64,000 nucleotides of DNA, from positions 864,001-928,000 of the forward strand of contig CBDBGZ010000009.1 in the NCBI GenBank assembly GCA_965205425.1. Direction: 5' to 3'. This document shows positions 1 through 64,000 of the stretch, piece by piece. The DNA comes from Nitrosopumilus sp. (GTDB lineage Archaea; Thermoproteota; Nitrososphaeria; Nitrososphaerales; Nitrosopumilaceae). Within the stretch, counting starts at the first letter, position 1; the number at the start of each line of letters is the position of its first letter. A program made the translations under genes and the position numbers. Under the pieces are notes generated by a model. It did not search any database. It saw only the letters and a program-made list of their open reading frames with translations, and had not been told where the DNA came from.

Positions 1-249
1 ATTTTTAAAGATGAAAAAAATAATTCCTCAAATCTTTTAAAAAGTTTATTTTATCAAGAAACTGTCAAACAAGGAATACTATTTGGTCCAGGAGCAGTAT
101 TATTTTCTTTTTCACATTCCATGAATGATATTAAAAAAACTTTAAAAATTTCCGAAAAAAGTCTTCGATTAGTCAAAAAAGCAATTGATAATAACACGGT
201 ATCGAAAATGTTAAAAGGAAACTCAATGAAACCTGTAATGACTTTTTAA
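1..249 (+). CDS. C-terminal fragment of a probable class III aminotransferase (runs off the window)
   Basis: Frame 1 open from the edge to TAA at 247-249 (...FYQETVKQGILFGPGAVLFSFSHSMNDIKKTL...), resembling the GSA-aminotransferase-like C-terminus; sugar-cluster context. Confidence 0.55.
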   Translation: MFKDEKNNSSNLLKSLFYQETVKQGILFGPGAVLFSFSHSMNDIKKTLKISEKSLRLVKKAIDNNTVSKMLKGNSMKPVMTF

Positions 250-256
250 AATTAAA

Positions 257-1291
257 ATGATTAAAAAAAAAAATCTAAATGGACTGGTAATTGGATGTGG
301 CTCAATAGGGGAGAGACATATTTACAATTTAAAAAAGCAAAAAATCAAAGAAATTGGAATTTTTGATGTTTATAAAAAAAGAACACTTCAATTATCAAAA
401 AAGTATAATGTAATTCCTTATGATAATATTGATAATGCTTTTTTATCAAAACCTGATTTTTGTTTTATTTGTACATACCCAAAATCACATCTAACTTTAC
501 TATCCAAATGTATTGAAAATAATATTCATGTATTTGTGGAAAAACCGATCAGTATTAATTCTAAAGGTGTGGCTACTTTATTAAAAAAAGCGGATAGAAA
601 AAAATTGAAAATATCTGTAGGTTATAATACTAGATTTGACATTGGAATGCAAAATATTAAAAAGAAATTATCTAAAAAAATAATTGATAACCCATTATCT
701 GTAATGAGCAATTTTGGAAATAATATTAGATTTTGGAGGAGTGATAATAGTTTCAAAGATCATTATATTCTAAAACCAGGTGGTGGAATTATACTTGATG
801 ACTCACATGAATATGATTTTGTTAGATGGCTATTAGCTGATGAAGTAAAATCCGTTTATTCTCAAACACAAAAAATGAAATCTTTAGATACTAAAACTGA
901 AAGTGTTGCAGCAATAATTTTGAAATTTAAAAAAGGTACTGTGGCAAGTTTAGTTTTAGATTATCTTCGACCCAATTATGAAAGAAAATTTCAAATAATT
1001 GGAGATGGTGGTGACATTACTTGGAATTTTAAACCATTACCTTCAAAAAAATCTCTTTTTAATTCATACGTAAATGTCTCTGTCACTTCTACATTGATAG
1101 GTAAAAAACAAAAAATAACTAATTTTAAACCAAAAATTAATGATATGTATGAAAAAGAAATTAGTGATTTTCTAAATGCTATTGTATATGATAAACAACC
1201 CCTGGTAAATGGATGGGAAGGATTAAAAACATTAATCATTGGTGAAGCAGCATTAAAATCTGCAAAAAATAATTGTGTAATACATTTTTAA
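257..1291 (+). CDS. Gfo/Idh/MocA family oxidoreductase
   Basis: GCGSIG Rossmann motif, VFVEKP, VGYNTRF, GGIILDDSHEYD. Confidence 0.9.
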   Translation: MIKKKNLNGLVIGCGSIGERHIYNLKKQKIKEIGIFDVYKKRTLQLSKKYNVIPYDNIDNAFLSKPDFCFICTYPKSHLTLLSKCIENNIHVFVEKPISINSKGVATLLKKADRKKLKISVGYNTRFDIGMQNIKKKLSKKIIDNPLSVMSNFGNNIRFWRSDNSFKDHYILKPGGGIILDDSHEYDFVRWLLADEVKSVYSQTQKMKSLDTKTESVAAIILKFKKGTVASLVLDYLRPNYERKFQIIGDGGDITWNFKPLPSKKSLFNSYVNVSVTSTLIGKKQKITNFKPKINDMYEKEISDFLNAIVYDKQPLVNGWEGLKTLIIGEAALKSAKNNCVIHF

Positions 1292-1292
1292 A

Positions 1293-2060
1293 TTATATTT
1301 TTGATCTTATATCTTTTTTTAATGATTTTAGATATCCTTCGTTTCTAATAATTCTATTATTAATTTTTAATAATTCAGGATTTTTATCTAATACTTTTAA
1401 AATATCTTTTAAAACAATATTTGTTTGTGGTGGAAATTTAGCAAAAATTTTTCTAATAAATTTTAAATCCTCTTTTTCATCTACTGTAAATCTATATTTT
1501 GAAAGATCTTTTCTATTTTCATAATTATATATCTTAAAATTATTTTTATTTTTTCTTATGAATGGTGTAACGTGTTCACGTTCTGATTTTAATTCTGCCT
1601 TTTCAAATGATTTTTTTAATGATTTAAAAGAAAAAATTTCAACATCCAATCCATCTGGAAAAGTAGGAGGTAAATTATTACAAATATAATCAAATTTATT
1701 TAATTTAAAAATTTTTAACATTTTATTTATAATCACATAATCAATTAGAGGACAATCTGCAGTTATTCTAATAATTGGATCCGCATTAAATTTTAATGAA
1801 CAATTATAATATCTGTCTAATACATCATTTGCTTTACCCTGAAAAATCTCAATATCACAATTATTTGCAATTTGAATTAATTTCTCATCTTCTTTCTTTT
1901 TTGTTGTAGCAAGTATAATTTGGTCTATCTCATTTACTTTTTTCAATCTGTTTATCACATACCAAATCATGGGTTTTTTTTCTATTGAAGCAAGAACTTT
2001 TTTTGGTAATCTATGTGAACCAGTTCGTGCCTGAATTATTATTGATGTTTTTTTAGGCAT
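1293..2060 (-). CDS. SpsF-like acylneuraminate cytidylyltransferase family protein
   Basis: IQARTGSHRLPKK, IRITADCPLID, REHVTPFI, RFTVDEKED. Confidence 0.88.
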   Translation of the reverse strand: MPKKTSIIIQARTGSHRLPKKVLASIEKKPMIWYVINRLKKVNEIDQIILATTKKKEDEKLIQIANNCDIEIFQGKANDVLDRYYNCSLKFNADPIIRITADCPLIDYVIINKMLKIFKLNKFDYICNNLPPTFPDGLDVEIFSFKSLKKSFEKAELKSEREHVTPFIRKNKNNFKIYNYENRKDLSKYRFTVDEKEDLKFIRKIFAKFPPQTNIVLKDILKVLDKNPELLKINNRIIRNEGYLKSLKKDIRSKI

Positions 2061-2177
2061 GTATCAATAGGTGGAAAATTCTCTCTAAAATGATTTTGTA
2101 CTTAGAAATAACAAATGTGATTTAAAACGTTAGAATTATAGTGAGAATTATTATTAATCTAATCAGTTTCAACTAGC

Positions 2178-3224
2178 ATGATGGATTTTGAAAAATTACA
2201 GAAAACAATAGTAATTGCTGAGGCAGGATCAAATTGGAAAGTTGGGAGCTATCAAGAGGATCTAAAGCAAGCAAAGAAGCTTATTGATGTAGCATTAAAA
2301 GCAGGTGCAAATGTTGTTAAATTTCAAACATTTCAAACTGATACTATTGTAGTACCTAATGCGGGAAAAATTGAATATCTTAAGAAAAAAGGAATTGATA
2401 AAACCATCAATGAAATTTTTGATGAACTCTCAATGCCATATGAAATGATTCCTGAATTGGCAAATTATTGTAAATCTAAAGAGATTGAATTTATGTCTAC
2501 TCCATTTTCTATTGCAGATGCAAAAGCAATTGATCCATATGTAAAAATTCATAAAATTGCTTCATTTGAAATTAATCATATAAGATTGCTTGAATTTCTT
2601 GCAAAAACAAAAAAACCTATTTTAATTTCAACTGGAGCTAGTAGTTATGATGAAATAGACTTTGCAGTAAATATACTTAAAGATAATGGAAATGATCAGA
2701 TTTGTATTTTACAATGTACTTCAAAATATCCTGCACCAATTGAATCACTAAATTTAAACACAATTTCAACTATGAGAAAAAAATATGATCTACCAACTGG
2801 TTTATCTGATCATAGTATGGAGCCTATACTTGCCCCAATTTGTGCAATTGGTTTAGGTGCTATTGTAATTGAAAAACATTTTACATTGGATAGAAATTTA
2901 CCCGGACCTGATCATAAACATGCATTAATTCCTGAGGAACTTGAATCTATGGTGAAATCAATAAGATTAGCTGAACAAGCAAAAGGAAATGAGAATAAAA
3001 CAATCTTAGATGTAGAACAAGAACTTCATGAAGCAGGTACACGTGCTATTCAAGCAGTTCAAAAGATTTCAAAAGATGAAATCTTACAGGAAGGAGTTAA
3101 TTTTGATCTATTACGACCAGGAATGCGAAAACGAGGACTTGAACCAAGGTTTCTTAGTAAAGTTCAAGGAAAAAAGTCTTCAAAAGATGTTGATGCTGGA
3201 GATGGCATTTTAGAAATTGAATAG
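2178..3224 (+). CDS. NeuB/SpsE/PseI family nonulosonic acid synthase
   Basis: IAEAGSN, VKFQTF, KIASFE, GLSDHS, IEKHFTLD, C-terminal SAF domain. Confidence 0.92.
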   Translation: MMDFEKLQKTIVIAEAGSNWKVGSYQEDLKQAKKLIDVALKAGANVVKFQTFQTDTIVVPNAGKIEYLKKKGIDKTINEIFDELSMPYEMIPELANYCKSKEIEFMSTPFSIADAKAIDPYVKIHKIASFEINHIRLLEFLAKTKKPILISTGASSYDEIDFAVNILKDNGNDQICILQCTSKYPAPIESLNLNTISTMRKKYDLPTGLSDHSMEPILAPICAIGLGAIVIEKHFTLDRNLPGPDHKHALIPEELESMVKSIRLAEQAKGNENKTILDVEQELHEAGTRAIQAVQKISKDEILQEGVNFDLLRPGMRKRGLEPRFLSKVQGKKSSKDVDAGDGILEIE

Positions 3225-3225
3225 A

Positions 3226-4323
3226 TTACTCTGTTAGAGAGTTTACCATTTTAATTACAAATGATTGTTCATTTTCTGATAGATTTGGATGAATAGGTAT
3301 TGATACAATTCTTTCACTTGCTTTAACAGTGTTTTTTAAAATTTGATTATTTTTATAATATTTCATTTTGTGAATTGGATTATAATGAATTCCAGTTTCT
3401 ATTCCTTTTTCTAACATTTTTTTCATGAATTTGTCTCTATTTTTTACTTGGATCCAAAATAAATGATAAACACATCCATCGTTTAATGGAATTTTATTCT
3501 CTATTTTTATTTCATCTGAATATCTCTTTGCAATTTTTTTCCTTTTAGAATTCATAACATCAAGTTTTTTCAATTGCTCTAAGCCAATAGCTGCTGAAAA
3601 TTCATTCATGTAAAAATTCCAACCTAGTCTGCTAACATCATAATTAAAACCTGTTCTATTAGAAATTCCACACCATCTAAGTGATTCTAAAATTTTCCTT
3701 TGGCTTTTATTTTTTTTAGAATTTGAAGTGATTGCACCTCCTGTAGGCATTGATAAATTTTTTACAGGATGAAAACTAAAGCAGACATGATCACCGTGAC
3801 TTCCAACTCTCTTTCCTTTGTAATATGCTCCTGCAGCATGTGCTGCATCTTCAATTAATAATAATTTATTTTTTCTACAAATTTTCATCAAGTAATCTAA
3901 ATTACATGGCATTCCTGCAAAATGAACTGGCAACACTGCAATTGTTTTTTTATTAATTTTTTTTTCTACTTCTATAGGATCAAGACAAAGTGTTTTAGGA
4001 TCAATATCTGCAAAAACTGGTTTCCCTCCATTGTATTTTATTGCATGAGCTGTCGAGACAAATGATAATGATGGAAGAATAACCTCTTTACCTTTTAAAT
4101 CATATAATGATAACGCTAGATGGAGGGCAGCAGTACCACTATTTACAGTAACACAATTTTTAGATCCTATAAAATTATTGAATTTATGCTCAAATTTTGA
4201 TACATTTTGACCACCGGCCCCTGAAGCCCAATTATGGCTTTGAAGTGTTTTTAAAAGCTCTTTCTCTTCGTTTCTATCTATTGTTGGATCAAATAATTTT
4301 ATTTTCTTCATATTTTGTATCAA
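3226..4323 (-). CDS. DegT/DnrJ/EryC1/StrS sugar aminotransferase
   Basis: NSGTAALH, PVHFAG, IEDAAHA, FSFHPVKN. Confidence 0.92.
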   Translation of the reverse strand: MIQNMKKIKLFDPTIDRNEEKELLKTLQSHNWASGAGGQNVSKFEHKFNNFIGSKNCVTVNSGTAALHLALSLYDLKGKEVILPSLSFVSTAHAIKYNGGKPVFADIDPKTLCLDPIEVEKKINKKTIAVLPVHFAGMPCNLDYLMKICRKNKLLLIEDAAHAAGAYYKGKRVGSHGDHVCFSFHPVKNLSMPTGGAITSNSKKNKSQRKILESLRWCGISNRTGFNYDVSRLGWNFYMNEFSAAIGLEQLKKLDVMNSKRKKIAKRYSDEIKIENKIPLNDGCVYHLFWIQVKNRDKFMKKMLEKGIETGIHYNPIHKMKYYKNNQILKNTVKASERIVSIPIHPNLSENEQSFVIKMVNSLTE

Positions 4324-4407
4324 AATTATATTTTTGTGCTATTTATTAGATCTAAACAATAATTTATCATCCATTCATATCAAACTCTATGATACATCAA
4401 AAAATAC

Positions 4408-5436
4408 TGTTGTATCCCAAAATCAGTTCGTCCCTTATTTGACATCGTATTCTTCTCCTGTCTGCTCATCAATAACTCTTGTTCCCTTCTCTGGCATCTT
4501 TCTTGCATATGCCTTTGCAGGGGTCTCAAGATTATCCCAGTCAAGTGACATGTGTGGCTTTATGTGGTTGTACCAGTGGACCAGCTCATCAATGGTGCCA
4601 AACCATTTCTGCTTTCTCTGAATCTCGCCGTGAAATCTTTCTAACTTTCCATTTGTCTGTGGATGATTCACTCTTGCCATGATGTGTTTTATTCCAAGTC
4701 TAACCAGTTCTTGCTCAAACTGTGATGCTCCTTTTCTCTTGTATTCTGATTGGTTTGCATAAAACTGGGAGCCATGATCAGTTAGAATTGATGCAGGCCT
4801 ACCGTGCTTTGCAATTGCCTCATGTAATACCACAAGTGCGTTATCTGTTGTTGCCTCTGCAAACACTCCATGAGAAACGATAAACCTTGATGCGTCATCC
4901 TGGTAGCATAAGAACCATCTGCCATCATCTAGCTTCTTCCAGTCAGTATGCCACATGGAGTTTGAATATGTCCTTTCATATCGAACCCACTTTCGTCTTC
5001 TCCTCTTCTTTGGCTGAGCTTCTGCCAACCCTTCATCTCTCATAATTTTATGTATGGTATTGTGAGGTATGTGTGTTCCAGTAGTATCAATTATTTTCTC
5101 CAAGAATACTGCAGAACACCTGAACTTTTCAAATGTAGACTGGACAGTCTGCACCATCTGCTCTGTGATTATTCCCTTTGGCCTTCCAGACTTGCCTAGG
5201 ATTGGAACTGCACCAGTACGGCGATACCGTGAGTAGAGTTTCTGCATCCACCCAACAGATATCTTCATGGATGAGGCAACGTCTGCGTTCTTGGCACCGT
5301 CCTCTTTTGACTTGATTATCCAGGATATCTGGATTGGATCTAACTTTTGCATAATCTTGTGATTCTTTCCTCTTTTCCAAACGTATCTTGACTTTAGTCT
5401 GGAAATAATGGGATGAACTAATTTGAGGATAATAGA
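4408..5436 (-). mobile_element. IS481-family insertion sequence, copy 1 (1029 bp)
   Basis: Imperfect 27-bp terminal IRs (TGTTGTATCCCAAAATCAGTTCGTCCC / TCTATTATCCTCAAATTAGTTCATCCC); 15-bp TSD TACATCAAAAAATAC at 4393-4407 and 5437-5451; near-identical copy at 21514-22542. Confidence 0.9.
4435..5351 (-). CDS. IS481-family DDE transposase (start inside the IS, probably MQKLD)
   Basis: HTH plus WHTDWK, LTDHGSQF, PQTNGKLERFHG integrase core; the 5478 start in the ORF track lies outside the IR. Confidence 0.85.
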
Positions 5437-5466
5437 TACATCAAAAAATACTGTAATATTAATAAA

Positions 5467-6376
5467 GGTGATTATCAATTATTCACCACCAACACATAAT
5501 CTAACAATAATGAGAAAGTATCTTCCATCTCTGTTGTTGTATCTCCACTCCATCTCTTTGATGTATAACAAGAATTTATCTGGACTTACTCCGTGATGCT
5601 TTGCCATGTTCTCTTTTGCAAAACTCCAAAACCCTTCGATTCCATTTATGTACACGTCACCTTTGCCAAACATCTTGCTGTGGTCTATTGAGAGATGTTT
5701 GTAGGCGTTGAAAACTAGCGAATCATATCCTCTCCTCTTGTCCGTATACACAATGCTTCCTTTCTTTACTTTCTTGATTGTTCCTGCAAGCAATGTCTTT
5801 GCCTTGACATTGTTTACAATCTCAACGTGAACTTTTCCCTTTCTTTCCAGTATGCCAAATACGATGGTCTTGTTCTTGGCACCTCTGCCACGATTTCCCT
5901 TTCTTTTTCCTCCAAAATAGTCGCCTCGTCAGCCTCAATTTTCCCTTTTAGTTTCTTGTCTGATTCTGCTAGATGATACAGTATGGCATATCTGATGCAA
6001 TCAAAAGCATTTAGTGCAAGTTGGATAACTGACATCTGCTTCTCTAGCTGCATGTCTTGCACTAATCCCAAGATCAAATAGTTTGACTAGGGCCAACCAT
6101 TTTGTAAAATTAATGTTGATGATATCAAACCATGTTCCAGCAAACGGTCTATAATCTGTCTTGCAATCTTTGCATCTTAGTTTCCCTCTTGAAATAATAT
6201 AGTAATTCTCAGAGTTACATGATGAACAATGAATTGTGTTTTTCTTTTTGAATTGGTTGCAGAGAAATTCCAATGCAGTTGATTTGTTGTGAATTATTTT
6301 AGATAACTCAATTATGTTGATTGTTTTTTCCAATAATTACTCAAAAATAGTTGGTGGTAATAGGTTTACAATCACC
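5467..6376 (-). mobile_element. Degenerate IS1595-family element with frameshifted transposase (ORF pieces 6001-6333, 5814-6077, 5479-5793)
   Basis: Zn ribbon CSSC..CKDC, EADE, VYTD, INGIEGFWS, EMEWRYNNR split over frames; short IRs GGTGATTATCAA / GGTGATTGTAAA; no TSD seen. Confidence 0.8.
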
Positions 6377-6397
6377 TAAAATTAAATTTTCAACCTC

Positions 6398-6730
6398 ATG
6401 AACGGAATAATTTCATTTGGAAACAAAAGAAATTATGAAGACTTTAAAAAACAGATTCCTGTTCCTGTATTACCATTATTTGATTCAATTAGAGAATTTT
6501 GCTTCTAATTAGGAGACAAAGTGATAGAAGATGTTAGAATGCATAGAGTGGTTTTTTGTAAATCAATTACATTCAGATGGTTTGCAGACGTAGAACCTGA
6601 GAGAGAAGGAGTAATTATAAAAATTCAAAAAAGTAGAAAGGATCCCGTTCAAATTATTCAGATTAAAAAAGATCAAGAAATTTCAGAATTTGCTCAAATC
6701 ATAAAAACCGCATTTGAGGAAATTCACTAG
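6398..6730 (+). pseudogene. Hypothetical protein with an in-frame stop
   Basis: ATG at 6398 (MNGIISFGNKRNYEDF...) is in frame with ORF 6521-6730 but broken by TAA at 6506-6508; the IS1595 end lies about 20 bp upstream. Confidence 0.65.
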
Positions 6731-7005
6731 TATAGCACATCAAATTTTGCAAATTCCCCAGTGAATTTTTCGTTACGTATTTCTACATCTTCTACCCTAG
6801 CATTGGCAGGACCACCATGAGCCCATTCAATTAGCCTACTAATTTTTTCTTCATCTCCTTCTAAAACAGCTTCAACTCTACCATCATTGAGATTTTTTAC
6901 CCAACCAAAAATATCATTTTTCTTTGCCACAACTTTTAGGGATTGGCGAAAAAAAACACCTTGTACCTTACCTGTAACAAAAAGTCTAATACGATAATTT
7001 GACAC
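6727..7005 (-). CDS. acyP: Acylphosphatase
   Basis: VTGKVQGVFFR, GWVKNLNDGRVE, GPANARVEDV. Confidence 0.93.
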   Translation of the reverse strand: MSNYRIRLFVTGKVQGVFFRQSLKVVAKKNDIFGWVKNLNDGRVEAVLEGDEEKISRLIEWAHGGPANARVEDVEIRNEKFTGEFAKFDVLY

Positions 7006-7055
7006 TACAACAATATTTCACGGAGCTATTAATCAATTTTAGGTTAAAGATGAAA

Positions 7056-7790
7056 CTACTTTCTTTCTTTAATTCTAGCTCTACCAGTTTTTCTTGCAGC
7101 AATGCTACCTACCTTTGCACCAGGAGGAGCATCTCTTGAAACGGTGGAACTCTGTCCAACGTGTTGATGACGACCACCACCGTGTGGATGTACATATGCT
7201 GCTTGAGCAACACCTCTTACAATTGGATATTTCTTTCCTTTAGCTTTAAAACTACGCCATTTGTTACCTGCACTCATAAAATGTCGTTCACTAGCACCAC
7301 CACCAGCAAGAGTGCCAATCATGGCTCTATTTTTTGGATTAAGAGTTGCAAATTTACCAGAAGGAAGTTTAACAGTTACACCATCATCACCATGAGAAAA
7401 AATAGTTGCGTCAGTTCCTGCTGATTTAACAATAGCACCACCATCGCCAAAATGCTTTTCAATATTACATACAATTGTACCATCAGGAATGTTTTGAACA
7501 CTGATGACATTTCCTTTTTCAATGGTTGATTTTAATCCAAATTGTAAAGTTGTACCTACCGAAGTTCCAAGAACTGCGGGTACAAATGAAACAGAACCAT
7601 CTTCAAATCTAATTTTAGATAATGGTGCTTCTCTACCACGCTCGTGTACAAGATCTATAATTTCGCCGGTATGTTGCTCTGATAGTGGAAAACGCGGATA
7701 ATTGGCTTTTTTACCTACTTTGCCAGTAGATGTAGATCTAAACTGATTACCTCCACGGCCTCGTCTTCGAACTAATGGTCTCTTACCCAA
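7056..7790 (-). CDS. rpl2: 50S ribosomal protein L2
   Basis: GKRPLVRRRGRG, VRGVAQAAYVHPHGGG, PPGAKVGSIAARKTG; TTG start at 7790 inferred. Confidence 0.97.
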   Translation of the reverse strand: MGKRPLVRRRGRGGNQFRSTSTGKVGKKANYPRFPLSEQHTGEIIDLVHERGREAPLSKIRFEDGSVSFVPAVLGTSVGTTLQFGLKSTIEKGNVISVQNIPDGTIVCNIEKHFGDGGAIVKSAGTDATIFSHGDDGVTVKLPSGKFATLNPKNRAMIGTLAGGGASERHFMSAGNKWRSFKAKGKKYPIVRGVAQAAYVHPHGGGRHQHVGQSSTVSRDAPPGAKVGSIAARKTGRARIKERK

Positions 7791-7880
7791 GTTGATCGTT
7801 TCCAGCAAAAAGAGAATTTTAAGCTTGTGGTATTCGTACTGTAAGTTATGGAAATTACCACAAAGGTATAAAAATTAGAA

Positions 7881-10082
7881 TTGAGGCCAATGAGTATGAG
7901 TCAAAATGCTCTTTCTCTCAAAGTTCTTGAAGCATACACAAGAGATGTAGGAAGAGGGGTAGCTAGAATTGATTATGATTCTATGGATACACTAAATGCC
8001 TCTACAGGTGACGTTATTGAAATTAAAGGGAAAAGAAGAACAGTAGCTAAATGTCTTCCTCTCTATCCTTCAGATGAAGGAAAGGGGATAATCAGAATTG
8101 ACGGACTAGGACGGAATAATTCGGGAATTGCAATAGGGGATACAATTTCAGTTAGAAAAATAAAAGCAGTAGCTGCAGAAAAAGTTGTAGTTGCTCCATT
8201 AGAAGCAATTCCACCAATTGATGAGAGATATCTTGCAGACGCTTTAGAAAGCGTTCCTTTGATTAAAGGTGATAATGTAATGGTTCCATACTTTGGTGGA
8301 CGTTTAACTTTTCAAGTTATTGGAGTAAATCCAGCAGCTGATGCTGTTTTAGTTACTCAAAAAACTGTTTTCCACATTGCAGAAAAAGGAGAAACACTAC
8401 GTGGAGTTCCACAAGTAACCTATGAAGACATTGGTGGAATTTCAAATGAGATTAAAAAAGTTAGAGAAATGATTGAACTTCCATTAAGACATCCAGAAAT
8501 TTTTGAAAAATTAGGAATTGAAGCTCCAAAAGGCGTCTTATTGTATGGTCCACCAGGTACTGGTAAAACTCTACTTGCAAAAGCAGTTGCAAATGAAAGT
8601 AATGCACATTTCATTAGTATTTCTGGACCAGAAATTATGAGTAAATTCTACGGCGAAAGTGAAGCAAGACTAAGAGAAATTTTCAAAGAGGCAAGAGAAA
8701 AAGCTCCATCAATTATCTTTGTAGATGAAATAGATTCTATTGCACCAAAAAGAGAGGAAGTTACTGGAGAAGTTGAAAGAAGAGTTGTTTCTCAAATGTT
8801 ATCATTAATGGATGGATTGGAGGCAAGAGGTAAAGTAATTGTTATTTCTGCAACAAACAGACCAAATGCAATAGATCCAGCACTTAGACGACCAGGAAGA
8901 TTTGATAGAGAAATCGAGATTAAAGTTCCAGATAAAAAAGGAAGAAAAGACATTCTTGCAATTCACAGTAGAAACATGCCATTAGGCGAAGATGTTAATC
9001 TAGATAAAATTTCATCAGTTAGTCACGGATATGTCGGTGCAGATTTAGAATATCTTTGTAAAGAAGCAGCAATGAAATGTTTGAGAAGATTATTACCAGT
9101 TTTGAATTTAGAAGAAGAAAAACTTCCTCCAGAAACTTTGGATAAATTGATTGTAAACCATGAAGATTTCCAGAAAGCACTCATTGAAGTAACCCCATCA
9201 GGAATGCGAGAAGTTTTCATTGAAAACCCAGATGTAAAATGGGATGACGTTGGTGGATTAGAAGATGTTAAACGAGAATTACAAGAAGCAGTAGAATGGC
9301 CAATGAAATATCCTGGTCTATATGATAAACTAGGACACAATATGCCAAGAGGGATATTATTACATGGTCCAAGTGGTACTGGTAAAACTCTACTTGCAAA
9401 AGCAGTTGCAACTCAAAGTGAAGCAAACTTTGTTTCAGTTAGAGGCCCCGAATTATTGTCTAAATGGGTAGGAGAATCAGAGAGAGGAATTAGAGAAATT
9501 TTCAAACGTGCACGTCAATCTGCACCATGTGTTGTATTCTTTGATGAAATAGATTCTATTGCACCAATTAGAGGAGCTGGTGGAGAAACAGCAGTTACTG
9601 AAAGAGTTGTTAGTCAATTATTGACAGAATTAGACGGTATGGAAAACATGCACGGAGTCATAGTTTTAGCAGCAACCAACAGAGCAGATATGATTGATCC
9701 TGCATTATTAAGACCAGGAAGATTTGATAAAATTATTCAGATTCCACTTCCAGACAAGGAAAGTAGAAAGAGTATATTGAAAATTAATGCCGAGAAAATT
9801 CCAACTATTAGTGAGGAAAGTGATCCTAATCATGTTGATTTCGAGAAACTTTCAGAATTAACAGATGGATTAAGTGGCGCAGATACTGCATCTATTGCAA
9901 ATACTGCAGTATCTCTAGTAATTCATGAATTCTTAGATAAAAATCCAGATGTAAAAGATATTGAGAAAAAGGATGTGGATGCTAAAGTAACTATGAAACA
10001 CTTTGAGGAAGCAGTAAAGAAAGTTAGAGAACAAAAAGACCTCAAGATGGGTGAAAAATTAATAGCTTCCTATTACAGGTAG
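7881..10082 (+). CDS. cdc48: CDC48/VCP family AAA ATPase
   Basis: N-domain plus two AAA modules ([30 protein letters not shown]). Confidence 0.97.
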
Positions 10083-10114
10083 TTTTAATTAAATAACAAA
10101 TCTAATCCTCATAA

Positions 10115-11404
10115 ATGTCAAAATATATAGGATATGATGGAAATTCTTTGGAATTTCTAAAAACAAATGATATTTCAGTTGGAGATTCTGTAAAAATTTT
10201 AGCTGGTATTACTTATTCAGGAATTATTATGCCAAGATATGAACATAGTGATAACAAACATATCGTTTTAAAATTAAAAAGTGGATACAATATTGGTTTA
10301 GAAATTTCTAAGATTGAAAATGTGGAGAAAAATCCATCTATAGAAAATATTATTGAGAAAAATGAAAATATAGAAAAAAATGAACAGTTACCAAATATTT
10401 TATTATTATCAACTGGAGGCACAATCGCTAGTAAAATTGATTATAGAACAGGTGCTGTTACACCAGTATTAACTGCTGAAGAATTAAATTCTTCTGTTCC
10501 CGAGCTTGCTAAAATTGCAAACATAGATGCAAAAGTTCTGTTTTCTGAATATTCAGAAAATATTATGCCTGAACATTGGTTAAAAATTGCTGAAGAAATT
10601 AATCAATATTCTAAATCAGACTATTCAGGAATTATTATTGCTCATGGTACAGATACCATGCATTACACATCATCGTATCTTTCTTTTTCATTGGCAGGAT
10701 TCCCAATCCCAATAGTGTTAGTCGGTTCACAAAGATCTTCAGATCGTGCATCATCAGATGCAGCACTAAATCTAATTGGAGCTACAAAATTTTTAACTGA
10801 ATGTAAAACAAATGGCATCTACATAGCAATGCACCAAGATGAAAATGATGAAACAATTGCATGTCATATAGGTACTAGAGTAAGAAAAAATCATACAAGT
10901 AAAAGAGGAGCATTTCAAACAGTTGGGGATGATCCTGCATTTTTAATTGTAAATAATGAAATTCACAATAATATGAAAACAGATTTTTTTACAGACAAAA
11001 AATTTGAACCTAAAATAAAAATAAATGAAAAAGTTGTATTGATAAAATATCATCCAGGATATGATCCATCTTTGTTAAAACATATCATAGACTCAAACTA
11101 TAAAGCAATAATTTTTGAAGGAACTGGGCTTGGACATATTGGAGAAAACATGTATTCAATGGTAAAAATGGCAAAGGAGAAAGGCATCTTTATGGGAATG
11201 ACTTCTCAATGTATAGACGGTAGAGTGAGAATGACAGTTTATGAAAGTGGTAGAGATTTACTTGATTTAGGCATAATTCCTCTAGAAAACATGATACCTG
11301 AGATTGCATTAGTGAAAGCAATGTGGATTACTGGGAATACTGAAAATCTTGATGAAATTAAAAAAAATATGTTAAATAGAATTGCATGTGAATTTTCAAA
11401 ATAA
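10115..11404 (+). CDS. gatD: Glu-tRNA(Gln) amidotransferase subunit D
   Basis: LKLKSGYNIG, STGGTIAS, HGTDTM, GSQRSSDR; adjacent to gatE. Confidence 0.96.
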   Translation: MSKYIGYDGNSLEFLKTNDISVGDSVKILAGITYSGIIMPRYEHSDNKHIVLKLKSGYNIGLEISKIENVEKNPSIENIIEKNENIEKNEQLPNILLLSTGGTIASKIDYRTGAVTPVLTAEELNSSVPELAKIANIDAKVLFSEYSENIMPEHWLKIAEEINQYSKSDYSGIIIAHGTDTMHYTSSYLSFSLAGFPIPIVLVGSQRSSDRASSDAALNLIGATKFLTECKTNGIYIAMHQDENDETIACHIGTRVRKNHTSKRGAFQTVGDDPAFLIVNNEIHNNMKTDFFTDKKFEPKIKINEKVVLIKYHPGYDPSLLKHIIDSNYKAIIFEGTGLGHIGENMYSMVKMAKEKGIFMGMTSQCIDGRVRMTVYESGRDLLDLGIIPLENMIPEIALVKAMWITGNTENLDEIKKNMLNRIACEFSK

Positions 11405-11416
11405 ACAGGAATCAAT

Positions 11417-13327
11417 ATGGAAAAATTTTCAATTAAAGATGTAGGCGTCAAAGTAGGTTTAGAAATTCACCAACAACTTGCAACAAATAAAAAATTATTC
11501 TGCAATTGTATACCTATTGAATCAGATGAATATTCAATCAAATTTCAAAGGAAATTACGAGCATCTAAAAGTGAATTAGGGGAATTTGATCCTGCAGCAT
11601 TGTTTGAAAGTACAAAGTCTAAAACAATAATGTATTATGCAAATGATGAAAGCAGTTGCTTAGTAGAACAAGATGAAGAACCACCACATGAATTAGATGA
11701 AGATGCAAGAAAAATTGCCCTGGTAATTTCTTCTGCATTAAAATCAAATATTTTTAGTGAAATTTATCCTATGAGAAAAACAGTAATTGATGGTTCTAAT
11801 ACAACAGGATTTCAACGTACTATGTTAATTTCACAGGGGGGATTTTACAATGCTGGAGACATCAAGATCGGTATTCAATCAATTTGTCTAGAAGAAGATG
11901 CTGCCAAAATTTTAGGTGAAGAAGGTTCAACAAGAAAATTTGGTTTGGAACGTTTAGGAGTTCCATTAGTTGAAATTGCAACCGAACCTTTTGAAGTAGA
12001 ATTAACAGAAATTAAAAAAATTGCATTATCATTAGGAAGAATTTTGAGAAGTACAAAAAAAGTGAAAAGGGGTCTAGGATCAATTAGACAGGATGTTAAT
12101 GTTTCAATTAAGGATGGGGATGGCGTTGTAATCGAAGTGAAAGGAGTACAACAATTAGATCAATTAGAAAAAGTTGTTGAATATGAAGCCAAAAGACAAC
12201 ATGGTTTGTTAAAAATCTCAAAAAAAATCCAAGAAAATAATTGGACATATTCTAAAGATGATAAAAAAGATATTACAGAATTATTTTCAAAATGCAAATC
12301 AAAAATTATTCAAAATGCAATAAAGAAAAATCAAAAAATAATTTCAATATCTTTTAAAAACATGGCTGGAATATTCGGATTTTCACCATATGATGGTATC
12401 AGATTAGGAAAAGAAGTAGCAGAATTGGTAAGATTTTTTGGAATAGGGGGAGTATTTCATTCAGATGAATTGCCTAACTATGGAGTGGAAGAATCAGATT
12501 TGGAGGGATTAAAAGAATTTACTGAGATTAAAGAAAATGATGGATTTTTAATTTTAGCATCACCTACAGAAAAAATCCACACTATTGTAGATCAAATTAT
12601 TTTAAGAATTGAACATATTAGAGATCATGGTATCCCAATAGATACTAGATTAGCTACACCAGCAGGAGAAACAAAATTTCTTAGACCAAGACCAGGATCT
12701 GCAAGAATGTATCCTGAAACTGACATTCCTCCAATAATTATTACAAGAGAAGAATTATCTGAAGCTGAAAAAAATATTCCAAAATCATGGGATGATTCTA
12801 TAAAAGAATTGGAAACTAAATATGGAATTAATTCTCAACTTGCCGAACAGATTTTTGATTCACGGTACATTGGATTATTTGAAAAAATTATTGAAGAAAT
12901 TAAGATAAATCCAACATTTGTTACATCAATCCTTTGTTCTTCAATTACAAATTTGGAAAGAAGTGGACTAGACTCTAATTTATTAAAAAATGAAGAGATT
13001 TTCAAATCGTTTCAGTTTTTGGAAGAAGGAAAAATTGCAAAAGAATCTATTGAAATAGTATTTGAAAATATAATGGCTGGAAAATCAAAAATTATTGAAG
13101 AAGCTATGAAAAATGCCTCAATTCAATCTGTAAATGAAGATGATCTAGAAAAAATTATTGAAGAAATTGTAGAGAAAAATGTAGATATCATTAAAAATCA
13201 AAAAGAAAGAGCGATGGGACCATTAATGGGAATTGCTATGAAAGAATTAAGAGGTAAAGCTTCTGGTGAAACAATCAACAATCTTCTTTTAAAAAATATC
13301 AAAAAAAAAATAGAAAATCTAGAATAG
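11417..13327 (+). CDS. gatE: Glu-tRNA(Gln) amidotransferase subunit E
   Basis: GLEIHQQL, IDGSNTTGFQRT, RPRPGSARMYPETD, C-terminal YqeY-like domain. Confidence 0.97.
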   Translation: MEKFSIKDVGVKVGLEIHQQLATNKKLFCNCIPIESDEYSIKFQRKLRASKSELGEFDPAALFESTKSKTIMYYANDESSCLVEQDEEPPHELDEDARKIALVISSALKSNIFSEIYPMRKTVIDGSNTTGFQRTMLISQGGFYNAGDIKIGIQSICLEEDAAKILGEEGSTRKFGLERLGVPLVEIATEPFEVELTEIKKIALSLGRILRSTKKVKRGLGSIRQDVNVSIKDGDGVVIEVKGVQQLDQLEKVVEYEAKRQHGLLKISKKIQENNWTYSKDDKKDITELFSKCKSKIIQNAIKKNQKIISISFKNMAGIFGFSPYDGIRLGKEVAELVRFFGIGGVFHSDELPNYGVEESDLEGLKEFTEIKENDGFLILASPTEKIHTIVDQIILRIEHIRDHGIPIDTRLATPAGETKFLRPRPGSARMYPETDIPPIIITREELSEAEKNIPKSWDDSIKELETKYGINSQLAEQIFDSRYIGLFEKIIEEIKINPTFVTSILCSSITNLERSGLDSNLLKNEEIFKSFQFLEEGKIAKESIEIVFENIMAGKSKIIEEAMKNASIQSVNEDDLEKIIEEIVEKNVDIIKNQKERAMGPLMGIAMKELRGKASGETINNLLLKNIKKKIENLE

Positions 13328-13331
13328 GTAA

Positions 13332-13350
13332 TGCGGGAAGTGGGATTTGA
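13332..13350 (-). other. tRNA 3'-end remnant (probably tRNA-Leu), att-like site at the left island boundary
   Basis: Minus strand reads TCAAATCCCACTTCCCGCA: part of the T-loop, the T-stem, the acceptor strand and A73; similarity stops inside the T-loop. Confidence 0.7.
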
Positions 13351-13355
13351 GATTT

Positions 13356-14674
13356 CAGTAGATGGGAAAGTAACTCAAGTTACACATTCTAGAAAATAAT
13401 TATTTTTGTTATTTCTAAAGTAATGAATAATTATCTTTACAAAGAAATATTTGAGAATTTCAATTGATATTATTGGTTTGTGATTTTGTACATTAGTTTC
13501 TTCTGAGATAATCAAATTAGCAATTATCCATGCATTGTACAAAATCAAGGAATAGTAAAAATACAACAATCTTATGGATTGGTTTGAACTGGTGGTTTTT
13601 GGTCTGAACCTTCCCACACATGCATAACCTGTTTCAATCCCCCAACGTTTCTTGTAATCAGTTGGAATGTTTTGTATGTTATATGATATTTCTTTTGGTG
13701 AAACGTTTGTTGCAAACACAACATACTGATCAATAATATCTGATTTTTTTCTTGCATTTTTGTTTGGTAGAATAACTAGATTAAATGATTCTACATGTCC
13801 TGATGATGATTTTATTGTGTATGGCGAGATTGACTTTCTATCTCCATTAACGTATTGTACAATTGCATCTTTGATTCGAGAATTCTTTTTTGCAGGCATT
13901 AGAAATTTTAAATTCCTTTGTTTTATTTCTGAAATTGTTCCAGCTGTGAAAAACTCCCTATCCACTAGCAATAGTTTAATCTTGATTCCATTATTGATGC
14001 CATCAGAGAGTAATTTACGCACAAAATCGGCATTTGATATGTTGTCATACAAAGGATAACAACCTAATTGAGCCCTGATTCTTTTTTCAACGCACTGCAT
14101 GGTGCAGTAACTCTCAAAATGAGTAGTACTGTTTTTAGATTTTGATTTTATTAAAGAATGGTTTGGCAATTTGTCATATCTTGGGATTAGATGTTTGTCA
14201 ATTGCCACAGTAACTGGTTGCTCCAATACTCCCAATTCTTGTAATTTTGATATGGTACTATCCAGTGAACGATGTAATTGAATTTGCATTGTTTTTTGTG
14301 ATATTTTTGATATAATTTTTCTCAACCATGAAACCCGTTGGAGAATGATTCTGGGATTCCATTGCCAGTCTCTTTAATCCAGATTCAGAATATGAATTTC
14401 CCAAACACAATGACATGATAGAATTGTGTGCATCAGCATTGTGGAACCGTGAGTTATTTTTACTAGAGCATGGAAACAACAAGATATTGTACATTATTTT
14501 AGTGATAATCTCAAATGCTTTTGATAGTATCACGCCTTGGTGTGTCATGGTATCAAATGAAGTACAATGCATATTTGATGGAGTGACATACTTACATCAA
14601 GCTTTTTCTATCTGAATAATTTGAGAAAATGATCGTTATTTTTTGATCCGAATTGAGCACTTTCCTATCTACTG
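13356..14674 (-). mobile_element. IS4-superfamily (ISH3-like) element, copy 1; transposase in two frames (14258-14572, 13375-14325)
   Basis: Terminal IRs CAGTAGATGGGAAAGT / CAGTAGATAGGAAAGT; VAIDKH, LVDREFF, YKKRWGIETGY motifs; second copy at 29013-30332; no TSD. Confidence 0.88.
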
Positions 14675-14870
14675 TTCCTGAGACATGGTTGATGTTTTTC
14701 CACTTACATCGTGGACAAATCCGTTTTCCTTGCCATCTTTTGTGTCGAAAATAGACCCTACTTTTCGTCACACTATTTGCCAGTTTGATCGGATCAACAT
14801 CAGGCACAACTTAGGCATGAACAATTTAGAAATATTTCTTGTTATCTGTTCCAACTAAGGGGGTATTACC
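14675..14870 (-). mobile_element. IS1595-like remnant (N-terminal Zn ribbon only), cut by the ISH3-like element
   Basis: FRHKRWQGKRICPRC resembles an IS1595 transposase N-terminus; the frame runs into the IS end at 14674. Confidence 0.55.
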
Positions 14871-14875
14871 TTATT

Positions 14876-15157
14876 TTATGATGTATTTTCATTTGTAATG
14901 TAATCTATTGCTTTCATGATATCATTATCTGATTCTATCAGAGCAATCATAGATTCATCATAAGATGCATTAGTTACATCCGTTACTGATTGTATATCTT
15001 TTTCACTCGGAGGCAACGATATGTATCCAGAGAATGGTTCCTCATAACCCCCACCTTTCCAACCACTTGGATTGTTTTGTTGAAAAGAGAGAGAAACACC
15101 AATAATAATAATTAGTGAAATTATAATAATGAATTTTTTAGAATTAAAAAAAGTCAT
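14876..15157 (-). CDS. Small membrane-anchored protein (partner of 15161-16069)
   Basis: N-terminal hydrophobic helix FIIIISLIIIIGVSL; starts 3 bp after the upstream gene. Confidence 0.7.
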   Translation of the reverse strand: MTFFNSKKFIIIISLIIIIGVSLSFQQNNPSGWKGGGYEEPFSGYISLPPSEKDIQSVTDVTNASYDESMIALIESDNDIMKAIDYITNENTS

Positions 15158-15160
15158 TGT

Positions 15161-16051
15161 TTAATCTATAAACAATGTATGGTATATGACGTTTCCAGAA
15201 TTAGAGTATTGAGAATTACAAATTGACCAATAATGAGTTTTCGATGGTGAAAAATTGAATGTATTTTCATCATGGCAACTATCAACCCAATCAGAATGAC
15301 TTTGTATAGAAATCCAACTTCCTATATCTATACCTGATTGATATGAATCACTAATATTTTTCACTTTATGATATGGTATTACTTGACCATACCATGCTTC
15401 ATTACCTAAAGTGTATTGTGCGGACCATAATTCTCCATAATCCATATTTTTATTGTATGTTGTTGATGTACATAACAAGAGACCATTATGACACCAGAAT
15501 TTTTGATAGATCGTGGATTTAAATGGGTCTCCAGATACAAATGTAATCTTACTTGATCCATCATCATATGTTATTTGTCTTATGTTGTCATTTTTTTCTC
15601 TTTTGATTTCATTTCTTTCAGAAGAGTTTGCAGTTCTATCTAATTCTAAATCCCAGAAATACGGATCTAATTTATAGGCATCAGCTAATACAATGCCTAC
15701 TTCTAGTAACCTTTCTTGTTTTTCATCAAGTTGTTCCTTTAGTTGTTGTTTTTCATTGCCATCATCAGAGTTTCTAATTTGCTCTAATATTTCCAATACT
15801 TGATTTGCATATAGGTCTTGATATTTTGGTTGTACTAATTCAATTACTTCACTATTTATCATGGAATTAATAACTCTGATTTTAATATCATCAGATGTGT
15901 TATTATCACCAAAAATATTGTTGTATTGATGAATTAGTAGTTCATCATCTATTACTGATGCCTCTGCATAATTTATCATACTAAATGGCAGAATCATTGT
16001 AGCAATCAAGCCAGCAAAAAGTATTGTCTGTACTTTTTTATCATTTTTCAT
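15161..16051 (-). CDS. Secreted pro-protein A with a Cys/Trp-containing C-terminal domain
   Basis: Signal peptide MKNDKKVQTILFAGLIATMILPFSM..AEA, acidic helical region, then a C-domain after ITFVS. Confidence 0.78.
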   Translation of the reverse strand: MKNDKKVQTILFAGLIATMILPFSMINYAEASVIDDELLIHQYNNIFGDNNTSDDIKIRVINSMINSEVIELVQPKYQDLYANQVLEILEQIRNSDDGNEKQQLKEQLDEKQERLLEVGIVLADAYKLDPYFWDLELDRTANSSERNEIKREKNDNIRQITYDDGSSKITFVSGDPFKSTIYQKFWCHNGLLLCTSTTYNKNMDYGELWSAQYTLGNEAWYGQVIPYHKVKNISDSYQSGIDIGSWISIQSHSDWVDSCHDENTFNFSPSKTHYWSICNSQYSNSGNVIYHTLFID

Positions 16052-16349
16052 GTTATTGTTACATCGCAAAAATTATTCCAATATAAAGATAACATGAGAC
16101 TTGGCATAATTATTTACAAAAAACAAAACCAAAAAATAATTATTATCAAATTGATTTTGTTTTAATCAACATAATCTAATGTATATTCAATATGACTTTA
16201 CAATTCCATGATATTATTCCATCATAGAAAGTGGGATAAAGTAATATGGATTATATGTTAGGATTTTACCGTATTAAATAATAACATGAAAAATTTAACA
16301 AAAAAGACACAAACAATTTTGTTTGCAGGAATAATTACTGCAATGATTC
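16026..16349. repeat. 324-bp divergent promoter + leader cassette, copy 1 (direct repeat of 19930-20253)
   Basis: Near-identical at a constant offset of 3904 bp; differences cluster near 16093-16117. Confidence 0.92.
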
Positions 16350-17209
16350 TACCGTTTAGTATGATGGATTTTGCAGATGCTCAGAATGGACCAGGTGAGG
16401 ATTCTACAGATGAGGTAGGACCAGTTGGAGTTGTTGATGAACTAACAAAACAAGAGTTCAAAGAGGATATTCGAGAATTAATAGATGATGCAGATACAAA
16501 AGATTTTCAAGCAAAATCTAATGAAATCAAGGCAGAATATGACGAGTTCTTTAGTACTGTAATTGAACAAGCCCGTGTGGATTCAGAAACTAGAAACCTG
16601 ACTGATGTAGAGATTGCAGCTGTAAAAAATTATATCTTTGATGAAACAATAAAAGACGAGAAACTAAAAACATTACAAGAGTCAGATTATGCAGATAGGA
16701 TAGATGTTAGTTTTCTAGATTGGTTTGGTATTCAGACTGCAAGTGCCGCATGTTCAAGTACTACAAATCCAACATACAAACAACTACGTCTAGACATTGA
16801 TGGCGGCATACACAACGGCAATGCATACAATGGCGATAATGACTTGTATCTTGTATTATACCAAGACAGCCCTGGAACCTGTGAAAGAACATATATTTTG
16901 TCTTTTCTAGATGAGGATCATCCTTATTTGGATTCATTTTACGATAGTGTACGATTCTTCATGTTCAACAGAACATTTGATATCGAGTCATTTGTAATTA
17001 AGAACAACAACCAAATAATATTTGGCGATACGTGGAGTTCTTCAAATAGTTATGATTGTACTCGTGGTTCACTTGATCCTAGAGGATGTCATTTTACAAC
17101 AACTAAATCATACACACCTGGTCAAACAATCTATGTCAGTAACACTTGGAACCATATGATGGATACGTCTGACACAAACAGATCTCTATCCAAGGTCTCA
17201 GTACCTTAA
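16286..17209 (+). CDS. Secreted pro-protein B
   Basis: Same signal-peptide family; internal WFGIQTASAAC motif; C-domain with DEDHP and YVSNTWNH; paralogue of 19047-19955. Confidence 0.85.
   Translation: MKNLTKKTQTILFAGIITAMILPFSMMDFADAQNGPGEDSTDEVGPVGVVDELTKQEFKEDIRELIDDADTKDFQAKSNEIKAEYDEFFSTVIEQARVDSETRNLTDVEIAAVKNYIFDETIKDEKLKTLQESDYADRIDVSFLDWFGIQTASAACSSTTNPTYKQLRLDIDGGIHNGNAYNGDNDLYLVLYQDSPGTCERTYILSFLDEDHPYLDSFYDSVRFFMFNRTFDIESFVIKNNNQIIFGDTWSSSNSYDCTRGSLDPRGCHFTTTKSYTPGQTIYVSNTWNHMMDTSDTNRSLSKVSVP
16319..16807. repeat. 489-bp inverted repeat with 19437-19925 (5' halves of B and B')
   Basis: Ungapped high-identity reverse-complement match ending at the DIDGG codons. Confidence 0.9.
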
Positions 17210-17220
17210 TCTTTTTTCTT

Positions 17221-17511
17221 TTGATTATGAGAAAGTTAACACTCTATGTGGGGTTACCTTCATATGGGTTATTGATTTTTTTTATTCCAGGCTTTGTGCC
17301 TGACTTTCATATTATATGGTATTTTAATCCGGTTGTGTTGATGATGAATGTTATTATTATCGGGTTAGATGATGCAAATAGAGGCCTACAAATTAGTAGT
17401 GATATAATGGTAAGTGTAATTGTGATCGGTAACATTTCTTTTTGGCTCACTATTGCATATTATATTAATAGATTTTTAGATAATCGCAGAAAAAGATTAG
17501 AATTAAAGTAG
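17221..17511 (+). CDS. Small multi-TM membrane protein (partner of B)
   Basis: Three hydrophobic stretches and basic tail YINRFLDNRRKRLELK; homologue of 18745-19041. Confidence 0.8.
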   Translation: MIMRKLTLYVGLPSYGLLIFFIPGFVPDFHIIWYFNPVVLMMNVIIIGLDDANRGLQISSDIMVSVIVIGNISFWLTIAYYINRFLDNRRKRLELK

Positions 17512-17521
17512 AATATATGTA

Positions 17522-18607
17522 TAGCGACGATCAAAAGTTCGCAAACATCTTTGCGGGATTTCTAAAGATATAATTTGCAACATCAAGCTTGAATTTTGTC
17601 ACTCTGAAATATTTTGACACTGCCTTGTTCATCATTGTAAACATTGCATAATACTCTGAAACCAACAATGCATACTTGCTTATCTTCCAGCACTGCTCTA
17701 TCATGTTCTTCAAGTATGGTGATCCCTTTGGCAACCAGATTAGTTTGACATCTCTATTGTTTGCAAGGTATTCCTTTACCTTCTTTGATTTGTGAACTGA
17801 TGCTCTATCTAAAATGATTGCAATCTTGCCGTATTTCCAGTGTAACTCCTTTAGGTACTCTACAAATGTTACAGCATTGAATTTGTCATAAACTCTAAAC
17901 AGTTGATTACCATTTTCTGTAATTGTACCATACACTGCCAGACTCTCATGTCGTCCTGTATATGGAAGAAATATTCTCTTTGCAACTGGTGACCAGTACT
18001 TTTTTCCTGTTTTTGTATCCCTTACAAAGAATGCTTCATCAGCCATTGCAATTACAAATCCTTTCTTTTTTAGGCGTGAAATTCTCTTTTTGGTGCGTTG
18101 CTGCCAGCTTCTCACAGCAGATATACTTGCATGGTTGATGTGATATTTTTGTGCAGTTTTTGCAGACATGCCGTATTGGTGCATTATCTTTCTGATGTGG
18201 GTTATGTGAAATTTTACTCCAGTGGAATAAAAGATACTTTGTTGCAACATTATGGGGGTAAACAAAGTTAGCATTGCTTTTGACATGATAGCATCCATTC
18301 GAGTCTGGGAGATTGTTCTTGGCCTGCCACTTCTTGGGTGGTCGTAGAGGCCATCTATCTCAAAACGACTCACCCATTTTCTCACCCAGCTTGTGCAGTG
18401 GTGTAATGTCTTTGCAGTGCACTGTATGTCCTTTCCATCCTTTAGAATCATCAACACTGCAAGCATCCTTACTGCAACCTTGGAGTTTTCTTTTTTGTAT
18501 GCTGCTTTCAAGTGATTCTAACTTGTTCATCAAATTTTACCATACATAGTGATCAAAAAGTTTTTTGTTTTGGAATAATTTAGTTCACGAACTTTATCTT
18601 TTCGCTA
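17522..18607 (-). mobile_element. IS630-family element (transposase 17531-18511)
   Basis: HTH with RSGRP; MADEA, ILDRASVH and IEQCW DDE motifs; imperfect IRs TAGCGA...AAGTTCG; TA dinucleotide on both flanks. Confidence 0.88.
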
Positions 18608-18744
18608 TAACTCTGTTATTTCTAATTTATTTTTTAATATTTTTAATCTATTTGCAATACTTGTTCTTAGTTTTTTTGAAACGATTCTTGGGCATCACAA
18701 ACATCAAAAGTAGTTGAATTTATTTATCTGTGCAATAACCTATT

Positions 18745-19041
18745 CTACTTTAATTCTAATTTTTTTCTGCGATTATCTAAAAATCTATTAATATAATGTG
18801 CAATAGGGAGCCAAAAAATAAGATTAGATGCAAGGATTGTGATAAAGTTTGCAATCTCACCAGACAGATAACGTGGACCATCATCTATCGCCATAACGAC
18901 AAAAGTCATTAGATATACCACTGGATTAAAAATCACATTAGTATGATAATTCATTGGAAGTCCTACCAAATATGTACCATAGAAAGTTAAAAGACCATAA
19001 AATGGCAAACCAATGTAAAGTGCTAATTTCCTTATAGTCAA
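18745..19041 (-). CDS. Small multi-TM membrane protein (partner of B')
   Basis: Homologue of 17221-17511 with conserved ends and a divergent middle. Confidence 0.8.
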   Translation of the reverse strand: MTIRKLALYIGLPFYGLLTFYGTYLVGLPMNYHTNVIFNPVVYLMTFVVMAIDDGPRYLSGEIANFITILASNLIFWLPIAHYINRFLDNRRKKLELK

Positions 19042-19046
19042 AAAGA

Positions 19047-19955
19047 TTAAGGTACTGAGACCTTAGATAGGGATCTGTTTGTGTCAGATATATCCATCAT
19101 ATGATTCCAAGTATTGCTGACATAGATTATTTGACCCGGTGTGTATGGCTTTGTTGTGGTTGCATGACAATAGATAGTTGTACATAGATAATCCCAAGAA
19201 TTACTCCATGTATTATCAAATTCTATCTGATTATTGTTCTTGATGGTAAATATTTCTATATCGTGTATTCTATCATACATGATTATTCTGACTCGGTCAT
19301 ATGCGGCATCCAAAGTTGGGTGATCTTCATCATAGAAATATAAAGAGTACGTTCTTTCACAATCTACAGAATTATCATTATATGAGACAAGATACAAATC
19401 ATTATCCCCATTGAAATGATATAACCAACCAATAGAGCCGCCATCAATGTCTAGACGTAGTTGTTTGTATGTTGGATTTGTAGTACTTGAACATGCGGCA
19501 CTTGCACTAGGAATTCCAAACCAATCTAGAAAACTAACATCTATCCTATCTGCATAATTTGACTCTTGTAATGCTTTTAGTTTTACATCTTTGATTGTTT
19601 CATCAAAGATGTATTTTTTTACATTTATAATTTCAGCATTAGTCAGGTTTCTAGTTTCTGAATCCACACGGGCTTGTTCAATTACAGTACTAAAGAACTC
19701 GTCATATTCTGCCTTGATTTCATTAGATTTTGCTTGAAAATCTTCTGTATCTATACCATCTAACAGTTCTCTGATATCATCTTTGAACTCTTGTTTTGTT
19801 AGTTCATCAACAACTCCAACTGGTCCTACCTCATCTGTAGAATCCTCACCTGGTCCATTCTGAGCATCTGCAAAATCCATCATACTAAACGGTAGAATCA
19901 TTGCAGTAATTATTCCTGCAAACAATACAGTCTGTACTTTTTTATCATTTTTCAT
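19047..19955 (-). CDS. Secreted pro-protein B' (A-type start fused to a B-type body)
   Basis: MKNDKKVQT start as in gene A, then near-identical to B up to DIDGG, then a divergent C-domain. Confidence 0.85.
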   Translation of the reverse strand: MKNDKKVQTVLFAGIITAMILPFSMMDFADAQNGPGEDSTDEVGPVGVVDELTKQEFKDDIRELLDGIDTEDFQAKSNEIKAEYDEFFSTVIEQARVDSETRNLTNAEIINVKKYIFDETIKDVKLKALQESNYADRIDVSFLDWFGIPSASAACSSTTNPTYKQLRLDIDGGSIGWLYHFNGDNDLYLVSYNDNSVDCERTYSLYFYDEDHPTLDAAYDRVRIIMYDRIHDIEIFTIKNNNQIEFDNTWSNSWDYLCTTIYCHATTTKPYTPGQIIYVSNTWNHMMDISDTNRSLSKVSVP

Positions 19956-20253
19956 GTTATTGTCACATCGCAAAAATTATTCCAATATAAAGATAACTTA
20001 GACATGGGCATAATCAATTACAAAAAACAAAACCAAAAAATAATTATTATCAAATTGATTTTGTTTTAATCAACATAATCTAATGTATATTCAATATGAC
20101 TTTACAATTCCATGATATTATTCCATCATAGAAAGTGGGATAAAGTAATATGGATTATATGTTAGGATTTTACCGTATTAAATAATAACATGAAAAATTT
20201 AACAAAAAAGACACAAACAATTTTGTTTGCAGGAATAATTACTGCAATGATTC
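19930..20253. repeat. Divergent promoter + leader cassette, copy 2, bounded by a perfect 31-bp inverted repeat (19895-19925 / 20223-20253)
   Basis: TTGTTTGCAGGAATAATTACTGCAATGATTC present in both orientations. Confidence 0.9.
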
Positions 20254-21117
20254 CTGCCCTTTAGTACGATGAATGTCGTAGATGCTCAGAATGTCCTAGG
20301 AGAGGATTCTACAGATGAGGTAGGACCAGTTGGAGTTGTTGATGAATTAACAGTACTAGATTCTGTATTAGATGACTATTTAGAGGAATTAGAAGTTGAA
20401 CAAGATGTAGAATATACAGAATATTTGGATACTGCAATTACTAGATTAGAAATTGCAAAAGCAATGATGCAGGTTTCAAAAAATTCTACTGATATTGCAA
20501 TGAAATATCAAAACCACACTGTTCTAGAACTGCTTGTCCTTCTTGATCAAACATATGGACCTGAGGATTATCCTGCAACTAACAGTGATAACAATTCAAC
20601 ACATACAAACATAGACATGCTAACTGAAAATAATCATGTATCTGGACTTTATTTTGTTAGTCATAGTACGCCAGAAGTTGATGTGTTGAATTACAACAAC
20701 CATCACCAAAAACAATATGATTGTATGGACAGAATAACCCTTACAGGTAAATCTTTATCTGTCTTAACATCATACTCAGACAACACTGCAACGATTACTG
20801 GTACATTTGATTATCCAGAAGATATGGATAAAAATATCAGAGAACGAAGAAGTAATGAATGCTTGAGTTTTGAACACGATGAAACAGTAAAACGACATGA
20901 TGTTATGATATCCCTTGATCCTAGAGAAATAATACGAGCTCAAGTGTGTACTTTGACGGAATCTAATCCTTTGGATTCTGACTTGGTAAGTTGCAATGCT
21001 TTTGGTGCAAATAGATTGACTGTAATTACGACAATTAACACGTATGATGGAGTTGATTCATCTAAAATAACCTCGCTTGGGAGTACAATGGTAACACTGT
21101 TGTTTACTGCGCCATAA
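20190..21117 (+). pseudogene. Secreted pro-protein C with a +1 frameshift in the signal peptide
   Basis: ATG 20190 MKNLTKKTQTILFAGIITAMI, then an extra C at 20253/4 (ATT-C-CTG-CCC-TTT-AGT); the body is ORF 20269-21117, sharing GEDSTDEVGPVGVVDELT with B. Confidence 0.78.
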
Positions 21118-21124
21118 TTTTTTC

Positions 21125-21397
21125 ATGTTTAAGAAAAAACTAGGTTATACCCTAGTATTACTATCGTTTTTATTTTTATTTGTTCCCTCCTTTGTGCTAT
21201 TTGATAAATTATATCGTATGATATTGATAATTGGGAATGACAAAACTAATGACTTACAAATATCGTCTCCGATTATAGATTTTGGTGGTTCTGCAGAAGG
21301 TGTTGCCCTTTACATTGTATCTATATCTATTGTAGGTTGTCTGTTCCTTTGTACTGGCATATACATCGTACTTTATACAAAAAATCCCCAAAACTAG
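21125..21397 (+). CDS. Small two-TM membrane protein (partner of C)
   Basis: Two hydrophobic helices; 7 bp downstream of C. Confidence 0.75.
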   Translation: MFKKKLGYTLVLLSFLFLFVPSFVLFDKLYRMILIIGNDKTNDLQISSPIIDFGGSAEGVALYIVSISIVGCLFLCTGIYIVLYTKNPQN

Positions 21398-21513
21398 GGC
21401 AAAAAATCAAAAAGAACCTCAAAGAAAAAATATCTCACTGCAATAATTGACATCAATACCACCTGAGAGATTTAGTAGGACCGTAATTTATGCAATCAGG
21501 AAATTATTGAATG

Positions 21514-22542
21514 TCTATTATCCTCAAATTAGTTCATCCCATTATTTCCAGACTAAAGTCAAGATACGTTTGGAAAAGAGGAAAGAATCACAAGATTATG
21601 CAAAAGTTAGATCCAATCCAGATATCCTGGATAATCAAGTCAAAAGAGGACGGTGCCAAGAACGCAGACGTTGCCTCATCCATGAAGATATCTGTTGGGT
21701 GGATGCAGAAACTCTACTCACGGTATCGCCGTACTGGTGCAGTTCCAATCCTAGGCAAGTCTGGAAGGCCAAAGGGAATAATCACAGAGCAGATGGTGCA
21801 GACTGTCCAGTCTACATTTGAAAAGTTCAGGTGTTCTGCAGTATTCTTGGAGAAAATAATTGATACTACTGGAACACACATACCTCACAATACCATACAT
21901 AAAATTATGAGAGATGAAGGGTTGGCAGAAGCTCAGCCAAAGAAGAGGAGAAGACGAAAGTGGGTTCGATATGAAAGGACATATTCAAACTCCATGTGGC
22001 ATACTGACTGGAAGAAGCTAGATGATGGCAGATGGTTCTTATGCTACCAGGATGACGCATCAAGGTTTATCGTTTCTCATGGAGTGTTTGCAGAGGCAAC
22101 AACAGATAACGCACTTGTGGTATTACATGAGGCAATTGCAAAGCACGGTAGGCCTGCATCAATTCTAACTGATCATGGCTCCCAGTTTTATGCAAACCAA
22201 TCAGAATACAAGAGAAAAGGAGCATCCCAGTTTGAGCAGGAACTGGTAAAATTAGAGATAAAGCATATCATGGCAAGAGTGAACCATCCTCAAACCAATG
22301 GCAAGCTCGAAAGATTTCACGGCGAGATTCAGAGAAAGCAGAAATGGTTTGGCACCATTGATGAGCTGGTCCACTGGTACAATCACATAAAGCCACACAT
22401 GTCACTTGACTGGGATAATCTTGAGACTCCTGCAAAGGCATATGCAAGAAAGATGCCAGAGAAAGGAACAAGAGTTATTGATGAGCAGACAGGAGAAGAA
22501 TACGATGTCAAATAAGGGACGAACTGATTTTGGGATACAACA
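21514..22542 (+). mobile_element. IS481-family insertion sequence, copy 2 (1029 bp; transposase ends 22515)
   Basis: Reverse complement of 4408-5436; flanks are not duplicated. Confidence 0.9.
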
Positions 22543-22615
22543 GAAGGAAAAAAAGTGAGAAATCATACAATATATCAAATCCCTTAATTTATTATAAGAA
22601 TAGTTGTGTGTGATA

Positions 22616-23641
22616 GGGTGTGTCCTAAAACTATCCTCTAACATGTTTTGTAACCCCCATCAAATTAACAACTCGTATGTTGTAACAAATTACACGCAAC
22701 GCCAACTCTTTTCTTTGAACCAACTTGTTTTTTGATGACAAGCTATTTCCAAAGATTCTTTTGAGTACTGCAAATACTGATTCAACAAGTGACCTCTTGT
22801 GATAATGTCTGTCAAATTCATCTTGATTGTCCTGGAATAATGTTATCATTTTTTTCCATGATGCAGAGCCTTTGGGATTTCTAACTGTGTTCTTCTTTGG
22901 TTTGATGTATGGTATCTTTTGCAGAGTAGCTACCATATTGCAAATGTCTCGTGACAAATATGCAGGATCTGCACAAAAATCACCAATTCCCTTTGGAATG
23001 TCTTTGATTAGTTTTTTGAGAATTGGTGCATCACCACGAGTTCCTTTAGTAATGTCAAAAGATACTATTGCCATGGACTGTATTGCAATTAGGATGTGCA
23101 GTTTTAGATATAATTTCTTGGATTTGTGCGTGTTTGTCTTGATGTCAAACCAAGCCTCACATCTTTTGGTACCAAATCCTGAACTGTCAGGAGCTATGTC
23201 TTTTTTTTGATTGGTTCTGTGAGTTTTGCGTTTACCTTTTTCAAATAAGGCATTGGAATTCTTTTTAGACTGTCATTAATGACAGTCTTGCTTGGTGCTT
23301 TTTTGAGCTCCATTATTTCCAACAGATCCGGCCTTGATCTCAAGTGGGACTCCATGGAACGATAATCCAATCCAAACTTTACCTTTAGCATTGCACACAT
23401 TATCTTTGCTTTTGTTGGAAATGCAGGACGTCCGCCTGTCTTTGGTTCCCATGGTGTATCCATACTCCAAACTGTCTTCTTTACTTTTTCCAAGAATAGA
23501 ATCTCCTCATCCTTGCGATATGTGCCATATACTTGCCAGTCTCTTTTTGATTTGTTTTGCATAGTTGTTGTGATTCCATGCGATCAATATGTTACAGAAT
23601 TGAATAAAATTGTTATATTTGTCTACTTTTAGGACACACCC
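22616..23641 (-). mobile_element. IS5-family element, copy 1; two-frame transposase (23194-23562, then -1 frame to 22631)
   Basis: 15-bp IR GGGTGTGTCCTAAAA; DSSG, ADPAY and YHKRSLVESVF motifs; A8G run at 23200-23208; no TSD. Confidence 0.9.
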
Positions 23642-23774
23642 GATCTTTTGGAATATTATGGGGGTGTTGCAGGTATGCCGCAATTGCCAATAGTTGAGAA
23701 TCATCTGACTTTTTACCTTCTCCAAAGGGCAGCAATGGTATGATTTTTGACTGTATTTTACAGATACTGGAAAG

Positions 23775-23990
23775 TCATAGAGTGGATTTCTGTTTGACTA
23801 GGAGTAATCGTGCCCTGTCCTGCGTGTTTCGGGGGCCGGTTCTCAGAATAATGCCACAGCACGGACAGTTTACCCCATCCCATACCAGAAATACCGCACA
23901 AACAGAGCATCTCTTCTGTCCAGATGAGTATCTGCTTTTCATGAATGATTTTTTTGCCTTGTATTTTACACAGATTTCCCTACACCCCAT
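23775..23990 (-). CDS. Small Cys-rich (zinc-finger) protein
   Basis: CREIC, CSVC, CPCCG. Confidence 0.65.
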   Translation of the reverse strand: MGCREICVKYKAKKSFMKSRYSSGQKRCSVCAVFLVWDGVNCPCCGIILRTGPRNTQDRARLLLVKQKSTL

Positions 23991-24095
23991 GAATTAGTTT
24001 TGAAATGATTCTCGTATATGTATGAATAGATGGATTGGTTTTGGTCTCTTTTCCGGAAATTATTTTAAAGTTATTTTTTAGACGATAAGAAACAG

Positions 24096-24962
24096 TCAAA
24101 TCCAAAGAAATTCCTCAGGATCGCCTTGAATTGCCTGAGACCTCAAAGTTATCTCATCCCAGCTGTCACAATCAACATCCAATCTATTGCATGCAGACAA
24201 TATTTGCTCCATGTACGGTGCAGCATATCTCATCCTTACAACTAGTTCAAACAAGTCTTGTATTTTTTTATCAAAAATATCATTTTCAACAATACAGTCA
24301 TGCTGCAATTGGCATATTTTCTCCAAATCAGTGATGTTTGTTTTGTTTTTGTTTCTGATTATTGATAGGTTTTTTTCTTGCTCAAACAGATTATCCAAAT
24401 CAATTGAATTTATTTTTCCAAACTTTCCATATATTGAGGATTTGATATTATAAACGGCATAATACACACTAGTTGACAGCCTATACTCGTATTTTGTTTG
24501 TGCAGGGCAGGGTATTGCAGTCTCACCAACAAAACCAGAAAAGAACAGTCCCGATTCACGCAATACGTCGAAAGTTGTATCGCCAGTATGAATATGGTTC
24601 ATCACCTTGTTTTCAGTGTCAAACATTTTTCTCAGATGAGTATTGCGAAACAGTGCGGGATCAGTTGGGCCTTTGAGGTTTTTCAAAAATTCTGCAACTG
24701 GAAATGACTCAAACTCGGATGTCGGTTTTACAATACATGCCAAAGAATAACCCTGATTGAACAAAGACCTAACCAGTAAATGATAATGGTTTTTTGTGTT
24801 TTTATCTTTACTGTAAAGTCTATCAATGATATCATTAGTGGTTCTAATCCATTTGAATTTTACAAATTTCAAATTATTTTTCTGTATTTGCTTGATTCCC
24901 TCTTTGTAAATTCCAGTTACTATAGGCATCAGGGGAGAACAATACAAACCCAACACTGTCAA
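24096..24962 (-). CDS. Nucleoside-diphosphate-kinase-like protein with a C-terminal extension
   Basis: LKGPTDP...LRKMF...NHIHTGD....RESGLFF matches the NDK GxTxP..R..NxxHxxD..RE..FF pattern. Confidence 0.65.
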   Translation of the reverse strand: MTVLGLYCSPLMPIVTGIYKEGIKQIQKNNLKFVKFKWIRTTNDIIDRLYSKDKNTKNHYHLLVRSLFNQGYSLACIVKPTSEFESFPVAEFLKNLKGPTDPALFRNTHLRKMFDTENKVMNHIHTGDTTFDVLRESGLFFSGFVGETAIPCPAQTKYEYRLSTSVYYAVYNIKSSIYGKFGKINSIDLDNLFEQEKNLSIIRNKNKTNITDLEKICQLQHDCIVENDIFDKKIQDLFELVVRMRYAAPYMEQILSACNRLDVDCDSWDEITLRSQAIQGDPEEFLWI

Positions 24963-24977
24963 AATCAGTCAAAACGA

Positions 24978-25679
24978 CTATTGTGGATAAATTATGGTAC
25001 CTTTGCCTGTTTTGCTCTCTACAAAATCCCTTATGGATTTGACATCATATCCATTGAGAACTGTACAGGTTTGGTTTTTCTCCATCAAGAATGGAGGCAG
25101 ACAAGCATCAACACATGTTGCAGATGTACCATTCAAAACACTTGCATTAGCTGTGCTTTGTGGTTTACCAGACATGTCATTTGAATCCTCATAAATCCCA
25201 TCCACATCTGTCAGTATTGCAAATTTCTTTGCAGACAAAATGTTTGCAAAATAGGCAGACATTGTATCAGATGTTATCCTCCAGCTTTGCTCAAAGACAT
25301 TTAGTTGGATTATCATGTTTGATGGAAGCATGACTGCAAGTTTGTCATTATCAAATATTTTTTTCATATCCACAAATGTTGAAAAGAACCCCACATCACC
25401 ACACATGGAGCCAAATATCAGTCCTGTCTGGTCTTGTGCCCTTGCACATAGATTATGATGGATTTCTGGCTGAAACGAAACTGTCTTGTTTAACTTTTCA
25501 ATGTAATTGTCAATTGGGCCACCACCAGGAAACACAACAATGTTGTGATGTGTCCCAAGATCCGACAATTCAGATGCCAGTAACTTGCACTTTTCCAGAT
25601 TATTCAACAGACTTCCACCAAGTTTGATTAAAACATCAACGTCTAAATCCTGAAAGCCTGGCAATTTTTCTTTGCTCAT
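24978..25679 (-). CDS. Amino-acid-kinase family protein (MfnE/uridylate-kinase-like)
   Basis: IKLGGSL, PGGG, SWRITSD, LTDVDGIY, TCVD. Confidence 0.85.
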   Translation of the reverse strand: MSKEKLPGFQDLDVDVLIKLGGSLLNNLEKCKLLASELSDLGTHHNIVVFPGGGPIDNYIEKLNKTVSFQPEIHHNLCARAQDQTGLIFGSMCGDVGFFSTFVDMKKIFDNDKLAVMLPSNMIIQLNVFEQSWRITSDTMSAYFANILSAKKFAILTDVDGIYEDSNDMSGKPQSTANASVLNGTSATCVDACLPPFLMEKNQTCTVLNGYDVKSIRDFVESKTGKGTIIYPQ

Positions 25680-26911
25680 GTCACTCTTTTTAAAACCATA
25701 TCTAATATGTCAAACGCTTCTAAAAATGATTTCTGAGAAGTGATTAAAGGAGGTTTGAAAATCAAAACGTTTGTTTGTCCTGATGCAATTCTCAACAATA
25801 ATCCGCCATCAAAACATTGTTTACGAATTTGTTCGGTTCTGGTATTCTTTTGATTCTCTAAAATGACAATTCCCCACAAATGTCCTATGCCCCTAAAATC
25901 TAAAATCATAGAATGTTCATTTTTCAGACATTTTAGAAAATGTCTAATCTTTTTTTCGTTTTTCTTTACTTGTTTGAGTAAATTTGTTTTGGAGAGAATA
26001 TCCAAATTAGTTGATGCTACAACACATGATATTGGATTTGCGCCATCAGTGATTTCATGTTCACCGTAATCCAGATTATCCATGTCTCTTGTGGAGAATG
26101 TCATAGATAACGGGTATCCTGTAGCAAATGCCTTTCCACCAGTCAGAATATCAGGGGTCACGCCAAAATAATTTGTAGCAAAATACTCCCCCAACCAGCC
26201 AAAACCGGTCTGAACCTCATCGAAGATCAATGGAATATCATAATCTTTTGTAATTTTTCTAATTGTCGACAGAAATTCTTTGTCGTGAATTATAACTCCT
26301 GCCTCTACCATGATTGGTTCAAGTATTACAGTTGCAATTGTTTTATGTTTTGATTCAATTAGACTGGAAAATTCATTGATGGATTGACGTACACAAGTAA
26401 CAGTATGTTTTCCATTAGAATATACATCACAATTGCAAGGTTTGAGGAAATCCACATTGTTACGATTCAAATATTTCTTATCAAAATTTTTCCCACTGAT
26501 CCTCATGGTCTCCATTGATTGTCCATGATGACTGCCAAGAAAAGAGACAGCACCAATACAGTTTCGTTTTTTGTAGGCCATTTTTAGTGCCCCTTCATTT
26601 GCAAGTGTTCCACTAGTGATCTTTATGTTAACTTTGGTTAATTCTGATGGCGCCATCTGCATTAGCTGTTTTATCAGTTTGTGGGAGTATGGATTTCCAA
26701 ATCTTGAGGAAATGTAAGTTATGGAATTGATTACATCTGATATTGATTTGGTTATTTTTGGATGACACTGACCCAAACTAAGATTCAAAGTCTGTGATGT
26801 AAAGTCAAGGTACCTTTTTTGATTACCATCATAAATAATCTCACCTTTTCCCCTGATCACATCAAAGTAAATTGGTTTTGTATTTTTTGAATAGTTTTTC
26901 ATAAATTTCAT
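25676..26911 (-). CDS. Class III PLP-dependent aminotransferase
   Basis: YLDF, LGQCHP, SHHG, ILEPI, LIFDEVQTGFG, PDILTGGK. Confidence 0.9.
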   Translation of the reverse strand: MKFMKNYSKNTKPIYFDVIRGKGEIIYDGNQKRYLDFTSQTLNLSLGQCHPKITKSISDVINSITYISSRFGNPYSHKLIKQLMQMAPSELTKVNIKITSGTLANEGALKMAYKKRNCIGAVSFLGSHHGQSMETMRISGKNFDKKYLNRNNVDFLKPCNCDVYSNGKHTVTCVRQSINEFSSLIESKHKTIATVILEPIMVEAGVIIHDKEFLSTIRKITKDYDIPLIFDEVQTGFGWLGEYFATNYFGVTPDILTGGKAFATGYPLSMTFSTRDMDNLDYGEHEITDGANPISCVVASTNLDILSKTNLLKQVKKNEKKIRHFLKCLKNEHSMILDFRGIGHLWGIVILENQKNTRTEQIRKQCFDGGLLLRIASGQTNVLIFKPPLITSQKSFLEAFDILDMVLKRVT

Positions 26912-27041
26912 CGCAGTGATGGATTTTAAGGGATTTTTAACATCTGCAACAATTCATGAACTCCCGCAAAGATCACTGTCATTTCCTGCAAGGCATGCCA
27001 ATCCAAACAACAGCAACTTTCAGTGTCATAAAACTGCAAGC

Positions 27042-27509
27042 TCATTTTTTCAATTGCATACATATCTGGCATACTGTACTGCCATTTCTCACCACGACAC
27101 ACACGTTGCTAGAATGACAAACACTGCACATCCCATGGTGTCGTCTGTGCTGGTGTCTTTTCAAGGACTCTTCATCATGATAGAAAATTTCACATTCCTC
27201 ACATATTACCACAGGAACTTTTTCTTTCTTTTTGGGTTTGTATTTATCCAGTACTGGAAGTTTTGTCATTCTGATTAGTTGTTTACTGGAATGATTTTTT
27301 TGTAAATATGGAGATTGTGCAAGGTTTTCTTTTTGTTTTTCCTTTATTATACAAAGTTCTGAATCTGGAATATTCCAAGTTTGGGAACGACAATGCCTGT
27401 TAGGACATGCCTTGGGAATTGAAATACTCTGTTCATCGGCATTTATTTTTGATGTAAAGGATAATCCACATCTAAAACAAGATAATATTGGAACCTGAAG
27501 AATTTTCAT
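27042..27509 (-). CDS. Multi-zinc-finger hypothetical protein
   Basis: CFRC, CPNRHC, C2H2-like CEEC..HQHRRH, CSVC, CQIC. Confidence 0.65.
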   Translation of the reverse strand: MKILQVPILSCFRCGLSFTSKINADEQSISIPKACPNRHCRSQTWNIPDSELCIIKEKQKENLAQSPYLQKNHSSKQLIRMTKLPVLDKYKPKKKEKVPVVICEECEIFYHDEESLKRHQHRRHHGMCSVCHSSNVCVVVRNGSTVCQICMQLKK

Positions 27510-27534
27510 TTAATCTAGGAAATATGCCACAATA

Positions 27535-27987
27535 TCATTTTAAGGAATTCTCATTGAGCAACCTATCAACGTATTCGCAGAATTTCTTCACTGATTTTGT
27601 ACTTGTTCCATCTTGTAGTGTGTGATCCTCAAGATGACAAATCACACGTTTTAGATACCCGTTAAAACTTCTATTGTCTTTTTTTGACAGGCTATTTTTC
27701 ACAACTGACCTCACAACAAGCGGTGCAACTATTGGATATGTCGGCAGTGCCCTAAATGCCACACATATCAGTCTCAATCCCTCACGAGTTGTCTTGTTCA
27801 TCCTCATTTGTTGTGTATCATTATTTGGTATTCTCTCAAATTGATCCATATACATCTCCATGGCCCTGCCCAGTTCAGGCCCATATCCGCCTCTAATTGT
27901 ATGGTGATGTGATAGTAGAAAATACTCCCAACGAATCTTGATATCCTCATCAATGCGTGTGTGAATTCTGACTTTGTTTTTTTCCAT
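27535..27987 (-). CDS. Hypothetical protein with an RHH-like N-terminus
   Basis: RIHTRIDED..W..F; shares an RG.Y..EL..AM..Y motif with 28493-28810. Confidence 0.6.
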   Translation of the reverse strand: MEKNKVRIHTRIDEDIKIRWEYFLLSHHHTIRGGYGPELGRAMEMYMDQFERIPNNDTQQMRMNKTTREGLRLICVAFRALPTYPIVAPLVVRSVVKNSLSKKDNRSFNGYLKRVICHLEDHTLQDGTSTKSVKKFCEYVDRLLNENSLK

Positions 27988-28010
27988 TTTAGATATGATT
28001 AATAATTACT

Positions 28011-28424
28011 TGCAGTTTGGCACTAAATAACAATTTGTAGTTTGGCACTAAATAACAATTTGTAGTTTGGCGTCACCACGCCTAAAATTGTTTGTTTGTT
28101 GTTTTATTGTTAGAGGAACAACAAACATTATTCTTAGAATAATTCATGCCTAGAGATCTAAAAATTATATGCAGTTTGGCGTTATAATACATGTTTTTAA
28201 TTAATTAATTGCAGTTTGGCACCATTTGGCACCATTTGGCGCCAAACTACAAAGACTTTGTTGTAAATCATCAAAAATCAACAAAATTGATGAATTTTTA
28301 TTCCCAAAAATGAGTTTGAAATTATTTCCATGTCTACTTGCAAACAAACAACAAACAAACAATTAGTTGGTTTTTGGATCATATAGTCGTAAATTATATG
28401 CAGTTTGGCACCGTTTGGCGCCAA
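28011..28424. repeat. Iteron-like repeat array (TGYAGTTTGGC core)
   Basis: Core at 28011, 28036, 28061 (25-bp period), 28170, 28210, 28399 and inverted at 28241-28251; 19-bp IR at 28086-28104 / 28346-28364. Confidence 0.85.
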
Positions 28425-28492
28425 TTTTAGTCATTACCTGCAAAAACTTTGTGATAAATTTTGATCGCATTTTTAGAGTGATTTTTTTGCGA

Positions 28493-28810
28493 TCAGTATT
28501 GATCATCATGGAAATGAATGTACAATAACATGGCTTTCTCCAACTCATGTTGATATGGGCCACGCACTACTCCGTTGTGCCTCTTTTTGACAAATTCCTT
28601 GAATCGCTCTGCGGCATACCCTGATACTGTGGTGTTTATTCTTGATTTTTCAAGCATTCTCTGTAATCGTATCGTTTCATCTATCTCTTTTAAGAAATCA
28701 TTTGTTTGATTTCTGACCTTTATCATTTTTTTCTGGATTTGTATCATCTCATTTGCAAGGGATGTTATCTTACCACAATAGTTTTTTTGAGGTGTTGCGG
28801 GCTTTGACAT
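28493..28810 (-). CDS. Coiled-coil + RHH-like hypothetical protein
   Basis: RINTTVS...F..FVKKRHNGVVRGPYQHELEKAM, paralogous to 27535-27987. Confidence 0.6.
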   Translation of the reverse strand: MSKPATPQKNYCGKITSLANEMIQIQKKMIKVRNQTNDFLKEIDETIRLQRMLEKSRINTTVSGYAAERFKEFVKKRHNGVVRGPYQHELEKAMLLYIHFHDDQY

Positions 28811-28814
28811 TATT

Positions 28815-29012
28815 TTATGATACTGGATTGTATCTTCCAGGACTTGACTCGTAAACCATACTCTCCCTTAGGGCTCTTTTGATGAATTCCTTGGCAGAGT
28901 ATTCGTCCCATTTTCCACTCTCTGTCATGTTCTTTACTATCTCTTTTTCAGTCGCACCAGTACCATAGGTTGCAGCGACCCCTTTCATGATATCTCCGAA
29001 CAGCTGCATCTT
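28815..29012 (-). pseudogene. C-terminal winged-helix remnant of an MCM helicase, truncated by the IS
   Basis: KMQLF....EKE..K...W....A..FI.R.LRE..VYESSPGRYN resembles the archaeal MCM C-terminus; the frame begins at the IS end. Confidence 0.7.
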
Positions 29013-30332
29013 CAGTAGATGGGAAAGTACATCAAATTACACATTCTAGAAAATAATTATTTTTGTTATTTCTAAGGTAATGAATAATTATCTTTACAAA
29101 GAAATATTTGAGAATTTCAATTGATATTATTGGTTTGTAATTTTTTACATTGGTTTCTTCTGAGATAATCAAATTAGCAATTATCCATGCATTGTACAAA
29201 ATCAAGGAATAGTAAAAATACAACAATCTTATGGATTGGTTTGAACTGGTGGTTTTTGGTCTGAACCTTCCCACACATGCATATCCTGTTTCAATTCCCC
29301 AACGTTTCTTGTAATCAGTTGGAATGTTTTGTATGTTATATGATATTTCTTTTGGTGAAACGTTTGTTGCAAACACAGCATACTGATCAATAATATCTGA
29401 TTTTTTTCTTGCATTTTTGTTTGGCAGAATAACTAGATTAAATGATTCTACATGTCCTAATGATGATTTTATCGTGTATGGCGAGATTGACTTTCTATCT
29501 CCATTAACATATTGTAAAATGGCATCTTTGATTCGAGAATTCTTTTTTGCAGGCATTAGAAATTTTAAATTCCTTTGTTTTATTTCTGAAATTGTTCCAG
29601 CTGTGAAAAACTCCCTATCCACTAGCAATAGTTTAATCTTGATTCCATTATTGATGCCATCAGAGAGTAATTTACGCACAAAATCGGCATTTGATTTGTT
29701 GTCATACAAAGGATAACAACCTAATTGAGCCCTGATTCTTTTTTCAACGCACTGCATGGTGCAGTAACTCTCAAAATGAGTAGTACTGTTTTTTGATTTT
29801 GATTTTATTAAAGAATGGTTTGGCAATTTGTCATATCTTGGGATTAGATGTTTGTCAATTGCTACAGTAACTGGTTGCTCCAATACTCCCAATTCTTGTA
29901 ATTTTGATATGGTACTATCCAGTGAACGATGTAATTGAATTTGCATTGTTTTTTGTGATATTTTTGATATGATTTTTCTCAACCATGAAACCAGTTGGAG
30001 AAGCATTATCTGATTCCATTGCCAGTCTCTTTAATCCAGATTCAGAATATGAATTTCCCAAACACAATGACATGATAGAATTATGTGCATCTGCATTGTG
30101 GAACCGTGAGTTATTTTTACTAGAGCATGGAAACAATAAGATATTGTACATTATTTTAGTGATAATCTCAAATGCTTTAGATAGTATCACGCCTTGGTGT
30201 GTCATGGTATCAAATGAAGTACAATGCATATTTGATGGAGTGACATACTTTCATCAAGCTTTTTCTATCTGAATAGATTGATTGAATAATTGATAGTTTT
30301 TGATCTAAATTGAGTTACTTTCCCATCTACTG
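29013..30332 (-). mobile_element. IS4-superfamily (ISH3-like) element, copy 2
   Basis: CAGTAGATGGGAAAGTA IRs; same two-frame transposase (29915-30229, 29032-30006); no TSD. Confidence 0.88.
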
Positions 30333-30386
30333 AGTTTTTTTATGAAAATTTCTTTGCTGTTTTTTTTATTATAATTGCAATTGTAA

Positions 30387-30677
30387 TTATATTTTATTGA
30401 TTAACTGCTCTTCCTCTTCAATTGCAGCATCTATGAGTGCCCTGGCTAATATTCTCCCAGTTTCTATCCTCATTCCTTTGTTGATGCATTCTTTTTCAAA
30501 AAGAGATATGACGTATTCCTCTCTTTTTTCATCAATTATGGAAAGACCGTGATCTTTTTTGTAATTGGCTATCTTTTTAGCTATGTTGATTCTTTTTGAA
30601 ATCGACGACACTATTTCTGTATTAATTTGATCAATTTCAAATCTCATATTTTCCAAATCACTCATTTTACTCAACAT
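30387..30677 (-). CDS. Chorismate mutase type II-like protein
   Basis: LENMRFEIDQIN.EIV..I.KR..IA..IA.YK...I.D.KRE. Confidence 0.8.
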   Translation of the reverse strand: MLSKMSDLENMRFEIDQINTEIVSSISKRINIAKKIANYKKDHGLSIIDEKREEYVISLFEKECINKGMRIETGRILARALIDAAIEEEEQLINKI

Positions 30678-32016
30678 ATATTGAATCCTTGCCTTTTAAA
30701 TATATGCGGTGGTTCTTGCTTGACTGTGATTTTTTAGGAAAGTCTGATCTTATGAAATACCCTATACTTTCTTGACGGTTAAGCGAGGAGACAAGTATTG
30801 ATTTTATGAAAACATCTTTTTCTTTTTTTATACACTTTGACAAATAAGCTGCATCTTTTATCATTCTTATATTTGATTTTGGCGGGCTAAATGATGATAT
30901 TTCACATTCGATTTTTTTCATTTTACAACTAGATGCCGCATTTTCACCTGCAATTTTTCCAAATACTAGAGATTCAACTATGCCATTTCCTCCAAGTCTG
31001 GATGAGCCATGTAAACCTCCAATTATCTCTCCTGCAGCATACATGTTGTCTATTGTTGTTTGTGCGTTTTTATCAATTTCCAACCCACCTAAAGAATAAT
31101 GATATACCGGCATTATTCGAAGTTTTTTGTTATTTAGGAAATTTAATGTCTTGCCATAAACTGTATTGTTGATAAGACGTTTTATCATATCATTGTCAAC
31201 TGAACTGTAATCTAAAAATATTTTACCGCCTGTGGATATTTTATTTATGAATTCTGAATTTATTTTAGATAGTTGATGATGATACCTATTTTTCCTTATA
31301 CTGTCCTCCAGATATTCAGGCAGAAATCTTTCTCCGAATTCATCTATTATGTCTGGGTATTCTAACACAGTTCCTGCGATTATGCTGTTTGTAGAATATA
31401 TTCCAAACGGATGCACCATTATGAATTCTGGGTTTGACAACACTCCTCCATTTCTAAATGCTGCAGATATGCCCATGCCATTTACTGTACTAGGGTTATC
31501 TGAGGGCCCGACTGAATTTGAATATCCTCCAGTTGCAAGTATTGTTGAGCCAGAAAAAAACATTACAAGATCATTGTTTTTTCTAAAAACAGCCCCATGA
31601 CACCGATTGTTTTCTACCATAAGATCAACTAAGGCAAACCCATAAAATTCTTCGACGTCATAATTTTGGATGTTTTCTCTGATTGACTTTATTATTTGAT
31701 TACCACTTTTACTGATTGGCATGTATCCAAACTCTGTTTTTATCATTTCTGTATTTTTTCTAATATGATCTGTTTCGGATTCTGATAAATTACACAATGT
31801 TTCAATTAGATCTTTATTCCCCAAATGATCACCTGTCTGATTAACCAAATCTGCGTTTTGATGATATCTTGTATTAGCTGGACTTTTGGTACTATTTCCA
31901 ACATTGTTTTTTGATACGATGGCAACCTTTCTTCCATATGATGCAGTCTCCATTGCTGCACGCATTCCAGATATGCCTGATCCAATTACAAGAACATCTG
32001 CGAATTTTTCAATCAT
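30667..32016 (-). CDS. FAD-dependent oxidoreductase, L-aspartate oxidase/SdhA family (divergent)
   Basis: VIGSGISG, LATGG, EFIMVHP, HYSLGG, YAAGE, HGSSRLGGN, RQESIG..RSDFP. Confidence 0.82.
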   Translation of the reverse strand: MIEKFADVLVIGSGISGMRAAMETASYGRKVAIVSKNNVGNSTKSPANTRYHQNADLVNQTGDHLGNKDLIETLCNLSESETDHIRKNTEMIKTEFGYMPISKSGNQIIKSIRENIQNYDVEEFYGFALVDLMVENNRCHGAVFRKNNDLVMFFSGSTILATGGYSNSVGPSDNPSTVNGMGISAAFRNGGVLSNPEFIMVHPFGIYSTNSIIAGTVLEYPDIIDEFGERFLPEYLEDSIRKNRYHHQLSKINSEFINKISTGGKIFLDYSSVDNDMIKRLINNTVYGKTLNFLNNKKLRIMPVYHYSLGGLEIDKNAQTTIDNMYAAGEIIGGLHGSSRLGGNGIVESLVFGKIAGENAASSCKMKKIECEISSFSPPKSNIRMIKDAAYLSKCIKKEKDVFIKSILVSSLNRQESIGYFIRSDFPKKSQSSKNHRIYLKGKDSIYVE

Positions 32017-32115
32017 TTCAAATAACTCTGTAAAATACGGATTGCGTGGTCCAGGCTGTATACTTGAGTCATGTGATTTTTCTCTGTTCTCTGTGATTGG
32101 ATATCTTCTTGCTCA

Positions 32116-32433
32116 TTAGAAAATCAAACTCCTATCAACCTTGGATGGATCTGAATTAATTTTAGTGAATTTCTTTAATGTTTTTTTCGATTTTGGTTTA
32201 ATTATGATTTTTCTATTTTCGCCAAATCTGGAAACAGGTTCAGGTTTGTTTTTGTATTGTCGGCAACCATTACTTGTCACACTATGTGATAATGAAAAAT
32301 CAGGCAAGCAGCCATTGGATTTTAACTCTACAGCACAACATGGACAAATATCAAACAAAGCCCATGAGTTATATGAATTCATACTTCCTCTTCGGGTTCT
32401 TTTGTGGAGACAGTTTTCAGTCTTACACCTCAT
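32116..32433 (-). CDS. Hypothetical Cys-containing protein
   Basis: ORF packed in the minus-strand operon; CKTENC, CPCC. Confidence 0.5.
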   Translation of the reverse strand: MRCKTENCLHKRTRRGSMNSYNSWALFDICPCCAVELKSNGCLPDFSLSHSVTSNGCRQYKNKPEPVSRFGENRKIIIKPKSKKTLKKFTKINSDPSKVDRSLIF

Positions 32434-32482
32434 TTCATATCATCTTCCTTGTTTGAAAATGTGATGCAAAAAATATGCCTGT

Positions 32483-32776
32483 TCATTTTCTGGATTTTCT
32501 CTTTGGGAGTGATTCCATGTATTGTACAATGGATGATTCATCCAAATTCTTCAAAAAGCATTCCAAATCAACACAAAACACAGATTTGCATCCAAACGGT
32601 TTCCCGTTATACACGTATATGTCCTCTCCTGCTCTTACGGCATGGATTTCTACTGAGCATTTTTTGTCTTCAACACCTGCCATTCTATACTCTCTGATGA
32701 ATTTAATGATGTGATTCTGAATACACCCAAACTTTGGCATGAATTGTTTTATAATTTTGATTTGATTCGGATACAA
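32483..32776 (-). CDS. Hypothetical protein
   Basis: Abuts 32777-33340 in the same operon. Confidence 0.5.
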   Translation of the reverse strand: MYPNQIKIIKQFMPKFGCIQNHIIKFIREYRMAGVEDKKCSVEIHAVRAGEDIYVYNGKPFGCKSVFCVDLECFLKNLDESSIVQYMESLPKRKSRK

Positions 32777-33340
32777 TTAGTTTTGTAAAATATGAATCAG
32801 ATGATCAAGACTGTACACTCGATTGTCTCGTATGGTTTTTATCTTGTTTTGAATGACATTGGCATTCCATGGCTGGTTGTACAGAAACACTGTTTTTCCA
32901 GAGTAAAATATTTTCTGGGCATTAATTAGAGAATCATCTATGAATATGTCATAGGATAATTTTTCCTTGTCTTCTTCAAATACTATATTGTTGTATTTGA
33001 TGTCAAACTTTTGCAAAAATTTTTCCAAATATTTTTTATTTGAATAATCATTTGCAGTTACGATGTCCATTACGCTGCATAATTCTGATAGTTTCTTGGT
33101 TTTTTGTTCCAAGAAAAATTCTGTCGGACACAATTCATTCCAAGACTCCCAACACTGTACAAATATTTGTCGTGAATCCTCATGTGTTATATGAAATTTT
33201 TTGTAAAAATCAAACTCTGTTATTTTATTGTATGATAGTTTCAAGTTGTTGTATTTTGTAGAGTAATCAGAGTTGAATATCTCAATCCATTTTTGTACGG
33301 TATTGCACAGTACACCATCAAAATCTATTGCTATTTTCAT
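32777..33340 (-). CDS. HAD-family 5'(3')-deoxyribonucleotidase-like protein
   Basis: IAIDFDGVL, IVTA, IFIDDS, NQPWN. Confidence 0.85.
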   Translation of the reverse strand: MKIAIDFDGVLCNTVQKWIEIFNSDYSTKYNNLKLSYNKITEFDFYKKFHITHEDSRQIFVQCWESWNELCPTEFFLEQKTKKLSELCSVMDIVTANDYSNKKYLEKFLQKFDIKYNNIVFEEDKEKLSYDIFIDDSLINAQKIFYSGKTVFLYNQPWNANVIQNKIKTIRDNRVYSLDHLIHILQN

Positions 33341-33345
33341 TTGTT

Positions 33346-33645
33346 TTAAAATGTTTTGAATAAAACTAAGAAATCAAATCCCCGTATTGCAGGAATTTTT
33401 TGTGGATTTTCATTCATTTCTACATCCCCACTTCCTGAAACATCCAATACACCAATCCCAATTCCTGCTTTCTTTACTCGATCAGAATATGGATTTTTTT
33501 TAATCGGATCCCCTCCACAGAAAGGACATTGATCGTGGTTTTGCATTGCAAATATGATTTTATCGACGTACTTTAAATAAATAAAGTTGTAATTTTGTAG
33601 GTGGACTGAAATCTGTGTCTGAAATTCAGTGTTTTTCTTAGACAA
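33346..33645 (-). CDS. Hypothetical protein
   Basis: Operonic position; CPFCG. Confidence 0.45.
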   Translation of the reverse strand: MSKKNTEFQTQISVHLQNYNFIYLKYVDKIIFAMQNHDQCPFCGGDPIKKNPYSDRVKKAGIGIGVLDVSGSGDVEMNENPQKIPAIRGFDFLVLFKTF

Positions 33646-33663
33646 TATATTAAATATTGTAAA

Positions 33664-34479
33664 CTATTTGAAACCTTTTCTTGACAGATAGTCTGCAACT
33701 ATTTTTTGTGCAAACTCTGCAGGTTCTAGATTATCTTCGCGTGACAATTTGGATAGTCCCTTTGCCTGGTTTTTAGATATGTGCAATGACAAGTTTTGTC
33801 TTGCCCTAAAGGAATTTGCCAACTTTTGAATTTCAGAATGTTCTGCTGTACTTCCAAGTTGTTCTAGTGCGTCCAGGTATCTCTTCTTTTGTGCACTATC
33901 ATACTTGGCAATTCTCTGTATTGTATCAACTGCCTTTGATGGTACGGTGATAATTTTACATATTCGTATTGCATCTCGCTTTGATAGTATCTTTGGCACC
34001 ATTTCTTTTATGTTACTTGGCACTACACCAAATCCGAGATATCCATGCAATGTTGAACGATTGATTCCCAGGGCTTTAGCAGCTGCAGATTTGCCCATCT
34101 TTTGGGCCAAAAACTGACAAGATGCCACCATCTCAGAGGGGGACATGTCTTTTCTGTGTAGATTCTCTATAATTGAGACAGCCTTTGCATCTTCTATGTT
34201 GCATGAGCTGTTTTTAGATAATACCAGTACTGGAATTGTTTTGGAACCCAATTTCTTTAATGCTGCAAGTCGTCTTTGGCCTGCCATGAGCAGATATCCA
34301 TTACCATCTTTTTGGACCATTGGGGGATTCTGCAGCCCTTCTTGTTCTATGGACTTTGCCAGTGAATCAATGTCTGTATCATCTAGTATCCTTGCCTGGG
34401 CCTCCTCCCACACTGTAACTTGCTCTATTGGGACCTCTTTTAGTGAATATGTTATGGGATTTTGGGTTATTTTATTCAA
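33664..34479 (-). CDS. ParB/Spo0J-family protein
   Basis: LAKSIEQEGLQNP, AGQRRLAA, IIENLHRKDM, HTH, C-terminal RHH-like segment. Confidence 0.88.
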   Translation of the reverse strand: MNKITQNPITYSLKEVPIEQVTVWEEAQARILDDTDIDSLAKSIEQEGLQNPPMVQKDGNGYLLMAGQRRLAALKKLGSKTIPVLVLSKNSSCNIEDAKAVSIIENLHRKDMSPSEMVASCQFLAQKMGKSAAAKALGINRSTLHGYLGFGVVPSNIKEMVPKILSKRDAIRICKIITVPSKAVDTIQRIAKYDSAQKKRYLDALEQLGSTAEHSEIQKLANSFRARQNLSLHISKNQAKGLSKLSREDNLEPAEFAQKIVADYLSRKGFK

Positions 34480-34483
34480 TTTG

Positions 34484-35299
34484 TTATGTAACTTTTTGGA
34501 TTATTGATAAATCTTTGTTATGTAGTTTTTTTAGGAAATTTCTCAAACTAACCTCTGTTATTCCAGCTATCTTTGCAATGGTACCTTGACTGAATCCTTT
34601 CTCACAGGACAGATACACCATAGTTGCAGCAACTGTTCCCGGATGAGACGATATGCTTGTATCTTTTTGTTTTAGAATCTCCAGATGTTTTAGTGACTGC
34701 ATCATTATCTTTTGACTGATATTAAGATCAGAGCATATTCTGTTTATCATGTTGATTGTTCTAGTATGCACATCTACAACATTTACATCAAAGGTCTGCA
34801 GTATGATTCGGCATACCCTACGTGTGGTCTTTTTTGAGGCATTTGAAATCGTGATAATTTCAGATTCTGACATACTTTTGCCGTTAATTTTGCACGATAC
34901 TATAACACATGCTGTAGCCACATCTGTCTTTCTTCGTCCACGTATCATGTCATTTTTTATACACTCTCTTGCAATGTGATATGATTCGTCTTTGATAGCA
35001 CTTGTTGCAGAAATTTTCTGCAATATCGGGTGTAACTCTATGAATAACTCTTTTGTTCTTTTATCCTTGTTGCTCTCTCTTTGCGATATTTTATGAGATG
35101 ATTTATGTGATAGTTTGATTTTTGGCGGTTCTGTTCCTATGCCGTAATCGTGTCTTGACGTGGTGTTCTTCTCGTTTGTTTCTGTGTGTCCTATGGTACG
35201 GGATTCAAGTATGACACCGCAATTCTTGCAGATGATCTCGCCTGCTACACTATCAGATATTGGCTGTGGCATTACACACTGGCAATGATTGTCTGTCAT
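34484..35299 (-). CDS. TFIIB/TFB-like transcription initiation factor (divergent)
   Basis: Zn ribbon GEIICKNCG; two cyclin repeats (RGRRK..VATAC; SSHPGTVAATMVY; SQGTIAKIAGITEVSLRN). Confidence 0.85.
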   Translation of the reverse strand: MTDNHCQCVMPQPISDSVAGEIICKNCGVILESRTIGHTETNEKNTTSRHDYGIGTEPPKIKLSHKSSHKISQRESNKDKRTKELFIELHPILQKISATSAIKDESYHIARECIKNDMIRGRRKTDVATACVIVSCKINGKSMSESEIITISNASKKTTRRVCRIILQTFDVNVVDVHTRTINMINRICSDLNISQKIMMQSLKHLEILKQKDTSISSHPGTVAATMVYLSCEKGFSQGTIAKIAGITEVSLRNFLKKLHNKDLSIIQKVT

Positions 35300-35621
35300 G
35301 TGAGTTATGTTACTTTGTTTTATTTTAAAGATGTTAATTTTCTATGGTACATGGATTGTCATGACCATGCTTGCATTTTCTTGATACTGCAGTAATGGTA
35401 AATTGCTCTTGTGTGACATTCAAATTGACATTGATCTCGGGAATGATACTGCCACAGATGTAGCATTTCTTTTGGGATATCTTCAATTATACATTTGAGT
35501 GAAAACTAGTTCTTCTCAAATAGAACAGAGACAATGATTATGATGATGCTAAAAAATATTGCAACAAAAAACAGCATTGAGTTTCTTGGAACGATATTTT
35601 GCACATATTCCACTGCAATGA

Positions 35622-35810
35622 TTAGTCAATTAGTCCAACTCTCCTTGCACATTGCTCATGTCTGATGAACTTTCCTCGTTTACCAGTTTTTGTAACTACA
35701 ACATCACCCACTATGATATCTTTTCCACAAGTGTGACAAAGAATTGGTGAACCGTATGTTATTCTTCTTCTCAAAGAATCATGAGTTACAGTGTATTTAG
35801 TGACGGTCAT
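35622..35810 (-). CDS. Small CxxC..HxxC zinc-finger protein
   Basis: CHTCGKDIIVGD...RHEQCA. Confidence 0.6.
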   Translation of the reverse strand: MTVTKYTVTHDSLRRRITYGSPILCHTCGKDIIVGDVVVTKTGKRGKFIRHEQCARRVGLID

Positions 35811-35873
35811 TTTACATCACTTTCCAATTCATCTGTGATGCTAAAATTAGTCAACAAATCAATTGTTCTAGAT

Positions 35874-37136
35874 TCAAGCAGTTGGATCTGCCACTTTGCC
35901 AACAAACAAAATGCTTCCAGTTTCGTTATCCTGTATCATGAACACAAATGGATGATCAGCATGAAATACTGGGTAACTCGGACCTGCAGATTCACGCATA
36001 ATAACAACGGCAGTTGCTGCAGCAGCCTCAGTGCCTTCTTCGTTTACATCCACAAACGCCTTGTGAATTGCTTGCGAGATATATAGATAATCTTCATCAG
36101 TTATGTTTTTGAAGTTATCCCTAACGTTTTCATCAAATGGTGTTGGCATTCCAAGTTCTATCAACGGATTTATCAGATCATAATTGGTTTCCATTTTGAA
36201 TTTTGGGAAAACTACTATAACTTTTGTTTCTTGCATATTTTCTTTCCATTGTTTTAAATTTTGACTTGTAAGGTTCTCTTCTATGTCCTTAATTCCATCA
36301 ATTTGGATAGGCAATACAACAATCATTGATAATCTATCTCCATCATAAGGCATCTCTAAAACTTGAAATTCATCTTCTTGCAGATAATTAAACGGAGATG
36401 CATCAAGTAACATCATTGGTGTTTTTACTTTTTCTGTAGAATTAAGATGAAAGTCACGATCACGTGTATCTGACTTGTCAAATTGTGTAACCCATGTACC
36501 TTTGAAATAAATTGCATTTGTAATAGCAACACGAGTAAGTTCATTTGTAGAGTCAGGTGCCAAAATGTCTTTGATTTTGTCGTTGGTTTGATCAGATACC
36601 CATTTGTTTATCTTGTCTACACCATCATTGGAAATGAAATCAACTTTGCTTACTTTTGAATGATAATTCTCTTTTGCAGAGTTTACAAATTTTGAATGTG
36701 GTTCTATAAAATCAGCAATCCATAAAGCATTTGCAGTTTGTAATTCGTATTTTGAGTTTTCAGAATTCATGCTGTTGATTACTGACTCAAATCCTTCATG
36801 TCTTTTCTTTTCATCTGCGGAAAAACCAAATACTTCTGCTATCTGGACTAACGCATCACTGCTAGCACCTTCATAAACAATTCCAAATGCAACAAAAATA
36901 CTCCAAGGTGAGAAAAATACATTGTCATCATTTTCTTTTATGATTTGGCGATAAAAGTCAAATGCAAAATCATTATTCTCAGATATTGTGTATTCAGAAG
37001 AGGGAGTTGGAACATATTCATAATTTAATGAGAGACTCGTCACGTCATCAATATTGTTGCTTGTGAACAAGACAATTCCAGTTACAGAAATACCAACTGT
37101 GATTGCAATGATAAATAGAATGTTTCTATTAATCAT
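35874..37136 (-). CDS. Serpin with an N-terminal membrane anchor
   Basis: NVFFSPWSI, NAIYFKGTW, EEGTEAAAAT hinge, FHADHPFVF. Confidence 0.95.
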   Translation of the reverse strand: MINRNILFIIAITVGISVTGIVLFTSNNIDDVTSLSLNYEYVPTPSSEYTISENNDFAFDFYRQIIKENDDNVFFSPWSIFVAFGIVYEGASSDALVQIAEVFGFSADEKKRHEGFESVINSMNSENSKYELQTANALWIADFIEPHSKFVNSAKENYHSKVSKVDFISNDGVDKINKWVSDQTNDKIKDILAPDSTNELTRVAITNAIYFKGTWVTQFDKSDTRDRDFHLNSTEKVKTPMMLLDASPFNYLQEDEFQVLEMPYDGDRLSMIVVLPIQIDGIKDIEENLTSQNLKQWKENMQETKVIVVFPKFKMETNYDLINPLIELGMPTPFDENVRDNFKNITDEDYLYISQAIHKAFVDVNEEGTEAAAATAVVIMRESAGPSYPVFHADHPFVFMIQDNETGSILFVGKVADPTA

Positions 37137-37280
37137 GAAAAATATCCTCTTTCAGTTATTATAAGCATTGATAAAAATTGAGTTTTACCTAAAATTCGGT
37201 TCCCCTTACACATGTGCAACACCGTTCACAATTAATGTTGTTGAGAAAATGTTAATTAGAAATTCTGTAATAGAAAAGTC

Positions 37281-37367
37281 GTCAGGGTCGCATAACACGG
37301 TATTGCGATGGTCTGAAAAACCATATCTGTTTCCACGGATCTGTGGGTTCAAATCCCATCCCTGACG
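37281..37367 (+). tRNA. Class II (long variable arm) tRNA with G73 and anticodon GAA: Ser-like body, Phe anticodon
   Basis: GTCAGGG/CCCTGAC acceptor stem; D-arm with GG; ATGGT-CTGAAAA-ACCAT anticodon arm; ATCTGT-TTCC-ACGGAT variable arm; GTGGG-TTCAAAT-CCCAT T-arm. Confidence 0.88.
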
Positions 37368-37444
37368 GGTTTATAATATTTGTACGGGCATGGTCCTTTA
37401 AAAGTTTCATTGTTTTGTCGCATTTGTTCCAAGAACGGTTCATT

Positions 37445-38584
37445 TTATTTTAGTTTCACCCATTTTTTCATATCCTGTGTAGTGATTGCATCCCCGTGTG
37501 GCAGCCATCCTTCTCTTGGCGTACGACAATTCATCTCTAGTTTTCTGTGATTCCATCTTGTGGCACCGACACATTTCTCAATTAGTTGCCACATCTCTTC
37601 AGGTTTTTTTGAATGACTCTTTGGGATGTATTTTGACTTTATGACGGTTTTATCAGATAACCCAAACGCCGGAACATCTCCGCGAATTCCAATGAGCAGG
37701 TGTTCTGTGACATTGTTCATCCAATAGCCGCCCCATCCACTCTTTTCTTCCTTTGCCCATGTTATGATGCATTTTGGCATGAATCCGTGGCAATGCATTA
37801 CAGAAATGGCATCTGATTGCACCTTTTGCTTTTGTAGGATCTCTGAGAGTAGCTCGTTGTCTGATTTATTTTGCTCCTGTAATTTTTTTACCTTGTCTTG
37901 ATTTGTAATCTTTTTGCAAAGGGAATCTAGTTTTTGCTTTTGTAGTATCTCACAGTACTCTGAGATTAACATCGAGCCTGTGATCAGGTGCTGGTTTGTG
38001 CTCCACATGTATAATACGGCATGGTCTGCTGCAATTGTATGAACTGGGATTCTGGCAATGATGTTTGTTGGTCCTGTTTTGTAGTGAAATGATGCGCCGG
38101 ACATACCACTGCCGCCAATGTTCTTGTTTCCAAAGTCCCATCCCGGGTCCTCTACAATGTGGTTGAATTTTCCTGCAGGCAGTGGCGGAATTGGTTTTTT
38201 AGCGTTTTCTACAGCCATATTTTTCGTGTATGCGGAGTGTAGTGATTTTTCACCAGAATCAAGGGATTTTTTTGTATCATTATCAATATTCTCAAATACC
38301 TTTGCCCTCTTTCGCACTGTCTCCCCGCTCTCTTTTAGGATTTTTCCAATTTTTTCATTCACACTTTCTGATGTGTGATCTGAATCTTTGGATAAAGTCG
38401 TATTTTTCAAGTCAGTGCGCTTTCCCTGATGCGTATGTTCCTTAAGATATGGCCTGATTCTTTCTGCAAAGTCTGCTTTTTCACTTTCGGTGAAGTCCTT
38501 TCTAAACTCATTTTCAATGATCTCAATTTTCAAATCATACGGGACGTTTCTTAGGATCTCTGATCTGGACAGTTTGCTCTTCAA
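37445..38584 (-). CDS. MT-A70 family adenine methyltransferase fused to the C-terminal half of a ParB domain
   Basis: IIENEFRKDFTESEK plus HTH; VEDPGW, LYMWST, ITWAK, NVTEHLLIGIRG, HSKKPE. Confidence 0.85.
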   Translation of the reverse strand: MKSKLSRSEILRNVPYDLKIEIIENEFRKDFTESEKADFAERIRPYLKEHTHQGKRTDLKNTTLSKDSDHTSESVNEKIGKILKESGETVRKRAKVFENIDNDTKKSLDSGEKSLHSAYTKNMAVENAKKPIPPLPAGKFNHIVEDPGWDFGNKNIGGSGMSGASFHYKTGPTNIIARIPVHTIAADHAVLYMWSTNQHLITGSMLISEYCEILQKQKLDSLCKKITNQDKVKKLQEQNKSDNELLSEILQKQKVQSDAISVMHCHGFMPKCIITWAKEEKSGWGGYWMNNVTEHLLIGIRGDVPAFGLSDKTVIKSKYIPKSHSKKPEEMWQLIEKCVGATRWNHRKLEMNCRTPREGWLPHGDAITTQDMKKWVKLK

Positions 38585-38808
38585 GATTGCTTTTTGATTA
38601 TTGCCTCAATTGATGTCAGTTGCAATAATTTACATGCATCCAGTCTCCTATTGCCTGCAAGAAGCTTGTAGGTGTCATTGGTGTTTTTTCTTAGAGTTAT
38701 CGGTGATAGTAACCCTTCTTCTTTGATGGACTGTGCAAGCTCTGCAATGTCGCCCATGTCTTGTCTGATTCTTTTTTGTACGATGATTTTGGATATTTCT
38801 ATCTTCAT
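38581..38808 (-). CDS. ParB N-terminal domain protein
   Basis: RIRQD....LAQSIKEEGLLSPI, LLAGNRRLDA; ATG at 38808 inferred. Confidence 0.8.
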   Translation of the reverse strand: MKIEISKIIVQKRIRQDMGDIAELAQSIKEEGLLSPITLRKNTNDTYKLLAGNRRLDACKLLQLTSIEAIIKKQS

Positions 38809-38809
38809 C

Positions 38810-39064
38810 TTATTTTTTAAATGAGAGTTTTGGCAATCTTCCTTCTTCGTACCATGCACCCAACTGATATAGCCAAAAAACTGCGTTTGATATGCCTCCA
38901 AATATTACTAAAGCCTGATAAACGCCACTTTGCTGACCATTTAAAATCCTGTCTGATATTGCAGCAATCATCAAAAATTTTAAAAATACAGCAATCACGA
39001 TTTTGGCAGCTTTCTTTGTAAATGGAATTGTTGCAGTATATCTTTTACACATGATATTTAGCAC
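38810..39064 (-). CDS. Small membrane protein
   Basis: Two hydrophobic helices; abuts the ParB start. Confidence 0.45.
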   Translation of the reverse strand: MLNIMCKRYTATIPFTKKAAKIVIAVFLKFLMIAAISDRILNGQQSGVYQALVIFGGISNAVFWLYQLGAWYEEGRLPKLSFKK

Positions 39065-39085
39065 AGTATCCTCAAATCAACTTTC

Positions 39086-39379
39086 ATGGATGTGTCAATC
39101 CTTGAAATTAAAGATATTTTGCAAATCAATGCGACAATAATTGCTGGAACTTTGGTGTTGTTAACCTTGATGAACATAGTCAAACAAAAATGGAGTGGTA
39201 GCATACGTTTGTATATTTTAACAATAGTTGTGTTCTATTCTCTGTCATCTATTCTTGCATTATTGAGTTTGACATATGTTGAACTGTATGAGGTATCTGT
39301 GGTTATGATGGGAATCGGATTTGCATTTATTATTTTATTGGTAGTGTTTTTGATGCAAGACAAGTACTGGGAAAAATAA
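39086..39379 (+). CDS. Small three-TM membrane protein
   Basis: Strongly hydrophobic 97-aa ORF. Confidence 0.65.
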   Translation: MDVSILEIKDILQINATIIAGTLVLLTLMNIVKQKWSGSIRLYILTIVVFYSLSSILALLSLTYVELYEVSVVMMGIGFAFIILLVVFLMQDKYWEK

Positions 39380-39497
39380 TCTCTAACTGAGAATTTCATT
39401 CCATTAATAATGCATGTCATTCCAGCAGGACTCATGATGGTATCTCTTGTGTGACTTTGACTGGGATATGTACAGATAATCGCCAATCTCAAAGGAT

Positions 39498-41771
39498 TTA
39501 GTTGCAGATATTTTTGGTTGATTTTTCAATAGTGTCATATATTTTGATTTTGTCAGGTAGCAAAATATCATTTTTCTGCATAAAAGATATTCTTCTCTTG
39601 ATGTATGCTTTTCTGATTTTTGTATCTGCATTTATCTGAGAACTTGTGTTGTTCCCATGTATGATACTACAAAGAATGGATGCATCATAAGAGTGTATTT
39701 TGACATTATGTGTTTTTTTTATTTCAGTTTTGATCTTTTTCCAACATTTAACATTCTTATGATGCCATGAAGACAATTGCAACAATCCATCATACATAAA
39801 CTTGGAGATGTAAAAGATCACAGCCATCTCGATTGTAAACATCAGTCCAAATACGACAAATATTTGAGTCCAATAATCTTTGATGTATTTTAGTTCTGGA
39901 TATACTGCAGAATGATCATTTGATGTAATCATGATGTTAGTTGTGTTGTAATTACTTGATTTTGGAAAATCAATTATACAAAACACATTAGTGGACATTC
40001 TTTTGAATTCAACTGATATTGTATCGTTGTTGTGAAATACACTGCCTTCTATACAACCTGTGTCGTAACTGTCTAGAGTTTTGAAGTAAAATCTCCAAGA
40101 TATTCTAAAGAATAATCATGAAAGTTTAATCCTCGTAATCTGCATGTCTCCTTTATACTCATCAGTATCTTATGAGAATCGGCACCATGAATGGTTCTAT
40201 GACCGTTTGTAATTTTACGAATTATCACATTTGGTCTGATTGCCCTCTCTGCTGTGTTATTGTGTGAATCAGTTCCAGTAATTAGGAATGTAAAAAGCAT
40301 TTTTCTCTCACGTTTCAATCTTTTTACAAACCTGATACAGTTTTTCTCTGTGTATTTTTTTGATATGATGTGATTAATTCTCCTTTCAAGATTCTTTTTT
40401 GCATGGATTCTTTCTGATTCTGATTTTATTTTTGCCACACCATGAGAGTCATAAATTATTTTCTTGAGATTCTTGGCAAATGGTGCAAATTCTGGTCCGG
40501 GATTCTTGTGATTAATGGTATCATTAACCTCTCTGAGATAATGGATGTGACATTTCTGGTGAGTTGTTCCAACATGGTTCCATGCAGGGTACGAATCACT
40601 TGTAATGTTGCCATTATACTCCTTGAGAATTCTCTTGGGAACATCCATTGAACGTGATTTGTCAATCTCGTAAATTACAGTCCATTTACTCACAAATGCC
40701 CACAACCAGTGGTTCTGGCCATCTATCCTCCAACTTGTCTCATCACCATGTATGTTTAGATCTTCTTTTAACTCTACAATCATTGTATCATATCTGCTCC
40801 CAAATGCTTTTGATACTATTGATACTGCATGATTAATTGCAGATTCTGTAATGTGCAGTGAGAAGAGCATCTGCAAAAGATGAGATATTTTACCATACGA
40901 TAATCCGATAGTTTTTAGTGATGTGATTAGCACCATGAGCCTAATTCCAAACCTTTCATTTGACAGTACAGTGTGAATGTTACCCGAGATTTGTTTTTTG
41001 CAGTTTGTGCAGTATCGTCTAACTATCGTATATTTTGTCACAACTGCTTTTGCAGGAATGATGTCTTCTACTATTCTGGTGTATGAATCAGTTGGTTCTG
41101 AGAGTGATTTGCCACATGTGTTGCACTCTTTTTGGTCAACTGTAATGGCATCATCAATGTGTGCCCGTCTGCTTCTGCTTTTTCTAGGATGTCTTGATGT
41201 TTTCTTCTTTTTTGCAGTTTCAGTCTGGTTTGGTTTTGCTTTGATATTTCTTGCAACAAGTGTAGACACTGTTTGTTTTAGTTCTGCAATTTCTCTGTGT
41301 AGTGATTCAATATCTTTGCGTAACTGACGGTTTTCTTGCTCCAACGAGTGACATCTGTTACGATAATATTCCAGCTCATCATATACTGACAATTGTATAT
41401 TGTAATTTGTCACTGATCAGAAAAGATATAGATAAAAAATATTAAAGAAAGTACTTCAAAACTCTAGACAGTTACCCTGTGTCAACTATTGTAATTTCTG
41501 AATCGAATTGCATATGTGCCATGACATCCTTTGCCTGAACTAATCCTGTGTTTTTTAGGGTTATTGCAGACATTTTCTCAGAGTTTTCATAATATTTTTT
41601 CTCGGCATCAAAATCAGTCAACAGTTCTGTTGAAAATGAATTTGACGTTAAAATTACAGTTGCAACAGGTATGATTATTGCAGCTAATGTCTTTGCATCC
41701 ATCTCATAGTTTTGTTGTTTCATCTTTATTGTTCTTTTTGTTTGTCTTTTGGGTAATTTGGTTTCCCCCAA
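39498..41771 (-). pseudogene. Membrane/surface protein gene interrupted by IS66
   Basis: Removing the IS and one TSD joins ...ITIVDTG to CIEGSVFHNNDTISVEFKRMSTN in frame. Confidence 0.8.
40065..41475 (-). mobile_element. IS66-family element with a single transposase ORF (40073-41413)
   Basis: Perfect 24-bp IR GTAACTGTCTAGAGTTTTGAAGTA; 8-bp TSD CCTGTGTC; HGDETSW, SDSYPAW, QKCHIH, NNTAERAIR. Confidence 0.95.
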
Positions 41772-41977
41772 TCAAGTATCCTTTTTTTGTAATTGGCATG
41801 GTTATACTTTATTGCATCAGAAAGACCAGTGTCTGGATTGTTTTTTCTTAACTGAATATAGTGATATGTAAAATAGTCTGACTCGTCTTCTTTTTTCTTG
41901 TATTGTTTCCGATACCACACAGTAGCAACTGCAAAAAAGATCATAAATCCCATCAGAATGTATGTAATGTCCGTCAT
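41726..41977 (-). CDS. Small membrane-anchored protein
   Basis: N-terminal TM followed by a charged tail. Confidence 0.55.
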   Translation of the reverse strand: MTDITYILMGFMIFFAVATVWYRKQYKKKEDESDYFTYHYIQLRKNNPDTGLSDAIKYNHANYKKRILDWGKPNYPKDKQKEQ

Positions 41978-42019
41978 TGTGTTAACAGAAATACTTTCTC
42001 AACTGTTCAATAATTCTAG

Positions 42020-42098
42020 TAATGCATGTCATTCCAGCAGGACTCATGATAGTATCTCTTGTGTGACTTTGACTGGGAAATGTACAGAGAGTCTCCAA
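42020..42098. repeat. About 80-bp direct repeat with 39408-39487, encoding a degenerate zinc-finger tail (IGD.LYISQSKSHKRY.HESCWNDMHY)
   Basis: TAATGCATGTCATTCCAGCAGGACTCATGAT... at both sites. Confidence 0.8.
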
Positions 42099-42250
42099 TG
42101 TTAAATGATTTGTCACACTTTTGACATGACATGGTGTTATAGTGTTTTTTCTGTGTATGTGTGCGGATTGTACTAGTACGGCTTCCTGACATGGTATGAT
42201 ATTTGAATAGTTTATCATGTTATTTTTAGTTGTATTTTGTATTGTTGAGA

Positions 42251-42634
42251 TTATCTCTCTTCAATGAATCTTAATGTAGATTCAGCTACATCTGAGGTTA
42301 CATTGAGCATAATTTCAATGTCATCTGATGTTTGCTGCATGTCAAGTAACAATACCTGAAAATCTGCAAGCCACGTATTTGTTGGAAATTCATCACTGTC
42401 TTTTGGAGGAGCATATTTTATCATATCTACAAAATTCGATGTCACCTGTTCTAGATTTGCAATGAGCTCTTTGACATGTTCTCCAAGATCAGGTGCAAAC
42501 TTTGTTATAATCTCACACTGGGTAGAAAAATCAGATATCCGTTTTAGGTGGATTTGATGCATTTGTGTGCAGAACATTTTGTATTTTGCCAAATCCATGT
42601 CTTGCAGTTTGTCTGATTCGTACATTTCTTTCAT
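42251..42634 (-). CDS. Hypothetical helical protein, probably 5'-disrupted
   Basis: 127-aa ORF next to the IS481 insertion site. Confidence 0.45.
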   Translation of the reverse strand: MKEMYESDKLQDMDLAKYKMFCTQMHQIHLKRISDFSTQCEIITKFAPDLGEHVKELIANLEQVTSNFVDMIKYAPPKDSDEFPTNTWLADFQVLLLDMQQTSDDIEIMLNVTSDVAESTLRFIEER

Positions 42635-42794
42635 ATCTTCATAAGCATACCCTGCATTATCTATATGCTGTTGGATATCAAATCATCAAGTTGTGATGTG
42701 TACGCATTCATCAGTCTGATTCTTTTTTGTATTTTGCCCACAAATGGTATTGATTTTCGTGGTCTTTTTAAGTGAGTGTGTAACGTGCCATGAT

Positions 42795-43836
42795 TGTTCT
42801 TTCCAGAAATTATTTCGTGTCACTTTCATGAGTAATTCCTCCATAGAATGCTTGGGTCTATGAGTATTTCGTTTGTTATCATCTTGGAGTGATACGCATC
42901 AGATGGTGTCTCCATGTTATCCAAGTCTAGTGCGCCATGAACTCTAATGTGATTGTACCAATGCATAAACTGCTCCACTGACTCAAAGTATTCTATTTTA
43001 CACTCAAAGATATCCCAGAACTTTTCTAGCTTACCATTTGTTTGTGGATGTCTCACTCTTGTACGAGAGTGCTTTACGTGATGTCTCATTAGTTGCTGCT
43101 CAAAGTCTACTGGCTTGTTATGATCAAGAGTATTGACATTTGATGTGAACTGTTTTCCATTATCAGATAGTACGGATGCTGGTCTACCGTGATTCTTTAT
43201 TGCATCAGATAGTACTGCAGAAGAATTCACAGATGTTGCCTCATCATACACTCCGAAACCCGTGATAAATCGTGAGGCATCATCTTCAAATGCAATTAGT
43301 TGTTTTCCTGCCCAGCGTGAATCATGTATTGTGTGCCAGTCAGTATGCCACAGTGAATTTGAATATTCACGTTCATACCTGATCCACTTTCTTCTCATCT
43401 TTTTCCGTGGTTGCTCAACTGATAATCCTTCATCTAGCATAATCTTGTGGATGCGATTGTGGTTTATCTTGGTATTGTACAATTTTGATATGATTTTCTC
43501 AAGGTATAGTGCGTTTGTATGAAATTTTTCTTGAACTTGTTTGACTAGCTCTATCTCGTGTACAGTGACTGGCTTTTTTGGACGCCCTGGTCTTTTGAGT
43601 GTGGGAATCTTTTTGGTTTTTTTGTACTGAGAGTAGACTTGTTGTACTCTTCTAGGCGTTATCTTGAGGATTACTGAAATATCTAAATTCTTGACTTTTT
43701 CATTTTTAGATTGTATAATCCACCTGATCTTATTCTCATCTAACTTTACCATAGGTATGCCACGATACCCACGCATACGATAGTATGGGAATGATGCTCT
43801 CCTAGTTAAGGGGTGAAATAATTTCCGGAAAAGATA
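42795..43836 (-). mobile_element. Second IS481-family element (distinct transposase ending at 42826)
   Basis: IRs TGTTCTTTCCAGAAATTATTTC / TATCTTTTCCGGAAATTATTTC; 15-bp TSD GTAACGTGCCATGAT; WHTDWH, LSDNG, PQTNGKLEK. Confidence 0.92.
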
Positions 43837-43881
43837 GTAACGTGCCATGATTATTGATTTGAATAACTTCAAGGCTCATTT

Positions 43882-44763
43882 TTAGATGTATTTTGTTTTA
43901 GCGTATTTGCATACACTGCGTCTTAGATTTAACATATCCAGTATCTCATGCCATTGTCGCTTGATTTTTTGAATTGTTTCTGGATGAATGTTGCAGTTTT
44001 TAGCAATCATGTGTAATGTATCAGGCTCGTAACGATGCAAAGAGTAATGCGATATGTATAGTGCAGTACCTACAAGTACTATTGGATCCTTGCTTGATGT
44101 AAGGCCTTTTTTTCTGGCATGGTTAATTATACATTGTGCTAACTCTATCTCTTTTTTTGAGAATTTCATATCAATGGCGTGTCTGTATAGTAATTTTTCT
44201 GTGAATTGTGTATAGTCAGTTGTAACATGAAATTCTTGTTTTAGTAACCAGAAATACTTGTTGAATAAGTTCTTGTTTGTCACACCAAAATCTGTTATGA
44301 ATTGCCTTCTAAGATACTTGTTTTGGGATATCTCATATGCAAAAAATATGATTGCCTTTTGGAATGAATCTTTTTTGGCATTTGTATCCAATAACCTCTT
44401 TGTTGATTTTTTACTTAGATGATATGCAATATTTTGAATGGATTTTGGAACCTGTCTGGAATCAAATATTTTTTCTAATGTTTTGAAATTAGCATAAATC
44501 CGAGCATCCTTGCTGTCTTGTATACGGAGTCTGCTCTGCCACACGTTGATTTTAAATGACTTTTTGCTACTCATATTTGCCACACTTCCCATGGCACCGT
44601 CATGGTGAGATGATGTCGTGCTATTCCAGTGAATCTTGCTTTCATTATCCTGGGTTGTGACTCCTCTATCTGATGGAATGGTTTTACCCAATACCATGCC
44701 ACAACATGCACATATTCTCTCTGCTGTGCTGTGATCCTCAATTATTGTTTGCAGGTGTTTCAT
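43882..44763 (-). CDS. Second, highly divergent TFIIB/TFB-like protein
   Basis: IIEDHSTAERICACCGMVL ribbon, HDGAMGS, WQSRLR, SKDPIVLVGTALYI, C-terminal HTH; ATG at 44763 inferred. Confidence 0.78.
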   Translation of the reverse strand: MKHLQTIIEDHSTAERICACCGMVLGKTIPSDRGVTTQDNESKIHWNSTTSSHHDGAMGSVANMSSKKSFKINVWQSRLRIQDSKDARIYANFKTLEKIFDSRQVPKSIQNIAYHLSKKSTKRLLDTNAKKDSFQKAIIFFAYEISQNKYLRRQFITDFGVTNKNLFNKYFWLLKQEFHVTTDYTQFTEKLLYRHAIDMKFSKKEIELAQCIINHARKKGLTSSKDPIVLVGTALYISHYSLHRYEPDTLHMIAKNCNIHPETIQKIKRQWHEILDMLNLRRSVCKYAKTKYI

Positions 44764-44779
44764 TGTATAAACTCTGAAT

Positions 44780-45538
44780 TCAGATTCCCCATCTACAATG
44801 TTCACAGCAAAACCACCTGTGAACATGACATTTTGTTTTCTTTGGACTAGTTGATTTGGAATTGCATTGAGGACAAAAGTTGATTGCCTTTTCAGGTTTT
44901 ACTCCTGAAGGCATTAGTCTTTGACCTCTCAAAAGAAAATATGCCCTGTTTACTGAGAGTTCATTGTTTCTGCATTTGTCTAGTGATTCTTTAGAGGCAA
45001 ATTTTTTCAAATAGTATACTTGACTGATTATGGTGTTACCCAATCCAACTTTCTTGCCATATAGTGAAACAGCATTTCCTTCCTTGATCTTCTTTTTTAT
45101 TTTCACAAGCTTGCCTTTTTTGTTTGTGACTGCTAGTTCAGGTTGATTTTTTCGCCAATCTGCCCTCTCTTTTGCACGTTTTTGTTCAATCTCAAAGAGA
45201 GGCCATGACAGTTCTGCTTTTTGGAATCTGTTTAGATGTCTTCTTGCCAGATTAGTCATTACGACAAATTTTCTCTCTGCTGTTTCATCTGGAAATGACT
45301 TTGTCTTAGTTGGAATGTCAGTTATTCCCAATTCCAGGCATATTTCATACCTTGTGTGACCATCTAGAATGAATCCATCACGATTAAGAATAATTGGAAT
45401 TTGCACTCCGTTTTTGATGATTGATTTCTTTAGCTTTGCCCTATCCTCAATGTTTGATCTGGGAACCAATTCGTAGTAAGCTGCGTTTATTCTTATTTGT
45501 TTTTGCACAGTTTCTGACACTAGTATCCCCATCCGCAT
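44780..45538 (-). CDS. ParB/Srx-domain protein with a C-terminal Cys/His-rich domain
   Basis: LKKSI.KNG...PII, LDGHTRY, NLARRHL; CPQC..CHVH...CCEHCRWG. Confidence 0.8.
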   Translation of the reverse strand: MRMGILVSETVQKQIRINAAYYELVPRSNIEDRAKLKKSIIKNGVQIPIILNRDGFILDGHTRYEICLELGITDIPTKTKSFPDETAERKFVVMTNLARRHLNRFQKAELSWPLFEIEQKRAKERADWRKNQPELAVTNKKGKLVKIKKKIKEGNAVSLYGKKVGLGNTIISQVYYLKKFASKESLDKCRNNELSVNRAYFLLRGQRLMPSGVKPEKAINFCPQCNSKSTSPKKTKCHVHRWFCCEHCRWGI

Positions 45539-46242
45539 TTGGTACAGCAGGCTTTATCATGCACATGGCAATTGGTTTTCTTATTTGGTGTCATACGGGA
45601 ATTGCAGTTAAGACAGTTGGGATATGAAAGATATTTTCTGCCTTCTGCCCTGTAATCCGCAGCAGTTTTGTAGTCTGGTTTTTTCAGCAAAACATAAGCT
45701 GCGGCAATCGTAATCTCTTCTCTTCTTAGTTTTATCTTGTATTCTTCTGGGGCATGAATTAACAGCCATGTCAACTGATGGCATACTGAAGCGCTACTTC
45801 CTATGATTTTTGCAAATCTTTGAAGCAGTCTTTCTTTTTTGCCGTTTGTTGTTGTGTTTGATTCGATTCCAGTTCTTCTTAGTTGCCATGCGGCAGCACC
45901 TCCCTGACTTTGGCTTTTTTTCTTTTCAGATTTCCACCAAGAAAACAAAATTTCCCCACGTTCAAATAATGTTAATTGTCTTCTGTTGAGATTTGCAGAT
46001 ATTACAAACTCTTTTTCTTTTTTACGTGAGGGAAATTTTTTGATTGTATATTTTGGAATCAATCCTAGTTCATTGCAAATATTGAATCTAGTGTGACCAT
46101 CTAGAATAACTCCCTCAGAGTTTGCAATTATTGATACTTGCTGTCCATCCTGCATTATTGAATGCTTTAGCATGTTTAGCTGAATTTTGTCAGGTCTTGG
46201 AACCAGTTCCAGGTATTCAGGATTGATTTTTAACTTTAGCAT
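45520..46242 (-). CDS. ParB/Srx-domain protein, tandem paralogue
   Basis: LDGHTRF, NLNRRQL; CLNC..CHVH...CCTKCGWG. Confidence 0.8.
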   Translation of the reverse strand: MLKLKINPEYLELVPRPDKIQLNMLKHSIMQDGQQVSIIANSEGVILDGHTRFNICNELGLIPKYTIKKFPSRKKEKEFVISANLNRRQLTLFERGEILFSWWKSEKKKSQSQGGAAAWQLRRTGIESNTTTNGKKERLLQRFAKIIGSSASVCHQLTWLLIHAPEEYKIKLRREEITIAAAYVLLKKPDYKTAADYRAEGRKYLSYPNCLNCNSRMTPNKKTNCHVHDKACCTKCGWGY

Positions 46243-46506
46243 TATTTTTTGTTATCTTTTAGTTTTTTCTTGCACCAGCAATTAGATGAGCATTTCTCTT
46301 TTTTATCAGTAAAACGTTCTTTCAGGGTCAAGTTCGGCAGATTGAATCCTTGAACTTTTCTGCATTTTGCTGGTATGGGCATTCCTTGCAGACATGCCAT
46401 GCTCTTCTTTTCAGTATGCCAATTACTGTGGAATAACTAATAGAGTACATCCTTCCTCCGCATGCGGGGCATGGAATCGGTATGTCTATCTGCAATTTTG
46501 TCTATT

Positions 46507-47037
46507 TTATCCCCATTGCACAGTACCGATAATCTGGTTATCTGATAGTGTTTTTCTGGCATGATGCTCCTCATGTCTTCTCTTCTGAATTGGCCATAAT
46601 GGGTCTGATGTGTCAAATGATTGGAGACACAAACTACATGTCTTTGTTTTGCCAGGCTGTACGATCTCAGATGCATCTGAATCCTCATCATGTCCTTTTT
46701 GCAATTCTGAGACCATCTTGATATTTCGCTCCATGTTTTTATAGACTCTTTTTCGTTTCTCTATTGATTCTACTGCTATTATTTTTTTTGGGTACTCTGT
46801 TATTTTGTATACTATTCTATAGTTCCAGTTGTCCGGATCCAGTCTGTATGACCAGTATCCTCTCAACTTCCCTTCTAGTTTTTTGAATTTGTATGGATCT
46901 TTTTTTATTTTCTGTAAGCATGTGTCTATTTTTTCTTTTGATATTGTTGTTTTCCTGGGTATTTTTTCATAGTCTCTTCTGGCACGTCGCTCTAGTTTGA
47001 TAGTATATCCCGAAGCTCTTTCTTTGCTTCTCTCCAT
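46507..47037 (-). CDS. RelE/ParE-family toxin with a C-terminal zinc-finger extension
   Basis: KKLEGKLRGYWSYRL...YRIVYKI...KRKRVYK, then CSLC..H..H. Confidence 0.78.
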   Translation of the reverse strand: MERSKERASGYTIKLERRARRDYEKIPRKTTISKEKIDTCLQKIKKDPYKFKKLEGKLRGYWSYRLDPDNWNYRIVYKITEYPKKIIAVESIEKRKRVYKNMERNIKMVSELQKGHDEDSDASEIVQPGKTKTCSLCLQSFDTSDPLWPIQKRRHEEHHARKTLSDNQIIGTVQWG

Positions 47038-47483
47038 TCCATGATATTTACATCCAACTCTTTTTTATTTTTTGATATCTTTTCTAGGAAATGTTCATGT
47101 CCATTTATTGCATTAATCATTTGTAATGTAGAGTCAAGTTGTTGCTTTGAATAAAATATCCTTGCACCTTTTCGCATGATTTTGATTCTTTGAGAATAAT
47201 CCATATCATCCACGTCTAAAATATCCTCATCTTCAAAACCATCTTGCTTTGAGGCATCCTCCAATGATACATACTGAATACTTTTTGGATCTTCTTTGAG
47301 ATGTATGAGATGCTGCATGAAATTGCCATTTGTGACTATATCTATTACGTCCATCATATCTGAGATCTTTTTCTCCTTGATGGATTTTTGTGTACTGGCC
47401 ATCATCATCATTTGCGAGTCTTTTTTACTGTCATTTGATAACTCCTTTGAATTATTTGGGATGGAAACTTTGGACTCTGTCAT
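46992..47483 (-). CDS. Acidic protein, probable antitoxin
   Basis: Directly upstream of and overlapping the RelE gene; acidic. Confidence 0.5.
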   Translation of the reverse strand: MTESKVSIPNNSKELSNDSKKDSQMMMMASTQKSIKEKKISDMMDVIDIVTNGNFMQHLIHLKEDPKSIQYVSLEDASKQDGFEDEDILDVDDMDYSQRIKIMRKGARIFYSKQQLDSTLQMINAINGHEHFLEKISKNKKELDVNIMEWREAKKELRDILSN

Positions 47484-47902
47484 GGAATTAACGCAACTCT
47501 ATTTCTGTACTGCATTTGAGGCACTTCCTGACTTGAGGCAAACTGTTTTTTGAATAGCATCCCTGATGTTGCCGGCAATTCCTGCACATTGCACTAATTA
47601 ATCCACATCTTTTATGTGAGAACAATTCTGCATTATGGTTTTTTCTTATTTGTGAGTTGTATATTTGCAAATTTTCTAGTCTGAGAATTCCTTGTTTTCT
47701 TTAAGTAATTGTGATTGTAATTTTTTGACTTTATACATGGAATTGACATCAATTGTTACTGCAAATCTTTCTGGACCTGCATCATCTTTTTTTATCATCT
47801 ATTCGTGGCAATGTTAGTGATAGTTGTCCGAATCTGTTAGTGATGGTTTTTAGTTTCAGCTCGTGTCTTGGGGTGGTGTTTGTCTGTATGCCACGATGGG
47901 TC

Positions 47903-48097
47903 TCAATCAAGGGGCTCACCCACAAAATGATTTAAAAAAGCAGTAATCTCTTCTTCACGTCTTTGGGCAATCCATAGAGATTCTTTAGTGGAACATTCCA
48001 CTATATCTCTTAGTAAAATTTTAAGATTTTTCATTTGTTTTTTTGAGATTAGTATTTGTTCATTATCGAGTTTCATGTCAAATATTGGATGATTCAT
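47903..48097 (-). CDS. Hypothetical protein
   Basis: Short ORF co-oriented with neighbours. Confidence 0.4.
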   Translation of the reverse strand: MNHPIFDMKLDNEQILISKKQMKNLKILLRDIVECSTKESLWIAQRREEEITAFLNHFVGEPLD

Positions 48098-48266
48098 TTT
48101 AACATTCAGGCCTGCCTGCTACATACACAAATTTTTGATCACATAGCTTCATTCCAGCTAGAATAGAGTTGAATTCTTGTAGTAAATCATCTTGATTATC
48201 CATAATGGTTAATCCTTTGCAGATTGTTTCGATTTCTTTTTGATTAAATTTCCACGAAGTCAATTT

Positions 48267-48827
48267 TTACAGCTTCATGTCGCATTCGACTCCATAATCT
48301 TCTCCACCACTATTATTCTCACAACAATCAGCACACCACCATTCAGGCTCATCCATGAATTTCTGAATATCTTCGTTTGGGAAATACACAGGTCGTAAAG
48401 TTAGATTAATGTTACATGCATCTTCATGGTCATTTTCGTGGTGATCATAATTTTGGCATTCTCCTTTTTTAGTTTGGCTATGGAATTTAGAATCATCAAA
48501 ATCACAGAAAGTATTTTCCCTTTCAAATCCTCTGATTAATATGTTGAATATGATACGAAGTTCTCTTTTGTTTTTTATACCAGTTAGTCCTAACGCATAT
48601 GACTCATCAAGAAATGATTCAAAGGTTTCATAGTCAAAGTCTCTAGAATATACCTTAAGCGTTGATAACTCTGTGTATATTTTTTTGAAATATGTATAGA
48701 CGTATAATTTTGGTATTATATCAGCTTTGGATAATTTGTCTGCTAGATTGATTGATTCGTCCGTGTTGACGTGATTTGCCAAAATTTGAGAAATTCTGTC
48801 GAGATCTTTTCTAGAGATGTTTTCCAT
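48267..48827 (-). CDS. Hypothetical protein with a Cys/His-rich C-terminus
   Basis: 186-aa ORF with WWCADCC; GGAG upstream. Confidence 0.55.
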   Translation of the reverse strand: MENISRKDLDRISQILANHVNTDESINLADKLSKADIIPKLYVYTYFKKIYTELSTLKVYSRDFDYETFESFLDESYALGLTGIKNKRELRIIFNILIRGFERENTFCDFDDSKFHSQTKKGECQNYDHHENDHEDACNINLTLRPVYFPNEDIQKFMDEPEWWCADCCENNSGGEDYGVECDMKL

Positions 48828-49135
48828 TATTTTTCTCCTTTGACCAAAAATATCATCTTCATCATCATACCATCTTCTATTATGATATCTATATCGGAAA
48901 TTATCCTAGACAATGTTCTCATCTCTATAATTCTAAGATTACTGATTTTATGTATATCAGTAATTGATGTCTGATTTGTACTGTATGTAATTGGAATGTA
49001 AAAGATTTTGCCACCTAGATTAGATATTGTTTTAAGAAATAGTGCTGTAGCATCAGTTGCATGTGTACAAATCAAGATTATTTTACCTTCAAATGAGTTT
49101 GGGTGTTTTTTCTGTATTGCTGAAATAATTTTCAT
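48827..49135 (-). pseudogene. Adenosylhomocysteinase-like N-terminal fragment
   Basis: FEGKIILICTHATDATALFLKTISNLGG..YST..IIEDG resembles the AhcY N-terminus but is only 102 aa. Confidence 0.55.
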
Positions 49136-49136
49136 A

Positions 49137-49829
49137 TTATTTTTTTCGTAAAATTAATTCCCATTGTGACCACATACCTGTTTTTGGAGACTCTCTTTTT
49201 GTTATACTTTCATATGGTGAAACTATATAATCAAAGTCTTGGCATAATTGATCTAGTTCTTTTTGCGAATAAAAATGGATATTAAGATCTTTTTTTGATC
49301 CTTCTACATATTGAATTGTCATACCACCATGATTGTTTGTCTCTGTAATATGATGTTTGAAATAAATATCTGTGGAAACAGAATTTACTCGCAAAAACAA
49401 TAGACCTCCAGGTTTTAGTAGTTGAGATGTTTTTTCAAAATATTCTCTAATTTGTTTTTCTGTTCCATGTTGGAATACCTGAATGGATATTATATAATCA
49501 AATAAATTTAACGAACCATATTCTAAGAAATTACAACACATTAACTGATCTGCATTTTCTGGAATTTTCTGTAACAATTGTCGTATGGCAACTTTAGATA
49601 TATCAATTCCAATAATATTCAAATTAGACTTTACTAATGGAATGTAATTTCTGCCATTACCACATCCAATATACAGGCCATTTCCTTGCGAAATATTTTG
49701 AAATTGTTGGAGAGTCTGCTTGATTTTACTAACAAATTCTATCGGAGATTCATCCTGATATCGTCCATCCTCATATTCTTTGTCCCATTTGTTGGAGATC
49801 ATGTTATTTTCTTTAATTGACATCATCAT
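49137..49829 (-). CDS. Class I SAM-dependent methyltransferase
   Basis: YIGCGNGRN, GIDIS, FDYIISIQVFQH, LKPGG. Confidence 0.9.
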   Translation of the reverse strand: MMMSIKENNMISNKWDKEYEDGRYQDESPIEFVSKIKQTLQQFQNISQGNGLYIGCGNGRNYIPLVKSNLNIIGIDISKVAIRQLLQKIPENADQLMCCNFLEYGSLNLFDYIISIQVFQHGTEKQIREYFEKTSQLLKPGGLLFLRVNSVSTDIYFKHHITETNNHGGMTIQYVEGSKKDLNIHFYSQKELDQLCQDFDYIVSPYESITKRESPKTGMWSQWELILRKK

Positions 49830-49851
49830 TCTAAAGGATTCTTGTAATGAC

Positions 49852-50067
49852 TCATTTGGATTTTATGAATTCTGATTCAGTCATTTCTTTAATTGGGTAG
49901 GCAACAATGTTGCAATGTTTGCAAAAAAGATGAAATGCTACAGTATATGGGGTGATCCATTTGCCAAAGTACCAATACTTTTTGTGATGATATTGCTCTA
50001 TTTTTGCAGGTTTTGTCTGAATCCATTTTTTATTGCATTTTGGACAGTTTGGTATAGTAAATTCCAT
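49852..50067 (-). CDS. Small zinc-ribbon protein
   Basis: CPKC...CKHC. Confidence 0.55.
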   Translation of the reverse strand: MEFTIPNCPKCNKKWIQTKPAKIEQYHHKKYWYFGKWITPYTVAFHLFCKHCNIVAYPIKEMTESEFIKSK

Positions 50068-50648
50068 ATCTCTAAATAAAGAATTTAAATGATTTGTAAG
50101 AGTTAGATGTTATGCAAACAAGTGTTTGTAGTACGATTAGTTTCATTTTTCTAATTTATAAAAAAATCGGCATGAATGAAAGAGAAATTGGCGCACAAAT
50201 GACCTTGAAAAAATAATCATCTATGCTATAATTCCGGAAGTTCTGCTCAAAAAAATAGTAGTCTCTCCCATACGTCATATGCGTTGAAGTTGCTTGATCA
50301 CTTTTACCAAACATTTGGTAAAAGTTGTTATCGCAATTGTCGAACTTTTCGCACATGCTAGCTTCTATCATTATACCCCAATTGGAACATTGGAGGGTTT
50401 TTTCACTTTTTCTGATCTTTGTCAGATATTCATGATGATTGTACCTCGCATCCCTTTTGGGGCTAGTGATTCCGTCACTGCATGTATTCTCGCTCACAGG
50501 TGTAAACAAAATCCTGCCAGTGGTACCAAGGATGCAGCGCTGGATGCTCCCCATCAGGGATACAACAGTATTTTAACGGCGCTGCATGAAACGATTAGTG
50601 AAATTTTTAATAATTGACGATAGTATACAAATGCAATGGTCTCCCCCC

Positions 50649-51674
50649 GGGTGTGTCCTAAAACTATCCTCTAACATGTTTTGTAACCCCCATCAAATTA
50701 ACAACTCGTATGTTGTAACAAATTACACGCAACGCCAACTCTTTTCTTTGAACCAACTTGTTTTTTGATGACAAGCTATTTCCAAAGATTCTTTTGAGTA
50801 CTGCAAATACTGATTCAACAAGTGACCTCTTGTGATAATGTCTGTCAAATTCATCTTGATTGTCCTGGAATAATGTTATCATTTTTTTCCATGATGCAGA
50901 GCCTTTGGGATTTCTAACTGTGTTCTTCTTTGGTTTGATGTATGGTATCTTTTGCAGAGTAGCTACCATATTGCAAATGTCTCGTGACAAATATGCAGGA
51001 TCTGCACAAAAATCACCAATTCCCTTTGGAATGTCTTTGATTAGTTTTTTGAGAATTGGTGCATCACCACGAGTTCCTTTAGTAATGTCAAAAGATACTA
51101 TTGCCATGGACTGTATTGCAATTAGGATGTGCAGTTTTAGATATAATTTCTTGGATTTGTGCGTGTTTGTCTTGATGTCAAACCAAGCCTCACATCTTTT
51201 GGTACCAAATCCTGAACTGTCAGGAGCTATGTCTTTTTTTTGATTGGTTCTGTGAGTTTTGCGTTTACCTTTTTCAAATAAGGCATTGGAATTCTTTTTA
51301 GACTGTCATTAATGACAGTCTTGCTTGGTGCTTTTTTGAGCTCCATTATTTCCAACAGAACCGGCCTTGATCTCAAGTGGGACTCCATGGAACGATAATC
51401 CAATCCAAACTTTACCTTTAGCATTGCACACATTATCTTTGCTTTTGTTGGAAATGCAGGACGTCCGCCTGTCTTTGGTTCCCATGGTGTATCCATACTC
51501 CAAACTGTCTTCTTTACTTTTTCCAAGAATAGAATCTCCTCATCCTTGCGATATGTGCCATATACTTGCCAGTCTCTTTTTGATTTGTTTTGCATAGTTG
51601 TTGTGATTCCATGCGATCAATATGTTACAGAATTGAATAAAATTGTTATATTTGTCTACTTTTAGGACACACCC
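50649..51674 (-). mobile_element. IS5-family element, copy 2 (1026 bp)
   Basis: Nearly identical to 22616-23641; 9-bp TSD TCTCCCCCC at 50640-50648 and 51675-51683. Confidence 0.95.
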
Positions 51675-51753
51675 TCTCCCCCCAGACCATGCATCAACTG
51701 TACATCTGCACTGTTACGTCTTGCAGGAGGCAATAATTCAGATATACAGTTGA

Positions 51754-52200
51754 TCATAAGATTATCTCTCCGTTACATTTTGGGTAAAAATTTCCGTTAT
51801 CCTCTGTTACTCTGCCTTGAATAATCGCATCTGCCAGTATGTCATGGACGTTAATTCCGTCAAACTGATTTTCTAATTCATGACGTATCTTTTGAATGGT
51901 TGTGGGATGATGATTCTCAGGGGATGCCAGATATCGTACCATAAAACTGACAGGCGATTCCTTGTATTTCTGCAGAAACTTTGCCTCTCTTACATCGTTT
52001 CTGTTTTTCTCCAAGGTTGTTCTGAAGAATCCCCTTGATCTCAGGATTCCTTTGCATATTCTACATTTTACATCTGGATTCTCTGCAGTATGATGCGTCT
52101 TTGCCACATCCTGCAATACATCGGAGATGTGACATATGGCGCGATGACTCGTGTGATAGTGATATTGTACACTGCCATCTTTTTTTATCCAGGTATTCAT
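51754..52200 (-). CDS. Hypothetical protein
   Basis: ATGA-coupled operon member; CRIC. Confidence 0.55.
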   Translation of the reverse strand: MNTWIKKDGSVQYHYHTSHRAICHISDVLQDVAKTHHTAENPDVKCRICKGILRSRGFFRTTLEKNRNDVREAKFLQKYKESPVSFMVRYLASPENHHPTTIQKIRHELENQFDGINVHDILADAIIQGRVTEDNGNFYPKCNGEIIL

Positions 52201-52676
52201 GGTTCCATCTCCTGTACTATGAACTGTTTTTCAGATGGTGTTACCTTTACAATATTATTTTGAATGCGTAGTATTTCCTTTGATACTAGTTTTCCAATTG
52301 CAATGCTGACATCATCAGGTGTAATTGATGGGTATTCTTTTGTGATTGTAAATTTGATCTTCTGAATGTGATATTCTAGTGCGGCAATATGGGTTAGCAT
52401 GTGCCATACCTTGTTTGGGGTACTATCAGGCTCACACAGTTTCCAGATTATTCTGTCAGAGAAGGGATTGTGTTGTTTTATTGGTTGGTCAGTTATTGCT
52501 CCTTTGTCTTTTAGTATTTCTAATCTGCATCCTATCCCATTAACATTAAAATCAGCATCAGGATATTTCTTTTGCAGTTTCTTCTTTATATGATGTATTA
52601 GATCTGCAGTTGTGGTTTGATGTAATCTTAATTGATAAATTATTATTCCATCGATGTCTGCTGCTATTCTACTCAT
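52197..52676 (-). CDS. Hypothetical protein, possibly winged-helix
   Basis: Start after GGAGAATTCATC; helix-turn-helix-wing-like pattern. Confidence 0.5.
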   Translation of the reverse strand: MSRIAADIDGIIIYQLRLHQTTTADLIHHIKKKLQKKYPDADFNVNGIGCRLEILKDKGAITDQPIKQHNPFSDRIIWKLCEPDSTPNKVWHMLTHIAALEYHIQKIKFTITKEYPSITPDDVSIAIGKLVSKEILRIQNNIVKVTPSEKQFIVQEMEP

Positions 52677-53305
52677 GATGAATTCTCCGGGGGTTTTAGT
52701 TTTTTGCAATTCTGGCAGACAGTATTGCTAACAGAGCTTGGAATGAATTTATCACATGCGCAGTACTTGTTGTAATTGTCTTCACTTGATGTATTTGAAT
52801 TTGGTTTATTTTCTGATGATTGTATTTTTAGTGTCTTGATTTTGCCTGTCTTTTTTATTTCATCAATAAATTGTGAAATAAGATCTGATGGAACATGTTT
52901 TCTTATTGCATTTCGCTCAGCCTTTGAGTGGGCTTTTGTCTCAGCAGTACTATCAAAATATGTGTTGTTGCTATCCTTTCTTTTTCCATACTGTTCTTGA
53001 GATGATATTCCTTCAAACACCACTCCAGTTACTGCGTCTTTTACCTGGACCTTTGCTCTATACTTGAGGGCTTGGCCCTCTCCGGATTCAGTTATTTCAG
53101 ATGATATTGTCTGTACTATGATTCCGTGCTTTGCAAGCCATTTTGCAAATGCCCTGATTCCGTCATATGATATTGAATATTGGCCATGTGTCTCATAGAG
53201 CCATTCTCCTGATACCAGATATTTCTCAGAGTTGATAATCTGTGATTCGTCAGCTGCATTGAATGCATCATATACCGTGTCATTGTTAGTTGTAATGTTA
53301 TTCAT
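52673..53305 (-). CDS. Putative Rad52/ERF-like single-strand annealing protein
   Basis: YRAKVQVKD..TG..FEG.S...AETKAHSKAERNAIR pattern; C-terminal Cys cluster. Confidence 0.5.
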   Translation of the reverse strand: MNNITTNNDTVYDAFNAADESQIINSEKYLVSGEWLYETHGQYSISYDGIRAFAKWLAKHGIIVQTISSEITESGEGQALKYRAKVQVKDAVTGVVFEGISSQEQYGKRKDSNNTYFDSTAETKAHSKAERNAIRKHVPSDLISQFIDEIKKTGKIKTLKIQSSENKPNSNTSSEDNYNKYCACDKFIPSSVSNTVCQNCKKLKPPENSS

Positions 53306-53748
53306 GATGAATTCTCCACGACAATTTTGCAAACAGGTCTGTTGTGTTTCTCCATAGAGTCAAGAATTTCTTTTATTTTTGGCAGTGTAGTGTCGTTTTT
53401 CTTTGTAGATATTTTCAGATAATTCCAAATTCTCTTTAATTCATAAAATTCTAAAATTATTCCAGTCATGTTTTTCGTCTCCTGAAATATTTGGCAGATT
53501 CAATCTCATTCTTTGGGAATGGTGAGATTTTTGCTCTGTGGTTTTTCTTTAGATGATTTAGTGTGCTGGTTGTTATGTTTCGTTTGCAGAAAATACAATT
53601 TAGAGAAATCATGAAAAGTCCCCCATAGTGTGATGATGTACCATGTAACAGGACTTGTCACATGGCATTACCCGGAAAGACAGGGCAAATGTATGGTCTG
53701 GTCGGATCATAGAATCGTCAGTCTGGTTAATTGTAATGTTGAAAAGAA

Positions 53749-54018
53749 TCATGATGATCCCTCCTTTGAAACAGGATGGCAAGTTTTGCATCCCATTGTT
53801 TTGGTGACATCGCTGTCACATTTTTTACAGATTATTTTGGATACTCGTAGTTGTAAAATTTTGAAAATCTTTATCGTGTTTTTGTCTTTTTTGAACTGAT
53901 ACTTTTTATTCCAACAAGAATCGCATATCTTACGTGTTGACTTGTTGTTATCATGATAAGTTACAATGTAATCGTCATTATGATCTTTTTGACAACGAGG
54001 AATTTGTAAAAGGCTCAA
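53749..54018 (-). CDS. Small zinc-finger protein
   Basis: CDSC, CKKC, CKTC; coupled to the RHH gene. Confidence 0.5.
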   Translation of the reverse strand: MSLLQIPRCQKDHNDDYIVTYHDNNKSTRKICDSCWNKKYQFKKDKNTIKIFKILQLRVSKIICKKCDSDVTKTMGCKTCHPVSKEGSS

Positions 54019-54167
54019 TTTTTGGATGCCTCTAATTCTTCTAATGCTTTTCGTAGATGATATTCTGTGAAATCAGAAACATTTGAAAAATCGTTATTGT
54101 TACTTGTTTCTCGTTTTATTTTTTCTATGATGGATGTCAAAACTCTCACCTTGCCCCATTTTTCCAT
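54015..54167 (-). CDS. Small ribbon-helix-helix regulator (Cro-like position)
   Basis: MEKWGKVRV..IIEKI...FSNVSDF....LRKALE; leaderless start about 25 nt below a TATA box. Confidence 0.7.
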   Translation of the reverse strand: MEKWGKVRVLTSIIEKIKRETSNNNDFSNVSDFTEYHLRKALEELEASKN

Positions 54168-54274
54168 GCTACAATATAGTAGCATCAATATATAAAGTGT
54201 GCTACAATATAGTAGCAATTAACCAAAATGTTGAATATTTATCACATTGGTTATTATGTTACAATGTTGTAACA
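54167..54274. promoter_or_regulatory. Divergent promoter with three 18-bp palindromic operators
   Basis: TGCTACAATATAGTAGCA at 54167-54184 and 54200-54217 flanking a minus-strand TTTATATA; variant TGTTACAATGTTGTAACA at 54257-54274. Confidence 0.82.
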
Positions 54275-54280
54275 TAAGAT

Positions 54281-54676
54281 ATGAAAAAAACGCAGTGGGG
54301 AAATATACGAATAAGGCAGGATCTAATTGATAAAATTTCTAAATCATTAGAAACAGAGGAAGCAAAAGAAGATGGTTTTTCTAATATAGCACAATTCACA
54401 GATCATGTTTTACGAGAAGCAGTTAAAGAATTAGAACAAAAAAGATTCTCTCATCAAAACACCTACGATGATAAAGTCAGGATACTAGATAACAACATAG
54501 GAAAGATGGGTGACATCGTAACCATATTTCTAAAAGAAGAATTGAAAAAAGGTTTTTGTGATTATTGTGAAAGTGAAAATTGTGTGCATGTAAAGTACAT
54601 GTGGGAATTAGAAGATGTTGTTGAAATTCTGAAAAAAAGAGGTTTTCAATCACCGTATAATGAGTCTATAAAATAA
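54281..54676 (+). CDS. RHH regulator with a C-terminal SWIM-like zinc finger
   Basis: WGNIRIRQDLIDKI...FSNIAQF...LREAV; CDYCESENCVHV. Confidence 0.75.
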   Translation: MKKTQWGNIRIRQDLIDKISKSLETEEAKEDGFSNIAQFTDHVLREAVKELEQKRFSHQNTYDDKVRILDNNIGKMGDIVTIFLKEELKKGFCDYCESENCVHVKYMWELEDVVEILKKRGFQSPYNESIK

Positions 54677-54707
54677 GAATGAGATTTTAAATTTTAGAAT
54701 ATTGATT

Positions 54708-56411
54708 TTAGTTAATGACTGATTTTTCCTCGTAAATCCTTTTTAGTTTGGCGCCACACGCAGGACATGCTGCTTTGTCATGAACGGTACTACAACCAAT
54801 ACAGCAAAACTCTGTCTTTTTTGGAATGCTCTTTGTACTGTTTGACTTTAACTCATCAATCTGTCTTTGCATGTCTGTCATAATTTCTGACTGTTGTTGC
54901 AAGAGCATCTCTTCTTGTTTTTTTATCGCACGCTCCGTTATCATCTCTTCTTTTAGCTTGTCCACTTCAGAAATCTTTTCTTTTAAATCCAACCTTAGTT
55001 CGTCTGAATCATCATTTCCTGATACAACGTTTGAGAATTTTGTAAATATGTTGAGTCTTTTTGATGCTTTACAATATTCAGTTCTAAGTTTATCTGGATA
55101 AAGTTTTGTTCTCTGATTATATTTGCTGATAGGTTTGTGACCAATAAATATTTCAGCTACTGAATCAGGTACGCCGCAATCAGTGAGAGTGGTCTCCAGT
55201 AGATCACGTACTAAATGAGATCGTTTTGAATACTGTTTTGAATGGGTTTGTAACTTTTCTTGAATTTCAGCAACATCTGCTAATTTGAAAAATTGTCTAG
55301 CAATCCACGTTGGAGACACAGGATTTCCATGATTGTTAAGAAAAATAGGTTGCCCTTTTTTTATCGGTTGCCCTTCCTTTTGTTCTCTTTTTTTAAGATA
55401 TTTTTGTAAGGCAATCACACAATCATGATCAATGCATCCATAGTGTTGAATATCTGTTTTTGGTCTAACTAAAATTATCGGTACTGGGCATTTTTGTAAA
55501 TCCCAGGAATCAGGGTTTTCACTGCCAAACCATTCGGCTATCTGAGCAAATGCTTGAAAATTGAATCTATCTGCCAAAGTAGTTGCATCAAGTCCTCTAT
55601 GGAATTTGCATAGAAATAATGCCTTTTCTAGAACCGAAGGTTTTCCAACTGTAAGCATAGTCATAAAATCATCAATAGTGAGAAGTGGGGTTTCATCATC
55701 AGCATCAGTTTTTCTAAATCGTTTTACATTAAATGAAAAAGTAATAGGGTGATCATGTTCTTTAAAAAAAGATTTGATTGCATACATTCTTTGATTTACT
55801 GTATTTTGGTAATCGTTTTCGTATTTAGGATCATTGAGAAATTGTTTGATGATTTTAATAAATTCGATATCGTAACTGCCTTTTTGCTGAAACAATTTTA
55901 AGAAATGATCCACTCCTTCCAACTGTATAGATTTATCAAGTTCTTCAAAATGTGATGAATCTGTTTTTACTAACACTGTAAAAATGAATTCTTTACCACT
56001 AAGCCAAGAGTGAAATTGATGTAATTTATTAGCATAGGATCCTCGTGTTCCAGAATATTTGTCTGTTTTTATATTTTTAAGATTTGGAGGATTTAGAGAC
56101 AATACCCATTGATGGATCATAGGTTTTTTACAAAATTCATCAAAAGATATTATTGAATGATGCGCTAAAAGCTGTTTTTTCAACATTCCTGAAGTGATAC
56201 CAAATTTCAATGAACGTTGAATTACTGATTTTTTGCTATTTTTTTGAATTTTTAAAATATTCTGTTTATCTAGTAATGATTGAAGTTCTTTTGGTTGAAA
56301 AGCCATTCCTATTTTTAGTGATTTTAGAATTCTCTGGCATTGTGGCGGAATTTTTACATTAGACTTGAGATTCTCAAACGTATCAACTACTACATATTGG
56401 TTTGAAACCAT
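54708..56411 (-). CDS. Tyrosine recombinase/integrase with a C-terminal coiled coil and Zn ribbon
   Basis: RPKT, SHLVRD (HxxR), FIGH followed by Y; CIGC..CPAC. Confidence 0.85.
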   Translation of the reverse strand: MVSNQYVVVDTFENLKSNVKIPPQCQRILKSLKIGMAFQPKELQSLLDKQNILKIQKNSKKSVIQRSLKFGITSGMLKKQLLAHHSIISFDEFCKKPMIHQWVLSLNPPNLKNIKTDKYSGTRGSYANKLHQFHSWLSGKEFIFTVLVKTDSSHFEELDKSIQLEGVDHFLKLFQQKGSYDIEFIKIIKQFLNDPKYENDYQNTVNQRMYAIKSFFKEHDHPITFSFNVKRFRKTDADDETPLLTIDDFMTMLTVGKPSVLEKALFLCKFHRGLDATTLADRFNFQAFAQIAEWFGSENPDSWDLQKCPVPIILVRPKTDIQHYGCIDHDCVIALQKYLKKREQKEGQPIKKGQPIFLNNHGNPVSPTWIARQFFKLADVAEIQEKLQTHSKQYSKRSHLVRDLLETTLTDCGVPDSVAEIFIGHKPISKYNQRTKLYPDKLRTEYCKASKRLNIFTKFSNVVSGNDDSDELRLDLKEKISEVDKLKEEMITERAIKKQEEMLLQQQSEIMTDMQRQIDELKSNSTKSIPKKTEFCCIGCSTVHDKAACPACGAKLKRIYEEKSVIN

Positions 56412-56499
56412 GCGTAATATTAGCTACCTTGATAAATAAACATAACAAAACTTGCGCATGGAATAATTGTTATATGAGTAAATTTAGGATTGTTTCAAA

Positions 56500-56790
56500 T
56501 TGCAAAAAATTGATTATGAAGGAAAAGTCTGGGTACTAAATTATAACAATCCAGAACCATTACTGGACCATGCCATACACATGTTAGAAAGACATGGAGT
56601 AAAACGAGAAGATATGGAGATTACAGAGACGCCAATAGCGAAAGTAGGCTCAATAGTAGTAGAAATTTGGCCATATGAACTAGTTATAGGGAGAGTCAGG
56701 ACAACCCGAAATGATTCTTTTATCAGCGGTACTGAATTTACAATTGAATTAAAGTTAGATGAAAACGGAAATTACATAGATTATCTTTGA
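56500..56790 (+). CDS. Hypothetical protein
   Basis: Host-like composition; overlaps the next gene. Confidence 0.7.
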   Translation: MQKIDYEGKVWVLNYNNPEPLLDHAIHMLERHGVKREDMEITETPIAKVGSIVVEIWPYELVIGRVRTTRNDSFISGTEFTIELKLDENGNYIDYL

Positions 56791-57476
56791 AAAAAAATAA
56801 AATACAAAATATCATAATTGTTGCAATAGCTGTTCTCATCATTGGAGCAATTATTGCATACAACTATTCAGCAGATCAAACTAAACAACAAGGATTCCAG
56901 TTTGGAAATAAACTGGCCCAAATTCAACAAGAAGTGGCAGAATTGCAAACAAAATTCTATTCTGAAAAAATCAAATGGGATGAAGGGGACATTACAAAAG
57001 AAGAATTATTGAAATATTATGAAGAACATTTAATTGAATTTAAAAAAATTATTTCCAAATATGATGAATTATCTATCCCAGAATTGTTTGAGAGTTCTGT
57101 AGAATTATTTAAAATTTCATCTGAAACACAATTAGAGAGCGATATTGAATACATCAAATGGATTTCAACAGGAGATGAATCAGCTAAAGTAAGATCAGAT
57201 ACACAGATACAAGAAGCTTATGAGTATGAGAATTTAGGATTAGTAGAATTTCAATTGGCAAAAGCAGGAATAGTAGAATTTGATGAAGCTGGTAAATTCA
57301 CACCGACAGATAATGTTCTTAAACAAAAAGTGATTCAAATATCAGAAAACATGAAAAATAAATGTGATTTAGAATTTAAAAATGAAATGAATGAATATGA
57401 TTCAGATGAAATTGAAATAGAGTGGTTTAATTGTTTTAATGAGGCTGAAGAATGGCAGAAAGACCATTTACCTTAG
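56787..57476 (+). CDS. Membrane-anchored hypothetical protein
   Basis: N-terminal TM and acidic helical body. Confidence 0.75.
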   Translation: MKKNKIQNIIIVAIAVLIIGAIIAYNYSADQTKQQGFQFGNKLAQIQQEVAELQTKFYSEKIKWDEGDITKEELLKYYEEHLIEFKKIISKYDELSIPELFESSVELFKISSETQLESDIEYIKWISTGDESAKVRSDTQIQEAYEYENLGLVEFQLAKAGIVEFDEAGKFTPTDNVLKQKVIQISENMKNKCDLEFKNEMNEYDSDEIEIEWFNCFNEAEEWQKDHLP

Positions 57477-57489
57477 ATAAATGAACAAA

Positions 57490-57960
57490 TTATAGTAAAC
57501 CAGATTTTTGCAAGATTTCTAGTGTATTATTGAGTTCGTTTTGCAGAGACATTTTTTCAAGAGGAGTAGGTTTTGAAAATGTTACCTGGAAGGTTATAGT
57601 AAGCATATCCTGATCAGTGTGAGAAATTCTAATAGAATGAACTTGACGATTAGTATCAGACAAAAAACTTTTCCATTTTTGTATATGTCCACTAACTCGA
57701 GTTACTTGTTCTTCCACATTAGTCAATGAAGTATCTAAATCAGTATCAAACAAACTAAATTTAACAAGAGGCACCATAATGACTCCACCTAAAATTTTAT
57801 CATGATTTTTCAGCATAGTTGCAATAATTTCTTCTGAATTCTTTTTTGGAAAAATATCCCCATAATCAGGATCAAAATATCCCGCAATCAATTTTTTAGA
57901 ATCATATATTCTAAAAAAATCTTCATCAGGTTCTAATTTCCACAACAATTTAAAAATCAT
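57490..57960 (-). CDS. Hypothetical protein
   Basis: 156-aa ORF. Confidence 0.75.
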   Translation of the reverse strand: MIFKLLWKLEPDEDFFRIYDSKKLIAGYFDPDYGDIFPKKNSEEIIATMLKNHDKILGGVIMVPLVKFSLFDTDLDTSLTNVEEQVTRVSGHIQKWKSFLSDTNRQVHSIRISHTDQDMLTITFQVTFSKPTPLEKMSLQNELNNTLEILQKSGLL

Positions 57961-58021
57961 TCATGAATAAATAAACAATTAATCAGACAATTAAATAAAC
58001 TAGGGAATTAAGAAAAAACAG

Positions 58022-58366
58022 ATGGTAATTTCTAAAGAAAATAAAGATTTCATAGATAGTTTAATTGATTATTACATTAGTGAATCAGAATCGTATAAAC
58101 AAATTGCAGAAAATTTTGTTCCAGAAATAGAATCAGTCTCAGATACAGCATTTGGGATCATAACAGGATGTGTTTATTCAGGATTTTTACAAGCATATCA
58201 AAATCAACAGCAGACACCTAGCTTAGAGGATATGCGAGAATTTAATCAAATCATCAAAGAAAGAGCAGTATTAATCAAGAAAGCAATTTTGGATCCCCCA
58301 AAACCAGACAATCAAGATATTAAAAATGAGCCTGAAAATGCAGATTCGAGAAATAATTCTAATTAA
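58022..58366 (+). CDS. Hypothetical protein
   Basis: 114-aa ORF. Confidence 0.75.
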   Translation: MVISKENKDFIDSLIDYYISESESYKQIAENFVPEIESVSDTAFGIITGCVYSGFLQAYQNQQQTPSLEDMREFNQIIKERAVLIKKAILDPPKPDNQDIKNEPENADSRNNSN

Positions 58367-58563
58367 AAAGAGTGCCCAAATGGGCACCCATTATGACTCC
58401 TGTTGGACTGGTCGTACTATCGCAGGTGTATGAATACAGTTAGTATGCGATATCATACAATAGTAATTTTGTATTAAAACACTTACGTAGAAATCATCAG
58501 TAAGTTAATTTTAAAAAGATGAAAATTAGCACAGTTTAATTCCAACCATCAAAAATAATCACT

Positions 58564-58656
58564 ATGAATGTAGATGGAAGCAAGATTATCTTTTTTTTAG
58601 GAGTGGCCGCAGCAGTAGTAACAGCAGGAGTTGCATTGTATTTTTCAATTCGTTAA
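58564..58656 (+). CDS. 30-aa single-TM peptide
   Basis: MNVDGSKIIFFLGVAAAVVTAGVALYFSIR; TTTAAT box upstream. Confidence 0.55.
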   Translation: MNVDGSKIIFFLGVAAAVVTAGVALYFSIR

Positions 58657-58687
58657 AGATAAATCATCATTTAAACTCAATATTAGT

Positions 58688-59008
58688 ATGTCAGATACGA
58701 ATGAATTCAAAATTACACAAATAGTTGATAATGGTCAAATGATTCAACTATCATTAGTTGAAAATACTTCAACTGAACCAATTTCCCAAAAACAGATGAT
58801 AATAGAGAATGTCTCAAACAAACTTGATGCAGAAACTAAAGAGCAAGTAATGCCATTGTTAGAAGCAATATTACAAGCACAACCAACAGTAAATGTAAAA
58901 ACATATCAACAAACTCAAATTACAATTGGAATGCCAAAAGGAAGATATGACAACATGGGAAGACCTCAAGTTGGGAATATAATTGAAATAGATTTAAAAA
59001 AGATCTAA
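58688..59008 (+). CDS. Hypothetical protein
   Basis: ATG at 58688 (MSDTNEF) below a TTTAAA box. Confidence 0.7.
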
Positions 59009-61032
59009 AGATTTGAATTTATTTCATCAATTGTGTGTAATGGTAAAGAACAAGTAAAATCTTTACAAACAAAAACTGAAGTCTTATCTTCAAATAATTT
59101 TCCTGCAAAGAAAGGATATTTTGAAAGAGCATCAAGTTGAGAAGAATTTCCAACTGTAATTAAAATAGAATTTGGCAAATAATCTAAATTGAGAGATTTA
59201 CATATTTCAGAATTTTCAGTATTGATAACTGAAATCTCCGTAGGTTTTTGAATATACATGGTAATTGTATTTAGTAAATATCCAAATCCAAACGGATTTT
59301 CAGCAGCCATTTGTGCCTGAGATTCCATTATTTTAGTAGTAATTTCAAGAAAACCTTGCTCTTGTGAGAGATGATACAATCGGAGCATTACAAATGCAGA
59401 TACAGAGTTTCCCGAAGGCAAATATAAATCATAATTACTCTTAGGTCGAATAATCAACTTTTCATGATCATCAGAAGTCATAAAGAAACTATTGTTTTCA
59501 GAATCCCAAAAGTGATTTACTAGATGATGTCCCAATTTTATAGATAGTTTGAGATATTTTTCATCTGGTTCAATTTCAAATACATCCAACAAGGCATTGA
59601 TAAAATAAGAATAATCTTCCAAATAACCATCAATTTTTGCAACACCATTTTTGTAAGTTCGTAATAGTTTTTCATCAACTATAAGATTATTTTCAATAAA
59701 AGAAATACAATCTTTTGCTGCATTGAGATACCTAATATCACCAGTAACACGGTATCCCTTTGCAAAAGCAGTAATCATCAAAGAATTCCAAGATACTAAG
59801 ATTTTATCATCCAAACCAGGTGGAACCCGAGTAGAACGAACTTTAAGTAATTTTTCAGAACAAGAATTAATTATTTTTTTAACCTCAGATTCAGATACTC
59901 CAAAATTAAAAGCAACAGTCGAGATATTAAGATTATTACATAGAATATTATTTCCTTCCCAATTCCCACCATCAGTTACATCATAGTATAAACAAAATAG
60001 ATCTGCATCATTTCCAAGAATTTCTTTAATTTCACTTTTCTTCCAAACATAGTATTTTCCTTCAACTCCTTCAGAATCAGCATCATATGCGGAATAGAAT
60101 CCATTTTCTGGAGAAGTCATTTCACGTAAAACATAATCAAGTGTTTTTTGCAAAACTTCAAGGTAAAAAGGATCTTTTGTTATTTGGTAGGCTTCTACAT
60201 AGTTTACTGGAATCAATGCATTATCATAAAGCATTTTTTCAAAGTGAGGTACAAGCCATTTTGCATCTGTAGAATATCTAGAAAATCCACCTCCGATTTG
60301 ATCAAAAATTCCACCATTTGCCATTTTCTTTAATGTTTTAAGCGCAAATTCATTGAATTTATTCAAACCAGATAGTTTTGCATATCTAAAAAGAAACGAT
60401 ACATTTGCGGCATTTGGAAATTTTGGGGCAGAGCCAAAACCACCATATGTTGCATCTCCCAGTTGAAATAAATTCATTGCAGCCTCATCAAGAATAGTTC
60501 GTTCTAGTTTTGAAGGAATTTGAATTGCTTCAGCTTTGTTTAATGCACCAAGAAATTGTTCTGCAGAACTTTCAATGTCTTTAGGTTTTTCTTTCCAAGC
60601 TTGAGATAATTGTCTGCAAATACTCCCAAATCCCGGACGGCCATAAGAATCTAAAACAGGAAAATAAGTTCCAGCATAGAATGGTTTTTGATCAGGAGTA
60701 AGAAAAATACTCAATGGCCATCCACCTTGACCTGTTGCTATCTGACAAACTTTTTGATAAATATCATCAATATCAGGTCGCTCTTCTCTGTCAACTTTTA
60801 TGTTAATGAAATTTTCATTCATGAATTCTGCAACATTATCATTTTCAAATGATTCATGAGCCATTACATGACACCAGTGGCATGAACTATATCCAATACT
60901 TAGAAAGATAGGTTTGTTTTCATCTTTGGCTTTTTTTAATGATTCATCATTCCACCCATACCAATTAACAGGATTGTTTGCATGTTGAAGTAAATATGGA
61001 CTACTTTCATGAATGAGATTATTTTCTACCAC
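59005..61032 (-). CDS. YyaL/SSP411-like thioredoxin-domain protein (DUF255)
   Basis: [35 protein letters not shown]. Confidence 0.93.
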
Positions 61033-61074
61033 GATTTATCAAATTCTTTTGAATATTTGTACTTAATTGGAGAC

Positions 61075-61308
61075 CTAACTCCAAATTCCTTTTCCTTCAG
61101 TTAATTCATAAATTCTAACATTGATTTTTCTTAGTAATTTTACTTTAGATTTGTGAGCTTTTTTATCATGACTATAGTCTTTTTGTCCTACTAATTTTTC
61201 TAATCGTTTTAGTTGTTCCAAAGTAAGTTTCTTAAATTCATGTTTAGAGCTAGTGATAAGCTGTAATAATTTCACTCTTTCACGATCCTCATCTGTAATA
61301 TCAGCCAT
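61075..61308 (-). CDS. Small basic hypothetical protein
   Basis: MADITDEDRERVKLLQ...; start inferred, since the longer ORF overlaps the ADH gene. Confidence 0.65.
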   Translation of the reverse strand: MADITDEDRERVKLLQLITSSKHEFKKLTLEQLKRLEKLVGQKDYSHDKKAHKSKVKLLRKINVRIYELTEGKGIWS

Positions 61309-61395
61309 GTACATCATTATCTGAATTTTGCAAATAAATCTTAGCCCAAAAACAAGATAACGAATCTTAAAATTTCGTGATGAATTGTTGAAATT

Positions 61396-62430
61396 ATGGA
61401 AAAAATGCGAGCCATGATTCTTTCGGAATGTGCAAAAATTGAAACAAACCCATTGAAACTTACACAAATCGATAAACATGAAATTAAGAGATCAAATGAA
61501 ATTTTGTTAAAAATTGAGGCTTGCGGAGTATGTCACTCACAGCTCCACGGTATTGAAGGAGATTGGAAAGATATCGGAATCCCACCTGTATTGCCAACAG
61601 TACCAGGTCATGAGGTAGTGGGAAAAGTAGTTCAAATTGGAGATGAAGTCACAAAATTTAAAATCGGAGATAGAGCAGGCATTACACCACTTTTAGAAGC
61701 ATGTAAGAATTGTCAATATTGTAAAGAAGGTAAAGAATATCTTTGTGAATCATCAATAATCACAGGAGAATCTTTCAAGGGAGGATATACTGAATACATT
61801 ACAGTTGTAGAAGATTTTGCAACCAAAGTTCCAGAGAACATGAAAGCTGAATATGCTGCACCATTATTTTGTGCTGGAATTACAGCTTACAAAGCTGTTA
61901 AAGCTGCAGAACCAAAACCAAATAAAAAAATTGGAATTTTTGGAATTGGTGGAGTAGGGCATATGGCCATTCAATTTGCAAAAGTAGAAAACTGTACAGT
62001 TATTGCATTTTCTAGATCTCAAAATCACCTAAATGTGGCAAAAAAATTCGGTGCAACTGACGCAATAGTATTTTCTGAAAATCAAGAAGAGTTTCTAGAC
62101 ACATTGAAAGAAAAACAAGGTTTGTTGGATGCTGCAATTGTATTTGCACCAGCTGATATTGTAACAGATACTGCAATAAAATCAGTCAAGAAAGGAGGAT
62201 TGATAGTAATTGCAACGGTTGGAAAAAATCCAACATTTATGGCATTTGAGGAAAAAACAATTCGAGGCACATTAATTGGCTCCACGAAGGATATGGAACA
62301 AGTAATCAAGATATGTGATGAAGAGAAAATAGAGGTAATTTCTCAAACATTCCCATTAGAAAAGGCAAATGAAGCTCTCAAAAAATTAAAAGATTCAGAA
62401 ATTGAAGCAAGAGCTGTTTTAATTCCTTAA
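61396..62430 (+). CDS. Zinc-dependent alcohol dehydrogenase (MDR family)
   Basis: CGVCHS, GHEVVG, CKNCQYC...C, GIGGVG. Confidence 0.93.
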   Translation: MEKMRAMILSECAKIETNPLKLTQIDKHEIKRSNEILLKIEACGVCHSQLHGIEGDWKDIGIPPVLPTVPGHEVVGKVVQIGDEVTKFKIGDRAGITPLLEACKNCQYCKEGKEYLCESSIITGESFKGGYTEYITVVEDFATKVPENMKAEYAAPLFCAGITAYKAVKAAEPKPNKKIGIFGIGGVGHMAIQFAKVENCTVIAFSRSQNHLNVAKKFGATDAIVFSENQEEFLDTLKEKQGLLDAAIVFAPADIVTDTAIKSVKKGGLIVIATVGKNPTFMAFEEKTIRGTLIGSTKDMEQVIKICDEEKIEVISQTFPLEKANEALKKLKDSEIEARAVLIP

Positions 62431-62466
62431 TTCTTGGCTTAAATATTGGAAGAATAAATTTTTGAT

Positions 62467-62619
62467 ATGAATTGCAATAGATGTCATCATACTAACGAAG
62501 TACACAGTCAAAATGAAAATAGCAATTCACTCATGAAAGCAGGAAAATGTCAAATTCCAACATGTACATGTAAGCAATATTTAGATCTCATTCAAGAAAT
62601 TGATGAAGATCTTTTATAA
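62467..62619 (+). CDS. 50-aa Cys-rich protein
   Basis: MNCNRCHH...CQIPTCTC. Confidence 0.6.
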   Translation: MNCNRCHHTNEVHSQNENSNSLMKAGKCQIPTCTCKQYLDLIQEIDEDLL

Positions 62620-62651
62620 CGATTCATATATTAAAAATATTTTAGAGGATT

Positions 62652-62885
62652 ATGGATAAACACAAGCCATCAGATGAAATGATCAAGGATTTAGACAATC
62701 TTTTATCAAAACTTAACGCCATGGAAATTGTCGCATCAGATGAATTTCAGAAAAACTCAATTAAAATTCAGAGGGCGTTAGTAGAGGGTCAAATACATAC
62801 GATTAATGAATTTCAACATATGAAAAAAGCATTAGATTTATTGACATTACAATTATTTGATGTACAAAATAAAGTCAAGAATTAA
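62652..62885 (+). CDS. Hypothetical protein
   Basis: 77-aa helical ORF. Confidence 0.7.
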   Translation: MDKHKPSDEMIKDLDNLLSKLNAMEIVASDEFQKNSIKIQRALVEGQIHTINEFQHMKKALDLLTLQLFDVQNKVKN

Positions 62886-63405
62886 GTTTAGTATCACTTA
62901 ATCCACAACCAGTACATCGGAAGAGAGTGGATTTTTCAAGAACTTTTTCAGGTTTCATTTCTGCACCACAACAAAAACATAAAATTTTTTCAGAATCAGT
63001 GTTTGTATTTTTAGATTTTCTTACCACATAATCAGGTTTTTTTTCTTGGATATCCATAGAATTACAAAATGGATTATAACGAGTTATTATTTTGTTGATT
63101 ACATTTTGCCTATTTTCATCACTTGATTCAAACAATGGTAATATTGCCAAATGTAGTGATTTTTCTGAACCTGAATTATCCATCCAACATTTGTAACGTG
63201 TATGTTGAACAAAAAATGACTTTTCTTCAGTTTTTTTACAATCACCAACATAGAGAATATTGAAGTTATCCTTCTCCCTAGATAAGATCAAATAAACCAC
63301 TTTTTCCATAGGAGGACCCCATTCTTCAAGAGGAATAGGCCCAAGAAACTCATATTGAAGGATTTGAATGCTCAATGAAGGTATTTTTGAGTACTTTCTT
63401 TTCAT
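62875..63405 (-). CDS. Hypothetical protein, GIY-YIG-like N-terminus plus Zn ribbon
   Basis: VVYLI...LYVG; CFCC..CTGC. Confidence 0.6.
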   Translation of the reverse strand: MKRKYSKIPSLSIQILQYEFLGPIPLEEWGPPMEKVVYLILSREKDNFNILYVGDCKKTEEKSFFVQHTRYKCWMDNSGSEKSLHLAILPLFESSDENRQNVINKIITRYNPFCNSMDIQEKKPDYVVRKSKNTNTDSEKILCFCCGAEMKPEKVLEKSTLFRCTGCGLSDTKLNS

Positions 63406-63495
63406 CCTTTCCCAAAAAATTTACTAGTGACAGTAATTTGATCGCAAACTCTCAACTTGAAAAGATTAAATTCAAGAGCTATGGATTTTCCATAA

Positions 63496-63750
63496 ATGAA
63501 AGAGCCTCACAATTATGCCAAAGTAGGATATGCCATGATTGCAGTAGCTGGAAGTTTAGCAGCAATAGGAATCCTAGCATTATTTACTGCAGATGACGTG
63601 TTGTTGTCAGATAATATCTCAAGAGACAAATCAGCTCATTTTGACGAATGTAAATTAAATGATTTCGTAGCAGATGATTGTGTAAAATATAGAGAGCGAA
63701 TAAATAATGAGGCATCAGGAATTTACGTAGATCCATCAAAGTGGAAATAA
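63496..63750 (+). CDS. Small membrane-anchored protein
   Basis: N-terminal TM. Confidence 0.7.
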   Translation: MKEPHNYAKVGYAMIAVAGSLAAIGILALFTADDVLLSDNISRDKSAHFDECKLNDFVADDCVKYRERINNEASGIYVDPSKWK

Positions 63751-63751
63751 C

Positions 63752-64000
63752 TTAGTATCCATTAGTGAAATCTTCTATCATGTTTTGTTTTTTAGTAAGA
63801 CGATTCATTGCAAAGAACGCACCCCCAACAATTCCTGCTTGGTAAAAGGTGTACAATAAAACTCCAGAAGAGGTTGGATCAGATTTTGTGAAACTCAAAA
63901 CAAGCATTGTAAAAAATACAAATGTACCAACAAAGGTAACCATTCGATTCAAAAATCCAGTATTCATTCCAACTATTCGCTTTGATGCACCTGCCATCAA
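63752..64000 (-). CDS. Membrane protein C-terminus (runs off the window)
   Basis: Hydrophobic helices; open to the edge. Confidence 0.6.
   Translation of the reverse strand: MMAGASKRIVGMNTGFLNRMVTFVGTFVFFTMLVLSFTKSDPTSSGVLLYTFYQAGIVGGAFFAMNRLTKKQNMIEDFTNGY

Follow-up and report, generated by a model that had tools for sequence, protein, structure and literature searches.

The single tRNA gene of the 64,000-nt window, the stretch of DNA analyzed in this study, combines a class II, serine-type body with the phenylalanine anticodon GAA and is a member of a family of such genes that recurs across genera. We interpret it, with slightly less than even confidence, as a functional and mobile tRNA-Ser(GAA) that would insert serine at UUY codons in competition with tRNA-Phe. 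The sequences suggest that the family descended from a tRNA-Ser, most simply from tRNA-Ser(GGA) through the substitution of G35 by A.

The tRNA gene and its identity elements

The assembly from which the window was taken is 2.2 Mb long with ~33% G+C, contains intron-bearing tRNA genes and encodes an archaeal AmoA (386 bits). Its source organism is an ammonia-oxidizing thaumarchaeon. In the 64-kb window, ARAGORN identified one tRNA, at 37280–37368 on the forward strand, with the anticodon gaa. The match to RF00005 reached 54.6 bits, above the gathering score of 29, with E = 5.5e-09; it places the gene in the Rfam tRNA family and was the only Rfam match in the window. A preliminary description had reported a complete 87-nt cloverleaf with a 6-bp variable arm, G73 and the loop CT-GAA-AA, and ARAGORN, Rfam and the sequence itself bear out every one of these details. 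The features of the gene and its surroundings are listed in Table 1.

Table 1. Features of the tRNA gene and its surroundings, in window positions
Feature	Position	Strand	Evidence
Island block common with genus-mate G177, rearranged, with extra IS copies	23904..55655		blastn of L093 and L101, Pfam, PHROGs
Serpin gene, directly upstream of the tRNA	35874..37136	-	Pfam PF00079, E 1.4e-122
A/T-rich TTAATTAG box, -29 to -22, putative archaeal TATA element	37252..37259	+	By eye
Class II tRNA gene, 87 nt, anticodon GAA, G73, no encoded CCA	37281..37367	+	ARAGORN; RF00005, 54.6 bits; R1, 94.1 bits; contigs of 3 runs
Anticodon loop CUGAAAA, anticodon GAA at 37315-37317	37313..37319	+	Sequence
Variable region, 18 nt, hairpin of 6 bp with 4-nt loop	37325..37342	+	RNAfold
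Conserved 3' flank, trailer GGUUU then ~45 nt (motif CTTTAAAAAGTTTCAT)	37368..37417	+	Flank alignment, BLAST
ParB_N and MT-A70 DNA methylase, two ORFs (38581-38901, 37445-38584)	37445..38901	-	Pfam
Tyrosine-recombinase-like ORF, 567 aa, right edge of the non-core stretch	54708..56411	-	Weak PF00589

The acceptor stem GUCAGGG/CCCUGAC is followed by U8 and C9. The D arm GCAU..UUGC has a U13.U22 mismatch and possesses G18 and G19, the anticodon stem is AUGGU/ACCAU with the loop C-U-GAA-A-A, and the T arm is GUGGG-UUCAAAU-CCCAU. The discriminator G73 is the G at 37367. When folded with RNAfold, the variable region gave the structure ((((((....)))))).. at -3.3 kcal/mol, whose stem AUCUGU/ACGGAU includes one G.U pair. 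With this base-paired extra arm between its anticodon and T arms, the window tRNA belongs to class II. The variable arm was also considered as a bulge-helix-bulge intron and was rejected as such, being a plain helix without bulges; an uninterrupted variable-arm hairpin was also found in 11 of the 13 other folded GAA members. ARAGORN draws the acceptor stem as 8 bp by pairing C-1 with G73. The standard 7/5 reading of the acceptor and T stems also fits, the D stem being 3–4 bp and the anticodon GAA. The tRNA-Sec and allo-tRNAs possess a 13-bp acceptor/T domain (9/4, 8/5, 8/4 or 9/3), and tRNA-Sec has a 6-bp D stem and the anticodon UCA.

Logan contigs of X1 and X2, two runs of one study, and of X4, a run of a second study (word depths of ~997, 211 and 13, respectively), showed 0 differences from the window over 36900–37372. 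Since the independent contigs of the two studies agree on the A at 37316, this base is not a sequencing error or an assembly slip, and the caveat to that effect in the preliminary description can be dropped. The loose ends of the same contigs showed further paralogs with ...UGAAAA... in these samples. Judged by eye in AT-rich DNA, the TTAATTAG box is compatible with a promoter, for which it is the candidate. T/A-rich boxes were also found at about -32 to -22 before most family members and before the ordinary tRNA genes of this genome.

According to the review PMC9976931, serine tRNAs are recognized mainly by their large variable region, without any role for the anticodon; for SerRS of the bacterial and archaeal types, G73 is a strong element, followed by G30-C40. 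In the same source, A73 is listed as a leucine determinant and G73 as an antideterminant for the LeuRS of Haloferax, and the archaeal phenylalanine set consists of A73, G20, C13-G22, G34, A35 and A36, the anticodon bases being PheRS determinants in all domains. The summary table of this review gives archaeal serine identity as '...', and the corresponding text draws on Methanosarcina (PMC9976931). The window tRNA possesses G73, G30-C40 and a large variable arm. Its anticodon is neither NGA nor GCU, so that it is not an ordinary tRNA-Ser isoacceptor. It shares G34, A35 and A36 with archaeal tRNA-Phe, but has G73, U20, U13.U22 and an 18-nt arm in place of A73, G20, C13-G22 and a short variable loop. 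Its G73 also differs from the A73 of archaeal tRNA-Leu. The earlier designation of a serine-type body with a phenylalanine anticodon is therefore apt, given G73, G30-C40, the long variable arm and GAA.

These features were largely shared by the other members. Among the 15 complete GAA members from the genome searches described below, G73 was found in 14, the exception being G020b with A73, and G30-C40 was found in 11, including the window copy, and was absent in 4. A plain variable hairpin of 3–7 bp was found in 12 of 14 folded GAA members; G073 stayed unfolded and G020b was parsed at wrong coordinates. In G001, the variable-arm hairpin was present in the fold of the whole tRNA.

The tRNA-Ser genes of the host (UGA twice, CGA, GGA with an intron, and GCU) all possess G73 and its tRNA-Leu genes possess A73. 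Thus, the assumption made at the outset that position 73 separates serine from leucine tRNAs holds for the called tRNA genes of this genome. The 14-nt variable regions of the host tRNA-Leu did not fold in the same folding test. The canonical tRNA-Phe (C2:10467-10540) is a class I tRNA of 69% G+C with A73, a 5-nt variable loop and the anticodon loop CUGAAGA, which contains G37. The true tRNA-Ser(GGA) is encoded by a separate intron-bearing gene (C9:325439-325540) and has the loop CUGGAAA, from which the loop of the window tRNA differs by A for G at position 35; the distance of one substitution noted previously is correct. In total, six GAA tRNAs were called in the host genome, including a low-GC class I copy with A73 (C8:191680-191753).

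With the covariance model of the family (R1, see below), the window tRNA scored 94.1 bits, whereas the host tRNA-Ser(GCU), tRNA-Ser(GGA) and tRNA-Ser(UGA) scored 60.7, 57.2 (despite the intron) and 54.5 bits, respectively. The scores were 55.3 bits for tRNA-Leu(UAG), 50–52 bits for the other intron-less tRNA-Leu and 38.5 bits for the canonical tRNA-Phe. By this model, the body is class II and leans toward serine, with a margin over leucine of only ~5 bits.

The host genome has a single SerRS gene, whose product carries a Seryl_tRNA_N domain, and a single gene for the PheRS alpha subunit; an additional synthetase dedicated to the GAA tRNA was not found. The canonical tRNA-Phe is present in the host and was also kept in all five carriers tested, with 84–100% identity to that of the host. 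Thus, the class II GAA tRNA is an addition to the canonical decoder and not its replacement.

Distribution and conservation of the GAA family

Two additional long-arm GAA tRNAs were found in the host genome (C8:120793-120882 and C9:254932-255019). Their acceptor stem is that of the window copy, from which they differ in the D, anticodon and variable arms. The same archaeal family is a Nitrosopumilus-type group with AmoA, and a search of 200 other genomes of it with a 3'-end pattern that ignores the anticodon matched 17 genomes, ten of which, all of one genus, contributed an ordinary tRNA-Ser(CGA). The complete long-arm tRNAs found in the other genomes were six (two in G177, one in G038, two in G194 and one in G185), and all were GAA. 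The remaining loci were a 75-nt UAA tRNA with a short variable region in G044, a locus cut by the contig end in G141 and two loci in G001, namely a GAA copy whose D stem is degenerate and a 5'-truncated duplicate of the 3' end of ~75 nt. The nine copies obtained with this anticodon-blind pattern were all GAA.

The covariance model R1 was built on nine GAA copies and run on 150 of the 200 genomes. It added five GAA copies (two in G020 and one each in G030, G109 and G073), whose acceptor stems were quite different (GGUGAGU, GUUGGCG, GUCAGCG) while the anticodon was still GAA. Complete long-arm GAA copies were thus found in at least 9 of the 200 other genomes and in at least five genera, the former number being a lower bound since R1 covered 150 genomes. 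The 30 best-ranked R1 loci of these 150 genomes comprised 7 copies of the family type, the other 23 being tRNA-Ser(GCU); G077, G092 and G093 contributed to the count of ordinary tRNA-Ser and yielded no family member. In 128 genomes from 19 other families of the order, R1 found nothing above the tRNA-Ser plateau, below which members are undetectable, and the nine top loci that were read were all tRNA-Ser(GCU). Moreover, a strict pattern including the GAA loop matched 10 public loci, all of which are thaumarchaeal and labeled Nitrosopumilus, Nitrosotalea or Thaumarchaeota. The 3' motif of the family had 0 matches in IMG/VR. A virus-borne tRNA was considered and rejected on this result and on the lack of virion genes in the island by PHROGs.

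Related copies with other anticodons were also found, namely the CCU copy of the host genome and a CAA copy with G73 that R1 identified in G059. They may point to further tRNAs with a serine body, directed at other codons.

In a structure-guided alignment of 28 copies, the identities to the window copy ranged from 59 to 85%. The loop YUGAAAA was found in 27 of the 28 copies, of which 10 had been chosen by a pattern containing the loop and hence are not independent; among the 18 found without the loop in the pattern, it was present in 17. The exception was the CAA copy of G059, whose loop is CUCAAGA. The GG of the D loop, the T loop UUCRAAU and G73 were also kept across the alignment. In the nine-copy alignment, 95.6% of the cells paired, compared with 37–49% when the partners were slid by 1–3 columns, and both sides had changed in 10 of 20 pairs, including all 5 pairs of the anticodon stem. 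None of 500 shuffles reached the observed pairing values, a count that is not a probability as the copies are related. Such a pattern is expected under selection at the RNA level, acting on a working tRNA or on something that closely mimics one. Given that GAA is kept at 59–85% identity alongside compensatory changes in the stems, a recent slip is excluded. The possibility of a recent mutation, raised in the preliminary description together with the suggestion that GAA and GGA alleles be compared among relatives, is thus removed, most homologs not being GGA. Some copies looked decayed: G177a has a mismatch in its T stem, the D stem of G001 is degenerate, and L111 contains damaged copies.

Similar to the tRNA itself, its flanks were partly conserved. 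The 3' flank of ~45 nt with the CTTTAAAAAGTTTCAT motif was common to the C8 copy, G177a, L103, L108, L109 and L111. A BLAST search of the window tRNA and its flanks against the genome found 72 nt shared at 87.5% with C8:120746-120817. Inspection of 24 flanks by eye showed that the trailer following G73 was GGUU(U) in about 22 GAA copies and that the leader ended in three pyrimidines able to pair with G73–G75 in about 20, position -1 being a pyrimidine in 23. Such pairing of leader and trailer would lengthen the acceptor helix in the precursor and could mark the precursor for processing, form an att core or reflect an 8/5 architecture.

Genomic settings of the tRNA copies

Core synteny with genus-mates ends at ~13,350 of the window and restarts at ~56,461. 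The non-core stretch contains many IS copies, two pairs of TFIIB-like and ParB-like genes, methylases, a RelE/ParE toxin and a serpin. No virion genes were found in the island with PHROGs. The serpin is cargo, and its gene had no nucleotide match in the island of G177 (L093). The ParB-methylase is encoded by a single 482-aa ORF in the G177 island, where it is the conserved neighbor of the tRNA, and its region in the window was 80.5% identical to L093 over 1979 nt. The 567-aa ORF matched PF00589 with an E-value of 4.5e-4 and 20.5 bits, below the cut-off of 27.1 bits, and its region had a homologous stretch in the G177 island at 68–70% nucleotide identity. The G177 island lies in a different chromosomal neighborhood, with its tRNA beside the same ParB-methylase gene, which indicates that the window copy is inside mobile DNA.

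The settings of the other copies varied. The two other GAA copies of the host adjoin IS transposases. In G038 and G177b, the tRNA is upstream of a rhodanese gene, and an archaeal integrase is found 2–3 kb downstream. The copies of G020, G030 and G073 have housekeeping neighbors and no integrase within 5 kb. The term element-borne used in the preliminary description is therefore appropriate for the window copy, which is in non-core, integrase-bearing DNA, but does not extend to the members located amid housekeeping genes or to those that are sites adjoining integrases. No constant protein partner was found among 60 neighboring ORFs at 8 other loci; the ParB-methylase was common with G177a only, and the rhodanese was limited to G038 and G177b.

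Moreover, copies appear to have exchanged parts. G177a is a mosaic whose flanks are those of the C8 copy of the host and whose D and anticodon arms are those of the window copy. The window copy and the C8 copy have the T arm and ~47 nt of 3' flank in common, and L111 consists of three tandem tRNA-plus-spacer units. Judging from these arrangements, the tRNA genes of the family are evidently recombination hot spots. In the window, no att repeat or partial tRNA copy was detected when the tRNA and its flanks were searched against the genome with BLAST, and a k-mer search of the right border against the island found only 9–11-mers, which are at chance level in AT-rich DNA. No empty site was found in the complete genus-mates examined, in which the left and right core blocks were not adjacent. 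Phenylalanine codons account for 3.94% of the codons of island genes and 4.14% of those of core genes. The island genes thus do not avoid these codons, and this near-equal use gives no sign of adaptation to ambiguity.

Proposed decoding by the GAA family and alternative explanations

The mechanism that we propose starts from a self-contained cloverleaf in each copy, which is kept by selection on the RNA. The gene would be transcribed from its own A/T-rich box and the transcript then processed. According to the identity rules, the single ordinary SerRS, whose N-terminal arm reads long variable arms and which ignores the anticodon, would serylate the product. The charged tRNA would then compete with the retained canonical tRNA-Phe and place serine at a fraction of UUU and UUC codons. 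The genes themselves are mobile, which is demonstrated in part: copies are found in islands and beside integrases and IS, act as recombination sites and have exchanged halves, and such mobility and half-exchange account for the patchy, multi-copy distribution of the family. Possible gains include a regulated ambiguity of the proteome, the missense suppression of Ser-to-Phe (UCY to UUY) mutations or a weapon between element and host. A further proposal, that the tRNA could serve as a decoy for anticodon nucleases, finds little support, as the canonical tRNA-Phe loop CUGAAGA has G37 while the family keeps A37. As counterpoints to the reading as a tRNA-Ser(GAA), the charging is deduced from rules set in other organisms, and three copies next to one canonical tRNA-Phe gene would cost much if all were well expressed.

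The same conservation and the same settings have to be weighed against other functions. Williams is said to have described in 2002 that the crossover site of a tyrosine integrase in a tRNA gene is a 7-nt loop flanked by a symmetric stem. The anticodon loop and stem of the family resemble such a site, and recombination could therefore contribute to the retention of the loop. Taken further, the family could be a tRNA-shaped recombination module or protein-binding mimic that does not decode and whose loop is the crossover or binding core for thaumarchaeal integrative elements. This is possible but unlikely. The integrases downstream of G038 and G177b, the truncated 3' duplicate in G001, the tandem units of L111, the mosaic copies, the conserved 3' flank with its GGUUU trailer and the patchy spread over 9 of 200 genomes are all consistent with it. 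An att site, however, needs no full cloverleaf with compensation in four stems, no GG in the D loop, no T loop, no G73 and no A/T box. Furthermore, the copies of G020, G030 and G073 lie amid housekeeping genes away from any integrase, and the window copy is without a detected att repeat. Elements also target tRNA genes for their prior conservation, so that use as a site is compatible with function as a tRNA.

If the family does decode, the amino acid inserted could be phenylalanine, PheRS reading G34-A35-A36 strongly enough to charge a spare tRNA-Phe that would help AT-rich mobile DNA to have its UUY codons read. GAA alone is kept throughout, G020b has A73, the six GAA calls of the host include the low-GC class I copy with A73, phenylalanine makes up about 4% of codons, and the anticodon bases are listed as PheRS determinants in all domains (PMC9976931). 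We nevertheless regard this as quite unlikely: of the archaeal phenylalanine set the window tRNA has the anticodon alone, with G73, U20 and U13.U22 elsewhere, a class II arm and A37 instead of the canonical G37. Moreover, the canonical tRNA-Phe reaches only 38.5 bits with the family model, and a spare tRNA-Phe leaves the serine body and G73 across genera unexplained. Charging with leucine, as for nev-tRNAs, would put leucine at UUY codons. The class II body, the 50–55 bits of leucine tRNAs, which come near those of serine in the family model, and the leucine-like D loop GGUCAA of the C8 copy and G030 are in line with it. It is nevertheless very improbable, since G73, an antideterminant for the LeuRS of Haloferax (PMC9976931), occurs in 14 of 15 members and the variable arms are mostly of 4–7 bp, longer than the unfolded 14-nt regions of host leucine tRNAs. 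Finally, that the gene is a tRNA-Ser(GGA) with a recent anticodon mutation, a decaying pseudogene or a sequencing error is barely credible. Although its loop is one substitution from that of tRNA-Ser(GGA) and a few copies have stem defects, the contigs of two studies agree, 27 of 28 copies have GAA at 59–85% identity with compensatory changes, and the true tRNA-Ser(GGA) is the different, intron-bearing gene on C9.

A stronger form of the tRNA-Ser(GAA) reading, for which our confidence is distinctly less than even, is that a genuine tRNA-Ser(GAA) family spreads selfishly on integrative elements, recombines there and imposes a tunable Phe-to-Ser ambiguity on the proteome of the host. If so, no natural family of mistranslating tRNAs would have been known before from Archaea, nor any such family that travels as mobile cargo. 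Natural tRNAs with mismatched identity and anticodon are rare, the examples found being an allele in humans, the nev-tRNAs of nematodes, the CUG-clade yeasts and, in Streptomyces, a family that comes with its own synthetase. Selection maintains the family studied here in several genera of nitrifiers that matter globally; it travels with mobile DNA and would be independent of any special synthetase. Should the tRNA prove to be serylated, a cell could gain ambiguity of the genetic code by horizontal transfer of one small gene, and the benefit of mistranslation could be studied simply, in cultivable Nitrosopumilus relatives with and without that gene. If it is uncharged, it would represent a new kind of tRNA-shaped recombination module.

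Full-text literature searches, with bioRxiv supplements outside their scope, found no description of the long-arm GAA family, nor any archaeal tRNA whose charging identity and anticodon are mismatched. The family is likewise not described in the main text of a survey of thaumarchaeal mobile elements (PMC6563490) or in the available text of a mistranslation review. Several known systems are similar in part. The G35A variant of human tRNA-Ser-AGA-2-3, a tRNA-Ser(AAA), is reported to be a SerRS substrate that places serine at phenylalanine codons (PMC12993449, PMC9956149). It arose by the same one-base route, G to A at position 35 of a UCN-reading serine tRNA. Different from the archaeal family, which is diverged, multi-copy, spread horizontally across genera, has GAA and is known from sequence alone, the human variant is described as a segregating allele of one gene, found in about 2% of people, with the anticodon AAA. 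Similar to the GAA family, the nematode nev-tRNAs are conserved, lineage-specific class II tRNAs with a mismatch between body and anticodon (PMC3333845, PMC4300185). As reported there, however, they are charged with leucine in vitro and have glycine or isoleucine anticodons, whereas the archaeal family has G73, reads phenylalanine codons and is linked to mobile DNA.

The tRNA-ProX of Streptomycetaceae is also a natural, patchy family with mismatched identity and anticodon, for which deliberate mistranslation has been proposed (PMC10404621). According to this source, it is accompanied by the synthetase paralog ProRSx, whereas the archaeal family has one ordinary SerRS and no linked synthetase; the domain of life, the amino acids and the codons all differ as well. 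The tRNA-Ser(CAG) of CUG-clade yeasts, as described in PMC9502446, similarly brings a serine identity to the codon of a hydrophobic residue and results in Ser/Leu ambiguity or reassignment. There the change is a chromosomal, clade-wide reassignment in eukaryotes, whereas in the archaea the gene is accessory and mobile and the canonical decoder remains intact alongside it. Finally, thaumarchaeal tRNA genes are known as targets of integration (PMC6563490), and the family also adjoins integrases and has truncated and tandem duplicates. The main text of that survey treats tRNA genes as integration targets only, and a term search of it did not find the word suppressor. The targets listed there as tRNA-Phe (GAA) have att sites ending in GGCA (PMC6563490), which corresponds to A73 and thus to the canonical tRNA-Phe and not to the class II GAA family.

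Tandem units and precursor flanks

Genes of the long-armed, mostly G73 tRNA(GAA) family were also found in tandem. In a 686-nt locus on the chromosome of a public Nitrosopumilus MAG (L111), three consecutive units of about 293 nt each consisted of a family tRNA(GAA) and a conserved spacer. Both outer tRNAs of this array were damaged, of which one had a deletion in the T loop and the other a deletion in the anticodon stem. In most of the 24 family copies whose flanks were compared, the leader ended with three pyrimidines and the trailer was GGUUU, a trailer that the ordinary tRNA genes of the genome under study (G000) lacked. As judged from their sequences, the family leader and trailer could lengthen the acceptor helix of the precursor by 3–6 bp.

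Features in the window, elsewhere in G000 and in the homologous island of a genus-mate (G177, locus L093)
Feature	Location	Strand	Remarks
rve-type IS copies	window 4408-5436; 21512-22553		
Identical 1-kb IS copies, pair	window 22616-23642; 50649-51674		28,033 bp apart
TFIIB-like + ParB-like module	window 33664-35299	-	
Serpin gene	window 35874-37136	-	full length; Pfam E 1.4e-122
Leader end and trailer of window tRNA	window 37275-37280; 37368-37372		
ParB_N-MT-A70 methylase	window 37445-38901	-	two overlapping ORFs
IS66-family element	window 40061-41485		
TFIIB-like + ParB-like module	window 43882-46242	-	
Fic/DOC-family gene	L093:11152-11619		G177 island; ~1 kb from tRNA there
Short tRNA calls aag and gaa	G000:C4:165846-166126		72 nt; adjacent to each other
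'Val(cac)' class-II call	G000:C7:71771-71866	-	96 nt; A73; 24-nt variable region
Second class-I tRNA(GAA)	G000:C8:191680-191753	-	low GC (50%); A73
tRNA(CCU)	G000:C9:356125-356209 = L033:9926-10010	-	long arm; G73
Short tRNA call aag	G000:C9:454069-454140		72 nt
'Gly(acc)' class-II call	G000:C9:1042184-1042268	+	85 nt; A73

Gene neighborhood and IS load of the window

The serpin gene immediately adjoins the window tRNA. Given that the homologous island of G177 had no nucleotide match to it, this gene is probably separate cargo. The ParB_N-MT-A70 methylase was split into two overlapping ORFs in the window, whereas that of G177 was a single ORF of 482 amino acid residues (L093:7794-9242), suggesting that the window copy carries a frameshift. 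The Fic/DOC-family gene of the G177 island had no nucleotide counterpart in the window. Moreover, the window tRNA was flanked on both sides by modules in which a TFIIB-like gene was followed by one or more ParB-like genes, and these modules may represent two related elements in tandem.

The IS load of the window was very heavy. Several full-length copies of its IS66-family element were present in G000 at 99% identity, and 99%-identical copies were also found in G177. The rve-type IS copies were 97% identical to the one adjoining the C8 family tRNA (C8:120793-120882).

Other unusual tRNA calls in G000

Altogether, six GAA tRNA calls were identified in G000, including the second class-I tRNA(GAA) and the short gaa call on C4. 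Both the D loop and the variable arm of the class-II 'Gly(acc)' call were Leu-like. Because no tRNA-Leu(UAA) was called by ARAGORN in G000, the 'Gly(acc)' call may correspond to a tRNA-Leu gene that is interrupted or was assigned the wrong isotype. The acceptor of tRNA(CCU), GUCACGA, was akin to that of the family, and this tRNA scored 48.6 bits with the covariance model built from nine GAA copies. Its anticodon, CCU (Arg AGG), is one base off Ser GCU, and its 3′ end is directly adjoined by an IS240-type transposase ORF.
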